A DNA stretch of 64,000 nt. Source: an uncultured Nitrososphaerota archaeon (lineage in GTDB: Archaea; Thermoproteota; Nitrososphaeria; Nitrososphaerales; CADDZS01). The translations under genes were made by a program, and so were the position numbers. The notes below the pieces were generated by a model, which saw only the letters and a program-made list of their open reading frames with translations, did not search any database and was not told the origin of the DNA. Position 1 is the first letter of the stretch, and the number at the start of each line of letters is the position of its first letter. Of this stretch, positions 1-64,000 are shown piece after piece. The stretch spans positions 192,001 through 256,000 of the forward strand of contig CAWCYI010000004.1 in assembly GCA_963799845.1 (NCBI GenBank). Direction: 5' to 3'.

Positions 1-100
1 AAGTAAAGCGTGCCCTTTCGGCCTAGGAAAGCTGCGATAGTTTGATCAATTTGCCTTTCTCCTTCAGCTAGGACTGGCAATTAAAGTCCACTTACGATTT

Positions 101-454
101 CTAGTTGAGCGGAGTACCGCATTTATTACAGAATTTAGATCCTTCATTTGCAGAAGCTCCGCAATTATGACAGAATCTTCCGCTTGCTGCTTGAGGCGAG
201 TATGGTTGAGCTGCCGACAAAATAGTTTGTTTTTCTATTAATTTCGTACGCATTAAGAAAGAGCCAGACTGAATAGCAAGAATGAATTGTGTTCCGCATT
301 TCTGACATACCGCATCTGGCTGGGCAATTTCTAACACATGACCTCCGCACTTTGGACATCTAGAACGTTTCAAGGCTAGCTCGAAATCCGCTCTTTGTTT
401 CACTAATTGGCGGTTATGACGAGACATACAAAGAAAAGTGAAATTAAGAAACAT
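101..454 (-). CDS. Zinc-ribbon protein
   Basis: Four CxxC pairs; the C-terminal FCHNCG...FCNKCG is a typical double zinc ribbon. Confidence 0.6.
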   Translation of the reverse strand: MFLNFTFLCMSRHNRQLVKQRADFELALKRSRCPKCGGHVLEIAQPDAVCQKCGTQFILAIQSGSFLMRTKLIEKQTILSAAQPYSPQAASGRFCHNCGASANEGSKFCNKCGTPLN

Positions 455-798
455 TATTCATTACGAATCTCGAATCAAGAGTTGGAATCTAAGTATCACA
501 AATCTGAAGCACTCTATCAGAATAGGTGAACAAATCTCCCGTGCGTCTAGTTCTCACATACTTAATGTAGCGCTGATCCAATCCGTGAGAAATTAGAATC
601 ACGTGAATTGAAGATCTTTAATCCAATGCCTCAATGCAACGCCTCTATCAGAGCAGATTTTTTCGTTATGATTATGCTTGATAATGCAAGATTTGTCTTT
701 CTCAATGATTTCACGATTTCGAGATAAGCTCGAATATTCGTTAAAGATTTGTAGATTTGTTCTTCAGACGCGTTCTTGCTCTTCTTTGCAACAAAGTT

Positions 799-1023
799 CT
801 AGCGATAAGGGAGTTCCACAGGGTCATTAGGAACAAAAAGGCCGTAGTCAAGTAGTTCGTCTAACAGCTTGAATTCGGGCTTGGGATTCGATTTGGATAA
901 TTGATGTGAGTACAGATGAGGCTTGCAATGGGGACACGATTCAATTTTGTTCAATTCCACCAGTGTATCGTAAAGCCAAGCCTCGTCCATCTCGGAGGTG
1001 ACTTTTGCCCAATCTATTCTCAA
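799..1023 (-). CDS. Hypothetical protein
   Basis: 74-aa ORF co-oriented with neighbours; CPHC motif. Confidence 0.35.
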   Translation of the reverse strand: MRIDWAKVTSEMDEAWLYDTLVELNKIESCPHCKPHLYSHQLSKSNPKPEFKLLDELLDYGLFVPNDPVELPYR

Positions 1024-1055
1024 AGAAATTTCTGCCCCCCGGTATTCGGGATTTA

Positions 1056-1529
1056 TCAGTCTTCGGTGGAAGGGGCTTCCTTCAGAGAAGACATTTGTCT
1101 GATCTTACCCGAAAGAGTGATAAGTTGAAAATCTTCGTCAAAATTTTTCGGATAATCTGAGCCAGGATTGATTACGAAGTAGTGGCTCGAAAGAATCAGA
1201 TCATCACCTATACGCCCACAGCCATCCGCTGTGGGGATTACGAGGTCAATTCCTATTGGAATGCTTCCCGATTTTTTGATTCCTCCCCCGATATTTTCCC
1301 ATATCTTGACTATTTGTTCGACAGCACTGTTGGCGTCGACCGCCATCACATCATTTACAACTATTGTAAATGGCTCGTGCGCTGATATCGAATAGAGAAT
1401 TCCTACGAATCTCGTAAGATGTGAGGATGGTTGAGTTTGTTTCGGCTTCTTCAAATCTCTTCTGAATAACAGGATTGTTAGTTCAATCCCATCTTGTTCC
1501 TTGTTTTCTCGATTTCCTCTTTCCGGCAA
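1056..1529 (-). CDS. Hypothetical protein
   Basis: 157-aa ORF in the same minus-strand run as tfb. Confidence 0.5.
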   Translation of the reverse strand: MPERGNRENKEQDGIELTILLFRRDLKKPKQTQPSSHLTRFVGILYSISAHEPFTIVVNDVMAVDANSAVEQIVKIWENIGGGIKKSGSIPIGIDLVIPTADGCGRIGDDLILSSHYFVINPGSDYPKNFDEDFQLITLSGKIRQMSSLKEAPSTED

Positions 1530-1633
1530 ATTGAATCGTTTAGTTCATGCAGTCAGAAAATTTGGCGGTAAGCGTTCAGTAACGCCGACGGGGTGACTGT
1601 CAGCGAGAGGGTCTTTCTCTAAACGCGCACTTT

Positions 1634-2563
1634 TCAAAGATATTTGCTGAGTTCTTTAGATCTTTCTCGAACAGTGACTTCTGTTACACCAGCCGATACC
1701 GCTAGATCCTTCAAAAGATTCTTTTTGTTTTCATTTTCAGCTAAAGAAGAAACTAAGAGAGCTGAAGCCGCCAAACCTTTCGGATTTTTTCCTTCCGTAA
1801 TCTTAGATTCTTTGGCACGATTCAAGATGTCAATTGCCCTAATTGTTACCTTTTCCGACAATCCAATTTTGCTCGCAATTTGCGAGATTGACTTCACCGG
1901 ATCAGGTAAGATCGTTAGATCAAGTTCTCTCATAAGCAGATGATAGCCCTTCAAGACTTCGGCTTCCGAAACATCGCTTATTCGAAGCAGTTCTTCGACC
2001 GCTTTCTGATCTCCTGTTTCTCGGATAGCCGCATAAAGCGATGCAGTGATCAGTCCGAGAATAGAATGACCACGGATGAGGTCTCTTTCAAGCGCTTTAA
2101 GGTAAATATGTTCAGTTCTCCGAACAAGCAAAACTCTTAGATTAAGATTATGTGCGAGTTTATCCAATTCATCGAAAGCCTTCTTTTTGTTTCTGTCGGA
2201 TTGAGTGTGTAACTGAGTTTCGTTATCTAACTTACGAAGTCCAGCTTGCGTAAGAGATCCCGAAGATTCGCGTGTTGCCCTTCCGTTTTGGTAACCTATG
2301 ACCGTGAGTGGACCGTGGCGGCGAGCGAGTTTTTGGACATTAGGATCATCATAATCCCTCTTGCGTTTTTCGTAAGTGCCTGAACCCGGAACCGTCTTGC
2401 GCCTTTCGCTGATTACATGCCCGCATTCAGCGCAGACGAGTTGGCTTTTGTCTAAAACGACTAAGCCTCTCTTACAAAAAGGACATCTCGCCGGTATGTC
2501 GATGTCTCTCTTATTCGCTGTTAGAAATTCTTTCGAGACGATGGGGCCATTGTTGCTGCTCAC
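1634..2563 (-). CDS. tfb: Transcription initiation factor IIB (TFB) paralogue
   Basis: N-terminal CPFC...CAECG Zn ribbon; two cyclin repeats with GHSILGLITASLYAA, GKNPKGLAASAL and C-terminal AGVTEVTVRER motifs typical of archaeal TFB. Confidence 0.9.
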   Translation of the reverse strand: MSSNNGPIVSKEFLTANKRDIDIPARCPFCKRGLVVLDKSQLVCAECGHVISERRKTVPGSGTYEKRKRDYDDPNVQKLARRHGPLTVIGYQNGRATRESSGSLTQAGLRKLDNETQLHTQSDRNKKKAFDELDKLAHNLNLRVLLVRRTEHIYLKALERDLIRGHSILGLITASLYAAIRETGDQKAVEELLRISDVSEAEVLKGYHLLMRELDLTILPDPVKSISQIASKIGLSEKVTIRAIDILNRAKESKITEGKNPKGLAASALLVSSLAENENKKNLLKDLAVSAGVTEVTVRERSKELSKYL

Positions 2564-2616
2564 GTGGTTACACCGTCGAGAACTCCGACCAGGGTTTTGT
2601 CAACATTCCCTAAAAA

Positions 2617-3243
2617 TCATCGAATAGAACCTTCTTTCCACTTTAAGAAGTCGTACATTGTGAGAATGCCGAGCAGACGCTCCTTCTGATCAAGGACAAT
2701 TATAGTATTCCTGACTTCTATCAGCTTTCTCGCAGTTTCTGCGGGTTCGTTTGGATCCATTACTGCAAATTTGTTCCCCTCTAGTGCTTCGCCAATGGAT
2801 TTTGCATCCGGATGGGTTAAAATGCTCTTGTCATTAATCAATCCTGCCAGTCCCTTATGTAGTCGGGAGTGCAGGACCGGCAACTGAGAGAAATTATATT
2901 TTGTCATAATGTCCTTGGCGACACTGATATTTTCATTTTCTTCTACAGAAACTGCTTTTCGGATTTTTTTTGCATCCAATATGCTCTGTACGGTTGGGGG
3001 AGGAGCTTCGATCTGAGGTGCCATTGTGTAGATGCTATCAATCATTAGCCTCACGGTTTCATACTTTGGCAATAGAGAACCATTTGCATAGCGAGAGAGT
3101 GCACCTTTGCTTATTCCGCACTCTTTTGCCAATCTGTATCTCTTGATACCACGCGATTGCATGACCAGAAATAACTGAGTCATGAGTTCGCTCAGAGGAG
3201 GCAGGCGTATCAGATTCTCGTAGTCTTCTATCAAATGTATCAA
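2617..3243 (-). CDS. XRE-type HTH + CBS-pair transcriptional regulator
   Basis: LAKECGISKGALSRYANG HTH; MTKYNFSQLPV and LLGILTMYD CBS motifs. Confidence 0.8.
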   Translation of the reverse strand: MIHLIEDYENLIRLPPLSELMTQLFLVMQSRGIKRYRLAKECGISKGALSRYANGSLLPKYETVRLMIDSIYTMAPQIEAPPPTVQSILDAKKIRKAVSVEENENISVAKDIMTKYNFSQLPVLHSRLHKGLAGLINDKSILTHPDAKSIGEALEGNKFAVMDPNEPAETARKLIEVRNTIIVLDQKERLLGILTMYDFLKWKEGSIR

Positions 3244-3253
3244 TCCTCGAGAG

Positions 3254-3291
3254 GTTTACCAGGAGTAAACTTGTTTCTCAAGATTCTTGAG
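3254..3291. promoter_or_regulatory. Two palindromic operator-like sites in a divergent promoter region
   Basis: GTTTAC-N5-GTAAAC (3254-3270) and CTCAAGA-T-TCTTGAG (3277-3291) between the divergent HTH-CBS gene and ORF 3324. Confidence 0.5.
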
Positions 3292-3323
3292 TCCTGATAA
3301 CACCTCAAGTATATGGTAGAAGT

Positions 3324-3815
3324 ATGTCGAACCAAAAACAGATTCACCAATCAGTAAACGTCTTCGGACCAATAGTTTCCGGCATCTCACTTGATCTGTG
3401 TCGAGTTTGTAATTGTCCTCTCGATACCAATCGAGATAAGCAATGGGTTCGAAGGAGAGACCGAAGATGCCAAGACTGTGTCCGCGGATACCAGCGTATT
3501 TTGATGGCTAAGCTTAGAGACCCGTTGAACGAAGACCCAGTAAAGCGGAAAGAACGTCTGAGAAAGCAACGAATTCTCAACAGACGATTCCGTAGGACGC
3601 GAGGGCAATCTGAACTGGGGACGACCAGTTCGAAGAAGAACGCTTCCCTCGCTGATTATATTCGCGGGCAAGCAAGGGCGTTGGGACTTCAGACATATCT
3701 TCAGTTGTGCCACTCATCACAGTTGGAGGAAATCAGACAATTCTCCACTCCCGATGTCAAACAGGTTCACTTTGATGACGAACGAATAGCAGGATCTTTA
3801 GCCACTAGCCACTAA
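3324..3815 (+). CDS. Hypothetical Zn-finger/basic protein
   Basis: CRVC...CQDC followed by an Arg-rich segment; first gene of a long + strand run. Confidence 0.55.
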   Translation: MSNQKQIHQSVNVFGPIVSGISLDLCRVCNCPLDTNRDKQWVRRRDRRCQDCVRGYQRILMAKLRDPLNEDPVKRKERLRKQRILNRRFRRTRGQSELGTTSSKKNASLADYIRGQARALGLQTYLQLCHSSQLEEIRQFSTPDVKQVHFDDERIAGSLATSH

Positions 3816-3843
3816 CAATTCTATGTTTCAGAAGTGAAAAATC

Positions 3844-4074
3844 ATGGAATCAGAAACCCTACACCAATCCGATATAGAAAGGGAAACGCTGAGTCTATCG
3901 AAACGTCTAAAGAAACCTGCAAATCACGCTGATTCATGTACTTGCTTCTTTTGTATGGGCGGTTCGGTAGACGATTTGGATTTTACCTATCATAGATCTA
4001 AATACGACAATCCCATAGCAGACGATGACCAATTAGATTACGGTAGAATGGGCGTGTATAACCCCAATTACTAA
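3844..4074 (+). CDS. Hypothetical protein
   Basis: 76 aa, preceded by a repeat copy; H-x3-C-x-C-x2-C cluster. Confidence 0.55.
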   Translation: MESETLHQSDIERETLSLSKRLKKPANHADSCTCFFCMGGSVDDLDFTYHRSKYDNPIADDDQLDYGRMGVYNPNY

Positions 4075-4406
4075 GGCAATTAAGCGAACCTCATCTTGGT
4101 CACTGTTGACCCGGCTATACATGAAAAATCACGTATTCAGAAACTGCGAAGGAATACGAAATCTCTTGGTAACCCTTCTACTATGAAGTAATGCAACATC
4201 ATGTAATCGTAACTGATATTCTGCCGGGTCTGTCCGAACTCGCTCTTGAGCTCGAAGACACAACAATAGTACAAATTCTGCGCTAGGTCCAGTGCAAGAT
4301 TAATCCACGTTTTCTCTTAGGGCGCACTACGAGGATGCCCACCCAGGAACGAAATTCGAATCAACTCTGGCGACTAACAATCCTTTTGTGCAGTGAGCGA
4401 AAAATC

Positions 4407-4622
4407 TTGGAATCTGAAATCCAACGCCAACCAGATCTAGAAGAGGACCCAATGGGCCTATTGAAACGCTTGCCTTCACATTTTACTGAATCTTCTCTGA
4501 AGACATGCTTTCTTTGCAGGAAACCGATTTGGACGGAAGAAATGTTTGAGCACGTTAGAACGACTCACACGACACCAAGTAGTTTTCTGGCTGACGCTAA
4601 ACTAAGCTCATCGACCCGCTAA
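4407..4622 (+). CDS. Hypothetical C2H2-like Zn-finger protein (start revised to TTG 4407)
   Basis: TTG follows the repeat copy; N-terminus MESEIQRQPDLE resembles MESETLHQSDIE of ORF 3844; CFLC...HVRTTH. Confidence 0.55.
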   Translation: MESEIQRQPDLEEDPMGLLKRLPSHFTESSLKTCFLCRKPIWTEEMFEHVRTTHTTPSSFLADAKLSSSTR

Positions 4623-4652
4623 CAATGTCCGGCAACAGAGAGTGAACATGGC

Positions 4653-5099
4653 TTGTTTTACCCGATACTACATCAGGATTGGAAAAAATTAGTGGATACC
4701 AAGACTTTGGGAGAGATGAAGGAATATCTACACGGACTTGGCGTACCCAATGAGTGGGGCTACGCCCCACACGGTCTCGCCCGAATTCTTGACGACATTC
4801 CAGATTCTTGTGATCAATTGCTGAATGGCAAGAGGGTCTTAAGAGACTTAGGAAAGTGCGTGGAAGCGATCGACATTGCACTTTTTCGCAACTGGCGTGA
4901 CTATCAGTCGCTGCCAGTATATGGATTAGAAGACGACGATGAGTTCGAAGCCTGTTCTGAGATTCTTCACGGATTGAGAAATAGACTGACTTCGAAATAC
5001 GGCGAAGGAATCCTAGAAGAGAAGTATCCCGAACCGATTAACGGTTGCGCCAGCGGCTTCATTGTAATCCCAGACTCATCGATTGTTTCAGAGTATTGA
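4653..5099 (+). CDS. Hypothetical protein
   Basis: 148-aa ORF after a repeat copy. Confidence 0.6.
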   Translation: MFYPILHQDWKKLVDTKTLGEMKEYLHGLGVPNEWGYAPHGLARILDDIPDSCDQLLNGKRVLRDLGKCVEAIDIALFRNWRDYQSLPVYGLEDDDEFEACSEILHGLRNRLTSKYGEGILEEKYPEPINGCASGFIVIPDSSIVSEY

Positions 5100-5144
5100 C
5101 CCTGAACGTCACTAACAATTCTACGTCTTGGGAGTGAAAAATCA

Positions 5145-5423
5145 ATGCATTCAGAAACAATGTTTGCGAAAAAAACATCAAAGAAAAATGGGAAGGGGGC
5201 TAGAATTATTGGTGTTAAGGATAAATCTCACAATGATTACTACGAAATGCTAGAGAACGATCCTGGACTCGACGGGGCAGAGTTTTGGATTTTCGAAATC
5301 CTGGAAAATGGCAAGATCCTGTTCAACGACAAGGAAATGACCGTAGAAGGGTTTCATGAGTGTCTTAGGGCAGGTGGTGAGATATGGAGTTCAAGGCAAC
5401 TCCAATCCACTAACAATCCATAG
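5145..5423 (+). CDS. Hypothetical protein
   Basis: 92-aa ORF after a repeat copy. Confidence 0.55.
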   Translation: MHSETMFAKKTSKKNGKGARIIGVKDKSHNDYYEMLENDPGLDGAEFWIFEILENGKILFNDKEMTVEGFHECLRAGGEIWSSRQLQSTNNP

Positions 5424-5433
5424 GTTGATACAA

Positions 5434-5907
5434 ATGAACGCAACCCAAGACTCGAAGAATGACTACTCACCTCCAGGAATTTTGAACTTTAAGGAGGATG
5501 GACTAGTAATCCTCTGGAAGTGCAGGTGCCAAAAAGGAGAATCACAATTACTGAGGATTCTTGAATCAAAGAAAGTCTTTGATAGAGTCCTTGACCTCCA
5601 CCGGGGTAATTCAAATCCTGAAAAGATATACGTGTATCAAAATTTGCGACGTGGCGAGCACATCCTAATTCACACAGATTTGCCCTCACTTTCCCTTCAG
5701 GGCTTTGGTTACGACATGAGTCCCGATGAGGAATCCCTCCGCATGTGGAATAAGTTGAAGGGAAGTCAGAATGGGTTGCTGGTCGAGAAGCAACTTTACG
5801 TGGTTGTACCAATTTCGCAGCTGCGACGCAGACTTCTCTTCTCAATAGAAATTATGGACCCAAGCGGAACGATCAGGGGACTCAAGTCAATAAAGAAACT
5901 ATGGTGA
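5434..5907 (+). CDS. Hypothetical protein (start revised to ATG 5434)
   Basis: In-frame ATG after the stop of the previous ORF. Confidence 0.55.
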   Translation: MNATQDSKNDYSPPGILNFKEDGLVILWKCRCQKGESQLLRILESKKVFDRVLDLHRGNSNPEKIYVYQNLRRGEHILIHTDLPSLSLQGFGYDMSPDEESLRMWNKLKGSQNGLLVEKQLYVVVPISQLRRRLLFSIEIMDPSGTIRGLKSIKKLW

Positions 5908-5913
5908 CTCGAA

Positions 5914-6408
5914 GTGGAAGAAATAGAAGACAAGGAAGACGAGTTCGTGAATGACGATCCCACATCTCTAGCAGAGATGACCTTGTCCTTAATCGAGGAG
6001 TTGTTCATTTATCCGGAGTCCGAGGAGGACATCAAACTTGCAGATAGGATCTATCAAAGAGGGTTCCAAAAACACTGTAGTTTCAATGCTTTCGCTTCTT
6101 CACCTCTCTTTCGGAAATTGAAGGAACTTCCAGAAGAGGACTGGTACGCCGTGTTCGCAAATGCCAGAAAGAAACGGGACTGGCTATGCGAGTGGGAGAG
6201 GAATTTTATTCTCCGCAATTTCGGCAAGTTCGAGCTGGGCGTAATCTACGACAAGTTGTCTCTCTGGAACATTCTCCTTGCGTCAGACGTAGGTCATCCG
6301 AGTCATAGAGCCGTAAAGGAATCTATGCTAAATTCAGGAGAAATTCTTGGAGCGATTGCTCGCGAAAAAACAAGACGGAAGAGTTCCCCGAAAGGAGCGA
6401 TTCAGTAA
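5914..6408 (+). CDS. Hypothetical protein
   Basis: 164-aa ORF tightly packed in the operon. Confidence 0.6.
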   Translation: MEEIEDKEDEFVNDDPTSLAEMTLSLIEELFIYPESEEDIKLADRIYQRGFQKHCSFNAFASSPLFRKLKELPEEDWYAVFANARKKRDWLCEWERNFILRNFGKFELGVIYDKLSLWNILLASDVGHPSHRAVKESMLNSGEILGAIAREKTRRKSSPKGAIQ

Positions 6409-6409
6409 C

Positions 6410-6925
6410 ATGGTATCTCAGAAAGAATTGTACAAATTTAATACCCGAATGACGGACATCAACCAGTACATCCAAGACCGTGTTGAAACTGGTTTCGGTC
6501 CCCTCTCGATATGGTATGTCCTACGGCTCAGATTGTTAAAGGAAGGTCGAAGCGACGAATTCCCTTCATACGAGAAAGTCCGAGCTCGAGTCGGGTACCT
6601 TAACCGCTTGAAAGAAGTAAAAGATGTTAGGCTGGATTGGAGGACGATCCAGCTAATCGAGAAGGGATACATTCCACCTTACAACCATCGGGTCGAGGGT
6701 CTAATCTTCAGGGAGTGGCCCCTCCCCTTCATCAGGGGTACGATACAGTCGAAAATGTCCCACATGAGAATTCGATGGCAGGACGTTGCGGAGATCGCAC
6801 TTTTTGATGCTGAACGACAACTTACCGATCTCCAAGAAGGTGTTCTCAAGAAAGCCCGTAGGACAGGAAAAAGCGTTCTCGATATCCTCATGGGAGAAGA
6901 GGAGGCGAGTGACTACGGCTCCTGA
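6410..6925 (+). CDS. Hypothetical protein immediately upstream of pPolB (candidate terminal protein)
   Basis: ATG 6410 follows the upstream stop; overlaps the polB start. Terminal-protein role is a positional inference only. Confidence 0.55.
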   Translation: MVSQKELYKFNTRMTDINQYIQDRVETGFGPLSIWYVLRLRLLKEGRSDEFPSYEKVRARVGYLNRLKEVKDVRLDWRTIQLIEKGYIPPYNHRVEGLIFREWPLPFIRGTIQSKMSHMRIRWQDVAEIALFDAERQLTDLQEGVLKKARRTGKSVLDILMGEEEASDYGS

Positions 6926-9268
6926 AAATCCTTACAACGTCACGAAACTTCTGGCAAAAAAGCCTCGCCAACTCAGTCGGCGCGAATTTAGGGTGATCGG
7001 GATCGACACCGAAGTGTGTCGTGGTCAAGTTGTCTTGCTCTGTTCAAGCGGAGTGCCCAATGCCAAGTCGGGAAAATTCATGAGATCGGATAAGATCCTG
7101 TACCCCAATCTTGAGCAAGCGGTCGAATTCCTTTGGAAAAACATGCCAATTTCAAAAAGAAAGTACGACAAGATTGGGGATTCTGGAACATCAAATACGA
7201 TTTTTCGGTTTTATTCAAGAATTGGTTTAGGCACGTCACTAAACTCGACGAGTGGCTGGAAGCATGCGAAAATGGCTTCGACGTAGGTGAATTTGTGGGG
7301 GAGAAAGAGGACGCGGAAGGAAAAGTGAAGCGCCTCTTCTACTATCACATCAACTTCATCCAGGGAAAGGGGTTCTCCATTACGGAGCACCGATTGAACA
7401 AACAAAAGAACGTCCAATCCCGCACCAAGTCATATTACGATATCAGTGATTTCTACAAGAACGAGTCAGGAAAATCTTCCCTTGAGAACGCTGCAGAACA
7501 TTTTCTTGACGATCGCAAGAATGGTGACGTCGACAGGGAACGGCTGGGCGAAGAAGAGCAATATTGGTTAGAGCATCAGCAAGAAACAATCGACTACTGT
7601 ATCCAGGACTGCCAACTTACCTCTAGACTCGGCTCGAAAATGACCAGGAAGAGCGGTGAGATAATCCGACGGTTCGCGGACAGGCAATTCTGGCCAAAGT
7701 ACTATTATTCATGCGCGGGTCTCTCCAAGGCGCTCCTTGAAGCAAAGCATCCTGAGCTCCAGGACAAATTCTTCCTATTCGACTGGAAGATTATCGAGAT
7801 GTCTTGGCTCGCCTATCAAGGCGCCCATACCGAAGTCCGTAAGTTTGGAAGGAATGACGGGGTCTCGCGCGTAGACATCTCGCAAGCCTATCCACATGCA
7901 ATATCCAAGTTGCCTAGGATGGATCTGCTGGAATGCCAAGAAGTTACAGAATCACATGATAACGCAGTCATTGGAATCTACAAAATCTTGGTCAGGTACA
8001 ACGGTAAGATTCCTTGCAAGAAAGACGATGGCACTGTCTATTGTCCAATCGGAGCTAAACGTCTGCCCGACTACGTGACGAATATTGGTCTGAAGTACTT
8101 CAAAGAGGCAGGATACGACGTTGAAGTCGTCGAAGGAATCGAATTCTTTTACAAAGACATCGAAAGCGACCACACGGTGCATCCGGGGCACAAATGCTCA
8201 GAATCCTGCAATCCAGTATTGCAGTTCCCTGAAACAGTTGCCCTTTACCACGAACGCTCTAAAGAAAAGAAGCTCAAACAGCAGGAAGGGGACGAGCACG
8301 ACCTCACGCAGTGGTTCATCAAACAGACAATGGCTGCCGAGTATGGGGTGCTTGCGTCCAACAAACACAATGTCTCAGCTTTCACGAATTTCATCTACGC
8401 GTCTCTGGTGACTGAGCATTGCCGGGTCACGATCTGGAAACTCTGTGATAAGATTGGCTGGGAGAATGTCGTATTCATCTTCACCGATGCAGTAGCGTAT
8501 ATCGACAAAGGGCAGCTGACCGAGGAAGACATTGTGAAGGAACTCGGAGGGCTGGAGAAAGACATCGAGAAAACCACGATGATAACCTACGAGTGTGGTC
8601 TGTACACTTACTACTCTAACAAGAACGAAGACGGGGACAACCACGATACTGACATCGAGCAGAGAAAGTTTTGCTCTTGCCCTGACGAAGGGATAGAAGA
8701 CGAGGATAGCACATGCTCTTGTGACAAACGATGCTATATGAAGTGCTTTTGCGGCAAGGAGTGTCATTGCCGTTGGAAACTCAAGAAGAGAGGCGTGCCT
8801 AGTCTTACTGTGAAACAGCTATTCGGAGCGCAAGGGAATGTTCTGAAGATCGGCAGGACCAAAGCGATGACTCTGTTTGAAGGCATCCGGGATAAGAAAT
8901 TTGACGAGATAGGGCGATTCTACTATGAGGAGAAGGAAATCAATCTTTGGTCAAACAAGGAGAAGCGAGACTTCAAAGACGATACCTTGCTCAATTTTGA
9001 GATATTCAATTCACAGAGCGTAGATTCGTATCCATTAGAGATTCAAGACCCCGAGTATCACCCAGATGTCCCTTCGAGCGTTAAAGATCAACGATGCAAA
9101 GTCCTGCGTAGACTCCTCTCTTCCACTCTAAAGAACCGCAACTTCAAAGTCGAGCAAGAAATCCTCGAACAAATCAAGAAAGACGAAGTTGCGTTCCAGA
9201 AGGTCCGGAACATTGTCCTAACTCTTCTCAAATCGCAAACTCAAGTCGCTACGTCCAGTTCGGGGTGA
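6909..9268 (+). CDS. polB: Family B DNA polymerase, protein-primed type (one frameshift at ~7150-7180)
   Basis: ExoI IGIDTE in ORF 6786-7286; ExoII FWNIKYD, ExoIII YCIQD, PolA DISQAYP, PolB KQTMAAEYG and PolC IFTDA in ORF 7133-9268; TPR1-like segment GIYKILV...YCPIG...VEVVEGIEF. Confidence 0.85.
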
Positions 9269-9280
9269 TTCGAGTCTCCA

Positions 9281-9854
9281 ATGTCCGAACAAAAAATTCT
9301 CAGTTCCGATGAGATCTACCTAGACAATATCGTCATTGATAAACCTGCAACTTATGGATGCGTCCACGCAGCTCTCGAATATGATTCCGGGTACCCGACT
9401 ATTCACCTGATAGATTATTCGAGAGTAGAAAACGTAGAGCTCAGCTCTCGTCAGTTCGCTTTCTCATGAAACTTTGCATTTTGTTTTAGGAAAAATTGGC
9501 GTAGAGCCTATTCAACCGCCGAACTTCCCATCATACTGGACTATGCCTTCCCTGGACAAGTTACATTCGATCTGGACACAAACTGGATATGAGCGTGGAG
9601 TCAAGACAGAGACTGATGTATCAGGGATCTCAAATTTTCTTGTTAACTATAGGCTGGTCAACCCGAAATACGGACGGCAGGCGTTTTGGTCAACTGTTGA
9701 TATGCTCTGCGATGGTCTACAAGAAATATTCAGTGCCCCTATTCTTGACAAGCGATATGCGGAAAATCTGATCAAAGGCTACTTCACATTTAGGGTGTAT
9801 TTGCCTGATTACATTCGGCAAGAAGCTCACGAGAAGGGGCTGGATAAATCTTGA
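9281..9854 (+). CDS. Hypothetical protein(s); ORFs 9281-9469 and 9474-9854 may be one frameshifted gene
   Basis: Adjacent co-oriented ORFs downstream of polB. Confidence 0.4.
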
Positions 9855-10252
9855 CAGATATAATTCATTCGAGTCCTTCAACATTCCGGGGTAATATCCC
9901 AAGGGCTATCCTCTTTGATGACTCGGCGTGTGTTTTTTGTCAAGAGAAGACTCTCCTGTGGCACAGGGAAAACGTAGTGGAATTTGCAAGAAAGGTCGGA
10001 TTGGATAATGCGCCAAAGAGCTACAAATACCCGAGCGGAAAAAGAGCTTGTTTTGAGTGTGGCCAGGGGATAATCGATGAAATGCGTGCTTGCTATCTCA
10101 ACACAATCCATCTTCGAAATCCCATCAGTTTGAAGTATTCAACTGATAACGCACGATACTGGAGAGAATATTTTACCGATGAATGTGATCTCTGCCTAAA
10201 GAAATCCGTAGAAGGCAAGCTAACGTTGACCACGACCATGATTCGGGGCTAA
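9851..10252 (+). CDS. Hypothetical Cys-rich (Zn-binding) protein
   Basis: CVFC, CFEC and CDLC motifs. Confidence 0.5.
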   Translation: MTDIIHSSPSTFRGNIPRAILFDDSACVFCQEKTLLWHRENVVEFARKVGLDNAPKSYKYPSGKRACFECGQGIIDEMRACYLNTIHLRNPISLKYSTDNARYWREYFTDECDLCLKKSVEGKLTLTTTMIRG

Positions 10253-10263
10253 TCAGGGGCGTC

Positions 10264-10560
10264 TTGTGCACCTTCTGCAATACTCATCTTGTCTCACAAA
10301 GAGATCGTAACGAGAAATTCTTCAATGGGGAAGAAATGTCGGACGATGAGATACTTGACTACTTACGAACGCAAGAAATGTTGGTAAAATCTTTTCCGGA
10401 AGAGTTCAATTCTGAAAATTATGCAGATGAAAGCCCATTTGATGTGCCGAACGGTAGAATTCGTATCTTGAACGCTTATCGCAACAAATCAGGAAGACTC
10501 GTTGTCGTTTTTCGAAGATTGGACGAGGAAGATACATTTCCCAGAGATCTAAAAGCATAA
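10264..10560 (+). CDS. Hypothetical protein (may continue the previous ORF)
   Basis: 98-aa ORF starting with CTFC. Confidence 0.45.
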   Translation: MCTFCNTHLVSQRDRNEKFFNGEEMSDDEILDYLRTQEMLVKSFPEEFNSENYADESPFDVPNGRIRILNAYRNKSGRLVVVFRRLDEEDTFPRDLKA

Positions 10561-10677
10561 CCAAGAACTCGGATGTTCCAAATTAACTTTTCAATTCTCT
10601 GAACTTGGATAATATATTCCAGTACGAATATTTCGAATCCTATAGTTTAGATCTTAGAATGGGCCAATTACTGTCGT

Positions 10678-11844
10678 ATGAGAGCCCTCGTCCTGTCTGG
10701 ATTTGGTGCCTCGATGTATTTCAGATCTAATCGTCTCGTCGTGAGGACGCGAGGAGAAAACGGGAACAAGATGCAGGTCCAGGAGTTCCGGGCGAACGAG
10801 GTCCCGTTTGACACCGTCGTTGTTGATTCCAGAAAGGGCTGGGTTTCTCTGGACGCGATGCTCTTTTGCAGCAAAATGGGGATAGGAATTGTCCAACTCA
10901 ACTGGGATGGAGACCTCTTGTACAGTTGTTTACCTCCGGCACCTGATTCCAATCAGTTGAGGCTCTGTCAGTACGAGTCTCATCTTGACAGACAAAAGAG
11001 GGTTTACATTTCTAATGTTATCGTAGCAGAGAAAATCAGACAACAACAAGCGTTGTTAACCGAACTTTCCAGATACTATCACTTTGAGTTGCCAAAAACA
11101 CAATCCTTCTCCTTTATCAAATCGCTTGATTTTCTAAGAAATGCAGAGGGAAGGTTCGCCGAACAATATTTCCAATGTCTCTCCAAAGTATTTGACGAGT
11201 TGGGATTTGAGTTTACAGGAAGAGCGAGGGGAACCAACAAACATAACATGAAATCCGCCCTTCCGGTATCCTCCGCCCTAAACTACGGCTATGGATTGCT
11301 CTACACACTAGTCAGACGGGTCGAAAACTCGATAGGACTGGACAGCAGCATTCCTTTTCTTCATGATTTGCGGAAAAACCGTGAAGGACTCACCTACGAC
11401 CTCTGCGAGAGCTGGAGAGCATTGATCGATTACGCAGTAATTCGTTTTTTCGAGTCCGAGGACATGAAAAATTGTTTCGTAATGACGGATGACTTCGAAT
11501 GTCTTCTGAGACCTGAAGCAACAAAGCGCTTGATTTCACTCGTCAGTGATGGTTTCAGCGAAATTGTAGAATACAGAAATGCCTTACTGACTCGTGAGAG
11601 AGTGATGACGCTCTCGTTTCGCAACTTTGCAAACTTTCTCGCAGGCAAAAATCAGAGTTTGGACCTGAAAATTCCATCTGTCTCGATAAAAAGGGATGAC
11701 TCACCGGATCTAAAGGAGAAAATTCTGACACACACGGCCCGAGAATTAGGCATGAACAAGTCGACCCACTTCTACATAAGAAAACGACTGCAAGAAGGAA
11801 AGCCTGTTCGAATCTATAGACGAACAAAGCAATATTTTGTCTGA
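10678..11844 (+). CDS. cas1: Casposase (solo Cas1 integrase) with C-terminal HTH
   Basis: Cas1 motifs NAEGRFAEQYF, SALNYGYGLL, FLHD and LTYDLCE; C-terminal ARELGMNKST HTH; no cas2 or CRISPR array; linked to PolB. Confidence 0.92.
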   Translation: MRALVLSGFGASMYFRSNRLVVRTRGENGNKMQVQEFRANEVPFDTVVVDSRKGWVSLDAMLFCSKMGIGIVQLNWDGDLLYSCLPPAPDSNQLRLCQYESHLDRQKRVYISNVIVAEKIRQQQALLTELSRYYHFELPKTQSFSFIKSLDFLRNAEGRFAEQYFQCLSKVFDELGFEFTGRARGTNKHNMKSALPVSSALNYGYGLLYTLVRRVENSIGLDSSIPFLHDLRKNREGLTYDLCESWRALIDYAVIRFFESEDMKNCFVMTDDFECLLRPEATKRLISLVSDGFSEIVEYRNALLTRERVMTLSFRNFANFLAGKNQSLDLKIPSVSIKRDDSPDLKEKILTHTARELGMNKSTHFYIRKRLQEGKPVRIYRRTKQYFV

Positions 11845-11941
11845 TTGTCCGTCCATGCTCGTGATACCGATGGGCTGCATGGGCATATGCCCATGACTGT
11901 TTACACCTGGAGAACGATCGCTAGAAAATTTGATCCAGTAA

Positions 11942-12241
11942 CTATTTCTCGATCTGAACCAGGTAGATGGGCTTATCGGCCTTTTCCCACCAATCATATT
12001 GAGTTATTCTGACCCATTGGACACCTGCTTTGAAGAAGTGAGTGTATGATCTTGCATCTCCCGTTATCAAATCACAATCGTTTTGTCTACAGTATGCAGC
12101 AATATTCTCGTCAAAACTACGCTGCGGAAGATCCTGATGTTTGCCCACCTGCAAAATATCCTGATACGTTGAGCGAAGTTCGTTCTCTTGCTCAGAACCC
12201 CATCCCAAAATGTCTTTGTCAATTACGACCTTGATAGCCAT
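11942..12241 (-). CDS. PIN-like (DUF5615/Mut7-C type) protein
   Basis: VVIDKD...DENIAAYCRQNDCDLITGD pattern. Confidence 0.7.
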   Translation of the reverse strand: MAIKVVIDKDILGWGSEQENELRSTYQDILQVGKHQDLPQRSFDENIAAYCRQNDCDLITGDARSYTHFFKAGVQWVRITQYDWWEKADKPIYLVQIEK

Positions 12242-12423
12242 ATCTCGTAGACTAAATTAACAGAAAAATTAGAGGATATTAAACTGGAGTACGCAGTTTT
12301 GGTTAGTTCTCTCATGCGATTTCTCCCACCATTGTTCGAAATTAGAATCAGAGAGGGAAATTATTCCAGTACGAATCTTTCGAGTACCAAAATTTACAGC
12401 TTAGTTAGGGCCAACACCCTTTT

Positions 12424-13425
12424 ATGATCGGAGATAAGGGCGAAGGCGAAAATAACGAACACCTAGTCGGAAAAATAACCGGGTTCACTGGCTCCGCAGG
12501 AAGTGGTTTGGGGACCATTTTCATCGACGGAAAACCGATAATGTGCGAAAATTCGACGACCGTGAGGGCGCTCGATGATGCTTTCGGCAATGTCATAACG
12601 AAAGACCACTCTGTGAACACAAGTTCGATAATCGGACGCACAATCGTTTACTCGATCGGCGATTACGGGCTGCTAGAATGGTTCCGACCGATAGACCCGG
12701 AGGACTTGCTCGTAGATCCTCCACTGCAAACAGACCAACCATCCAAAAAGTCTTCCGAGATGAAGTGTGCAAGCTGCGAAAAATTGCTCGAGGGTGAGGA
12801 ACCTTTCACGGGAGAATTCAGAACACACTACGAAGGTGAGCCTTTGTGCGAAACCTGCTACTACGAAGCGGACGTTGATGCAACGGTTGTGCAATCTGAC
12901 AGAGAAGAACAGATAATTACTTCAACCCGAAACGAAACCGATGGGGAATTCTGGGTTTCCTGGCACTCGACCGACGCCTGGAGGGGCTACTACGAAACAC
13001 ATTCTGAAAATTACTCCCTCGTGAATACCGCCGAACTATTGAATGGTCATGAATCCCAAGAGATGCTCAAGGATTTTGACGAGAAAATCAGACAAGCGTT
13101 TGAGGTAACTGGCATAGATTACACCAGAGTCTTTGCGAGAAGCTCAAACCTGTTTTACTCCAACTACGACCTCTATGTGAAGAAAGATCAGGTCATCCTA
13201 GCGCATTTAATTGTTCAAAAAGTGAAGGCAGAGGTCAATTACGACGACCCGAAATGGTATCAAGGAATCATCTTTGACTCAGATGCTCTAAAATCTCTGT
13301 CAGATCTGTTCCCTGAATTTTCCATAAAGAACGACAATGATGCAATGAAACTAGTGCAAGCTTATCGGGGCGACTTAGTCGGCGAGTTGCAGAAGAGAAT
13401 CGCCTCCAAGGGAGAAGTGAATTGA
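12424..13425 (+). CDS. Hypothetical protein with central Zn finger
   Basis: 333 aa; CASC...CETC. Confidence 0.7.
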   Translation: MIGDKGEGENNEHLVGKITGFTGSAGSGLGTIFIDGKPIMCENSTTVRALDDAFGNVITKDHSVNTSSIIGRTIVYSIGDYGLLEWFRPIDPEDLLVDPPLQTDQPSKKSSEMKCASCEKLLEGEEPFTGEFRTHYEGEPLCETCYYEADVDATVVQSDREEQIITSTRNETDGEFWVSWHSTDAWRGYYETHSENYSLVNTAELLNGHESQEMLKDFDEKIRQAFEVTGIDYTRVFARSSNLFYSNYDLYVKKDQVILAHLIVQKVKAEVNYDDPKWYQGIIFDSDALKSLSDLFPEFSIKNDNDAMKLVQAYRGDLVGELQKRIASKGEVN

Positions 13426-13426
13426 A

Positions 13427-13786
13427 GTGGTAAAATCTCCTTTGGACTATGATTTCAGGATTGGTCTCGATGATATCGAAGAACGAACTGCAAAACGGAC
13501 ACGATCTCAAAATTTTGAATTGTCTCTTGGGAAATCAATCTTTGACGAACCCAAGTCTAAGAAAGAACGTGAATCAGGGAAGAAAAGACAACGCGAAAAC
13601 CTGCGGCGCTACGCCTGGTTGTCAGGTAAAGTTTGCGCAGTAAGTCTCAGGCTTCTAGGAGAACTTTTGGTTTGGACCGGCGAAAAATCAAAAGTCGGAG
13701 GCCACAGACTGGACGAATTTGCGACGCAAGTCAAACCCAGGAAAACATCATTGAGAAAGGGCACTAGAACGCTTGTGGGTCGATGA
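13427..13786 (+). CDS. Hypothetical basic protein
   Basis: Operonic spacing with neighbours. Confidence 0.45.
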   Translation: MVKSPLDYDFRIGLDDIEERTAKRTRSQNFELSLGKSIFDEPKSKKERESGKKRQRENLRRYAWLSGKVCAVSLRLLGELLVWTGEKSKVGGHRLDEFATQVKPRKTSLRKGTRTLVGR

Positions 13787-14151
13787 GGTGTCTCAATATG
13801 ATTATTGGGATATTCTGCCCCTCCGACAGGCTTGAGTTCTTCATCAAACGATTGAAATTGACGGGCTATCGAGTAATGGAATATACCGCGTTTTCTTTAG
13901 CAGTTCTTAGCAACTTGGATTCTTTGGAGATTCTGATTATGCACGCTCCGCATCCTCGTGTCGTCCCCAATGACCTAACTCATAACGTGCAACTTTGCGT
14001 GCTAGCGTTTGGCAACAAAAATATCATTATAAGTGATAACGAATCCGCTGCAAAAATTCCGCTTGAAAAATTGGACGAAATTGACTTGCTGTATGGAGAT
14101 TACAAAAAATACGAAATGAGATTCCAGAAAACGCCTTTCTACATTGGATAG
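13783..14151 (+). CDS. Hypothetical protein
   Basis: ATGA overlap with the previous ORF. Confidence 0.5.
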   Translation: MRCLNMIIGIFCPSDRLEFFIKRLKLTGYRVMEYTAFSLAVLSNLDSLEILIMHAPHPRVVPNDLTHNVQLCVLAFGNKNIIISDNESAAKIPLEKLDEIDLLYGDYKKYEMRFQKTPFYIG

Positions 14152-14394
14152 CCCAGTCTCAAATAAAGAAAAAGAGGGGACAGGGCGCGATTTCCACGCC
14201 CATTGAGTCTAATTTCGTTTGCTTCTTCCGTTGCGCAGATCTCTGATAATTGACGAAGTACTCCAGATGAGCAGTGGAACGCCCACCAGGAGAGAGACTG
14301 CCGCAACGACGAGCCAGATATCTGAGGATGGAATTGGGCTCATCAAGCAATATTGGACGGGTGTCAGCTAAAGCTCTTTCGGTGAACAAGAAAA

Positions 14395-14628
14395 TTGATC
14401 ACATCTCAATTAGAAAATTCCTGTTTTTGGTGTGGTAACCAAACAGTTGTGTTGGACTCAGACAGAGGTGAGGTCGTCTGCAGCTATTGCGGCATTGTCG
14501 TGATGGATAGGATCGAAGAAATAGCGCCAGGATGGAGAAATGCGGCTCGACGACTCGGGACTCCACCACTTGCAATTTACAACATGGGACTGGGTTCAAT
14601 AATTGGATATCAGGTGAAGCGATCGTGA
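14395..14628 (+). CDS. TFB N-terminal Zn-ribbon/B-reader-only protein (or truncated tfb)
   Basis: CFWCG..VVLDSDRGEVVCSYCGIVV..IEEIAPGWR...MGLGSIIG matches the TFB N-terminus; stops before the cyclin folds. Confidence 0.7.
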   Translation: MITSQLENSCFWCGNQTVVLDSDRGEVVCSYCGIVVMDRIEEIAPGWRNAARRLGTPPLAIYNMGLGSIIGYQVKRS

Positions 14629-14692
14629 TGTACGGACCCGTTTGGGATTTCTAACACTGACATGGGTTTGGAAGGGGACCACTTGTTATCTA

Positions 14693-15816
14693 ACCTGGCC
14701 GACATAAGTTCATAGACACCTGTTGGTCAGAAGGAATTTCTTCATGTCAAGATGCGAGCAAAACCTTCGCGTTCGATAGTATTCTGCCAGGATTGATTTC
14801 AGTTCTTTCAATGACGTCGGAAAGGTTGGAAGCCTTGAGAGATCCTTCTCACCCTCGCGCCAACACTCCTCCATCATGTTGAACTCTGGCGAAGCTGTCG
14901 GGATCCATCTGACTCTGAGAGTCTTCCTGTTCTTACCCAAATAATCAGTTACGATCCTGGTTTTGTGGTGTTGCCTTGCTTTGTCAAGGAAGAGATAGAG
15001 TGATCCAAACTTCCTGTGCACCTTCTTCAGGTAGTCGAGGAATGTCTCGCCATTGAATTTCTCGTACTGCCTGAAGATTTGTGTCCCGTCCAGGCTGATC
15101 GCTCCAAACACCACGGTGTTGCCGTGCGAGCCTGACACAATCCGAATCGGTCGAATCCCTTTGACCGCCCACACCCTTTTGGTTTCTATGTTCTGGACGA
15201 AGATTGATTCGTCTTCGGATGCTACGGTGAAGCCTTCCGGGATATTCCTGAGGAGTCTTGCGGTCCTTTTTTAAATTCGAGCCTCTCTTCGAGGGAAGCC
15301 TTGTGAAGTAACCTCTTGTCAGGGACAATTGCTCTCACTCCCCACTTCTGCATCAACCTGTAGATGTGTCTCTCAGTGTATGCCACGTCTGCTTCCTTGC
15401 GGATCATCTCCCTGACCTCCTTCACGGTCCAGCCGCATTCGTTCTTCACGACCTTCCTCTTCACCGCAATGAACTTGTTGTGATCGAGCTTCGGAGGTCT
15501 CCCGCTCCTTTCCATCGTCTTGAGTCCTTCTAGCCCATCTTTCTCGAAACGTCTAAGCCACGGTGTCGTCCATGATTTGTGCCGGTGAACTTCCCTTGCT
15601 ACGTGCGACGCCGGGACACCCTCGTACTTGACCTTCAGAACGAGGAATATCCTCTTGCTTACGTTTGCGTCCCTCTCCTCTCTATAAGCCTCTTCAACAA
15701 TCTCCTTCGGTGCCTGTAATCGAGACATACAACCTGAGATAGGAAGGGAAGTTGGCCAAAAATGAGAATGTCTAGGTCTGTGGCCCTTTCAGTCTAATAA
15801 TTTATGTCGGCCAGGT
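14693..15816 (-). mobile_element. IS630-family insertion sequence, copy 1 (1124 bp)
   Basis: TIR ACCTGGCCGACATAA, TA flanks at 14691-92 and 15817-18; HTH ORF 15222-15728 plus DDE ORF ending 14710. Confidence 0.93.
14710..15728 (-). CDS. IS630 transposase (programmed -1 frameshift)
   Basis: ORF A (HTH) and ORF B (EDES...LDKARQH...SPEFNMME) joined at TTTAAAAAAG; same in both copies. Confidence 0.88.
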
Positions 15817-18551
15817 TAATTCACAGTGGTCGTCAAACGAACAGATCTGACAAGTTCTTCGAAGTTGTAATAGTCATGTTTCTCGAAAATTTCTTGAGGT
15901 ACTTTGATTGTTCGCCAATCTTCTTTAGTCATAATGGATACATCTTTGCACCACTTGGTCATTGCCGCCTCCTTCTGATCAGTATCTGGATACTCCCTTC
16001 CTTTCGTTTCGATAATCCAATTTATGACCCCTTTAGGAGTTTTTTGCACAGCTACAAAATCGGGATAATAAAATCGAATTCCACCGGCTTTACTCAGATA
16101 ATCGATTTTGAAACCTGTAAATGTTTCAGCGAAGGCAGCGAACTTTACAATGTCATTGTCCTTTCTATCAAGGAATTCTGCGAAATGTGACTCGAAATTG
16201 TTGAAAGTTGCGACGTAATTGAAAATGGATTTGCTCGGATTCTTCACATGCTTGCGTCTCCAAGTGAAAGGAATTGTTTTTGATAATACGACTCCCGTCT
16301 GTTTTAGAACGACCGGCTTTTGTTCCACTACAGCTTGTCCTACAGCTATGGCTAGAATATTAGAAATTTCGTTTTGAATGATAGGATCTGCGATCCTTTT
16401 TCGAACCTTGGCGCTTTCAAGATCAACAACTTTTCCGAAGCATTTCCTTGAAACATATTCATTAACTATCGGATAGAGATCAGAAAACCTTCCCGAGACT
16501 AGCTTCGCCTTCTTTAAAGCGTCAGATGTTATTCTTGCAATAGATTCGGAGGAAGGAGGTGCATAGTCGTATTGTATTGTTGATTCTCCGACTATGGTTT
16601 CGGTTATTGGGAACTCCATTCGGAGTCGAATCTTTTGATCTTCAGGCAGGGAAGAATTCAGTAATGAGTCTATTTTCATTGGATCGATCGAAGACAGGAC
16701 TTTGTAGTTGTGAGAATATTGCAATTCAGTTTGAGGAATCTCTACGTCATATTCAATCTTCGACTTCAGTGGTTCAACGACAATCGAAGGGATCGGATTC
16801 TCAACAGTCCTAATTCCAACACCTTCAGTTTCAAGTAATTTGACAAAATCCTCAAAGGCCTTTGTGCCGATAACTTCTAGCACTTGAAAGTTGTCCGGAC
16901 TAATTCCCGTCATCAGTCTCAGTCCACGTCCAACAGCTTGCTCTGGGAGAATTTGCGCTTTGGATGTAAATGGTCTTAGACCTAGTATCACAGTTACATT
17001 TTGTACGTCCCAACCTTCCCTAAGCATAAGAACGCTGACTATAATCTTGATCTTGTTTTTTGTTTTGTCAATGTCCATTGCCGTCTTCCGCAACTCTTCG
17101 ATATCGCCTGTCCTTACTTCACCCTTAAGATCGGTGTGAATTACAAGAACTTCCTCCTTCCTTACTCCTTTTTGTTTTTTGATCATCTCCGCTAAAGTAT
17201 CTGCAAATGCATTTTTTTCTGCCATTATGAAAAGGACTGGTTTCTTACCAACCTTGGCATATAGTTCACAATGAAGTTTCCATCTTTCAAGAGCAGAAAT
17301 GATCCATGGAGTATAAACCTCTGCAACATTTTCTTGCGTTATCCGTTCAGGATTCGGATCCTTGTTCGTAACCCGATGAACGATAATCGGCACTTTGACG
17401 ATAAGATCCTCTACCGCTTGAGCTAATGGATAATCGACGACGATCCAAGGGTAATAAGAACCATTTTGATCTTTGGGTGTCGCTGAGAAATCAAGCCATA
17501 ACTTGAGACCGCCGGGTGTTGAATGGTGAATCGTCAGAAGTGTCTTAGTCCATTCTAATTCTTCATCGTGTACGTGGTGGGCCTCATCGTTCATCACCAT
17601 TAGATTTTGAACTGTCATCACGCGGTCAAGAATAGAGAGAGAAGGCTTGTCAATATCGGTCTGTGCGGGTTTACCAAGAATTCTTTGAACTACGTTTTGA
17701 GGATCCCACTTGTCCTTTGGTCTGGATTGAAGCTGTTGAACATTTTGAATGAAAATAGTACCACTGGATTTTGGCATTCCAGGATTCCCCCTGCCGATTA
17801 CTTTGATGTTCCAATTGTCGATCCATTCGGGAGGAATAAGAGGGAGGCTTCTGAAAATTGCGCCATCAATGAAATCTCTTTGCAATCTTTCAAGCACGAT
17901 GACATTAGGAGCAACGATGAGGAAATTGTCGGCGTACCGATTTTGCTTTTCTTTAATTCGATTAAAATCAGCTCCAAACTACGGCAAGCGCCATCACAAG
18001 AGTCTTTCCAGAACCTGTGGCCATTTTGAAAGCATACCTAATCAAGTTGGGCTCCGGAATTTCTTGTGTTACATCTTGTCCGTGCTCCGAAGAGTACCTT
18101 CGAATAGACCTCTTTCCGTCAGGGGTAACCTGAAACTCAAGTCCTGTCCCCGTCAGGAAGTTTTGTTCAATTGTAGAAAATTCAGCAATGACAGGTTTTA
18201 GATCAGATACCCCTTAACTTCGAAAAGAAAAATGAGAGTTTCAATAGCTTCGCGCTGACAAAAGTAGTATCTGAAACGCTCTTTACTTACGATATGATCT
18301 TCTTCGAACCAGTAGGTAAGAAGCCTTCTCGTCGTTTCGGAAATTCCGACAGGAATTGTGTAATTAGAAGATCTCCAAGCAAGGACTTGGCTTCTAATCT
18401 TCTCAACAAGAAGGATATTACTCGGCCTCCGGCCGTTGACGATAGCATAGCCGTCACCTTCCTTTTCGAGATACGATTCGGGCCTTGAGTAGGGCTCCCT
18501 ATCTGGTATGATCGGAAGAGAACGGTCATAGGAAACAATGGGCTTTGGCAA
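15816..18551 (-). CDS. res: Type III restriction enzyme Res subunit (frameshifts at ~17900-18200)
   Basis: RYYFCQREAIET (ORF 18198-18551), out-of-frame KMATGSGKT near 18000-18040, DEAHH, LREGWDV, EQAVGRGLR, and nuclease YPDF...IETKG. Confidence 0.88.
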
Positions 18552-20513
18552 TTATATTCTAACCTCGAATAGCCGAGAGCTGTCGATTCCAAAAACGTCT
18601 ACAATTTTCAGAACTACGCGATATAATCCACGCTTCAAGTAAACATGGTTTGTCGATTTAACGCTCAAAGTCGGTTTCTCTTGTGTTCGATAGCAGGACC
18701 ACTGATTCATGAAAGTATCATTTTGAAAATCAAAATCAAGGGCCCAGTAGTCGATGAGATCTGACCAGTGCTTAATTTTCAAGCTTTCCGGAATTAGCTC
18801 TGGATTGGGTATTGCGAAATCTAGTAATTCCACTTCGAGAGAATTTTCGTTAATATGAGTCATTGCTTTGATGTATGCTAGGTCATAGAATTCCACTTCA
18901 TCTGCTTTTTGAAGATCAGCCTGAATCACTTCTTTTGGAATAACCAGAAGTCGGAGTTTGATCTTTTGATTTTTGGCCTCTAATTTCACGAGATCGTCTA
19001 ATCCCATTTCCCATTCCCAGCCCAGGATGTGCAATTCAGTCTGCTTAGTTTCTGAACATTCTCTTATCGCGGAAATCACTTCTTCAATCGTTACTGGTGA
19101 ATCAACTGCCCCAACATGCACTAATGCGCCACCTTTTCTTCCATGAATGGATTGGAACCCTGCTATGGGCTCTGCTTTGTATAATCGTAAAATGAAGGCA
19201 AGGTACTGATACAAAACGGTCCGATCCGAATTGGCAGAAAACGTAGTGCTTTGCCACACTTGTCGCTCATATTTTCCCAAATTCAAGATCTCGAATGGCT
19301 TACAGTTCTCCATTTCTAGAAGGCGCTTTCTAGAAGCGTGGATAGCAAAACGACTCAGGTCGCAGCCAATCCAACGTCTTCCTAATCGTTCAGCGACCGT
19401 TAACGTTGTGCCAGATCCGCAAAAAAAGTCAGCAACCACATCATTAGGATTCGACGAACTCGAAATAATTCGTTCTAGAAGTGCCTCTGGCTTCTGCGTC
19501 GGGTAACCAAGTCTCTCCTTCGAAGTGGCATAGATAGGAGGGACGTCAGTCCAAAGGTTCTGCAGAGGCTGACCTTCGTTTGAATCTAAGTAAGTCTTCC
19601 GTTGGATTCGCCCATCTTTACTCTTTGGAAAGACTAGTCTTCCTTCCACATCGAGCTGTTTCATAACTTCGAGGGACACTGCCCAGCCATTTGGATGAGG
19701 TTTGTAACCCTTGTAATCGTAGGTTAGATTAGGGCGCGGATGAGGACTGCGGAAGTCTGATAGTCGATATCGACGGCCGTCGGGCTCTGTAAATCGATAG
19801 AATTGCTCGATATACTCTTTCGAGAGAGGGGTGTATTGTGGGTTCCATGTGTATTTTTCCGACTTTACATAGTAGAGAATACGATCTGTGATATTGCCGA
19901 AGTTTTTGGGATCGTTGTGCGATGATGTGCGCTTCCAGATTATTTCACTCAGGAAATTCTCTTCTCCGAAAAGCTCATCCATAACGACCTTGACGTAATG
20001 AACCATATTTGCATCCAAATGGACATAGATTGAACCTTGAGCAGAAAGTAGATCTCTCATGAGAGATAGCCTTTCATAAATCATCTGAACATATGATGAT
20101 CTCCCTTCCCCCCAGGTGTCATTGTAGACTTTCATTTCGATAGTTGACGGACTCTTAGTTACTTCTTGTTCACCGATTTCTGTCCTAAAAGAAAAATCAG
20201 CCCCAGTCGCAAAGGGAGGATCGATGTATATTAGATCAAGTTTGCCAGCAAATTTTTCGGCAAGTGAAGAGATCACATACTTGTTTTCGCCCCAGATGAG
20301 CTTGTTTTTCCAACCTGCATCGAATGTCTGGCCCGGGTCTCCTTCCCAGACGTTAAACAACGTCTGTTGCAGTCCGTCATGCTTTCTATTTTCGCGGGCT
20401 GATGTACTTTCATTGATTGTCTCTATGATTTGAAAGGGAAGATTCACATGATGTAATTCTCGTTGCATTCCCTGCTCGTCGAACTTTAGCGGCCAAACTA
20501 ACCTGGCCGACAT
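18552..20513 (-). CDS. mod: Type III R-M DNA methyltransferase (Mod), copy A; native first 10 codons displaced by IS630
   Basis: IYIDPPF, YPTQKPE and DFFCGSGTT; native start TTG at 21657 (MVNINIRDTE) lies beyond the IS. Confidence 0.9.
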   Translation of the reverse strand: MSARLVWPLKFDEQGMQRELHHVNLPFQIIETINESTSARENRKHDGLQQTLFNVWEGDPGQTFDAGWKNKLIWGENKYVISSLAEKFAGKLDLIYIDPPFATGADFSFRTEIGEQEVTKSPSTIEMKVYNDTWGEGRSSYVQMIYERLSLMRDLLSAQGSIYVHLDANMVHYVKVVMDELFGEENFLSEIIWKRTSSHNDPKNFGNITDRILYYVKSEKYTWNPQYTPLSKEYIEQFYRFTEPDGRRYRLSDFRSPHPRPNLTYDYKGYKPHPNGWAVSLEVMKQLDVEGRLVFPKSKDGRIQRKTYLDSNEGQPLQNLWTDVPPIYATSKERLGYPTQKPEALLERIISSSSNPNDVVADFFCGSGTTLTVAERLGRRWIGCDLSRFAIHASRKRLLEMENCKPFEILNLGKYERQVWQSTTFSANSDRTVLYQYLAFILRLYKAEPIAGFQSIHGRKGGALVHVGAVDSPVTIEEVISAIRECSETKQTELHILGWEWEMGLDDLVKLEAKNQKIKLRLLVIPKEVIQADLQKADEVEFYDLAYIKAMTHINENSLEVELLDFAIPNPELIPESLKIKHWSDLIDYWALDFDFQNDTFMNQWSCYRTQEKPTLSVKSTNHVYLKRGLYRVVLKIVDVFGIDSSRLFEVRI

Positions 20514-21624
20514 AAATTATTAGACTGAAAGGGCCACAGACCTAGACATTCTCATTTTTGGCCAACTTCCCTTCCTATCTCAGGTTGTATGTCTCGATTA
20601 CAGGCACCGAAGGAGATTGTTGAAGAGGCTTATAGAGAGGAGAGGGACGCAAACGTAAGCAAGAGGATATTCCTCGTTCTGAAGGTCAAGTACGAGGGTG
20701 TCCCGGCGTCGCACGTAGCAAGGGAAGTTCACCGGCACAAATCATGGACGACACCGTGGCTTAGACGTTTCGAGAAAGATGGGCTAGAAGGACTCAAGAC
20801 GATGGAAAGGAGCGGGAGACCTCCGAAGCTCGATCACAACAAGTTCATTGCGGTGAAGAGGAAGGTCGTGAAGAACGAATGCGGCTGGACCGTGAAGGAG
20901 GTCAGGGAGATGATCCGCAAGGAAGCAGACGTGGCATACACTGAGAGACACATCTACAGGTTGATGCAGAAGTGGGGAGTGAGAGCAATTGTCCCTGACA
21001 AGAGGTTACTTCACAAGGCTTCCCTCGAAGAGAGGCTCGAATTTAAAAAAGGACCGCAAGACTCCTCAGGAATATCCCGGAAGGCTTCACCGTAGCATCC
21101 GAAGACGAATCAATCTTCGTCCAGAACATAGAAACCAAAAGGGTGTGGGCGGTCAAAGGGATTCGACCGATTCGGATTGTGTCAGGCTCGCACGGCAACA
21201 CCGTGGTGTTTGGAGCGATCAGCCTGGACGGGACACAAATCTTCAGGCAGTACGAGAAATTCAATGGCGAGACATTCCTCGACTACCTGAAGAAGGTGCA
21301 CAGGAAGTTTGGATCACTCTATCTCTTCCTTGACAAAGCAAGGCAACACCACAAAACCAGGATCGTAACTGATTATTTGGGTAAGAACAGGAAGACTCTC
21401 AGAGTCAGATGGATCCCGACAGCTTCGCCAGAGTTCAACATGATGGAGGAGTGTTGGCGCGAGGGTGAGAAGGATCTCTCAAGGCTTCCAACCTTTCCGA
21501 CGTCATTGAAAGAACTGAAATCAATCCTGGCAGAATACTATCGAACGCGAAGGTTTTGCTCGCATCTTGACATGAAGAAATTCCTTCTGACCAACAGGTG
21601 TCTATGAACTTATGTCGGCCAGGT
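20501..21624 (+). mobile_element. IS630-family insertion sequence, copy 2 (1124 bp), inverted relative to copy 1
   Basis: Same TIRs, length and translated ORFs; TA flanks at 20499-500 and 21625-26. Confidence 0.93.
20589..21607 (+). CDS. IS630 transposase (programmed -1 frameshift at A6G 21045-21051)
   Basis: Identical translation to copy 1. Confidence 0.88.
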
Positions 21625-21678
21625 TAGTTCTGTGTCTCTAATATTGATGTTAACCAATTTTTGATCTCACCTTGCATT

Positions 21679-23529
21679 TCATACTTCAATCTCAAACAAT
21701 CTTGAACTATCTATTCCAAAAATGTCTACAATTTTTAGAACGATGGCGTAGCGTCCACTTTTCTTATAGTCATATTCGCCAGATTTGAGACTCAACTTAG
21801 GTCTTCCGGGTGTTCGGTAGCAGGACCACAGATTCATGAATGTATCCTTCTTAAAATCGTAATCGACAGCCCAATAGTCGATCAAGTCAGACCAGTGTTT
21901 TATCTTCACATTTTGACTTACCAGTTCAGTGTTTGGTATCGCGAAGTCCAATAATTCGATATGAATCGTTCTATTCCGTACATTTGTCTTTGCTTTTATG
22001 TAAGCTAGGTCGTAGAAATTAATGTCTTCTTTTTTTGGTATATCTGCTTGGATCAATTCGTTAGGAATGACAAGAAGTCTAAGCTTAATTCCTTGCTTTC
22101 TTGCTTCAATTTTCACCAGATCATCTAATCCCATTTCCCATTCCCAACCGAGAATGTGGAGTTCTGTTTGTTTAGCATCAAGACACTCGGACAGAGCTGA
22201 ATTGACTTCATCTATTGTGACCGGGGAGTCAACGGCGCCGACATGGACTAGAGCGCCGCTCTTTCTTCCGTGAATGAAACGAAATCCAGAAATCGGCTGC
22301 GCTTTGTATAATTTCAAAATGAAAGCAAGATACTGGTAAAGCACGGTTCGATTATCTTTTGATGAAAAATTCGTACTTTGCCAAATCTGGCGTTCATATC
22401 TTCCAAGGTTCAATATTTCAAAGGGTTTACAATCCTCGATTTCCAGAAGACGTTTTCTCGTCGTATGAATTGCAAAACGACTTATATCACAACCAATCCA
22501 CCTTCTGCCTAGTTTTTCGGCAACCGCTAAAGTAGTTCCGGAGCCGGAGAAAAAATCAGCAACTATCGAGTTCTCATTTGATGCAGCCTTTATCAGTACA
22601 TTCAACAAAGCTTCGGGTTTCTGTGTAGGATAATTCAGTCTCTCTCCTGATGTAGAAGCCATAACAGGTACATCAATAACATCGTTGGCTCGTTTTCCTT
22701 CGTCCCTTGGGTAGGTTTTGCCATAGTATACTGTTCCATCGGTTCTCCTTCTTTTTATCAGAGCATATTTCTCGCCTTTTTCATCGACTTTATTATATCG
22801 CTTCATATCAGTGTCTTTGTAGTCGACAAACACATCATTCCAAATGAAGTTCTGTCCTTTGGAATACCAGAAAATATTTTCATGCGCACGCTGAAATCCC
22901 TTTTTGGTCTCTGTTCCTCTAAATCCTTTATTCCAAATAATCTCATCCAAGAAATGTTCTTTTCCAAAAATCTCGTCTAAAATTACCTTCACGTAGTGGC
23001 CGACATGGTGATCCAAGTGAACAAAAATACTACCGTTTTCCGTGAGAAATTCCCGCATTAAGGACAGTCTGTCATACATCATCTGCATATAGGAGGAAAG
23101 TCCGTTTCCCCAAGTATCGTTGTAGACTTTTAGTTCAATTGCAGAAGGACTTTTTGTTACATTCTCCTCGCCTATCCCTGTTCGAAAAGAAAAATCCGCA
23201 CCAGTTGCAAATGGCGGATCTATGTAAATTAGATCTATCTTTCCAGCATAATTCTCAAGAAGAGATGAAATGATGTACTTGTTTTCTCCCCAAATTAACT
23301 TGTTTTTCCATCCGGTTTCAAAGGATTGTCCTTGATCGCCTGTCCAAACGTCGAAAAGAGAGTGTTGGATTCCAGAACTCTTTCTTGATTCGCGATTAAC
23401 CGTGCTTTCGTTAATGGTCTCAATAATTTGTAAAGGAAGGTTAACTCGTTTGATTTCATGCAGCTTTCCAGGTTCAACAAACTTATCTGACCATACCAGC
23501 TCAGTATTCCCAATTTCCAAGTTTGTCAA
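21679..23529 (-). CDS. mod: Type III R-M DNA methyltransferase (Mod), copy B
   Basis: IYIDPPF, YPTQKPE and DFFSGSGTT; paralogous to copy A with a different central segment. Confidence 0.9.
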   Translation of the reverse strand: MTNLEIGNTELVWSDKFVEPGKLHEIKRVNLPLQIIETINESTVNRESRKSSGIQHSLFDVWTGDQGQSFETGWKNKLIWGENKYIISSLLENYAGKIDLIYIDPPFATGADFSFRTGIGEENVTKSPSAIELKVYNDTWGNGLSSYMQMMYDRLSLMREFLTENGSIFVHLDHHVGHYVKVILDEIFGKEHFLDEIIWNKGFRGTETKKGFQRAHENIFWYSKGQNFIWNDVFVDYKDTDMKRYNKVDEKGEKYALIKRRRTDGTVYYGKTYPRDEGKRANDVIDVPVMASTSGERLNYPTQKPEALLNVLIKAASNENSIVADFFSGSGTTLAVAEKLGRRWIGCDISRFAIHTTRKRLLEIEDCKPFEILNLGRYERQIWQSTNFSSKDNRTVLYQYLAFILKLYKAQPISGFRFIHGRKSGALVHVGAVDSPVTIDEVNSALSECLDAKQTELHILGWEWEMGLDDLVKIEARKQGIKLRLLVIPNELIQADIPKKEDINFYDLAYIKAKTNVRNRTIHIELLDFAIPNTELVSQNVKIKHWSDLIDYWAVDYDFKKDTFMNLWSCYRTPGRPKLSLKSGEYDYKKSGRYAIVLKIVDIFGIDSSRLFEIEV

Positions 23530-23530
23530 A

Positions 23531-26469
23531 CTAGTTTATTCTCTTCATCGTTCGCTTCTTGCGCCTAACAAAGCGGTATTTAATTGTGTTTTGTGAAACA
23601 CAATACATTCTGAAGTCACACTCCTTGCAAATATTTGACGCTGGAGGATTCTTTACCTGAAAATCGTTCTTCTGGATCTCACCCACAATGTTGTCAAAGT
23701 GATGACCGGCTGAAAGCACGGTATTGGGATCCACAGGAAATTCCATTAACGCATTTTGCTTGTCCTTTTCAGCTGTCCAGTAAATGTATAGTCTGTCCGG
23801 ATGTTTACCATAACGCTCTTTCAGAATATGGGCGTAGAGACAAAGTTGGTTATGATAACGCGCAATTATCGGATCGTCTTTCGGTGGTCTTCGTTGCGTT
23901 TTGAAATCTAGTATCTCTAACTTTCCATCTTCACCTCTGAGGAGATCGATTTTTCCGGTAAGAATGTAGTCGGCTTTTCAACGGATACGTCCACTTCTGT
24001 TTCAATTACCCGATGAAGTTCCTTCTTATTCTGGTGGAAGTAATTCAAAACATGCTGCAGAGCGGTCTCTCGTCTTTGTTCTGCGAGAGGTCTCATCCCA
24101 GCGGAGACAAGACTTTGGTAATTTATCGCAAACCATTGATTCTCTATGATTTCATCTGTGATTTGATCTAATTTGCCGTCTATGACTCGTTTATGAATGT
24201 CTTCGATAGTTTGATGGACTAAGATACCGAAAGTCATCGTTGCAGATCTTGACGGAGAAAACTCGTATTCCTGATAGTATTGGTATTGACGGGGACAGAC
24301 TTCGAAAACGTTAATGTGTGAAGTCAGACTGTAGGATTTCTTTGGGGCAAACGGTTTCTTTGGAGCGAATCTCAGAGATTGCAAGACCTGCGTTTCAACG
24401 TAAGGCCATTGGTCCAATCCCTCCCAGATTGGATCGAACAGCTGGTTTGGCTCAGCAGTGCTAGTCAGGACGAGTAACTTTTCAGCTCGCGAGAAAGCGA
24501 CGTAATATTGTCTCATGAAATCGAATGTTGAAATTCTATCGTCCGGCTCGAAAGGAGTGCGACGATAAAAGGATGCTAGATCTCTATCGACCTGTCTTTG
24601 GGTTCGACGAGTCTTATCGAGTGATCCAACCGCCACCGCAGTGAATTCCAATCCTTTCGATTGATGGATCGTCATTACTTGCACGTATCCTCTTGGGATT
24701 GGATTGTAGGGGTCCTCATACTCATCAATTCCGCTGTCGATCAGTAATTTGAAGAAACTAGAAAACAGCTTCTTGTTAATCCAATCTTTGTTTCGCTCCG
24801 TTACTAGGTTAATGTGATAGTAATTTTGGAACTCCGTCAGAAGTGTAGAGAAAGTAGATAAATTTCTCACCCTGTTTTCATTCTTTAAGAACGAGGCAAA
24901 AGGCTCGAAGGACATCAGATCATAAAAATAATCAACCAACGTCATGTCCAGGGTCTCACCTTTTTGTAGATTAGTGATGTCAGCGACTCTTTCTCGAATG
25001 TACCTAGCCAGTTTTGGATTTGTATCGATATACGGCCCCAATGATGAAATACATCGATTGCTAAACTGAGCTAGCGCATCGAAATTGGTTCCTATTAACT
25101 CAGGAATCTCGTTATGGAATCCAAAGATAACCGCGTAACAAGCAATAATCAGTTGAACTTCGTCATTTTCAAAATAGGCTCTTGCTCTGGGGCAGAAATA
25201 TGGGATCCCGAATTTCTCGAGTTGATCCAAGTAATGACCACTGTGTTCCAATCGTACACTGTGTAGCAAAAGAGCAACCTGACTATAATCTTCTATTATG
25301 GAATTATCCTTGAGATACTTCACCATTCTTGCAAAACGCTGTGCCTCATCATCTTGGTTTTCTCCCCAGATACAAAACACTGAAGGATACTCTGGAAAAC
25401 TGCCATTTGGATCCGGCACTATTTGTTTTGGAAACCGAAAATTTGGAGGACCGCGTGGATTAGTCCAATCGACGGAATTCATGAAGTAATTGTATCTATC
25501 AATGATCTTCGAATGTGAACGATAATTTATGTCAAGAGTTATTCTCGAACATTCAGGGAAGTGAGTCTGGAATTCGAGGATGTTTCTGACCGTTGCCCCT
25601 CGGAAGCGGTAAAGCGATTGATCCTCGTCACCCACAATGCAGATATTATTTTCTGGTTCTACTAATGCGAAGAGAATTTGTTCTTGGATGTAATTAGTGT
25701 CTTGATATTCATCCACCATTATGAATTTGATATGTTGTCTTATTCTCTTCTTTATCTCATCGCGGCTCACGAGTTGAAAGAAGATTTTTTGCAAATGAGC
25801 AAAATCTACTTTGTTGAGCTGGAACAGTTGTGATTCATAGTTTTCATAGGCAGTTCCAAGACGTGACAGGAATTCGTTCGGCGAATTGCGTAGTTTAGTA
25901 ACGTCGATTAATTCTTCGGTTATCTTGTCGAAGTATGGAAGTAGCCCTCTGATTGTTGTCCATTTGTACTTCCACTTTCCAAAATACTCCTCCGAGATCT
26001 TCATTGATTCTGGAATAGTTTCATCAAATCGGTCGTTGAGAAAGAGTTCTTGAGTGAGATCATCGAGAGTTTCGTAGTTCTTTTTCAGTGGAGAGTACTC
26101 AATGAACCTACGAATGTATTCGTCGCAAATTGAGTGTAATGTTCCTACCTTCATTTCATAAAGAGGTCCTTTGTAGTCGAAGATCTTAGCAGACTGATAC
26201 AACCTGTCTCTTAGCTCAAATGCGGCCTTCTCTGTGAAAGTCGTAACTACGATCTCCGCAGGTTGAGCTCTTCCTGTAAGAAGGAGAAAAAACGCTCTCA
26301 ATACGAGAACGAGAGTCTTCCCAGAACCCGGTCCGGCAATTATCTGTACAGGTCCATTTACTGTTTGAATCGCTTGAAGTTGACCCTCATTAAGACTCGA
26401 GAAATGCTCCTTGATAATCCGGATGGCTTGCTCATCACTGAGAAAAGGAGCACTTTCCGAGAGTTGCAT
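23531..26469 (-). CDS. UvrD/PcrA-like SF1 helicase fused to a PD-(D/E)xK nuclease (frameshift near 23960)
   Basis: AGPGSGKT, VDEYQD, GDEDQSLYRFRGA, TIHQSKGLEF and YVAFSRA; CPRQY, then out-of-frame GKID...LDFK, and C..CDFRMYC in ORF 23531-23746. Confidence 0.85.
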
Positions 26470-26674
26470 TTTGTCGCGATCTTACTAAAAGAAGTTAATT
26501 ATATGTTTGACACATTTCCAGATGTTTGGTATTACGCACGGAACGAATTGGGAAGAAATTGGATAAAGAAGCATGGAAATTCTTTAGGCGTAAATAAGCC
26601 GAAACATCTGTCCAAATCCATGATCGTCGAAAAACAGCATAGATTTAAGCGCTAACGAAGGTTTTATCCATTAT

Positions 26675-27880
26675 ATGCAAATTGTCAAACAACAGAGAGA
26701 CTTTTGGGAATCTTTTGGCATTTCACTAGATGATATATACGAACAATACTCCAAGAAAAAGGGAAAAATAAGTAACACTCTTGCCAACAAATTAGAATCC
26801 CAGTCTAAAGATTGGTCTGAGATAGTTACGCAGACTTATGGTGTCAAAGGAGATAACCTCAAAGGGATTGTAGCGTCTCTCTATAAAAAATCAAAGTCTG
26901 ACTTCATTGATTTGTTCGCTCTTTCGAAGTTCGCTCATGCGAAAATCAATCCGACCATAATCTATGATTTTGCTGATAAGAATCTAAAGGGAAAATTACA
27001 TGAACGAGCTGCAAATAAAACCGTTGATTCAGCTCCAATTTTGTTGCCGTTGTGGAAACAAAATCCAAAAATCCTTGAAAATATTTTCTACGAATTTCTC
27101 ATCCAACGTTCGAGTGTTAGAAAGTTCGAAAATGAGAAACCAATAGATCACAAAATTAGTATTAAAAATCTAACTTTTGAGACAATAAGCTCCTATCTGC
27201 AAGAATACGAAAACAGTAGGAAAGTAAATTCTCGGCGTGAGATAAAACTATGGTGGTTTGCGAAGGATTCTAATCGAATCAAGTTGATGTTTCGAAGAGA
27301 AAAGGGTGCACGATCATCACTGAAATTAGTGGAAAGAAATGCCTTTTTGAAAACCGGCGATGAAAAGATCCTAGTCCTGAGCGAGGATGGTAAGTCTCTG
27401 CAAATAGTTACGCGTCGTGAACCAAAAAGTACTTTGAAAATTGCCATATTCGTTGTCGAAAAGTTGACTGGAAGTAAGCCAGATTTCGTTGAGATGCCCC
27501 ACAATTACGAGGTTGAAAAGGTCCAATCTTTTTTCGATAATTTTAGAAAAAATAAGATAAAAGGCTCGGCCTTACTTTCGGTTAGAGTAAGAAATACTCC
27601 TCTCCCCGAATCGCCAATTGTAGAGGTTCTTGCCTCTAGTAGCATTTCGGATCAGGGAATTCTGCCCGCCCTCGAAGAACTTGAAACTAATAGAAAGACA
27701 CCTTTAATCAATGGTGTCTCTGACCTGATTAGCTTTCAATTGAAATTGGGAGACAGAGTCTACACCGTCAAGACTCTGTTACAAGGAAAAACTGTAAAAT
27801 TTGCGACAGATAATCGTTACCTGAGGGAAAGTGAAAAAGAAAAAGTCTGGTCATATTTTGACAAGGAGTTAGCCTTGTGA
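26675..27880 (+). CDS. Hypothetical protein, first gene of a two-gene module
   Basis: 401-aa Lys-rich ORF, GTGA overlap with the next gene. Confidence 0.75.
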   Translation: MQIVKQQRDFWESFGISLDDIYEQYSKKKGKISNTLANKLESQSKDWSEIVTQTYGVKGDNLKGIVASLYKKSKSDFIDLFALSKFAHAKINPTIIYDFADKNLKGKLHERAANKTVDSAPILLPLWKQNPKILENIFYEFLIQRSSVRKFENEKPIDHKISIKNLTFETISSYLQEYENSRKVNSRREIKLWWFAKDSNRIKLMFRREKGARSSLKLVERNAFLKTGDEKILVLSEDGKSLQIVTRREPKSTLKIAIFVVEKLTGSKPDFVEMPHNYEVEKVQSFFDNFRKNKIKGSALLSVRVRNTPLPESPIVEVLASSSISDQGILPALEELETNRKTPLINGVSDLISFQLKLGDRVYTVKTLLQGKTVKFATDNRYLRESEKEKVWSYFDKELAL

Positions 27881-28998
27881 TATACGCCAAAGTTCCCATT
27901 CGCAAGGGGTTCGGAGTGCAGATAGATGAGAAATCACGCTACGAATCGTTAAAGAAACTCGAAGAATTAGGAATCGTTACACTCGGGGAAAGCACTTGGC
28001 AACCATGCAGTAACAAATCGTGTCCGAATTCAATTCGAGTAGACGATCTGTTCCGATCAGAACGTTGGACAGTATGTAACTCGTGTGGAAAGACCGTGGG
28101 GCTAACACACGATCTAACTAAAAAGTGGGAGATTAGCAAAGTAAACTTCGGTGGTATTGTCGATTTCTCGAAGAGTCTGGTTCAAGAAACTTTTCCGCAT
28201 GACGCAGTGAAATTTGACAAATCTTTGAATGCGTGGACAGTCACACAGAACGGAAAAATTGTACCTGTGTTCATTTCTCAAATTTCGTCCTATAACAAAT
28301 TCATGGATTACAAGTTTGACTCGGCATGGATATCCATTCTCTTAGATTGGGATATTGAGAGTAGCGCGCTGACCTATTACGATCAAGTCCATTTTCTCGA
28401 TTTTTGGGATTTAGTCAATAAGAAAGTCGGCTTGAAACAAATTGTCAAGGACATAGCTTCATCTTATGAAACAAATCCTTCGTTTGCAATTGAATCCAGA
28501 TTCATTACTTTCTTAAATTCGGTCAAGCCTGGTGAATTCGAAAAAGATTTCATAGATACATTTTTCGATCAAGTCAAACGTAACGAAAATATGTTGAGAG
28601 AGTTTCTTGGATTCCTCTCTCGAAGAAAGGAAACCATCCTCAACTCAAAAATCGTATCGGTTGGTGGCGCGGCAAATCCGGACTTTTACTCATTTGACCT
28701 CCTGGAATATTTGCAAGATGGATTCAAACCAAATAAAGTAGGGGAAGCAAAGAGATACAATCTTTCAGAATTTACCTACGATGATTTTTCGATACAATTC
28801 ACTCATGCCGATGGAGCGGATACATTATCCGTTGTGTCAACCAACGAGGTTAGTCCTTCGGTTTGGAGATTTGTTTGGGATCACAGCGATAACGGTAAGC
28901 GCTTTCATCACGTTGTTTTCGACCGTGATCTCATCATTATGCTAATGAATGTTCTTGGCATCGCGGATCAATGTTTTGCAACAACAAAAGTACTCTGA
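27877..28998 (+). CDS. Putative restriction-endonuclease-fold protein with N-terminal Zn finger
   Basis: CSNKSC...CNSC; EFE...GGAANPDF...GEAKRY fits an Mrr-like PD-(D/E)xK motif. Confidence 0.55.
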   Translation: MIYAKVPIRKGFGVQIDEKSRYESLKKLEELGIVTLGESTWQPCSNKSCPNSIRVDDLFRSERWTVCNSCGKTVGLTHDLTKKWEISKVNFGGIVDFSKSLVQETFPHDAVKFDKSLNAWTVTQNGKIVPVFISQISSYNKFMDYKFDSAWISILLDWDIESSALTYYDQVHFLDFWDLVNKKVGLKQIVKDIASSYETNPSFAIESRFITFLNSVKPGEFEKDFIDTFFDQVKRNENMLREFLGFLSRRKETILNSKIVSVGGAANPDFYSFDLLEYLQDGFKPNKVGEAKRYNLSEFTYDDFSIQFTHADGADTLSVVSTNEVSPSVWRFVWDHSDNGKRFHHVVFDRDLIIMLMNVLGIADQCFATTKVL

Positions 28999-29272
28999 TA
29001 CTTTGCGCACAATGAGGAAGGATAATTGACACCTGCAGAATGAAGGAGCTATTAAATCGTAATTTCGCCAAGAATGTCCTGTACTACGAATAACGAAAAA
29101 GAAACCGGGGTGGATGACATTAAAGTACCTCACTCCAGACAATGGAATATTGTTGTACCAGGATCTCCAAAAACGTAGATCCCATTATACGGAATTCGAG
29201 ATTGATATTGTTCTTACTTAATCTTTCTTGTTTTGAACTTGTTTCGGGCTCCTAATGGTCAAGCGTCTATCG

Positions 29273-30253
29273 CTAATTCGGAGATGTTTGTGGGGATGTG
29301 GAGGGATTCTTTGAAGCCGTCACTTTTTCTCCGCAATAGGCTTTCAGGATAGTGAGGAGCTCCTGCAACATCGATGCTGTAATAATACGAGGGCTGAAAT
29401 CCCACATTCTAATGAAACCACTACCCCTCGAATCAAAATTGAAAATCTTGATCCATCCTGAAAGATATTTTGTGGAAAACTCCAACTCTGATTTCTTCTC
29501 TTCTTTCTCCAATTCTACTTCAAAATCACCGGCTTTCACAGAGGACGTACCCAAGAACTCGAAAAACCGTCGCAAGTGACCTTTTCGAACAAACGGCCTC
29601 ACTGAAGGTATTCCAATTCCTTCCACATGAGCGAGCTCAACAAAGTCTTGTCGATTAAGGATCTTATTGATAATTCTTGTTCTGTCCGATTCGATTTGCG
29701 AGGGGAATATTATAGGTCTGGAGCTCGCCCAAGGAGTTTTCAGTCCAAGTTTTGCACCTTGACTTGTTATTACTGACCTACTTGCAGCGATAATGGAAAC
29801 TGGAACGACTCCGAGAACTTCCAAGTAATGTATCGCGCCTTCTTTTGGATAGACAGCAACGAAACTACTGTTCTTTTGTTCTAGATGCCAATAAAATGGA
29901 ATATCCCCGATCCAAAGAACTGTCCCACCGTTATCAAGATATTGTCTGGCCAAGCAGTGAGACGACATATCATCAAAAACGCTCTGTGGAGCTCTATCTT
30001 GGGCGAAAACGACAATAGTCTTCTTTGCATCTCCTGAAGATATTTTGTCACGCATCCATTTTCCAAGATCAGAATTATTCTTTCTCTTGAATCCTCGCAT
30101 TTCAAAAAAGTTAGAAAGTCTCTCAGCATTTTCTAGAGTAATCCAGTTACCTCCAATCCAGTGCTTATCCGAGTCCAGGATCTCCTTATCGAAATAAACG
30201 ACGTTGAGATCACCTTCTACCGCAACATTGTGAGTCGCCACGTCGCTACTCAA
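29273..30253 (-). CDS. Hypothetical protein
   Basis: 326-aa ORF. Confidence 0.7.
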   Translation of the reverse strand: MSSDVATHNVAVEGDLNVVYFDKEILDSDKHWIGGNWITLENAERLSNFFEMRGFKRKNNSDLGKWMRDKISSGDAKKTIVVFAQDRAPQSVFDDMSSHCLARQYLDNGGTVLWIGDIPFYWHLEQKNSSFVAVYPKEGAIHYLEVLGVVPVSIIAASRSVITSQGAKLGLKTPWASSRPIIFPSQIESDRTRIINKILNRQDFVELAHVEGIGIPSVRPFVRKGHLRRFFEFLGTSSVKAGDFEVELEKEEKKSELEFSTKYLSGWIKIFNFDSRGSGFIRMWDFSPRIITASMLQELLTILKAYCGEKVTASKNPSTSPQTSPN

Positions 30254-30435
30254 TTTTTCCCTTCTCTTTTTCCAACCTGCTCAAGCAAGGACTGAAGAAG
30301 TGAAAAAATTGAAATTGCAAATTCTCGCTCCTGATCCAGAGTTCACAAGTAAGAATTACAATAGACTCCGGAAGAACCACCGTACTGTTGGAGCTGGTTC
30401 TGGTTTAGTATGCCTAAAGAGAGTCAAGAAAGCCC

Positions 30436-31566
30436 ATGAATTCAACTGATTTGAGTTCTCCTTTCCAGGACTTGCCAGAAGCACTAGTCAATGACATGCT
30501 ATCGTATCATAAAGCTATAGGACGACAACTATCTGGGTCATTCGAGAAAATTCAGCACTCAAGGACTGACATAAGGAATTCACTCGATTCCTTTGGTCTT
30601 TTGAAGCATGATAGCGAGATAATCACATCATACAAGAATCCGACAACATGTGGTATCGATGGTGCGTTTGCAATCGAGAGACTGCTCTCAACTGATATTG
30701 CCGCAATGGCTGGAATAGCCGTTGAAGGTCTGACGCCTCCCACAGAGAAAAGATATTGGCCAGCGCCGCGTCATCGATCTAAAATAATACCGTGCAATCA
30801 TAACGAGGCCACATCTTGGGTAGTTAGAGCAATTATGATGGCGATGGAATTGGAACTCGCGGTGGAAGCTCCCCATGATGTTGTGTTTCTTGACGGCTCG
30901 CTGGCGACACCTCTGATACATTTCAATCAGGCATTCAGCCGGATAAACGAGGCGACAAGTGATCTATCGGCTATCTTGTTAGATAGAATAGGAGGAGCAC
31001 TAGATGCCTATAAGAAAATCCTCTCTTCATCAAGAAGTGACAAAATCTTTGTCGGTGTTCCAAAGTACACTGCCAGGAACGAAATTGCAACAAAGCTTGG
31101 ACTTGCAGGACACGAGGACAGGTCGTTGCTCTCCTTCGTTCTCCATGGAGGCGAAATGATAGGACCCTGCGCTATGCTACAATCCTCGGACTCTTGGCAT
31201 TTTGTTAGATTGCCTGACAACCTGATTGAATTGGGACGTGAACTAGTTTCCATGGTTAAGAATCTGAATATAATATACTACAGGCCATACGAATACTTTC
31301 CAACCCTTCGCGTCGAAGTCGCCTCTTCGATATCCAGCAATCAAAGCCGACTATCAATTCTCCTCGAATCTCTAAAATTACAATGTGGCTCCCCGGCGAT
31401 TATGGAACCGTATCCTTTGTACATGGCAGATAGAATGGTTAAGCACCTGGGAACTGCTCTTCCTGCATTGCGCAGGGCAACCACGCAGGAAATAGCGGCT
31501 TCGAATGAAGACACGGGTAGTGTTTACCTCGCCATGCACGGTTACAGAACCGACTCTGGAGCGTAG
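30436..31566 (+). CDS. nurA: NurA-family nuclease
   Basis: CGIDG, VFLDGS, GVPK and EPYPLYMADRMVK motifs; adjacent to herA. Confidence 0.85.
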   Translation: MNSTDLSSPFQDLPEALVNDMLSYHKAIGRQLSGSFEKIQHSRTDIRNSLDSFGLLKHDSEIITSYKNPTTCGIDGAFAIERLLSTDIAAMAGIAVEGLTPPTEKRYWPAPRHRSKIIPCNHNEATSWVVRAIMMAMELELAVEAPHDVVFLDGSLATPLIHFNQAFSRINEATSDLSAILLDRIGGALDAYKKILSSSRSDKIFVGVPKYTARNEIATKLGLAGHEDRSLLSFVLHGGEMIGPCAMLQSSDSWHFVRLPDNLIELGRELVSMVKNLNIIYYRPYEYFPTLRVEVASSISSNQSRLSILLESLKLQCGSPAIMEPYPLYMADRMVKHLGTALPALRRATTQEIAASNEDTGSVYLAMHGYRTDSGA

Positions 31567-31571
31567 CCGCT

Positions 31572-33305
31572 ATGGAAGAAGAAATGAAGATCTCCTTCGA
31601 CCGCGCCGAAAAGATAGGTGTTGTAGGATCTCCTTCTTCTACTCATAGTTTAGTGATAGATATTCTTGGAACTGCGGTGGATAGGAAACTTGTCGGGTCC
31701 CTTAGCATTTTCAACTACATTCAAGATGGAATAGAGCACTATGCCTTAGGGCAGATAACCGAGCTTTCAATGCGCAACGTTTGGAGCGAAGACCCGACCA
31801 TGCGCGGGTTAATTCGACAAAAGGGCAGAGTTGATCCGATAACGGGTCGACAAGACACTCACACGGCGAAGATGTTTGTCAGCTCTGTTTTCGGTAAAAA
31901 TTCCTCGCACTTTGAGCCAAGTATGTTAGGAACGGTGCCCTCCACCGGCACTTTCGTGAAACTAGTAGATCAGAAAGTTATGCATGATCTTCTTAGTGGA
32001 TATTCTTCTGACCTCTTTTTTCTGGGCAAGGTCTATGGTTCGAATGTTATCGTGCCAATGTGGTTCAAACATTTCGGCAAAGTAAATGGGGGAATCGGCG
32101 AGGCATACCACATCGGAGTCTTCGGAAAGACCGGATCTGGCAAATCAGTATTGTCAAAGATGATTCTCCTTGGCTATGCAAGGAACAAAGGAATGTCGAT
32201 ATTTGTTTTGGATCCTCAAGGGGAATTCGCGAAATTAACGGAGGATAGAGAAATTCAAGATATACTCGCTCGATTTGGGAAGCAAGTGAAAGTGTATGGA
32301 CTCCATAATCTAATTTTGAAGGATGTTCACCGTCTGTTCAATCGAATTCTAAAGCAGTCAGGATTTCTAGACGGACTTGGTATCGTAATGGATGATAACA
32401 AAGAGCGTGCTTTGGATCAAATCAATCAAATCTTACAGGGCAAGAAAGCCAAATTTCTTCCGTCCCCGGCAAAACCTGCAACCTACAACAAGCGTGAAGT
32501 TTTCGACGCGATTTGGAAGGCATTGCAAGATGACGAAGTACTCCGTTCCATCTATACATCACAAGATCTACGCGGGCGGGTTAGATCAGCAGTACAATCG
32601 AACAATTCTGATGATTATTTTCTTATATGGTCAAAGGTTGCAAATCTCTTCTCAACTAGCGGAAAAAATGATGTTGCGTTTATCGATGCGCTCCCTCAAA
32701 AGGCAACAAATAATCCACGTGGCGATATTACAATAATCGATCTCTCTGAAACCAAGGTGCCGGATAACTTGCTGTGGAATGACAGTATTCAAATGGTGGT
32801 TATCAATGAACTTCTTGAAGCGCTCACAGACAGCGCCCAGCTTACTTTCAAATCGGGTGGCGCCCTCAATACTCTGGTTGTTGTCGATGAAGCACATCGA
32901 TTAGCACCACGAGAAAAATCGGAAAATATGGAACTCGAACAGGTCAAGAGTACTCTCAAGGATGCGGTCAGGACAACGAGAAAATATGGACTAGGTTGGA
33001 TGTTTGTTAGTCAGACATTGTCGAGTCTGGACAGAGAAATAGTCAACCAAATCAGGATCTATGTTTTCGGATTTGGCCTGTCATACGGAGTTGAATTAGA
33101 CGCACTTCGGGATATAATCGGCGGAAATGAAGAAGCGATGAGACTCTACCAATTATTCAAGGATCCGCAAAGTAACCCAGCACAGAAAGAGTATTCGTTT
33201 ATGGCGGTTGGTCCGATTTCTCCGCTGTCATTTTCTGGATTACCGCTATTTTTCCAGTCGCTCAAGTACCCTCAGGAATTTGCCAAATCCAATTCGGCAC
33301 CGTGA
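31572..33305 (+). CDS. herA: HerA/DUF87 helicase-ATPase
   Basis: N-terminal HAS-barrel-like region; HIGVFGKTGSGKS, LDPQGEF, VDEAH and RKYGLGWMFVSQ. Confidence 0.88.
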   Translation: MEEEMKISFDRAEKIGVVGSPSSTHSLVIDILGTAVDRKLVGSLSIFNYIQDGIEHYALGQITELSMRNVWSEDPTMRGLIRQKGRVDPITGRQDTHTAKMFVSSVFGKNSSHFEPSMLGTVPSTGTFVKLVDQKVMHDLLSGYSSDLFFLGKVYGSNVIVPMWFKHFGKVNGGIGEAYHIGVFGKTGSGKSVLSKMILLGYARNKGMSIFVLDPQGEFAKLTEDREIQDILARFGKQVKVYGLHNLILKDVHRLFNRILKQSGFLDGLGIVMDDNKERALDQINQILQGKKAKFLPSPAKPATYNKREVFDAIWKALQDDEVLRSIYTSQDLRGRVRSAVQSNNSDDYFLIWSKVANLFSTSGKNDVAFIDALPQKATNNPRGDITIIDLSETKVPDNLLWNDSIQMVVINELLEALTDSAQLTFKSGGALNTLVVVDEAHRLAPREKSENMELEQVKSTLKDAVRTTRKYGLGWMFVSQTLSSLDREIVNQIRIYVFGFGLSYGVELDALRDIIGGNEEAMRLYQLFKDPQSNPAQKEYSFMAVGPISPLSFSGLPLFFQSLKYPQEFAKSNSAP

Positions 33306-33465
33306 CGACAGCCTGACCGACTGGCGAATGAACTCGAGGATGCGCCTTCGCAGACAAATTGGAGTATCCTCACGAACGGAGATAAATATTCCAGTGTTGC
33401 ACTAAATCCTAAACTAAAAAGTGCCCGACAAATCCGCCACCTAGGTTTACCGCTCGCTGCTAGGT

Positions 33466-33903
33466 TTAGGGCATTGTTAGAATAATGACATCATATTTAA
33501 CTCTACCCTGGGTTATGGCATCTTTGATTTTTCTTTCATTTCTATCTAGGCCTCGATTTGCATTTTTTGATGTTTTCACTTCGACGAAGACTACAGCTTC
33601 AAGAGGATCATCAGTATCCTTTGCTTGGCTATATCCTTTGTAAACGATGTAGTCAACAGGTTTTCCTCCAAGATATCGAGCATCCGCTGGCTCGTATTTC
33701 TGCATGAATTCTATCATATGCGGCGCAATGTTTTCTCCCACATTCCCTTTGATCGTACTCTTCGATTGGGCGAGTCTCGAGGCAACAATTTCTTCTAACT
33801 CCACGGCCGTGTACACTTTGTCCCTTGCACGGGACCAAAGAGTCCATCCAACTAGTGTAAGCACAATTAGCGTTAGAATCAGCTCCAAGTAAAAGAAAAT
33901 CAA
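33466..33903 (-). CDS. Membrane-anchored Holliday-junction-resolvase-like endonuclease
   Basis: N-terminal TM; SKSTIKGNVGENIAP, ARYLGGKPVDYIVY and FVEVKT. Confidence 0.8.
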   Translation of the reverse strand: MIFFYLELILTLIVLTLVGWTLWSRARDKVYTAVELEEIVASRLAQSKSTIKGNVGENIAPHMIEFMQKYEPADARYLGGKPVDYIVYKGYSQAKDTDDPLEAVVFVEVKTSKNANRGLDRNERKIKDAITQGRVKYDVIILTMP

Positions 33904-33915
33904 GCGTCGATAGAA

Positions 33916-35124
33916 TCATGTAAATGAGGGACCAAACGAAATACCGCTCTCCAGCCAATTAACATTGGTGGCTGACGACATCGGCGCCGTCGTAGGACTG
34001 GGCGCAGATGTGGAGTATTCTCCAGCACAGCTTCCGCCGGAATTAGAATTTAATGAGTAGCCTAATCCGGCACTGTAAGATGAGACAGAACTTGAATCTG
34101 ACGCGGAGGTGGATAGTGAGACCCCGGGATTGGGTATTCCAAACGGCGATGTCGAAAATGAATTGCTATAACTAGAACCATAGTTGGAATCGTTCGATGA
34201 TCCGGAGATCCCCGTGATGTCAAAAATGCTGCCGCACAAAGAATTCACCGCCGAGTTGGTGGAAATTGTTATCCCATCAAATCCGGATGAGCTCGCTTGT
34301 GAAATAAACCACTCTGATTTGAAAACTTCACCCGCTGACGGACTAGCTATCGATGGAATGCCCAATTGCGCAAAGAAAGGAGAATGAGAATCTGTTGGGG
34401 CATTGATGGTTGGATTGGAGGAATCGAAAAGATATGTGATTCCTATTACTATGTAATCACCGGAAGACACGCTTGAGGGAAAACTAAGGTTAACAGAGCT
34501 GATGCCCCCACCGGACTGTCCTTGAGTCCATGCTTGCTGTACTGCAATTGACGCCTGGGACGAATACTGCTCTGTTATAGAAGTTGTTGCGGTGTTAGAT
34601 GTCTGATATATGAGCGATGTAGACTGCATCGTGCTGCCGCTGGAACTTTGATAGATGAATGACGTAGACTGTGCAATACTCGAACTTTGATAACTGTATG
34701 AAGACGATTGTGCTATCGAAGTCGCGGAATAGGTCGATGATGTTAATTCAGAATTGCTGCTGTTGACAGCACTTTGAATCGTAGTGAACGACTGTTGAGT
34801 GGTTTCTACAAATGTGCTACTTGTCTCTGTTGAATCCGTCTGACTGCTCAAATAAACAGTTGAGCTTGGAACAGGCGGAACTGTTACCACAGTTGTTGTT
34901 GAACAACAAGATGAACTAAGAACCGAAGAAAGGGTTGTGGTAACTTGCGAAGTAGTTGTCGCTGTTTGATTTTGACTCACTGTCGAGTTCGCGAAACCAG
35001 GAAATTGACTTACAACGACAGATCCAACAAATACTATTGCCACGATTGCGATTACTACGATAGAAACCTTTGCGCCTAGAAGTTTGGTCAGAAGGAGATC
35101 GCGCGAAATTCTAGTGTTTTTCAA
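33916..35124 (-). CDS. Secreted/surface Ser/Thr-rich protein
   Basis: N-terminal hydrophobic anchor, long S/T tract, C-terminal beta-rich domain. Confidence 0.7.
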   Translation of the reverse strand: MKNTRISRDLLLTKLLGAKVSIVVIAIVAIVFVGSVVVSQFPGFANSTVSQNQTATTTSQVTTTLSSVLSSSCCSTTTVVTVPPVPSSTVYLSSQTDSTETSSTFVETTQQSFTTIQSAVNSSNSELTSSTYSATSIAQSSSYSYQSSSIAQSTSFIYQSSSGSTMQSTSLIYQTSNTATTSITEQYSSQASIAVQQAWTQGQSGGGISSVNLSFPSSVSSGDYIVIGITYLFDSSNPTINAPTDSHSPFFAQLGIPSIASPSAGEVFKSEWFISQASSSGFDGITISTNSAVNSLCGSIFDITGISGSSNDSNYGSSYSNSFSTSPFGIPNPGVSLSTSASDSSSVSSYSAGLGYSLNSNSGGSCAGEYSTSAPSPTTAPMSSATNVNWLESGISFGPSFT

Positions 35125-35288
35125 CGTAAGACGACCTAGGCTTGGGTACCCGATGTAATTTTATGATGTCAAACGTGCTTTCTTTTTAGTTATGATTTTG
35201 TAATCCATTTCTGAAATCCACATGATAAAAAGGGCAAACGTAAATCTTCCAAGCCCTAGTTGATCCAATCGCGAAAAAAGGAATTGTC

Positions 35289-37427
35289 TCAGATCTTAAG
35301 CGTATAACGTACATCCTCGACTTTTTGACTTTCAGAATTTTTCAAAAGTTCACGCACCACTTCGACAGTCTTGTGTTGAGAATCAAAGAAGAATATCGAT
35401 TCGGGTTTCGCTGCTTTCGTCTGCTTCTTTCCACTTGAGGCATCGAAAGAAAGATCCTTTGGGGAGTTGTGCGTGGAGAGAATGAGCAGTGCTTGCTTAG
35501 CATATCCGATATCGCTGCTAGAAATTCCATATTCTACCCAACCGTTCATTTTCAGATCCATCAAGAATTCGATGCACCTATCAGTTAGTTTGTCGACCAG
35601 CAGTTTTCTAAGAATCTCTTTTTTGGATAGCTTGGAATCGAAAATAGCGAGAAAGAGATTTTGATACCCTACCTCGTTGTAAGTTTCTTCAGTAATAACA
35701 TCGCGTAGATCGATCTTTTCTTCGGCAGGTTCTGCAAGAAGTTTTGAAAATTGGTCAACAGTTCCATTTTCAATCAAAGATACCCAATCGGTCTTCGGTT
35801 TTTCGGGTTGAACTGGAACTGGTTTTACGGGCAACGGTGCAGCTAATGCCGGAATTTCAATAGCAGGTGGAGAGGTAACCGCCGGAGCTACATTCTGAAC
35901 GGAACTTGTACTATGCTCCGCGCTCAACTGTTCTTGAACTATGGCTTTAGGCGAAATTGTCATGCCTGCGTCGCTTTCAAGTTTTACCGAACGAGAAATG
36001 CCTTCTGCATCAACGTACTCGATCTCAAAATGATCAATCGGTTTTGACAAAGTCTTGCCAGAATCCAATCGTAAATACAGGTCACCTGTTTCTGAAAGGC
36101 CTCTAGGGAGAACCGGCTTTAAGCTGCTCAGAGAACCTCTTTCAAGGGATGCACCTTGAGCGAGTATTGTCCTAAGTTGAAATGATGCCGCGTCGGCTGT
36201 ACCGTCATTTGCTATGATGTAGGAGGCATGAACTAATGTTTGCGACGGCTCTTCAGACACGTACCTAAGCTGAAGATCAAAATGAGGTTGTGGTGTAAAA
36301 ATTTCTATTTTAATTCCGGTCGAAGATATCTCCTTAGTATATACAACGTTGTCCATATCTTTGTATTGAAGGAGTAAACCATCCATTCGCACAACACCGC
36401 TTTTGGCTGCTTGAAACGTAATCGGCTGGTCCATGACCGCTCCTGACGCAAGTATTGTTTCTTGGGCAAATGCTTGAAGAGGCTTCAACTGTGGCCCCAG
36501 CGATCCAACTGTCGGCAGCTGAAGGTTGTGAGCTGCCCCTTGACCGATGTTTCTTAAGTTCAAAACGACGGAGAATGTTTCTCCAAAGGGAACTTGAGCG
36601 GGGTACTGCTTTACGGCTATCTGTAAATTGGGTGCAGGCGCTTTTACTCTAATTGCAATTTCGCTAGAGCGCTCGACATTTCCCGCAATTGTCTGCCCAC
36701 TTACAGTTATCTTCAAGGATTGCACTCCATAACTCACCGCGCGTGCTTTTGCTCGTTCCACAAAACCGTCTTGGGAGATAGCGATGATGTTTACAGCTTT
36801 CGGATATTCTAGCACCACCAGGCCGAGGCTTGTCGTTATTACGAACTTTACAGACCGAATCTCTTGATTCGTTCGAACAACAAATCTTACGTCAAAGACG
36901 GAGCCAACGGAAATCCCCTGGTCAAAACCTGCATCCAACTTCAAATCGACAGAAATGTTTGGACTTGGCCCCGGGACAGGAGCTTGAGGGACTGAGACAT
37001 CGGGTCGCTGCCCATAAATCGAAGCGATTGCCCTAATCTTCTTGTTTCTTCTATAAAAATACACAGGCATCGTTAATGGAGCAAAAATAAACGAGAGTAA
37101 CCCCCAAAAACCGCCTCGTAGAATTTTTCTCTTTCCAATCGAATTCAATTTTCTTGCATCAAGATAAGTAACGATCCCGGCAACAACCGCAATTATTATT
37201 CCAAAGAACAAGCCCGCACCTAGAACGGTTACGTTGGCCCTGAAGACGAGTTCAGAAATTAAAATAATGACTGAGACCAGCCATATGACCAACAGAGCAG
37301 CACGGTATCCAGCTCTGATCAATTGCTTGTTTGTGGTACCGTATGTGCGAAGATTTGTGAGGCATTCGTCACAGAGATCGGAATTGGGGTTGCTATGCTG
37401 TTTACCGCAGCTAGAGCAATATGGCAT
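35289..37427 (-). CDS. Membrane protein with Zn ribbon, TM helices and Ig-like (CARDB-type) repeats
   Basis: CSSC..CDEC, three hydrophobic segments, LNLRNIGQGAA and IANDGTADA Ig-like signatures, Pro-rich linker. Confidence 0.7.
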   Translation of the reverse strand: MPYCSSCGKQHSNPNSDLCDECLTNLRTYGTTNKQLIRAGYRAALLVIWLVSVIILISELVFRANVTVLGAGLFFGIIIAVVAGIVTYLDARKLNSIGKRKILRGGFWGLLSFIFAPLTMPVYFYRRNKKIRAIASIYGQRPDVSVPQAPVPGPSPNISVDLKLDAGFDQGISVGSVFDVRFVVRTNQEIRSVKFVITTSLGLVVLEYPKAVNIIAISQDGFVERAKARAVSYGVQSLKITVSGQTIAGNVERSSEIAIRVKAPAPNLQIAVKQYPAQVPFGETFSVVLNLRNIGQGAAHNLQLPTVGSLGPQLKPLQAFAQETILASGAVMDQPITFQAAKSGVVRMDGLLLQYKDMDNVVYTKEISSTGIKIEIFTPQPHFDLQLRYVSEEPSQTLVHASYIIANDGTADAASFQLRTILAQGASLERGSLSSLKPVLPRGLSETGDLYLRLDSGKTLSKPIDHFEIEYVDAEGISRSVKLESDAGMTISPKAIVQEQLSAEHSTSSVQNVAPAVTSPPAIEIPALAAPLPVKPVPVQPEKPKTDWVSLIENGTVDQFSKLLAEPAEEKIDLRDVITEETYNEVGYQNLFLAIFDSKLSKKEILRKLLVDKLTDRCIEFLMDLKMNGWVEYGISSSDIGYAKQALLILSTHNSPKDLSFDASSGKKQTKAAKPESIFFFDSQHKTVEVVRELLKNSESQKVEDVRYTLKI

Positions 37428-37562
37428 TGCCGCCTATCTTTACAGAGTACATTTTATTCATATCTAAATCTAGAGGACAGTCGATCTGTTGCTTTCATTT
37501 ACTTTCTTGGCCACAAGAACTGGTTGAAGTAAGCGTTCTTAATTTTCAAAGTTAGTTTCTCA

Positions 37563-38488
37563 TTATCTAGTGTCTCGGAAATGGCCACCAGCAAGATGTC
37601 TTGAGAGGCCAACACCACGCCGCACCTGCCACATTTGATGCTCTCTAGAAATGCTGCGTTCGGTAGTTTCAACAATTTCTTTGAAATATGGTTCTGTAGA
37701 GACTGTTTGCAGTTCTTTTTTTAGCTCCTCTAGGAGTCGCGCAGTATACGAATATGGTTCTACGAGTTCTGCATACTTCCTGCTCTGCGTCCACGCGACC
37801 ATACTTGAAACTATCGTCGCGATTAGACCAAGAACCGCTTCCGATCTAATAACTGCTTCAACATATCCATAAATCGCTATGGCGATTCCAGCAGTCTGAA
37901 TCGCGGTTGCAAAAGAGCTGTAAATGAGAGAAAGGCGCTTATCATTCGTAGCTTTTTTCTGTACCACTTGATTTGATCTTCAATTCTCTGTTCATCGTAG
38001 ATTGACCTTTTCGCTTCCCAGGGCAAGGCTCGTAGGGACTGCATTTCACTAGAGATGTCGTTTCCCCTCGGGCTGTCTTTTGATTGTTTATTCCTCCCTC
38101 GAGCACTGTAACCCGACCTGGCATTGCGAACTTCTTCGAGAAAGATCTGATCTGCTTTTGACGAATCCTCCAGAGGGCCGGTCGCCATAGAGTACTGCCA
38201 TTCAAGACTCTTGACTGTTTCTGCAATCGCACGCGCTTGAAACCAGATGTCTTCAAAATGTGTGACTTGCAGTGTGATTTGTGCAATGATTCCCACCAAA
38301 AACAGGAATATGAACGAATCAAAAATATTCTGCGAGCTGAACACTGGCGGTTGAATGAAACTAGACGCAGAGACTGTCGAGATGGCAATGGATGATCCAA
38401 GAATCGATAGGACAAGAAATTTTACATTTCGCTGGGCTTTTTGGGAAATCCTGTCGAATTGCTCATGCGTATTGGTAACATTGACCAA
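37563..38488 (-). CDS. SLATT/DUF4231 transmembrane effector (frameshift at ~37955)
   Basis: WFQARAIAETVKSLEWQY, YDEQRIEDQIKWY and ISREHQMW motifs across two overlapping ORFs. Confidence 0.8.
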
Positions 38489-38539
38489 GACTCTCGCATA
38501 TTCCTATGTGTTGCATTTACGGGACATAGTGCACACTTT

Positions 38540-39760
38540 TCACCGAGAACTGGATATCGAAATTTCTTTTGCAACCCGATCGCAGGCCTCCTTGAATCCA
38601 TCTTGCTCGTATTCTATTCTTTCAATTGGGCCGATCATAAATCCAGGTTCTACGCCTTTCTCTACAATAGGAATTACTTTCTTGTCATGCTCGACAGCGA
38701 TAGCAACTTCCTGTTCGATTGCTCCTGATGGATTCGCCTTTGAGTAAATGGCGACTAGGTAGTCGGATTCAAGAATTTTTTTTCTTACTTTCTCTTGAAT
38801 AGATGAACCCAAGTGGATAGAATCCTGTGCGGCATATGAACTGATACCGTGTGCTTTCAGGGCGTCCTGCAAGACATTTTTGAGATTTTCATCTTTGAAT
38901 GAATGGCTTATGAAAACTAGTGCCGCAGATTGGGTTTCTCGACGCGGTGAACTCTGAATAATAGTTGTACCGTAAACCCCCTTTAACGCTTTTTCAATAT
39001 TTTTTGCTTCGTCGCCCGATTTAACGGAGCTGCCTAGTTTGATAATTTTCCACCCGGAATTCACTTTGAGCTTGGGCAGGAAATCAGAGATTACCACATT
39101 GCTGTAATAGCTCAGAAAAGTCTCCATCGGACAATCGCTCGTCACAGTGAATGTTGCCTGACCTGCCGTGTTCAGAAACTTTCCAAGAGCTAAACACAGC
39201 GCGTTTCTGCCAGTGTACCCCGTCTTGTACAAGACAAATGCTTTCGAATCAATGCTCTCTGATAATATGGACACAAGTCTATTTGCGGATTCTTGGGGGA
39301 TCATCGATTGCATCTTGGAAATGTCGGCGTCATCAACACCTTCGGACCATGAGACGTTCAGTTTTGGAATTGCCCCGATGGGAACATGTCCTTTCGCAGG
39401 TTCAGAGCTTATTAGGGCGTTTTCAACATTTTTGAAAGCGAGGCCATCTGAAAGCAAGTCGACGGGAATGGACACGATTGTGCATACGATACCATCTCGA
39501 CCAAGGTCGTCTAATCTCTGACGTTTGTAGATCCTAGAAAAATAGATTGGACCCGCTGATGAAGGTTTGCTGATTACCCTTGCTTCAACCTGAAGATCCG
39601 AAAAGACACCCTCATCGTAAGGACACAGGATATCTTTATGCGCCGCCAGAAACGCGTCTTCTATTACGCCATCCGTTTTTGCCCTGATGGTGTAACCTTT
39701 GTAGGGCAGAGGGGCATAGATCAGATAATCCAATGAGGCGTTTTTCGTGTGGCTGCTCAA
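38540..39760 (-). CDS. Unknown (GAP1-N-like?) N-terminal domain fused to a C-terminal TIR domain
   Basis: VFISHSFKD...SDYLVAIYS...IEQEVAIA..HDKKVIPI is a TIR with the catalytic Glu; N-terminal assignment is tentative (DDLGRDG). Confidence 0.75.
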   Translation of the reverse strand: MSSHTKNASLDYLIYAPLPYKGYTIRAKTDGVIEDAFLAAHKDILCPYDEGVFSDLQVEARVISKPSSAGPIYFSRIYKRQRLDDLGRDGIVCTIVSIPVDLLSDGLAFKNVENALISSEPAKGHVPIGAIPKLNVSWSEGVDDADISKMQSMIPQESANRLVSILSESIDSKAFVLYKTGYTGRNALCLALGKFLNTAGQATFTVTSDCPMETFLSYYSNVVISDFLPKLKVNSGWKIIKLGSSVKSGDEAKNIEKALKGVYGTTIIQSSPRRETQSAALVFISHSFKDENLKNVLQDALKAHGISSYAAQDSIHLGSSIQEKVRKKILESDYLVAIYSKANPSGAIEQEVAIAVEHDKKVIPIVEKGVEPGFMIGPIERIEYEQDGFKEACDRVAKEISISSSR

Positions 39761-39795
39761 TCAATGATACGCCTCCGCACTTTCGAATGGAATAG

Positions 39796-40797
39796 TTAAC
39801 TGACTTGAAGCGATTCTTGTTTGTCCGGTGTATTCTTCGCTATCTCGCCTAAATGATTGATGAAGGACATGTATTCTTCTTCGGAATAATCAAGCTTTGA
39901 AGATATTCCAGACTTTGCCGTACGAAGACTAGGTACCGGGAGTCCATCTTCCCCGAGCTCAGTTTTTAACTGGCTGAAATAGTACTGCGCGTCGTCAAAA
40001 TTCACCTGGACTAGCCTAGCCCCACGAACTTGCGCAAGGGTAAAGGGATAAAAATTCTCCATTAGGGCCGAGGCATATTCCTGCCTTTGCTTACGGTCGC
40101 CGCCGAGACTCAGAAATCCACGGGCATTCCGAACCACAAAGTTTCTCGGAATACCGATCGCTACGAGAAGATCCGGGGATATGGCATCTGTCTTTGTTAT
40201 GACGAATATGGGATGGAGCTTTGTTGATCTTTCTGCTTGACTTTTTGAGCCTTCCTTGTACTTTGCCACTAATGCGATCAGAGTTGCCATTACAGTGTCG
40301 TAATCCATCATCTCCTGAGATCTCTTGGAGCGCTTCTCGGTTGTAATTTTGCTTCCGTCTATCAGAAAGACAAGTATGTTGCAGTCAAGTATTTTTTTCA
40401 AGTTATCAGGTAATTCATCGATCAGATTGTAGGAAGAGGAAGTACGTTGCAACTTGTTAGAAATTTGTTTTATTAGTGCAACATCCTCTCCGGCGATGTC
40501 GAAGATGTTGAAATTAATTTTATTGAACATCATCATATGAAGTGTTCTAGTCAGTCTTTTTCTATAACCGAACGCAAATTCGTATTGCGATAAGGTGCCC
40601 TTTAGAGTGGCGGAGGGCCAGGATCCCATCATCAATGCGCTCACTACATCCCCAGTTTTTTTTGAAAAAGCCGGGGAAACAAAAGTTCTAAATTCTTCAC
40701 CGCCGGTCTTGTTAGAGTAATCAACTGCAGACTTTGCAAGGAGGCTAACAAAGACTGATTTGCCGCTTCCCCTATCTCCTACTATCCCAACAGGCAT
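39796..40797 (-). CDS. TRAFAC-class GTPase
   Basis: G1 GDRGSGKS, G2 T, G3 DIAG and G4 TKTD. Confidence 0.8.
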   Translation of the reverse strand: MPVGIVGDRGSGKSVFVSLLAKSAVDYSNKTGGEEFRTFVSPAFSKKTGDVVSALMMGSWPSATLKGTLSQYEFAFGYRKRLTRTLHMMMFNKINFNIFDIAGEDVALIKQISNKLQRTSSSYNLIDELPDNLKKILDCNILVFLIDGSKITTEKRSKRSQEMMDYDTVMATLIALVAKYKEGSKSQAERSTKLHPIFVITKTDAISPDLLVAIGIPRNFVVRNARGFLSLGGDRKQRQEYASALMENFYPFTLAQVRGARLVQVNFDDAQYYFSQLKTELGEDGLPVPSLRTAKSGISSKLDYSEEEYMSFINHLGEIAKNTPDKQESLQVS

Positions 40798-41340
40798 TGT
40801 TGATAATTCTTAACCTCACATAGAATTAGGGCTTTATGTGCCACGGGGTGCTTCATTAACCGCTTGTACTTTAACATTAGCTCTCTCAACAAGAGCTTGG
40901 CCCCTGTGAGAAATCAGCTTCTTTAGTTTAACGTCACAAGGGAAACATGAAGGGGCAGTCACCTATCCGCTCACAATGAAGGAGCAATTTGCAGTTTGGT
41001 ATCCAGGCTGCTTCAATCAAGTTATTGCGCCCTTTCTCTTTTTGAGGAGACGCAACAAGCTCCCGAGAGCGCTATTCTAAAACCTAATCGCAATACGGCC
41101 TTCGGTTCCGCAAGACCGGCGGGAATCGTGGTTATGCTGGTTAATGATTGCTTAAAGTCACTTTTTTCAGCAGCGAGGGATCCCGACTAAACTTCGCAAT
41201 ACAATGTTGGAGGTCATTAAGCTGTTCGTCAGATAAGACACCAGGGAACGTGTTCTCCATCGTCTCTCTGAGCTGGATGATGCATGGACCACACCACCAG
41301 TGAGAAGCTGGTTCATTATCTATGGTGACTCCGATGTCGT

Positions 41341-41588
41341 ATCTCTTAATTTAGACACCGAAAAAGGAAAAAAGTCTCAAACCCTCCCCCTCCTTCACCC
41401 CCGAAAGCTCGATTTCCCGCCCCTAATTTCAAAAAGGAAAAAAGCTCGCCTGCACCTCTTTGCGACTAATGAGGTGCGATTTAGGGCGCCGGTCTGTTAG
41501 ATTGTACCGCTGGCTAGTCGGGGGGAAAAATCATTCCCGCATGCTATTACCTTTGGCGAAAAAAAAGGGGGTCTATGTATGCAGCCCC
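41341..41588. other. Putative right terminus of the upstream large element
   Basis: Non-coding; AAAAAGGAAAAAAG repeated at 41361 and 41431; ends in a GGGG-N13-CCCC hairpin abutting the TSD. Confidence 0.4.
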
Positions 41589-41598
41589 ACCATTTTTA
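41586..41598 (+). repeat. Target-site duplication, left copy (CCCACCATTTTTA)
   Basis: Identical 13-mer at 46772-46784, each directly abutting a TIR. Confidence 0.9.
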
Positions 41599-41725
41599 CT
41601 TTTTTTTTACTAGGACGACTTCAACTGATACTACTACTTCTACTACTATAGCGACTCTCGTCCTCTCTCGACTCTTCTCTTCTTCTCTTCTCTCGCTACT
41701 TCAGAGAGAGATATTATCTAGAATG
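41599..41725 (+). repeat. Left terminal inverted repeat (127 bp)
   Basis: CTTTTTTTTTACTAGGACGAC...ATATTATCTAGAATG is the reverse complement of 46645-46771. Confidence 0.95.
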
Positions 41726-41921
41726 TAAGTGTTAGTTAGGGCATAGGGAGAATCTCAGAATCGTATAGAGAAATTTCCTCTAGTACTGCTAGAGGATTTT
41801 TCTCTTCCACTATGATTGTTTTGGTAGAATAAGATTTTATTTCACAAAAATATTTCGTGAATTGCGTACCATCAGCTGAGCTGTACGATTGTAGAGTACG
41901 CCTCTCCGTGTCTTCTGCACT

Positions 41922-42152
41922 TCAAGAGATGAATTTCTTGGGCCTTCCCATAACTTTTCTGCGCAGTGATTTTTTTCCATTTTGATTTACTCTAGCCGCG
42001 CAGGAATAAGAACAGAATCGAGCAAGGTGAGACTTGTACGGAAATTCTTTCTTGCATTCTGGATTTGCGCAAAAACGAGTACCCAGATATTTTGATCTTC
42101 TTCCGTGCCTATGAGACTCGTACTCGTTTTGTTGATTATCGAATATGCTCAA
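41922..42152 (-). CDS. Small Zn-finger protein (C-x4-C...FCSYSC)
   Basis: FCANPECKKEF...RFCSYSC; basic tail. Confidence 0.6.
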   Translation of the reverse strand: MSIFDNQQNEYESHRHGRRSKYLGTRFCANPECKKEFPYKSHLARFCSYSCAARVNQNGKKSLRRKVMGRPKKFIS

Positions 42153-42168
42153 GTTCTACAACCACGCC

Positions 42169-42498
42169 TTACTTTCTTTTTACGAATCTTCCGCGTTTAT
42201 CGCACCTTACTGTTACGGTCTTTCCCCGTCTCTTGAAGGTGAAAATACCAGAGAAAGGTGCGCCTCGTTCTTCTTTCAATTGCTCTAGTTTTTGCTGTTT
42301 AGTAATCGGGCCTCTTCTGACAGGAATCCCACGCTTTTCGGCTTCGATTCTCAACCCCCTTTCTTGCTGTGCGCTGTTTATCCATCTCTTGCCAGTCCAT
42401 CTAACGAATTGTCTCCTCAGATCGTCGTAATCCTCGTACTCTTTCACTCCCACGGATTCTTCGTACCGTGCAAATAGTGCTGGAAATGTCTCCGTCAA
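42169..42498 (-). CDS. Highly basic hypothetical protein (paralogue at 47866-48193)
   Basis: Shared INSAQQERGLRIEAEKRGIP and VTVR.DK.GRFVKR. Confidence 0.75.
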   Translation of the reverse strand: MTETFPALFARYEESVGVKEYEDYDDLRRQFVRWTGKRWINSAQQERGLRIEAEKRGIPVRRGPITKQQKLEQLKEERGAPFSGIFTFKRRGKTVTVRCDKRGRFVKRK

Positions 42499-43007
42499 AT
42501 CTTTTCACCAAACTGCATTACTCTGGGCGCGAATTTCTCTATGCCCGTGGTATAGGTTACTTTCACAATTGTTTTTGGTGGCTCGATGTAGTAAGATCTT
42601 AAGATCGAAACGCACTTTTGTTTGGGTCGATCTATCTTCTTGGAAATGCGAAGAGTAGCAGCTTTTCGCTTGATAGTCCATATCAAAAATCCAATATCTA
42701 TTACCTCTAAGGAATCGACTAGTATCATCAGCATTTTCTTGAAAGTAACTTTATTCCAGCACCAACAATGATAGGAATCGTTCTGTCGTCTTCTATCGGT
42801 TGAAATGTAGATATTGGATAGCTTGTATTTTGCCTGAACCTTTGAAAGTACTGTTTTCAACCTCGATAGCTTCACTCTTTCACAATCCCAGAATATTGCA
42901 TATAGTCCACGTCCTAATTTGTTGGTAATTCCTTCTAGGGTTTGTACGTCCGAGACGGTAAAGAAATAAACTCGGTTATCTATCGTCTTCTTGAATTGGA
43001 ATCTCAT
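42495..43007 (-). CDS. Putative minimal archaeo-eukaryotic primase (AEP)-fold protein
   Basis: Motif I AIFWDCE (D41/E43), motif II ST...SYH (H80), motif III VID (D104) and downstream LR, in AEP order and spacing. Confidence 0.6.
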   Translation of the reverse strand: MRFQFKKTIDNRVYFFTVSDVQTLEGITNKLGRGLYAIFWDCERVKLSRLKTVLSKVQAKYKLSNIYISTDRRRQNDSYHCWCWNKVTFKKMLMILVDSLEVIDIGFLIWTIKRKAATLRISKKIDRPKQKCVSILRSYYIEPPKTIVKVTYTTGIEKFAPRVMQFGEKI

Positions 43008-43168
43008 TTCTTTTCATACCTGATAGTAGGTGTTCCGCATTTACCGCATTGAGGAGTTACCACTGTAAAGCTGTACGGCTTTCCGTTCTTTGATGTTCCT
43101 TCATGTTTTGAGACGTTGTACACGATTGAAGTAATGTCTAGTAGCTGATCGCACTTTGTACAATTCAA
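43004..43168 (-). CDS. 54-aa Zn-ribbon protein (not in the ORF track)
   Basis: TTG start; MNCTKCDQLLDITSIVYNVSKHEGTSKNGKPYSFTVVTPQCGKCGTPTIRYEKK; 4-nt overlaps with both neighbours. Confidence 0.7.
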   Translation of the reverse strand: MNCTKCDQLLDITSIVYNVSKHEGTSKNGKPYSFTVVTPQCGKCGTPTIRYEKK

Positions 43169-43512
43169 TCCTTCTTTTCACTCCCAGGTTTGATGTGATT
43201 CCCGTTAGCATCAGTTGGAAGCTCGCCGTCGTCTTCTACTTCACGTTGATAATGGTTAGGCATTCTGGGCTTGTAGCCTTTGGGCCACTGAATCTGAACG
43301 ATATACCTTATTTCACCTTCAGTAAAGTGTCCTGAGTGTTCTAGTATGTACACTTTCAGAAAACGTTCATCTATCTCGTTAAGGGTACCTCGCAAGGTTC
43401 TTCCTTTTGAAAAAATAATTTCAATATGCTTGCCAATACAGTCCTTGAGGGAATCAACGCGATAACGGGTAGAATCGTATTCGTCTCCAACCCATTCTTT
43501 TTTTCGAGTCAT
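43165..43512 (-). CDS. Sm/Lsm-like protein
   Basis: LKDCIGKHIEIIFSKGRTLRGTLNEIDERFLKVYI matches the Sm1 motif pattern. Confidence 0.55.
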   Translation of the reverse strand: MTRKKEWVGDEYDSTRYRVDSLKDCIGKHIEIIFSKGRTLRGTLNEIDERFLKVYILEHSGHFTEGEIRYIVQIQWPKGYKPRMPNHYQREVEDDGELPTDANGNHIKPGSEKKD

Positions 43513-43718
43513 TTCGTCTTTAACTCCTCGGCCTTCTTCTCCAGCATCCTGATCCAGGAATACTTTATCCGCTTGCCTTTTGTGGAAATTATCGAGTCGT
43601 ACTCTAGTTTCTTAAAAGGAACATCCTCAGAACCTTTTGAATAGTAGTAGATTTTGAGTACCGTCCCTTCCTTTACGGGATTTTCTTCAAACCACTGATC
43701 TACGTCTTGCCAACGCAT
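43509..43718 (-). CDS. Hypothetical protein, first gene of the element's leftward operon
   Basis: ATGA overlap with the next gene. Confidence 0.6.
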   Translation of the reverse strand: MRWQDVDQWFEENPVKEGTVLKIYYYSKGSEDVPFKKLEYDSIISTKGKRIKYSWIRMLEKKAEELKTK

Positions 43719-43784
43719 AATTATTACTCTGATATATCTCTAAGAGAGACAATCGTATATACACTCTAGGCGTATACACGGTCT

Positions 43785-44436
43785 ATGCCACAAAAAGCGT
43801 ATAGACGACAGCCTAGCCCCATAACTTGGAAGTACGGCGATATAGAGATCAAAATTCTTCGTGCCCTTGTAGAAAAGGGCCCGTTATCGGCTCAAAAAAT
43901 CAGTAAAGACCTCGGCATTAGGTACGATACGATTCACGAAAAGCTGAACAAAGTGACTACTTCTGGATGGAATAATAGAAAAGGTAAGAACTGAAACTCC
44001 GGTAGAAGGTGGGAGAGAGTACGTATTCTGGCTAACCTTGAGAGGCGATTTGCTATCTGTCTGTTTGGGTCTAAAATCTGAGGATGTTAAGAAAACTGCG
44101 ATCAATAACAAAATCCCGATTCGAAAATGGATTTCTTTCGCAATGGATTTTATGTCAAGCCTAAGTAACAACAAATCGCGTCTTCGGTACTATCTGTCGT
44201 TAGACGGTGCAATCGACAAACAAATTTCGAATGATGAGGCTATAGAGCAAATTGGAACTATGATTTCTTTTGATAAAGACGCTAAGCGTGCTTTTGCCTC
44301 GGCATTCAAAAAGAACCCAGAGTTTACGAGATTAACAAACGAAAAACTGCAAAAGTTGAAACCCAAGCTCATCAAGGGAATCAATGAGGCCGACTTATCG
44401 AAAAATGTAACTTTTCTTGAGGACGATCAAAATTGA
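43785..44436 (+). CDS. Winged-HTH regulator (frameshift at ~43955)
   Basis: ILRALVEKGPLSAQKISKDLGIRYDTIHEKL continues in the +1 frame as LLLDGIIEKVR...YVFWLTLRG into ORF 44038-44436. Confidence 0.7.
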
Positions 44437-45552
44437 ATCCACTTTACATTAACGAGAAGGTATGTAGTCTCTCAATCGAGAACTTCCATCTCAAAATATG
44501 GAATCCAGAAGAGAAGAGAATAGTACATCTTTTCCGGCCTCGAAAAATTCCGTACGACTCGATCATAATTCAAAGGAATAGAGGCTCTATAAGCTTCGCA
44601 GCTATAGACTGGTTAATGAGACACGCTATTTCTCTCACGATTCTAACGTGGGAAGGGAATATTATGTCTCAATTCTTACCCGAAGCTACAGCTTCACCTT
44701 CGCTAAGAATTGCTCAATATCGAGCATACCTAGACCGAGAAATTCATACTAGAATAGTAAAGTCAATAATTGAAACAAAGATTCGAAGACAGCAAGATTT
44801 TCTAAAGTCTCTATCTCCTTACTTCGATTTAGAAATCCCAGGGTTCAAACCAATTAGCACTTTGAGTTTAGACTTCATGCGAAATATTGAAGCTAGATAT
44901 GCCGAAGAATATTTCACTCAGTACGGAAAAATCTGTAACACTTTAGGATATGAGTTTGAAAACCGTTCGAGACACTCAAACCAACACGCAAACGATCTAG
45001 TAAATTCTCTCCTCAATTATGGATATGCAATCTTGAAAGTGTACGTTCGAAGAGCTATAAACTCTGTAGGCTTTGACAATACTATTTCTTTTGTCCATTA
45101 TCTCAGCAAAGGAGAAAGCTCTCTAACTTATGATTTGATGGAACTTTGGCGTACGAATATCGATCACGCTGTACTTCAATCACTCGAAGAAATGAAAAAG
45201 ACTAAGGGCCGTAAATTTGGTTTTACGGATAGGTACGACGTTGAAATTACTTCTGATACTGCTAAGCTTCTTTTCGAAAAGATACGATTGAATCTAAGCC
45301 TTGAAGAGATAATTATCAATTCGAGAAAACTGGCAAAATATTTTCTTCGAGAGAATAGAAATCTCAGTTTCAAGCTTAAACCCGTTCAGACTAGAAGAAA
45401 AGATACTATCCTCAGCTAAAGATTTTATTAAGACAAAATCATTCCGAGAACTAGGAATGAATAAGTCAACTCTGTGGTACCAAAAGAGAAGACTGGAAGA
45501 GACTGGCTCTATACGAATTTACAATAAGACTAGACAGTATTTTGTAAAGTGA
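44433..45552 (+). CDS. cas1: Casposase (solo Cas1); C-terminal HTH lies in the +1 frame after ~45410
   Basis: NIEARYAEEYF, NSLLNYGY, FVHY and LTYDLME; +1 frame 45418-45552 reads KDFIKTKSFRELGMNKSTLWYQKRRL...RIYNKTRQYFVK, homologous to the tail of Cas1 at 10678. Confidence 0.9.
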
Positions 45553-45581
45553 TTTGCTAACTGATCACTGAATAAGCCGAC

Positions 45582-46520
45582 CTATTGAGCTATAAGCGAA
45601 CCTTCTACAGATCCCCCGTTATCTAAGTCGATAACGTAGGTGTAGACTTTTCCCTGCGTTATGGAGATTTGCTCCCCGTTTGTAACAGGATAAAACGTGA
45701 AAGAGCTAACTGAACTTCCTTTCAATATTCCGCAATCCGTACAAGCAGCTGTGTGATCGGATTGGAAAATGATAAGGTTCGAGTTGCTAGTCGCAGCTGA
45801 GTTATTATCCCATGAGCTTGAGACACCATACAAAGAAACTCCAGTAATATAGCTAGGTGCTCCAAAATTATCTATAGATATGGCAAAATAAGATGAAGCT
45901 GCGAGAGTAGAATTTGCTGTCAGTCCACCGTAAAGTGTAGCTGAATAGAGAGTTGACCCGCTTGGGGGAGTGTAAGTAAAGGAGTAAGTCTTCCCATCTG
46001 GATAAAGAATGCTAAGAATAACGTCAGAATAAGCTGGAACATTACTAGGGGTTGATCCGGTACAATCAAAACTATACTGAGGTAGAATTGTCCCGTCGAA
46101 TGTACAAGTAGTCTGGCCATATACAGCGGTACCATTTCCGAAGTAAATTTCTATCGTTCCACCTGAGACGATAGTGTCCCCAGTATTCGTAAATGTAATC
46201 GAATATCCTGAACCTGAACAAGAATCATCTACGCTCACGCATGAAGACTCATACGTCATATTGAGAGGCGGTAAATTTGGATCGGTATGAAACTGCGTTG
46301 TAATAGCAGAGTGGGAATTCTCTGAAGTAGTGGTTATTCGCGAAGATACTGAGGCAATAGTTGATGAAAAAACTGTTGAAGTAATTTGACTTACAGAAGG
46401 TATTGGAGAGGTTGTTAGTGCGATTGAAGTATAGGTATATGAAAGATAAAGATAACCGCCTATTACAACCCAAACTGCCAAGACAGAAACAGCAATTACG
46501 ATATGCTTCTTGCTTGGCAA
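45582..46520 (-). CDS. Secreted/surface Ser/Thr-rich passenger protein
   Basis: N-terminal TM, S/T linker, beta-rich domains. Confidence 0.7.
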   Translation of the reverse strand: MPSKKHIVIAVSVLAVWVVIGGYLYLSYTYTSIALTTSPIPSVSQITSTVFSSTIASVSSRITTTSENSHSAITTQFHTDPNLPPLNMTYESSCVSVDDSCSGSGYSITFTNTGDTIVSGGTIEIYFGNGTAVYGQTTCTFDGTILPQYSFDCTGSTPSNVPAYSDVILSILYPDGKTYSFTYTPPSGSTLYSATLYGGLTANSTLAASSYFAISIDNFGAPSYITGVSLYGVSSSWDNNSAATSNSNLIIFQSDHTAACTDCGILKGSSVSSFTFYPVTNGEQISITQGKVYTYVIDLDNGGSVEGSLIAQ

Positions 46521-46644
46521 TTTCTCTAAAACAGTCTTAATGCAAATTTTTGAATATCTTTTATGAATCCAGCATTAAGATGTGATATTCAAGTAGCTCT
46601 AATCTGAATGCGAAATTTGCTTTTTAATTATTCCGAGTTTAGGG

Positions 46645-46771
46645 CATTCTAGATAATATCTCTCTCTGAAGTAGCGAGAGAAGAGAAGAAGAGAAGAGTC
46701 GAGAGAGGACGAGAGTCGCTATAGTAGTAGAAGTAGTAGTATCAGTTGAAGTCGTCCTAGTAAAAAAAAAG
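46645..46771 (-). repeat. Right terminal inverted repeat (127 bp)
   Basis: Reverse complement of 41599-41725. Confidence 0.95.
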
Positions 46772-46784
46772 CCCACCATTTTTA
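46772..46784 (+). repeat. Target-site duplication, right copy
   Basis: CCCACCATTTTTA. Confidence 0.9.
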
Positions 46785-46907
46785 GTTTTTTTTTAACAAA
46801 CCTACTCTCTCTCTTATTCTCTTTTATTTGTAAATGTAAGTAAGTAAATGTAAGTTAGTATCTGCGTATGCGAATGAATGAACGCACACAAAGAGAGTTA
46901 GGGCGAT

Positions 46908-47813
46908 TTAGATGGTCTGTGGATATTCGTCAGTCTGAGTGGACATACTTATACTAGATTTTCGTTTTCTTGTCAAAAACTGGTAAGTAATGACCAGTGC
47001 TACCAATGAGGCTACTAATACAGTAGTGATCACAATGAGCAAATAGACCGAATCTGATGTAAAAATCCATTCATTATACAAACTCGGAGTGGCAATTTGG
47101 GGGAGTATTTGCAGGAGAGTTATGAGGACAACAATGATTCCTGTTTTTATTAGGCTCTGAATGGTATCTATGTCCGTCTTCTCAGTCTTTTTGGGGTCGT
47201 GTTTGGGGTCAGGCCCTAGGGCTAGATCGACAAGTTCGACTAATGTGAGTGATAAGACCACAACAAGTACCAATGCAATTGTATTTGCCGAATTAGTGAT
47301 GATTGTGAGGACTTGAAAATTAAACTGAAACATTTGAACGACAGCAAATCCAATGCTCCTCACTGCAGACCAGATGGCATAGAAACCGACTAGCAAGAAA
47401 ATCGTATTGAGAATGATTGTCTTAGCTCTCTTGCCTGCAAAAGAAACATAGTAATCGAGCGCTGTCTTTGTGCTTTTTCTCAGGACAATGACCGCACTTA
47501 TCAATCCGATTGTTGCAAACAATGACAGCCATGCATCCAAATCAAAACTAAGAAATGATAATTCCTTATGATGGGTTATTGTTGTCGTGGAATGTGTAGC
47601 AACACTTTGGTTTATTGTAACAGTTGTAAGAGTGGTAATTGTTGTATTGACTTGGACACTAGGAGTCAACGAAGAATGAAAACCAGCACTTGCCACAAGT
47701 AAGACAAACAGAACTAAAGAAACAAAAAATAGAACGCCCGCCAATGCAGACATTCGTATTCTTTGTGCATAGGAAGAAATCCTAAGAACAAATTTCAATG
47801 ATTTCTGCATCAA
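46908..47813 (-). CDS. Multi-pass membrane protein (passenger)
   Basis: Several hydrophobic segments and a Thr-rich loop. Confidence 0.65.
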   Translation of the reverse strand: MMQKSLKFVLRISSYAQRIRMSALAGVLFFVSLVLFVLLVASAGFHSSLTPSVQVNTTITTLTTVTINQSVATHSTTTITHHKELSFLSFDLDAWLSLFATIGLISAVIVLRKSTKTALDYYVSFAGKRAKTIILNTIFLLVGFYAIWSAVRSIGFAVVQMFQFNFQVLTIITNSANTIALVLVVVLSLTLVELVDLALGPDPKHDPKKTEKTDIDTIQSLIKTGIIVVLITLLQILPQIATPSLYNEWIFTSDSVYLLIVITTVLVASLVALVITYQFLTRKRKSSISMSTQTDEYPQTI

Positions 47814-47865
47814 TCTTGAGCTGACAATGAAATTGAGATTTTTCTACCTATTATCTATTGGGCTT

Positions 47866-48193
47866 TTACCTCTTCACGAATCGGCCATGCTTATCTCGTC
47901 TTACTGTTACTCTCTTGCCACGTCTAACAAAACTGAATATTCCGCAGAAAGGCTCGCCTCTTTTCTCTCTTAATCTCTCTAACTTTTCTAGTTTGGTTTC
48001 AGGCCTAATTCTGAAAGGAATCCCTCTTTTTTCAGCTTCAATTCTCAAACCTCTTTCTTGCTGTGCGCTGTTAATGCAGCGTTTGCCTGCAAATCTCACG
48101 AAATCCGTTTTAAGATCGGCATAATCTTCGTACTCTTTTTCTCCGACCTTTTCTTCGAACCTCTCAAAGACCGCAGGGAATGTTTTCCGTCAA
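47866..48193 (-). CDS. Paralogue of 42169-42498 (1-nt frameshift just after the TTG start)
   Basis: Restored N-terminus MTETFPAVFERFEEKVGEKEYEDYADL vs MTETFPALFARYEESVGVKEYEDYDDL. Confidence 0.7.
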
Positions 48194-48205
48194 ATTCTTT
48201 CTCTG

Positions 48206-48418
48206 TTAACGGCGCTTGACCACGCTCGGATCGTAATTTATTTTCACCAGATAGCCGAGAAAGTTTGTTGTAACTGTTTGGGCACTCTCGTCTTTTCTGC
48301 CTGCGAATTCTAACGCCGGTGTTGTTTGCTTGAGCTGTCTTGTCAGTTCACTGATTGTTCCTTCGTACTTCACTAATTGTATTCGTTGTTGTACAATTGT
48401 TCTGTTGTATTGTGACAC
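48206..48418 (-). CDS. Hypothetical protein
   Basis: 70-aa ORF co-oriented with the paralogue. Confidence 0.4.
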   Translation of the reverse strand: MSQYNRTIVQQRIQLVKYEGTISELTRQLKQTTPALEFAGRKDESAQTVTTNFLGYLVKINYDPSVVKRR

Positions 48419-48427
48419 TCACAAAAA

Positions 48428-48450
48428 CCGCCCTTTAGTTTTTTGGGCGG
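48428..48450. other. GC hairpin CCGCCC-N11-GGGCGG (terminator/operator-like)
   Basis: Inverted repeat visible in the sequence. Confidence 0.3.
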
Positions 48451-48602
48451 ATTTTCAAGAAGCGACAAAAACTCAGAATCATCGATATCCCTGACAACGA
48501 TTATGAGAATTTGATTTTTGTCAATGACACATAATTTGAGACAAAGACTGGATTTTCGTCATTCGTTAGCGACAGTTTCTGTGAGAATTCACGAAGGATT
48601 TA

Positions 48603-48812
48603 GTGACAACAACTTTGAGAAGCGACAGCTTCATCCTACGTGGCGGAGATCCAAATTTTGCACTAAAGGAAGTAAAGGAATTTATTAATCTCTCTGAACA
48701 AGAACAGGAAAAACGTTTCAGCATTTTCGGAAAGGAGCTTGAGAAACAAGGTCGTGATTCGTCTCACGCGTTTCTTTCCCTCGTACATGATGAACTAACT
48801 GGTAAGGGTTAG
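48603..48812 (+). CDS. Hypothetical protein
   Basis: 69-aa ORF. Confidence 0.35.
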   Translation: MTTTLRSDSFILRGGDPNFALKEVKEFINLSEQEQEKRFSIFGKELEKQGRDSSHAFLSLVHDELTGKG

Positions 48813-49126
48813 AAAGCTGTAGGGCAGACAGAAAACGGGAAGAAAAGGTCTGTGAAAAACGAAAATATCGAAGATGATCGCAGGGAAGCCACAAAGATCA
48901 CGTTGACACCCGTACACTAAGTGTTTAGTTGTTCTCTTGAGGATCTTTAAGGGGACGCGACCATCTAGCTTGAATCGTCGTGCGGAATGTAGGATTTGAA
49001 CCCCAATTTTACTAGTAAGGCATTCTTGGGAAATGGATAGAATGAGATTTGAACCTAATTAGAGCCTCATCACAGAAGTCTCGACTAGGCTTTTATAACA
49101 GCTGAATAGTCATCAAAAATGAGATT

Positions 49127-51043
49127 TTGAAAGTTATATCAAGAAAAGGTTTTTTTGTAATCATTTGTGGCGTTCTACTCCTAACTAACAGTCTGGGAGT
49201 ACTTCTTCCTCGTCTCAATTCGAGCGCAAGTTCAAGTACCGTGCTTCGTATGACCCTCGTTGTTCCTCCGAATAGTATCAATCCGCTTACCCTGACTACA
49301 GGGAATTCTGGCGGGATTCTAATTGGAATGGAGTATTATGGATCTCCAATCGCATCTCCCAACGGTACTTCGGATAATTCCATTGCTGTCACCGACTGGA
49401 TATCTCACAATCAGAATTATACCCAGTGGACATTTAACATAAAACCAGGGATGAAGTGGTCGAATGGCAATAACATAACTTCCGCGGATATCCTTGCGAC
49501 CTTCGGGCCGAATTTCGGATTCAATTCTACCTACGATTACCTCGGCATGGGCTCAGAAGTCACAAACGAGACTGCTCTAAACAGCTCGGCAGTAGTCTTC
49601 ACTTTGAATGCCCCGGATGCGCACTGGTCTGACAAATTCAACTGGGATCTCTACAGCCCCGTCATGCCCGCATCATTTATTCAGCAACAGACTGTTGCAG
49701 GAAGCAACTTTGGTACGAATGTCGTGGCAGGCCCATTCTATACTAGCAACTATCAATCGGGTCAAACGCAGATGGTACTGCTGCGAAATCAGTATTTCCT
49801 GCCGCAGCCAAAAGTAAGTGAAATCGATATCAATTTCGTGGAATCGCTTTCTCTTACCACGAGCATTTTGCAATCTGGATCAACGGACTTGGCTCCAATT
49901 GAACCCTCGAATGCTCAGGCAGTATTGAAGAATCCAAACATCCATCTTTTGGATGAGAAGGGGCTTTACGTGAGTTCTCTTCAGTATAACGATTCGATAT
50001 ACCCCTATAACATGACTAATTTCAGACAAGCGCTTGCATTTGGAATCAACCAGTCTGCCTTCGTGGAACAGGCGCTGAACGGTTACGGTATCACCGGATA
50101 TTCTGCGGAGGGAATTGTCTCGCCTTCTGCAAGTCTGTTGTACAATTCAAAGGAAGCTCAATATGATTTCAACCAGTCAAAATCGCTTTCGCTTCTTAGC
50201 GCAATCGGAATAACCAAGGGTTCAGATGGATTTCTACATTATCCAAATGGAACTGCTGTATCTCTCTCGCTCTGGACTGACACGGACAATACTGAAGACA
50301 CTGTGGGAGCTCCTGTCCTGGTGAATAATCTTCAACAGCTCGGCTTCAAAGTTAATCTTCAAACGACATCAGTTTCAAATATTGTCGGCGACTACTCGAG
50401 CAATACGAACGGGATTAGAAGTGCAATTATTTTAGCAACAACCAATCCGCCAGTTTGGGGCAATGCGTATCTCGATAGTCTCCCTGCATGGGACGTCTAC
50501 TGGCTAGCGACTGTCCCGAATCATTACTGGGAGTACCCGCCGAGCGTGGATGCTGAATACCACGGTAATTACAGCGCATTCCTCGGGACCGCAAATGCAA
50601 CTCTGGATCAGCAATACTTGGACAATATTCAGGCTATGAACGCTCAGTACTTGCCAACAATTGTCCTCGCGTATCCCGATGCGTTGTGGGCTTACAACAC
50701 CCAGTACTGGACAAATTGGCCGACGGGTTACGTCGAGTTTGGAGCTCAGATTATGAATAATACGGCGTTTGTCAACTTGGAACCAGTCGGGGCAATTACT
50801 AGTTCATCATCGCAATCACTATCAAGTACATCATCAAGCTCAACAAGTTCATCAACATACAGTCCGACAACCTCGTCCACACTAGTCACCACGAACCAAT
50901 CTACAACTACGTCAACATCATCAGCCGCAACATCCTCGACTTCGTCCGGACCGAGCTATCTTACTTACGGTGCAATAGCTGCAGTTGTAGTCATCATAGT
51001 CGGAGGCGCGGCGGTATATTTCCTGAGACGAAAACCTAGATGA
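49127..51043 (+). CDS. ABC transporter substrate-binding protein (DppA/OppA family)
   Basis: WTFNIKPGMKWSNGNNITSADI, GPF and FRQALAFGIN; S/T linker with C-terminal TM. Confidence 0.9.
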   Translation: MKVISRKGFFVIICGVLLLTNSLGVLLPRLNSSASSSTVLRMTLVVPPNSINPLTLTTGNSGGILIGMEYYGSPIASPNGTSDNSIAVTDWISHNQNYTQWTFNIKPGMKWSNGNNITSADILATFGPNFGFNSTYDYLGMGSEVTNETALNSSAVVFTLNAPDAHWSDKFNWDLYSPVMPASFIQQQTVAGSNFGTNVVAGPFYTSNYQSGQTQMVLLRNQYFLPQPKVSEIDINFVESLSLTTSILQSGSTDLAPIEPSNAQAVLKNPNIHLLDEKGLYVSSLQYNDSIYPYNMTNFRQALAFGINQSAFVEQALNGYGITGYSAEGIVSPSASLLYNSKEAQYDFNQSKSLSLLSAIGITKGSDGFLHYPNGTAVSLSLWTDTDNTEDTVGAPVLVNNLQQLGFKVNLQTTSVSNIVGDYSSNTNGIRSAIILATTNPPVWGNAYLDSLPAWDVYWLATVPNHYWEYPPSVDAEYHGNYSAFLGTANATLDQQYLDNIQAMNAQYLPTIVLAYPDALWAYNTQYWTNWPTGYVEFGAQIMNNTAFVNLEPVGAITSSSSQSLSSTSSSSTSSSTYSPTTSSTLVTTNQSTTTSTSSAATSSTSSGPSYLTYGAIAAVVVIIVGGAAVYFLRRKPR

Positions 51044-51165
51044 TCTTCTCGGAGATCAGAGCAATAAAGCAGCGCTGAGAAAACGCTACCCCATGGATTC
51101 TTTGATTGGATCCAGCCGCATAATATTCATTTTCTGGAGAGCTATCAAAGTAGGAATAATCAGAA

Positions 51166-52131
51166 ATGGATTTTTTCAAAAGACGCCTAATAATTTCCAT
51201 CCTGGTCTTCTTCGTAGCTCTGAACCTTGATTTCTTTTTGCCAAGACTGGTTCCTGGCAACGCCGCGCAGATTTTTGCATCTGGAACAAAACTTCCCGCA
51301 AAGGAGGTATTGCTCCTGGATCAGAGGTTCGGCCTTAACCAGCCTCTCTACATCCAATACTATCTCTACTTCAAGGGAATCTTCTCTTGGCCGCCCTACT
51401 TCGGGGTGTCGTTCAACTACTACCCCACCACAGTGACAAGCCTAATTTTGGGGAGGCTCCCTTGGACGATACTTCTCGTGGTTACCAGTTTTTTCTTGTC
51501 GTTTGAGATTCACTACATTCTAGCCGCAATTAGTTCGCTGCGTAGGGGAGGAAAATTCGAATTCGCATCATTATATGGTTCGATATTATTCTGGTCCACG
51601 CCAGCTTTTTGGATAGGCATGATTCTAATCTGGGTTTTCTCCATAACGCTCGGATGGCTGCCCGTCTTCGGAAACTCGGCTTTCAATCCAGGGTCAGGGC
51701 TGTCGTACATTGGATCAGTTGCCGTTCATGCAATCCTGCCGATTCTCACTCTCACCGCGGTAGTTTTCGGGCAAAACTACTTTGTATTGCGGGGGGCGGC
51801 TCAAGAAGCGCTGAAAAGCGACTATGTTCTCACAGCAAAATCCCGAGGCCTCAAAGATAGAACAATCGCATTTGGATACGTGCTTAGGAATTCCCTTCTC
51901 CCCGTGGTCTCCCTACTGGGATACTCGCTTGCCAGCCTCATCAGTGCGGTGGTGTTGGTTGAATCTGTATTCGGATATTCCGGAATAGGCGATCTGATTG
52001 TAGACGGCATATTCAACAGGGATTACCCAGTTCTTGAAGGGACATTCTTCTACATGACGCTGATAGTAATTATTGGAGGCCTGATTGGAGATTTTATCCT
52101 TCTAAGACTTGATCCGAGGCTCACGAGGTAA
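51166..52131 (+). CDS. ABC peptide transporter permease (DppB family)
   Basis: RFGLNQPLYIQY, TAKSRGL, VESVFGYSGIG and RDYPV. Confidence 0.9.
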   Translation: MDFFKRRLIISILVFFVALNLDFFLPRLVPGNAAQIFASGTKLPAKEVLLLDQRFGLNQPLYIQYYLYFKGIFSWPPYFGVSFNYYPTTVTSLILGRLPWTILLVVTSFFLSFEIHYILAAISSLRRGGKFEFASLYGSILFWSTPAFWIGMILIWVFSITLGWLPVFGNSAFNPGSGLSYIGSVAVHAILPILTLTAVVFGQNYFVLRGAAQEALKSDYVLTAKSRGLKDRTIAFGYVLRNSLLPVVSLLGYSLASLISAVVLVESVFGYSGIGDLIVDGIFNRDYPVLEGTFFYMTLIVIIGGLIGDFILLRLDPRLTR

Positions 52132-52140
52132 TATCGTGCT

Positions 52141-53007
52141 TTGATTGAGTCTTCGACTGTGGAAAAAAAGAGTAGAACTAATTTTCTTTCTTCTTCCCGG
52201 TTGCTTCGGACTAAAAGCTCGAGAGTCGGCGTGTCAATTATCCTGGCCTTCGTCATTCTCATCATCATTGGACCTTTTCTGACCCCTTACGCCCCGACCC
52301 AAACAAGCTCCAGCAAGAATTCGCCTCCGAGTTTCGCCCATCCGTTTGGGACGGACTATCTCGGCCACGATGTATTGAGCCAAGTGATATACGGTGCGTA
52401 TCCTTCGATGATAATCGGCGTACTGGGGGCGACGGGATCAGTCCTTGTCGGTCTCACAGTTGGCGTCATGGCGGGCTACTTTCGAAAGCTGGAAGGAGTA
52501 CTCACTGGTACCGCTGATGTGGTCTTGACTTTTCCACCTCTTCCTCTAATGATACTACTCGGCTCCTTGTATCCTGCAACAACATCTCTGATCATTCTCA
52601 TCTTGATTATCGTGTTGTGGCCGGTTTCCGCTCGCTCGATCCGTTCCCAAGTACTTTCCATAAAGGAAAGGCCCTATGTCAGATCTGCAAAAACTAGTGG
52701 GATGGGCGATCTCGAAATAGTTCGACGCGTGATAATTCCGGAAGTCGCTTCGCTCGCGATTGCCTACTTCGTGTTGACAGTCGCGGCAGCAATAGTGCTT
52801 GTCACAGCTCTCCAGTTTTTGGGAGTTGGGAATCCGGATGTCGTGAGTTGGGGGAGCATACTCTATTGGGCACAGCAGTTTGCGTTCTATAATGGTGATT
52901 GGTGGTGGATACTAGCTCCCGGCCTATCGATCACTCTGGTTGCGACGGCGTTCGCCCTTGTTGGTTTTTCGGTCGAAGAAATCATGAATCCAAGGCTGAG
53001 GACATAA
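52141..53007 (+). CDS. ABC peptide transporter permease (DppC family)
   Basis: HPFGTDYLGHD, YVRSAKTSG and WWWILAPG. Confidence 0.9.
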   Translation: MIESSTVEKKSRTNFLSSSRLLRTKSSRVGVSIILAFVILIIIGPFLTPYAPTQTSSSKNSPPSFAHPFGTDYLGHDVLSQVIYGAYPSMIIGVLGATGSVLVGLTVGVMAGYFRKLEGVLTGTADVVLTFPPLPLMILLGSLYPATTSLIILILIIVLWPVSARSIRSQVLSIKERPYVRSAKTSGMGDLEIVRRVIIPEVASLAIAYFVLTVAAAIVLVTALQFLGVGNPDVVSWGSILYWAQQFAFYNGDWWWILAPGLSITLVATAFALVGFSVEEIMNPRLRT

Positions 53008-53010
53008 AAG

Positions 53011-53979
53011 ATGTCATCCCAGTTGCTCGACCTCTCGGGCGTTACGGTCGAATATACAGCAGGCACGAAGTTACTCAAGGCTGTTGATAACGCGTCTTTG
53101 ACAATTCCCTCGAAAGGATATAGTTTGGGAATCGTCGGGGAATCCGGAAGCGGTAAGACAACACTTGGACTGAGTATTTTGAACTTGATCGAGTTACCTG
53201 GGAGAATCTCTGGAGGGAGAATTGAATTCATGGGCAAGGATGTCTTGTCCATGAACAAAGATCAGCTCAGAAGATACAGATGGCAGGAGGTCTCAATGGT
53301 TTATCAATCTGCAATGAACGCCCTAAACCCAGTGAAGAATATCACTGACCACATTGTTGAAGTCTTGAAGGCACATACCGAGATTTCGAAATCTGAAGCT
53401 CGAATCGTCGCGATAAACTTGCTATCAGATGTAGGGATAAAGATGGAAAGAGCGGAAGCTTTCAGCCACGAGCTGAGTGGCGGAATGAGACAGAGAGCTG
53501 TAATCGCGATGGCACTTGCTCTCTCGCCGAAACTCCTCATCGCGGATGAACCAACTTCCGCTCTCGACGTCGTGGTCCAAAGGCAAATCATCGCCTTGCT
53601 AAAGAGGAAGGTAGATGAAAATGGACTTTCCCTAATCTTCATCACGCACGAAATCGCAATTTTAGGAGGACTGGTTGATCACGTCGCCGTAATGTTTGCG
53701 GGCGAGGTCGTCGAAAGCGGCCCGATGCAAAAGGTCCTTTTTGAACCGCTTCATCCTTACACACAGATGTTACTAAGCTCTCTGCTATCGCTCGATTCAA
53801 CGAAAAGCTCTCTCCGTGGATTTTCTGTAAAAGCGAGGGATTCAACGACAATACCTCAAACCGGTTGCAAGTACGCGAACAGGTGCAAATACGCGTTCGA
53901 CCGATGCAAAATCGAGCGACCGCAACTCAGGCAAACAGAACAGGGGAGGCTCGCGTCCTGTCACAAGTACGACAGCTAG
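53011..53979 (+). CDS. ABC peptide transporter ATPase (DppD family)
   Basis: GESGSGKT, LSGGMRQR, ADEPT, HPYT and C-terminal Cys cluster. Confidence 0.92.
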   Translation: MSSQLLDLSGVTVEYTAGTKLLKAVDNASLTIPSKGYSLGIVGESGSGKTTLGLSILNLIELPGRISGGRIEFMGKDVLSMNKDQLRRYRWQEVSMVYQSAMNALNPVKNITDHIVEVLKAHTEISKSEARIVAINLLSDVGIKMERAEAFSHELSGGMRQRAVIAMALALSPKLLIADEPTSALDVVVQRQIIALLKRKVDENGLSLIFITHEIAILGGLVDHVAVMFAGEVVESGPMQKVLFEPLHPYTQMLLSSLLSLDSTKSSLRGFSVKARDSTTIPQTGCKYANRCKYAFDRCKIERPQLRQTEQGRLASCHKYDS

Positions 53980-53987
53980 AAGAAACA

Positions 53988-55004
53988 ATGGCAGCGCAAG
54001 GTACAGGCACTTTGAAAGCTCTTGTCAGTATCAGGAGCCTTCGAGTTCAATTCACAAAGCTAACCGGCACCATATGGAAGAGAAAATCTGTTGTCAACGC
54101 GGTTGACAATGTCTCCTTCGATATCTATGAATCGGAGATACTGTCGGTCGTCGGTGAAAGCGGAAGCGGTAAGACCACCATTGCCAACTGCGTCATGGCT
54201 TTAATGACACCTAACTCTGGCTCAATAAGGTACAACGGAATAGAAGTCATAACTCTCCGAGGGAACAAATTGAAAGATTACAGGCGCGAAGTTCAGGTGA
54301 TTTATCAGGACCCCTTCGAATCACTGAATCCAAGATTAGACGTTTACTCCACTCTCTCGATTCCCATAGCTCGACTGACGAACGAGACTCACGAGGATAA
54401 GATCGTTGAAATAGTTAGGCGTCTTCTGTCTGAAGTTGGTCTGAATTCTGAAGAGACGATCCACAAGCTGCCGCACCAGCTCAGCGGTGGAGAGAGACAG
54501 AGGATTAACATAGCTAGAGCGCTCGCGCCAGGCCCGAAGCTCTTGATTGCGGACGAGCCTATAACGATGCTCGATGCTTCACAGAGGCTGAACATTCTTT
54601 CTTTACTGTTGGAGCTCAAGGAAAAGAGAAATCTGACGATTCTTCTCATAACTCATGATCTCGCTAGCGCCAAGCTCATGAGTGACAGGACCGCGGTCAT
54701 GTACTCAGGTAAACTCGTCGAAATCGGCCCTACCGAGTCTATCCTCTCGCGACCCCACCATCCTTATTCGGAACTCATACTCACTGCAACGCCCAAGTTG
54801 ACCGAGACCAAAGAAGTATTGGCGAGCACGCTCTCTGCAGTCTCTTACTCGTCAGGAATCGAGGAACGTCAGAGCATCCATAACGGTTGTGTTTTCCAAC
54901 CACGGTGCAAGTACGCAAAGGAAAAGTGTGTCAAGGAAGAGCCCCAATTAGAAGAAAAATCTAGTGCGCATTATGCTGCATGTCATTATCCCTTATCTGC
55001 GTGA
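53988..55004 (+). CDS. ABC peptide transporter ATPase (DppF family; start revised to ATG 53988)
   Basis: GESGSGKT, LSGGERQR, ADEP and HPYS. Confidence 0.92.
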   Translation: MAAQGTGTLKALVSIRSLRVQFTKLTGTIWKRKSVVNAVDNVSFDIYESEILSVVGESGSGKTTIANCVMALMTPNSGSIRYNGIEVITLRGNKLKDYRREVQVIYQDPFESLNPRLDVYSTLSIPIARLTNETHEDKIVEIVRRLLSEVGLNSEETIHKLPHQLSGGERQRINIARALAPGPKLLIADEPITMLDASQRLNILSLLLELKEKRNLTILLITHDLASAKLMSDRTAVMYSGKLVEIGPTESILSRPHHPYSELILTATPKLTETKEVLASTLSAVSYSSGIEERQSIHNGCVFQPRCKYAKEKCVKEEPQLEEKSSAHYAACHYPLSA

Positions 55005-55930
55005 CCACATTGATGAGCATCTAGTCAGCCTATTCCGAAAATACCATCCAAAATCTTGGACGAGGTCTTCATTCGAGGGATCATCCAGGATGAGATTATC
55101 TATTCGGTAACCTGGTGTGCACACAGTTTTTACTAGTAAATAGCAAGTGCGGGAGGTGGGAAATGAACTTTAGGTTCGAATCGGTAAACTAATGGGAATT
55201 TTCGGCAAACCCAGCCAACTCAACAAGACCTAAGTCTACGCTCCACAAATCACCCTGGTTCAAATCCATCCGACCCCAATTAGCCATAACTGTCGCTTAG
55301 ATGCCTTTACGTGCTTCCCGCTCGTGCTCTCTCTACTCCCCCAGCCCTCACAGCCAGAGGCACACAGATAGCCCCAGCCCCACACTGACACTAAGCACAC
55401 GCACACATTAGACTAATAGAATCGAGTGATCGGAAACTCTCTTTGTGAACCGGCTTTACACAGGTGAGAAATGTGAAAAACCTGTGCGTCTGGAAAGGGC
55501 AACTATCGTTCGAGAGTGACAAGCAATCGGTGAAGAGCTGGAATTAGGGCGTGCTAGAACGCATTGAATAAAGAGGTAGCCGGTTCCATTAGAATTGATG
55601 AATAACGGGAAAAATCCGGCAGAAATAGTAGCGTTCTCGCCAAACGTGTTTCCTGCGTTAGTCCCTGTGTAAAAAACCACAATCACAGAATAGTTTTGAT
55701 TTCAGGATGGTACGGTGTCCAACGCTTCAACCGTTGTGACCACATATTCGATTCCCACACAAACGAATTTGCTAGCAAAAACGTGTTACCGCGTCAGTGA
55801 ATTTGCAAATCAGAGTTAGAAACGGGATTCGCGCACGAAGTTACTAGTAAACCCAGATTCCAAACCCCTCCAACGAGAACTTCAGGGAAAGTTAATATTA
55901 TCAGAGAATTCTTTCGGCGATGAGAATACA

Positions 55931-56605
55931 ATGAATGGTGCTCACGACCTGGGTGGAATGCAGGGTTTGGGAAGGATTGAGGTCGAGCAAAAAGAGCCCG
56001 TCTTCCACAAAGACTGGGAGAAGGTCGTCTTCGTCATGCAATGGACGACGGGATTTCGAGGCCTGTACAATACCGACGAATTCCGCCACAGCATGGAACG
56101 GATGAACCCGGTTCACTATCTATCATCCAGGTACTACGAGCATTGGCTGTGCGGCATGGAGCTTTTACTCGTCGAAAAAGGAATCATAAGCAAGCAGGAG
56201 CTGGACGAGAGAACTTCAAAGTTCAAGAAGGGTCTGGGCACCATTCCCAGGAGAGAAGATCCCGATCTGACCCGGCAGGTCCTCCAAGTCATCAAGAATG
56301 GGGGCTCTTCACGTAGAGACGTACCGAGGGAACCCAAGTTCAAGGTGGGAGGAGCCGTAATGGTGAGGAACATCAACCCCACGGGGCATACACGTCTTCC
56401 CCGGTATCTGCGAGGGAAGGCTGGCACCATCGTACAGATTCACGGAGCTTTCGTCTTCCCTGATACGAACGCCCATGGACTGGGTGAGAATCCCCAGCAC
56501 GTTTACTCTGTTCGTTTCGACGGACGCGAGGTCTGGGGGGAAACCAGCGAGAGAGGAGAAGTGTTGTACGTGGATCTTTGGGAGAGCTACCTTGACTACC
56601 CGTGA
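55931..56605 (+). CDS. nthB: Nitrile hydratase beta subunit
   Basis: MNGAHDLGGMQG, YYEHW, GHTRLPRYLRGK and YVDLWESYL. Confidence 0.95.
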   Translation: MNGAHDLGGMQGLGRIEVEQKEPVFHKDWEKVVFVMQWTTGFRGLYNTDEFRHSMERMNPVHYLSSRYYEHWLCGMELLLVEKGIISKQELDERTSKFKKGLGTIPRREDPDLTRQVLQVIKNGGSSRRDVPREPKFKVGGAVMVRNINPTGHTRLPRYLRGKAGTIVQIHGAFVFPDTNAHGLGENPQHVYSVRFDGREVWGETSERGEVLYVDLWESYLDYP

Positions 56606-56612
56606 TTTGCCC

Positions 56613-57293
56613 ATGGAAAGTAGAGCCGAAAAATCAGCGAGTGCCGGACAAGAAAGCGGCTTGACCCAAGAGCAAGTGCCGCTTCCAGTTTCGGGTTCGT
56701 ATCCCGTCCCAGAGGCGGACATCGCTGCAAGGGTGCAAGCACTGGAGTCCATCCTTCTAGAGAAGGGTTTGCTTAGTGCGGATGCTATCGATAAAGTCGT
56801 AGAAGCCTACGAAAAGGACATCGGGCCGATGCTTGGGGCGAAGGCCGTAGCTCGTGCCTGGAAAGACTCTGAATTTAGGCGTCGGCTGTTGCAGAACGCA
56901 ACAGAGGCTTGCAAAGAGCTAGGCATTGGCGGTGCCGAAGGCCAACACCTCATGGCAATCGAAAACACTCCTAAGGTGCATAACGTGGTGGTGTGCACTC
57001 TCTGCTCTTGCTACCCCTGGACCGTGCTAGGCCTCCCTCCGAATTGGTACAAATATCCACAGTACCGTTCCCGCATCGTCATCGAACCTAGGAAGACACT
57101 GAAAGAGGACTTTGGATTGGCAATCGCCGACGATGTGGAGATTCATGTATGGGACAGCAGCGCCGAGATTCGCTACTTCGTCATCCCGGAGCGGCCGATA
57201 GGTACGGATGCAATGTCCGAAGAAGAGTTGGCAAAGCTCGTGAGCCGAGAATCCATGATCGGTGTCGCAAGGATAGATTCTTCAAAGGACTAA
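56613..57293 (+). CDS. nthA: Nitrile hydratase alpha subunit, cobalt-type (start revised to ATG 56613)
   Basis: VCTLCSCYPW metal site (Thr/Tyr variant, Co-type), GLPPNWYK and WDSSAEIRY. Confidence 0.95.
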   Translation: MESRAEKSASAGQESGLTQEQVPLPVSGSYPVPEADIAARVQALESILLEKGLLSADAIDKVVEAYEKDIGPMLGAKAVARAWKDSEFRRRLLQNATEACKELGIGGAEGQHLMAIENTPKVHNVVVCTLCSCYPWTVLGLPPNWYKYPQYRSRIVIEPRKTLKEDFGLAIADDVEIHVWDSSAEIRYFVIPERPIGTDAMSEEELAKLVSRESMIGVARIDSSKD

Positions 57294-57418
57294 AGTGTGA
57301 AGTTGTGACCGGCAAAGAATCGACTGCAGGAGACAAAAACAGTGGAATCTCGTTCGTTCTTCGAAACCTCTCGGATCTATAGCGAGAAATCTGAACCTTC
57401 ACAAGACTAGATCCGACC

Positions 57419-57783
57419 ATGAAAGTAATGTTTGGCGACATCTCGGGGCCAGCGAGCTATGCCTCGAAAGAATGGCGAGCTAGTATTTCAGACACCCTGG
57501 GAAAGTAGAGTTTTTGGCATCGCCGTTACGCTATCCGAGCAAGAGGTATTCGAATGGGAGGAGTTCCGTCAGAGTCTGATCACAGAGATCGGGGAATGGG
57601 ATAGGAAACACCTTCTTGACCCCAAAACTGAGTGGAACTACTATCTGCTCTGGACAAGGGCACTTGAGAAGATACTACTTTGAAAGGGGGTACTTCAGAG
57701 TGAGGAGATGATGAAAAAAGTTGCTCAGGTGGAAGCGAGCTGGAAACACGATGAAGGAACGAATCATCACCATTCTCACTGAC
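57419..57783 (+). CDS. Nitrile hydratase accessory/activator protein (two apparent frameshifts)
   Basis: PRKNGELVFQTPWESRVFG...YY..W..ALE; alternative frames give an N-terminal GPA and a His-rich C-terminus (HHHSH). Confidence 0.8.
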
Positions 57784-58194
57784 CATATTTCCAAATCGTG
57801 AAACGCAACTTGGTCATGGTCTGGGACACCTCGTGTCAATCAATTCTTGGATGATTGATCTCGATCTGATCTGTCCATTGGCATTTAATTATGCAAAATA
57901 CTACATCTTTAGATTCTCCGAGACAATTACTTTTGCAGATCACGCTCAAATCAGTGACAATTAATTATGCAATTTACATTTTTGTTATCCTGTAATCGTC
58001 TCTCTATATCACAGCTACAAATCGATTAGTAACCCTCGATTGCCAAAAAGGGCGAACGTGGACAACCGTGTTGAAGCGTGATTAAATATTCCATAGCATT
58101 AATACTCTAAATCGGAGATTGGACAATTGTTCAACTGGGAAATGAGAACTCGAACGCCCGTTCTGAACAACCCGAAGTAATCGAACTAGGCACT

Positions 58195-59009
58195 GTGGCC
58201 GCCGAGCGACACGGCGCTGGTGGCAGGCCGCTCATCTTCATTCCAAGCCTCGCCGCGGGGGCTTGGAGTTGGGAAGATATGGTAAAGCGCTTTGAAACCA
58301 GGCATGAGGTGTATGCTCTGAACCTCGCCGGGTTCTGCGGCCGCCCCCCTGTCGAACCGCCCATTTATGACAAGGTGGTGGCGGACATCATTCGTCTGAT
58401 TAAAGAGCAGAGGGTTCGGCAGCCCGTTCTTATCGGACACAGCCTTGGCGCACACATTGCTTACAGAGTCGCAATCGAGGCTTCCGACCTAACTGGTGGC
58501 GTGATCGCCCTCGACGGTCTTCCCGTGCTTGGACCTCTGGCAGACGCTGACCCTGCCGTCCGACGCGCCGCGGGGGAAAAGCTGGCCAACGAACTGGGAC
58601 GAGGTAAGAGCCAGCAGCAATTCATCGAGGCGCTCCCCGTGCTTTCTTTCGGGCCCGGATGAACGACCCCGCGAAGGCGGACGCTATGATGGAATTCTCC
58701 GGACGAAGCGACCCTAATGCGGTCGCGGACTACATTGTGGAGCTGCTTGAGGCCGATCTCCGCCCAGATCTAGGCAAGGCGCGGGTGCCGATTCTGGTAC
58801 TGGCCGGGACCGAATCATTCACGAAAGGTATGCCTGACAGCGAAAGGCGCTTACTCTTTCAGCGAATTCTCGCAAAGGCTCCACGGGCCTCTGTTGTTCT
58901 GATTCATGGCGCCCGCCATTTCGTCCAGATCAATCAACCGGAAGCCGTCGGAGCAGCGATCGAGACCTTTCTCGCAGACCTGGAGATGACGTTGTCCGAG
59001 GCGAAATGA
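58195..59009 (+). CDS. Alpha/beta hydrolase (frameshift at ~58640)
   Basis: GHSLG nucleophile elbow; GARHF catalytic His in the second ORF. Confidence 0.8.
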
Positions 59010-59203
59010 GAAATGGTATCGGTCACAACATGCCTCAAGAAGCCCCCAGGACTTCGCCAAAGCTGTCGTCGACGTTGATGGTTTTTGATCAGTGTCAACC
59101 TGAGGAGGCAAGACGGACGCTTCACCTACCCGCAATGGCTCACTATTTTCTCTACTCGGTTTTTATCAATTAGGGCGATAACAAACAGGAATAGAGCAGC
59201 TAT

Positions 59204-59830
59204 TCAAATTTGTTGGAAGCCCGTACTTCTGTGTCGGTACTGCTTTCCCTGATGTCCCTTGAACCGTTCTTCCTCCCAGATGTTGGCCCTTTCATTGTAT
59301 CCGTACATCTCCCAGTAACCGTCCTCGTACTCCGGTATGAACTGGATTTCATCCATCCATTTTGCACTCTTCCAGCCATAGAGGTGCGAGATGAAGGGAC
59401 GGGAGGGGTACCCCTGCTGCTGGGGAATCGGCTTTCCGTTCATTCCAAACGCGATCATAGAATCTTCGGACATCGCGTCCTCAAGTGGCACGGGCGCGGT
59501 GTATCCATCGGCGCAACGAAACATGACCCACTTTGCTTCTGGCTTGACTCCGGTACGCTTCGCAACTTCGGTGAATGGAACTCCGTCCCAGACTACATCC
59601 TTAATCGACCATCGGGTTACGCACTGGAAATCTTTCGTGAACCTTGTTTGAGGGAGCTTCTGCATCTCGTCAAAAGAGAGTTCAAGCGGTGTCTCAACCA
59701 GCCCGGAGGTTTTCAGATGCCAGTCCTCTGCCCTGATGACAGGCTCGCCGAGGGCAGAATAGATTATCCAACGATTGCCGTAATACTGATTTGGAGCTAA
59801 CCCGCTTTGGGATGACACAGATAATGACAA
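59204..59830 (-). CDS. Sulfite-oxidase-like molybdopterin oxidoreductase (YuiH type)
   Basis: DFQCVTRWS, GYPSR, LYGWKSAKW and GYWE.YGY. Confidence 0.88.
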   Translation of the reverse strand: MSLSVSSQSGLAPNQYYGNRWIIYSALGEPVIRAEDWHLKTSGLVETPLELSFDEMQKLPQTRFTKDFQCVTRWSIKDVVWDGVPFTEVAKRTGVKPEAKWVMFRCADGYTAPVPLEDAMSEDSMIAFGMNGKPIPQQQGYPSRPFISHLYGWKSAKWMDEIQFIPEYEDGYWEMYGYNERANIWEEERFKGHQGKQYRHRSTGFQQI

Positions 59831-60356
59831 CTATCGCCGAAAGATTGTACTGCTCACTTAAGTTTTCGGGAGAAATTTTCCGAAAGATTTTAGGCATTGG
59901 GGATCTTTCTTCGTGCCGGGAATAAACATGGTAGACGCCACATGTGCGTATTGCGGATCTGTGATCGAGCCGTACGGAGATCTGTCTAACTTTCAGGGGC
60001 CGGTGCCTTGCGTCGCCTGTCACAAGAGCACTTGGATGTCAATAAACAACGGCAAAATTGTCGAATCGCAAAAATGGCCGATCAATTAGTTTAGTCAGGC
60101 CCTGTTGTTATTTTCCACAGTTGTCACAACTTTTCCGTGGGCGTCACTCTCCAAGATACGTGAGCGCTTCGGGTTGGAGACATCTCAGTGTCAGGGACGC
60201 GAAGAATCTAATTCTTCACTCGCATCAGGAATAAATTCATTACAATCATAAGGGATAAATATTCGGCGTGACTCCGAGACCGAAGTCGGTTTCGCTGGAA
60301 GTGGAGATTAACCACGAAACCTAAGACAATAACCGGGACGATGGGCGGAGTTTGAC

Positions 60357-60812
60357 TTATTGGATGCCAGACATTTCATTGAGTTCCTTTAGCCGTCGAC
60401 TCTCAATTTTCCCCGCACCTGATACGAAAATACCTTGCTCGTCCCACGAGCATAATTCAGTCACTTCCGTACCGTCGCGAAAGACGAATATCCCACCGCG
60501 CAGTCGCGGATCAGACGCGCCTTGATTGTATGCCTGAAGCGCGTCCTTTAAGTCGGCCTTGTGCCTCGGAGGAATTTCCAATTCTAGCTCGAAGATACAG
60601 TAACGGCAAAAGAGGTGCTTAGGTAGGCGAAAGCCGAGTGTCTTACCAACGCACCTTGGGCATTCAAAGTTAACTTCACGCCTGCAAACTTCACAATAGA
60701 GTCGAAGCTCGATCCGACCTTCAAGAAATCTACTTTCCACATAGGATAAGAGAAAACCGCAGTGGGGGCAAAAACCCGTCGGAGGAGCAGAGATCAGGAT
60801 TCTTGCCTTCAA
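60357..60812 (-). CDS. Multi-Zn-ribbon hypothetical protein
   Basis: Four CxxC motifs. Confidence 0.55.
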   Translation of the reverse strand: MKARILISAPPTGFCPHCGFLLSYVESRFLEGRIELRLYCEVCRREVNFECPRCVGKTLGFRLPKHLFCRYCIFELELEIPPRHKADLKDALQAYNQGASDPRLRGGIFVFRDGTEVTELCSWDEQGIFVSGAGKIESRRLKELNEMSGIQ

Positions 60813-60956
60813 GACCTCTTCCAGCCTCGCCTGAGCCCACTCGAGTAAAGGCGGTGGCTGAACACTCGCGACAATGCTGCCGTCCGTTACACCAAGATAG
60901 GTGGGCGCACGCCCGAATACATTTCCTAGTGTTTCTAAGACGCCCTGGTACCCTTT

Positions 60957-61979
60957 TCACGGATCGTAAACTGCGGACACGAATCGCTGCCAGAGGTTTG
61001 GATTCCTAACCGGAAGAACAGCGGTCAAATACTCCGCGAGCATCTGAGGATCCATTTTGGCAGCATCCTCTAACTCGACTAATTTTTCTCGAGCGAGCGC
61101 GACGTATTGGTTGTAGCTGTTAGGATTCCTTTGCGGTTGGATTTCATCACCTTCGGAAGGAACTATTTCACTTTGACGGGTATTGCTCGCTCCTTTTCCC
61201 AGTTTGCGCCTCTCATCCGAACGTGTAAACGTGCCCGTGGTGACAGTCACGTTCTTGGCATCTGAGACCTTTGAAGCTCTGCCGCTGCAAATGTGCTCCA
61301 CTAGTCGAGGGAGCTCGTCTTTTGAACAACGAGAAAGAGCGAGCAGCTCTGTAAAAGAGTCTGCGATCGGCGTACCATACAGGGTGTCGGCATAAGGTCC
61401 GAGTGATGTTCCAATCCTGACCAGCTGCTCGACCCGGTCACTACTCTGGTTCGTTTCATTAGCGACATAAGCAGTAAATGGCTCGACCAAAACCGAATTA
61501 TTCGGGTTTGAAGCCCGGTTGCTACGTCTGTCGCCCCCTCGACCTGTCTCCGGATGTAATTGAAGGTACAACGCCTTCTGTTGCGTGCGTGCACATGCCT
61601 CTTCCAGAACGCAGGAGTAGCCGTTCCGGGCGATGTTCTCGTCCAATGTCATGAGATCAGCCTCGGCCTTACTAACGTCGCGAAGCACGACAGCATCGAT
61701 GTGTGTCCAGTTTAACTTTTTGGCGCCTAGGAGGCGCTGCTCACCCCACTTGATGTCGTATCGTCCAACTTCTTTTGCCGGCACCAAGCCAATAGGTTGT
61801 AGTTGGCCGTTTTGGCGCATGCTCTCAGCAAAAATGTCCACGTTCGCTTCGAGAATCCTTCGCCACTTCTCTGGTTGATTGATCAGATCGATAGGGATGG
61901 GCTCCACAGTTCGCGCATGTGCAAACTTATTCAATCGGCTCACAAACTCCTTTGGAGTACAATCGATTCCGGAGTACAT
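60957..61979 (-). CDS. ParB/Srx N-terminal-domain protein
   Basis: SMRQNGQLQPI...GEQRLLGAKKLNW...LDENIAR; HPETGRGGDRRS linker. Confidence 0.8.
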   Translation of the reverse strand: MYSGIDCTPKEFVSRLNKFAHARTVEPIPIDLINQPEKWRRILEANVDIFAESMRQNGQLQPIGLVPAKEVGRYDIKWGEQRLLGAKKLNWTHIDAVVLRDVSKAEADLMTLDENIARNGYSCVLEEACARTQQKALYLQLHPETGRGGDRRSNRASNPNNSVLVEPFTAYVANETNQSSDRVEQLVRIGTSLGPYADTLYGTPIADSFTELLALSRCSKDELPRLVEHICSGRASKVSDAKNVTVTTGTFTRSDERRKLGKGASNTRQSEIVPSEGDEIQPQRNPNSYNQYVALAREKLVELEDAAKMDPQMLAEYLTAVLPVRNPNLWQRFVSAVYDP

Positions 61980-62131
61980 AACCCCACGGAAAAAAGCGGG
62001 TATACAGGATAATAACCCAGGAGATTAGTTTGGTGTTGGTCGATCTTTTTCATCGTAAGGTAGAACAATTCGTCAACTAAGTTTGAAGCTTTCCTGAAAA
62101 CCCGGTTTGGAGATCATTTCTAATCTCCCGA

Positions 62132-62179
62132 GATTTGAGCGGATATGCGATCAATGATTTGAGCGGATATGCGATCAAT
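62132..62179 (+). repeat. Perfect 24-bp tandem duplication (GATTTGAGCGGATATGCGATCAAT x2)
   Basis: Read directly from the sequence. Confidence 0.9.
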
Positions 62180-62226
62180 GATAGCCAAAGAGGAGAAGGA
62201 TCTATTAGAGGAAGGTTCGATTCTCA

Positions 62227-62589
62227 TTACCATTTGAAAAAGTAGCCCCTCCGTCTTAATTCGCCATCCAGCTCCATTTTTCTTGAACGTACTAGTTTTG
62301 CGGCAGCAAGAACGTCGGAATCGTTCCACCGCTTTAGCTCTTCTGGAGACAAAAGTTTCGACGTAGGGAAAGCTCCTTGTGATGTCAAGTCCAAGTAATC
62401 ATCCATCTTCTTAGATCCTCCGCAGTCCTGAGTTTCGAGTCGAGACTTCACATATTCCGCCAGCGCGTTCCTAAAGACTGATGTAATGTCGGTCCGATCT
62501 GCCTCAGCGAGGACGATAGCGGAGTCGAGAACCGATCTGTCACGCTCGCGAAAATTGACAGGGACCGTCCAATGTGGGCGCGGCGCCAC
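62227..62589 (-). CDS. Ribbon-helix-helix-like DNA-binding protein
   Basis: TVPVNF...LD..IVLA...TDITSVFRNALAEYV pattern. Confidence 0.5.
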   Translation of the reverse strand: MAPRPHWTVPVNFRERDRSVLDSAIVLAEADRTDITSVFRNALAEYVKSRLETQDCGGSKKMDDYLDLTSQGAFPTSKLLSPEELKRWNDSDVLAAAKLVRSRKMELDGELRRRGYFFKW

Positions 62590-62660
62590 TATCTCTCAAT
62601 TCCATGAGTCATGGGTATGTGGTGCTGCTTGTACTGCTCTTAAGGATCGACAAACGTCCA

Positions 62661-63143
62661 TCAACTCTTCTCTTCGTATTCAATAATAACTGCCTCATGA
62701 TGTCGATACCTAGCGGTCCAACCGCCGATTTCGTCGCGCGCTCTAGCAAGTCCTTTTTCTGTGATTTTCCAAGTGCCGAGGGGTATACCATCGCCTACTC
62801 CAAGAACTTCGCTTTTTATGACGAGATTTTTTCGGGCAAACTTGATCACGCTATCGACAATCAACCTTTTAGATCCCGGGTAACGTGCTTTGAGGTCATC
62901 TTCGCTGAGATTTCCAAACCATTTTGCGCTCCTCACTTCTCGAATTGCGTCTTTCGTCAGCATACTCGCTTCGGCTGCCTTCGAGAGCACGAACAAAATC
63001 GGGATCTCGCAGTTACTGCAAGCGGGCGCCTGCGCTGTTATTCTTGTGATTACTTTGATTGGTCTGGTTTGCCTTTCTTTCGGCGGCTTTTGATTCTCGT
63101 TACCTTGGATCCACCTTTTTTCTACTAACTGAAGCTCCTTCAT
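62661..63143 (-). CDS. Mrr-N-like winged-helix protein
   Basis: IPILFVL...LSEDDLKARY...IKFARKNLVIKS...GTWKITEKG. Confidence 0.6.
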   Translation of the reverse strand: MKELQLVEKRWIQGNENQKPPKERQTRPIKVITRITAQAPACSNCEIPILFVLSKAAEASMLTKDAIREVRSAKWFGNLSEDDLKARYPGSKRLIVDSVIKFARKNLVIKSEVLGVGDGIPLGTWKITEKGLARARDEIGGWTARYRHHEAVIIEYEEKS

Positions 63144-63387
63144 TTCGCAATTTCAAGAATCGCTTCAGAACTGAAGGGTTCCATATGCCTTGTCGTCTGG
63201 AAATACAGATGACTAGTCTGCGGAGCGCCTCGGCTCAACGATTCTAGAACAAACACTCAGCCTTTTCAGACGCGCACCTTATCGGTGGAAAGAAAACAAG
63301 GTGGATGATGGTTCAGTCGCACGATCTCCGAACTCCGAGGGTTCGAATGCAACACTAAATATTAGGTGGAATGCGCGTTTCGCCGTT

Positions 63388-64000
63388 CTAGCTGCCTTCG
63401 TCTTCGGTGGGCCTGCGAATCGATTTCGAGTCGTCGGGCTCTTTGTTGAAGTATTCGAAAACTTGCCCCGACACCGTCATGCCCATCTTCATGACGTGAG
63501 CCAGGGATGCGATGTTATCGTGCGAAATCTCAGCGAAGACTGAACGTGCGTGCCTCGACTTCAGCCACATCAGGCGTGCGTAGAGAAGGTCCTGCGCCAT
63601 TCCCGTTCTCCTGAATTGCGGCTTTACGTAAAGAGTGTGTACCCTGCCTATATCACCGACGAGTGATGCCCATCCCATCCCGACAATCCGATCTCCAATT
63701 TTAACAACGGAGCATATGTCTCCGTTGTTTAGAGCGACCCGAACCCATTTCTGGTTCGTCCCGGGACTTGCGGCGACCATGAATCGCTCAATTTCATCAA
63801 CGTCGTTTTCGATGAGGGTGACTTGATACTTGAAATTATGAGTGGGAACAGCTTTTACTTTTTCGATATTCATCGTGCAAATATCGTAAGCTTGGCTGGG
63901 GTGCTCCGTTTTGAGTTCTGAATAGAGAAAGGTGAACTCCTTCAGTCCATAGAATTTATCAAAGACCTCATGCGAATTTGTGTAGATCGTTCCGCCCTCC
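63388..64000 (-). CDS. GNAT acetyltransferase (5' end runs off the window)
   Basis: LYVKPQFRRTGMA and NIAS motifs; frame stays open to position 64000. Confidence 0.8.
   Translation of the reverse strand, partial: EGGTIYTNSHEVFDKFYGLKEFTFLYSELKTEHPSQAYDICTMNIEKVKAVPTHNFKYQVTLIENDVDEIERFMVAASPGTNQKWVRVALNNGDICSVVKIGDRIVGMGWASLVGDIGRVHTLYVKPQFRRTGMAQDLLYARLMWLKSRHARSVFAEISHDNIASLAHVMKMGMTVSGQVFEYFNKEPDDSKSIRRPTEDEGS

Follow-up and report, generated by a model that had tools for sequence, protein, structure and literature searches.

Casposons arrayed behind a tRNA gene

The window, a 64,000-nt stretch of contig C4 from an uncultured Nitrososphaerota archaeon (genome G000), covers most of a locus that begins to its left. 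In order, the locus consists of a tRNA gene, a 13-mer (CCCACCATTTTTA), a 66-kb casposon, the 13-mer again, a 5.2-kb casposon without a family B DNA polymerase (PolB), a third copy of the 13-mer, a third, related element truncated to its left end, and a host ABC-transporter operon. Casposons are transposons that rely on a Cas1-family casposase for integration; two here are complete, one giant and one tiny without a polymerase, and a stump of the third remains. The features in the window are as follows.

1..41585, in-window part of the large casposon (whole element G000:C4:167574-233585, 66,012 bp), with the exact 13-mer on both sides and inverted ends
7133..9268, + strand, protein-primed-type family B DNA polymerase of the large casposon (Pfam DNA_pol_B_2, PF03175, E 3.3e-10)
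10678..11844, + strand, casposase of the large casposon, a Cas1 homologue with a C-terminal HTH (Pfam Cas_Cas1, E 1.9e-44)
41361..41585, right terminal inverted repeat (TIR) of the large casposon (blastn against its left end, C4:167575-167769, 72.4% over 225 nt, E 3.7e-27)
41586..41598, + strand, target-site duplication (TSD) copy 2, CCCACCATTTTTA (exact match, shuffle test, short-read bridge)
41599..46771, mini-casposon, 5,173 bp, with perfect 127-nt inverted ends and without a polymerase-sized ORF
41599..41725, left TIR of the mini-casposon, 127 nt, 100% complementary to the right TIR
42169..42498, - strand, 109-aa gene of the mini-casposon (73% over 104 aa to the remnant gene at 47866-48180; 46% in L109)
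42495..43007, - strand, 170-aa gene of the mini-casposon (83% identical in the L109 sibling, 46% in P0123)
44433..45552, + strand, casposase of the mini-casposon (Pfam Cas_Cas1, E 1.7e-44)
46645..46771, right TIR of the mini-casposon, 127 nt, 100% complementary to the left TIR
46772..46784, + strand, TSD copy 3 (exact match, shuffle test, short-read bridge)
46785..49126 at most, left-end remnant of a third related element (end architecture, common gene, GC), its right limit falling somewhere short of the ABC-transporter gene (start 49127)
47866..48180, - strand, homologue in the remnant of the 109-aa mini-casposon gene (E 5e-52, 73% protein identity)

The 13-mer has two exact matches in the window, at 41586 and 46772, and none in each of 100 shuffles; copy 1 lies 24.4 kb upstream of the window, overlapping the 3′ end of a tRNA-Pro(GGG)-like gene. 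Across the 4.6-Mb genome there are four exact matches, three of them at element borders within 71 kb. With two mismatches allowed, the window held four matches, which is not significant (8 of 100 shuffles reached four). The original prediction had placed the 13-mer on both sides of the mini-element, and the exact copies at 41586-41598 and 46772-46784 bear this out. It had also proposed that an end of the large casposon abuts the left copy. The DNA touching that copy (...CTATGTATGCAGC) does match, as its reverse complement, the DNA after copy 1 at C4:167574, the other end of the element (72%, E 3.7e-27), and the large casposon starts 24,426 bp before the window does. GC content is 43.2% in the large casposon, 39.6% in the mini-casposon and 39.8% in the remnant, compared with 49.9% and 48.9% in the flanks.

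The tRNA gene (C4:167416-167573, 24.4 kb left of the window) is intron-rich, with a perfect acceptor stem (GGGGTCG/CGACCCC) and T-arm. Unedited, it was called by neither ARAGORN nor Rfam; after in silico removal of a 17-nt insert, ARAGORN reported tRNA-Pro(GGG). Comparison of the tRNA copies showed three variable inserts and an anticodon arm CCACC-CTGGGG..-GGTGG, and the gene is probably Pro(GGG)-like. It is kept at 81-92% identity in four of six other same-genus genomes, and in the remaining two the match is limited to about 33 nt of the tRNA 3′ end. The window itself yielded no tRNA genes. A tRNA ending in ...CCCCACCA and followed by an element end, which the original prediction had proposed to look for upstream, was found at C4:167416-167573. 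Its reading of GCAGCCCCACCA as a tRNA end was right for CCCACCA, which is tRNA-derived (acceptor CCC, discriminator A, CCA), but GCAGC is the terminus of the large casposon, and the tRNA 3′ sequence proper is ...CCGACCCCACCA. Right of the array, at 55240-55278, lies a decayed 39-nt copy of the 3′ part of the tRNA, a possible trace of an earlier event of a different kind here.

Short reads reproduce all three junctions. An X1 contig spans 41329-41795 with zero differences, bridging the large-casposon end, copy 2 and the mini-casposon end; an X2 contig runs from the mini-casposon TIR through copy 3 to 47127; and a short-read loose end reproduces the junction of the tRNA, copy 1 and the left end of the large casposon. 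The assembly does contain single-base indel errors (at 41559, 41878, 43955 and 45413), and one X2 contig joins the left inner side of the mini-casposon to copy 3 in the opposite orientation, but with contigs across these junctions it is very improbable that the tandem layout is an artefact of long-read metagenome assembly. Since the short-read runs may come from the genome's own sample, they test the assembler and not the biology.

Contents of the two complete casposons

Besides its casposase and protein-primed-type PolB, the large casposon has a good deal of defence-like cargo. Its core (window 5356-11844) comprises four small ORFs, PolB, two small ORFs and Cas1, and lies mid-element between two stretches of mixed cargo, each about 30 kb long; an HNH gene is found about 13 kb left of the core. 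The inverted ends are imperfect and about 200 bp long (225/196 nt aligned, 72%), and two IS630-like copies of 1,132 bp inside the element are 100% identical. Because its TIRs are only 72% alike and it holds these two IS copies, the element may no longer be mobile, or its present size may reflect growth in place.

The PolB is the only PF03175 match in the genome and also matches phrog_11768, a DNA polymerase (E 3.2e-16). Among 1.84 billion representatives, 316 relatives were found at E ≤ 1e-3, with a top identity of 36%; one 78% relative was found separately, and relatives P0122, P0125 and P0126 likewise match PF03175. A tblastn search of 121 casposase loci gave no match at E < 1e-5. The sole match, to the PolB of L035 (E 1e-3), is to a polymerase of PF00136, whereas that of the large casposon belongs to PF03175.

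The largest ORFs of the mini-casposon encode 328 aa (372 when corrected), 312 aa and 170 aa, with no PolB among them. The 170-aa protein is possibly AEP-like, following a weak Atlas lead to PF24387. The 328-aa ORF is the casposase, whose reading frame breaks near 45413, a break confined to this assembly; its homologues have about 372 aa and a C-terminal HTH. We regard the frameshift as an assembly error because the X1 and X2 short-read contigs are one base shorter at 45413 and keep the frame open. The two casposases are 35% identical. Their alignment contains invariant E157, H229, D241 and E244 and a C-terminal HTH block, ...ELGMNKSTLWYQ..K.L.E..S.RIYNK.R.YF, which occurs in both and is in frame in the mini-casposon once the extra base at 45413 is removed. 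For P0001, an 83% relative of the mini-casposon casposase, the best solved structure was the M. mazei casposase 6OPM (E 1.2e-38), and the best CRISPR Cas1 structure scored E 4.7e-16.

Both complete elements have the Cas1-family integrase without a linked CRISPR array that marks casposons; Rfam found no CRISPR family in the window, and a repeat search of the window also showed no CRISPR array. Both are bounded by TIRs and a TSD, and the third unit has one end only. An own PolB, the self-synthesising trait of the superfamily, is present in the large casposon (PF03175) and absent from the mini-casposon.

A third unit to the right of copy 3

The DNA that starts at the base after copy 3 resembles an element end. 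Its G-T9-A mirrors the C-T9-A of the mini-casposon, CT-rich DNA comes next, and a TTAGGGC heptamer lies 114 nt in (138 nt in the mini-casposon; 105-138 nt at the other three ends). The gene it has in common with the mini-casposon is 71-73% identical as DNA over 300-333 nt and has the same orientation relative to the end. No inverted partner was found in 46986-50500. The original prediction of a related end directly after the right copy thus holds for the end architecture and the 73%-identical gene, but the opposite end is missing.

This DNA could instead be the native flank of the tRNA gene and the T-run its terminator, just two casposons ever having integrated. A T-run is expected behind a tRNA anyway, neither a right end nor a fourth 13-mer was found (none with up to three mismatches and a casposon-like end in 150 kb right of the array), and past the T-run the mini-casposon and third-unit ends are unalignable, bar a 20-nt CT-rich patch. 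Yet 46785-49126 has the GC content of the mini-casposon, 39.8%, and not the 48.9% found rightward; it carries the gene copy in matching orientation and has TTAGGGC at a similar distance from the end; and the DNA downstream of the tRNA-Pro-like gene differs again in four same-genus genomes. We consider a native flank improbable, and read the segment as a truncated element. In five same-genus genomes, synteny to the DNA right of the array was absent, with one weak 41-nt match.

Related loci

Similar stacks occur at a tRNA-Pro 3′ end in related metagenome contigs, with differing occupancy; a comparison across relatives had been proposed in the original prediction. At L109, a tRNA-Pro(CGG)-like gene is followed by a TSD, a 5.25-kb sibling of the mini-casposon with 144-nt perfect TIRs, a second TSD and, 1.9 kb on, a Cas1 fragment. 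At L093 a Cas1 fragment lies 0.6-1 kb behind the same tRNA end, and the unpublished genome G001 is arranged alike. L135, L136 and L137 have four TSD-like copies each; the inter-repeat segments of L135 have no TIRs, so those stacks are not simply intact elements. ARAGORN called a tRNA-Pro within the fetched flanks of 10 of 80 related loci. The siblings at L109, L110 and L113 have no PolB of their own either, and the geometry recurs in sibling elements located at different tRNAs, where the TSD sequence differs too. This recurring family of PolB-less casposons of about 4.7-5.3 kb at tRNA 3′ ends is possibly new. No empty site was found among the relatives, and insertion was not directly seen.

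Probable sequential insertion at one target

We conclude that the locus is very probably a head-to-tail casposon array, its members inserted one by one at the same tRNA-Pro(GGG)-like 3′ end. The original prediction of up to three Cas1-type elements integrated serially is sustained for the two complete ones, which have casposases, TIRs and the same 13-bp duplication; the third is a truncated remnant.

If it acts like the A. boonei and M. mazei enzymes, the casposase would bind the inverted ends and a target made up of the leader-like tRNA T-arm and the adjoining 13-14 bp. The two 3′-OH ends would attack the two strands 13-14 bp apart, and gap repair would leave this segment duplicated. Since the duplication would rebuild the tRNA 3′ end and an intact tRNA-adjacent target, the site would be reusable. 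If the T-arm is required as in A. boonei, every newcomer would adjoin the tRNA, and the elements would have arrived in the order remnant, mini-casposon, giant casposon. Read as the 14-mer CCCACCATTTTTAC, copies 1 and 2 are identical and the large-casposon termini perfectly symmetric, and the mini-casposon TIR begins at the 14th base of copy 2. This hints that the large casposon arrived after the mini-casposon; the order rests on analogy and on this one-base argument, which has a 1-in-4 chance of coincidence.

The repeats might alternatively be att sites of tyrosine or serine recombinase islands in a tRNA gene, with the Cas1 genes as passengers. Such islands classically target tRNA 3′ ends, and the partial tRNA copy at 55240-55278 is attR-like. 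However, C4:167574-247279 has no PF00589 match (E ≤ 0.01), the genome's four matches all lying elsewhere; the TIRs begin at the base beside the 13-mer, and recombinase islands lack such repeats; a repeat of 13-14 bp fits the 14-15-bp TSDs described for casposons (PMC5137440); and the siblings repeat the geometry at other tRNAs with other TSDs. We give this reading almost no credence. A more serious, though still somewhat doubtful, alternative is that the 66-kb unit never moved whole, an ordinary-sized casposon having integrated and then grown in place through IS elements, defence islands and other mobile DNA. The mid-element core flanked by mixed cargo, the identical IS630-like copies and the sizes of the published thaumarchaeal casposons, all under 20 kb in PMC6563490, speak for growth. 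Against it, the large casposon has no internal TIR copy or 13-mer with element-like flanks, no tyrosine recombinase, and low GC throughout; target duplications of nested insertions were checked for the IS pair only.

Comparison with known casposons and CRISPR arrays

Tandem casposons in Methanosarcina sp. 2.H.T.1A.3 and related strains (tRNA-Leu) and in 2.H.A.1B.4 are read in PMC4779613 as reuse of one site. The members there are close relatives; the two complete ones here have a 13-fold size difference and casposases of 35% identity, with a truncated third unit behind them. Beguin et al. (2016) state that a newly arriving casposon would go in upstream of its predecessor, with a TSD between the two, and cite the Methanosarcina arrays (PMC5137440). 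Because tandem casposons with shared TSDs and their likeness to CRISPR arrays have already been published (Methanosarcina, Nitrosopumilus adriaticus and the A. boonei biochemistry), the stacking itself is a further example of a known arrangement.

The proto-CRISPR analogy drawn in the original prediction is not new, having been made by Beguin et al. (2016; PMC5137440). Like a CRISPR leader-repeat-spacer array as discussed there, the locus has an integrase of the Cas1 family, a determinant fixed on the upstream side, a short segment that every insertion duplicates, and predicted polarised growth; unlike one, its repeats are 13-14 bp and its inserts whole transposons of 5-66 kb, and the analysis turned up neither Cas2 or effector genes nor signs of transcription or processing. 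More speculatively, and with rather low probability, the 4.7-5.3-kb PolB-less elements could be transposons of a natural Cas1-only family, equipped with a casposase, long perfect TIRs and a few small genes, that insert repeatedly by a leader-like tRNA T-arm and, with decayed copies, build short-repeat arrays (up to four copies, L135). Such arrays would then represent, in present-day genomes, the step postulated to lie between self-replicating casposons and the CRISPR adaptation module with its repeat array. The elements may be copied in trans by the pPolB of a giant casposon in the same host, or through a small AEP-like protein that they encode themselves; the giant may be a mobile defence island.

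The large casposon combines traits of two families. With family 2 it shares the C-terminal HTH of the casposase and integration at a tRNA 3′ end, but a family-2-type PolB with HNH and HTH core genes was not found; with family 1 it shares the protein-primed-type PolB (PF03175 profile match), but not the HTH-less casposase or the ef-2 target. The family 2 elements AciBoo-C1 (Aciduliprofundum boonei) and NitNCS1-C1 (Ca. Nitrosotalea okcheonensis) are described as sharing the tRNA-Pro 3′-end target, the C-terminal casposase HTH and a T-arm directly upstream of the duplicated segment (PMC5137440, PMC6563490). In A. boonei, 5 bp of the 15-bp TSD overlap the tRNA end (PMC5137440), compared with 7 bp of 13-14 bp here, counting CCA. 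The differences lie in the polymerase, PF03175 in the large casposon and PF00136 in the family-2-like L035, in the lack of any in the mini-casposon, and in the sizes of 66 kb and 5.2 kb.

According to PMC6563490, the family 1 elements NitNF5-C1 and NitNF5-C2 (Ca. Nitrosopumilus adriaticus) are likewise a thaumarchaeal tandem pair with a pPolB-type polymerase, small uncharacterised genes just upstream of PolB and nuclease/defence-type cargo, but their target is the ef-2 protein gene and not a tRNA. These and the other thaumarchaeal casposons in that account are shorter than 20 kb, and the 66-kb size is possibly new. The sole characterised family 1 casposase, from Ca. N. koreensis AR1, is described as lacking an HTH (PMC8464041), whereas both casposases here have one. 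Possibly new as well is the joint occurrence of tRNA-Pro as target, a casposase with an HTH and a polymerase of the pPolB type. Among named archaeal casposases, the nearest are only about 33-39% identical to the two described here.

Three units share one 13-base duplication

The 13-mer CCCACCATTTTTA flanks the mini-casposon on both sides in exact copies (41586-41598 and 46772-46784, here copies 2 and 3), and none of 100 shuffles yielded even one exact copy. The whole genome, a metagenome assembly of 4.6 Mb in 9 contigs (86.7% complete, 4.9% contamination), holds four. One of these, copy 1, lies at C4:167561-167573, 24.4 kb to the left of the window (G000:C4:192001-256000). On its left stands ...GCCGGTTCAAATCCGGCCGACCCCA-CCA; the CGCTGCATACATAGACCCCC... 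on its right corresponds, in reverse complement, to the DNA adjoining copy 2 (...GGGGGTCTATGTATGCAGC). A tRNA end followed by another element end is what the original prediction had placed upstream. The 13-mer is made up of the last three acceptor bases, the discriminator A, CCA and TTTTTA. The array and its borders are, from left to right:

C4:167416-167567: tRNA-Pro(GGG)-like gene, 152 nt (twice normal length); the 7-bp acceptor stem and the T-arm are perfect, and a D-arm is present
C4:167574-233585: large casposon, 66,012 bp, between copies 1 and 2
41599-46771: mini-casposon, 5,173 bp, between copies 2 and 3
from 46785: third unit
from 49127: host ABC-transporter operon

The large casposon has inverted ends that align over ~200 nt with indels (72%, E = 3.7e-27), bearing out the proposal that an element end abuts copy 2, and the same 13-mer duplication stands at both of its borders; therefore, C4:167574-233585 is one unit. 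At 43.2% GC, it lies below its two flanks (about 49% each).

Behind copy 3, where the start of a related element had been proposed, the relationship held up but an inverted partner did not emerge. This DNA (GC 39.8%) opens with G-T9-A, compared with C-T9-A in the mini-casposon, continues CT-rich with TTAGGGC 114 nt in, and carries a 73%-identical copy of the mini-casposon's 109-aa gene. Four element ends aligned locally to 46986-50500 scored at most 25, with no inverted partner, and the next 150 kb held no fourth 13-mer (three or fewer mismatches) with a casposon-like flank. Our reading is that an older relative was truncated and that the third unit is its left part. Two bounded elements and this truncated unit share one 13-mer duplication, which confirms the observation of stacked integrations at one site and supports its reading as sequential Cas1-type integration at a single target. 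The array's two casposases are 35% identical; two very different enzymes have used the same 13 bases.

With up to two mismatches allowed, the window has four matches to the 13-mer, a count that 8 of 100 shuffles reached and that is not significant. The two-mismatch matches, at 12325 and 54754, are chance: of the two, one lies between genes and lacks element-like flanks, and the other falls within an ABC ATPase gene. The heptamer TTAGGGC is enriched in the window (19 copies vs. 4.08 expected; 0 of 100 shuffles reached 19), and copies at 41481, 41736, 46639 and 46898 lie 105-138 nt from each of the window's four casposon ends. Because both mini-casposon copies point the same way, they do not belong to the inverted repeat. 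A 37-nt hairpin-like repeat at 48982-49018 (GCGGAATGT.GGATTTGAACCCCAATTT) has five further genome copies of 92-95% identity (C4:928496, C4:1374965, C4:1377209, C7:11985 and C8:4598) and is often flanked by the palindrome TTTACTAGTAAA.

A 66-kb casposon with mixed family features

The large casposon carries the following genes:

7133-9268: PolB of the protein-primed type (PF03175), the sole PF03175 match in the genome; four small ORFs directly upstream
10678-11844: casposase with a C-terminal HTH
Regulators: TFIIB; CBS-HTH
Cargo, nucleases and helicases: PLD nuclease with SNF2 helicase; MBL-fold nuclease; HNH nuclease; UvrD-PD-(D/E)XK helicase-nuclease; resolvase-like nuclease
Cargo, methylases: methyltransferase; two N6/N4 DNA methylases
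Cargo, ATPases: STAND-type ATPase; HATPase_c_3 protein; SMC-like ATPase; HerA-like ATPase
Cargo, other: CHAT protease; two SLATT proteins; TIR-domain protein

Judged by their predicted domains, many of these cargo genes are of defence or DNA-handling type. At the right end of the element (37563-39760, minus strand), two SLATT membrane proteins (SLATT_1 and SLATT_3/DUF4231) adjoin the TIR-domain protein, with a GTPase-like ORF alongside, a predicted defence-type gene set. No tyrosine recombinase was found in the array region.

A search of 1.84 billion representatives gave 316 relatives of the PolB at E ≤ 1e-3, the best of them 36% identical; there is one 78% relative besides (P0122, on a 10.4-kb contig), and 121 casposase-bearing loci contained no match at E < 1e-5. 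Unlike this PF03175 protein, the PolB of a family-2-like locus (L035) matches PF00136. The large casposon resembles family 2 in its HTH-bearing casposase and tRNA-Pro target and family 1 in its pPolB-type polymerase. On the features tested, it fits neither family's definition.

Two IS630-like copies (1,132 bp, 100% identical, with DDE_3 and HTH ORFs) lie in inverted orientation at 14690-15821 and 20496-21627 and bracket a helicase and an N6/N4 DNA methylase, a layout like that of a composite transposon. A paralogous methylase sits just outside the pair (72% DNA identity, 18859-19158 vs. 21986-22285).

Small casposons without a polymerase

The first and last 127 nt of the mini-casposon are perfectly complementary, and a Cas1-family protein is encoded at 44433-45419 (Pfam Cas_Cas1, E = 1.7e-44). 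The longest mini-casposon ORF in the assembly is 328 aa, compared with about 372 aa in homologous casposases, and a C-terminal HTH is encoded just past the stop in another frame. Contigs from two short-read runs (X1 and X2, one study, depth 2-6, uncovered parts uninformative) have one base fewer at 45413 and thereby an unbroken frame. We conclude that the casposase is intact and that the frameshift is an assembly error; the assembly has the same single-base excess over these contigs at 41559, 41878 and 43955. For P0001, an 83% relative of this casposase, the best solved structure was the M. mazei casposase (6OPM, E = 1.2e-38).

The small genes of the mini-casposon gave a weak LSM match alone in Pfam and two weak matches in PHROGs, both for the 76-aa ORF. 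The 170-aa protein had a weak Atlas lead towards AEP-like proteins (recognition 2109, below 2300) and an AlphaFold model with a mean pLDDT of 55.8; Foldseek returned no PDB match at E ≤ 0.001, only generic alpha/beta folds. From D-x-E, S-Y-H and D motifs in a sequence alignment (A2), we would guess that this protein is AEP-like.

Similar elements occur in related loci. The element on metagenome contig L109 is 5.25 kb long with perfect 144-nt terminal inverted repeats (TIRs), and it shares 83% identity with the mini-casposon in both the casposase and the 170-aa protein. Its 13-15 bp target-site duplication (TSD; CCCATTTTCTATT..) begins in a tRNA-Pro(CGG)-like gene whose T-arm is identical, at the same CCC of the acceptor stem. 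The L113 element (4.69 kb, 103-nt TIRs) has a 14-bp TSD at a different tRNA 3' end, and the L110 element (at least 4.73 kb) has perfect inverted repeats of at least 84 nt. TIRs are perfect inside each small element and dissimilar from element to element. Because none of the L109, L110 and L113 elements has a polymerase-sized ORF, small PolB-less casposons are a recurring form and not a one-off deletion.

One X2 contig joins 41599-41814 to 46772-47127, placing the left inner side of the mini-casposon beside copy 3, that is, with the element flipped. This opposite-strand joint could reflect a real inversion across the 127-nt TIRs; otherwise, at depth 4.5, it is a de Bruijn graph artefact. In X1, a loose end before 46813 carries 152 nt absent from this genome.

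Stacks in related loci

Other loci hold comparable stacks. On L109, the distal TSD of the sibling element is followed after 1.9 kb by a Cas1 C-terminal fragment. Three other metagenome contigs (L135, L136 and L137) each contain a tRNA-3'-like piece ending CCCACCTTTTTAG and then three CCCACCATTTT copies, making four TSD-like copies in a row, with segments of 0.98, 1.45 and 0.84 kb between them and a Cas1 remnant behind the last. Next to the first of the three CCCACCATTTT copies stands ...GTATGCAGC, the terminus also seen at the right end of the large casposon. The segments in between lack TIRs, and the end of one falls within an IS transposase gene exactly at the repeat; they are therefore debris and not intact elements. 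The three loci come from three samples and probably represent one population. At L093, a Cas1 fragment lies 0.6-1 kb behind the same tRNA end, as it does in an unpublished genome (G001), and these two may not be independent.

The original prediction also looked to relatives for variation in occupancy. DNA behind the tRNA differs in each of four same-genus genomes. No insertion-free site was found among the relatives compared, and the right flank (48300-49400) had no useful match in five same-genus genomes.

The genome holds a third Cas1 fragment at G000:C6:1748317-1748640 (L006, about 8317-8640), close to a contig end. This fragment spans model positions 178-281, contains a single internal TGA and is followed by an IS630-like copy resembling those in the window; it probably marks a further decayed casposon.

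Order of arrival

In Aciduliprofundum boonei, as described by Beguin et al. (2016, PMC5137440), the target consists of the 15-bp duplicated segment and 18 bp upstream in the tRNA-Pro T-loop region, of which the upstream part is essential; as the authors noted, such a target would allow casposons to stack, each newcomer landing upstream of the last. Were this rule to apply here, the remnant would have arrived first and the giant element last. Decay is greatest in the most distal unit, both in this array and in L109. In addition, the match between copies 1 and 2 extends to 14 bases, the 14th being where the mini-casposon TIR begins, and the 14-mer reading also makes the large-casposon termini symmetric. 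The decay gradient and the 14-mer match agree weakly with a remnant-first, giant-last order and are compatible with other orders as well.

Relation to known casposons

Tandem casposons with a common TSD have been described at tRNA-Leu in Methanosarcina (PMC4779613) and in ef-2 for NitNF5-C1/C2 (PMC6563490). The latter source also describes NitNCS1-C1, a family 2 casposon in a thaumarchaeal tRNA-Pro, and the thaumarchaeal casposons reported there are all below 20 kb. Neither PolB-less casposons nor casposons of close to 66 kb turned up in our searches of open-access main text. As a stack, the locus adds one more case to a known phenomenon; its element forms and mixed family features may be new.

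Tandem casposons are the main natural evidence for a Cas1-type integrase reusing one leader-like site and leaving a repeat per insertion, and such reuse, with a repeat laid down, is the step linking transposition to CRISPR spacer capture. To this evidence the locus contributes a three-unit stack from a soil Nitrososphaerales-type archaeon. It also suggests two extremes undescribed in the open-access literature searched, a 66-kb casposon with predicted defence-type genes and a minimal polymerase-less casposon with perfect ends. Provided that they are active, the small elements would offer a compact, site-specific Cas1 integration system suited to biochemistry.

The tRNA-Pro-like target gene

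The tRNA acceptor end proposed for this array belongs to a gene outside the window: ARAGORN and Rfam found no tRNA within it, but the tRNA-Pro(GGG)-like gene stands upstream. In unedited form, this gene was called neither by ARAGORN with introns allowed, nor by the Rfam tRNA model on the genome, nor by Rfam at E ≤ 10 on the gene itself. Full-length copies (81-92% identity) are present in four of six other same-genus genomes, and comparison across five genomes revealed four conserved blocks with three variable inserts between them. The anticodon arm in the compared copies reads CCACC / CTGGGG.. / GGTGG. After in silico removal of the first insert (17 nt), ARAGORN called a tRNA-Pro(GGG) containing a canonical intron. 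Many further deletions produced different anticodons, so this enumeration is by itself no evidence for identity. From the five-genome comparison, together with the call after removal of one insert, we infer that the gene is tRNA-Pro(GGG)-like.

A decayed 39-nt copy of the tRNA-Pro 3' part (GCTCCACAAATC..GGTTCAAATCC..CCGACCCCA, three mismatches and a 2-nt insert) lies at 55240-55278, 8.5 kb to the right of the array and past the ABC-transporter operon, with no 5' tRNA half nearby. Either a dead tRNA copy or an attR-like trace of an earlier island could account for it. A candidate casposon end at 55280-55420 was rejected, its alignment to the L109 TIR scoring 26 vs. a maximum of 28 in 200 shuffles.

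Across the genome, tRNA genes are unusually intron-rich. ARAGORN finds 9 when introns are disallowed and 35 when they are allowed, and at least 10 of the 12 Rfam tRNA matches are stretched by inserts to about 90-140 nt. In this lineage, standard tRNA scans will thus overlook integration targets.
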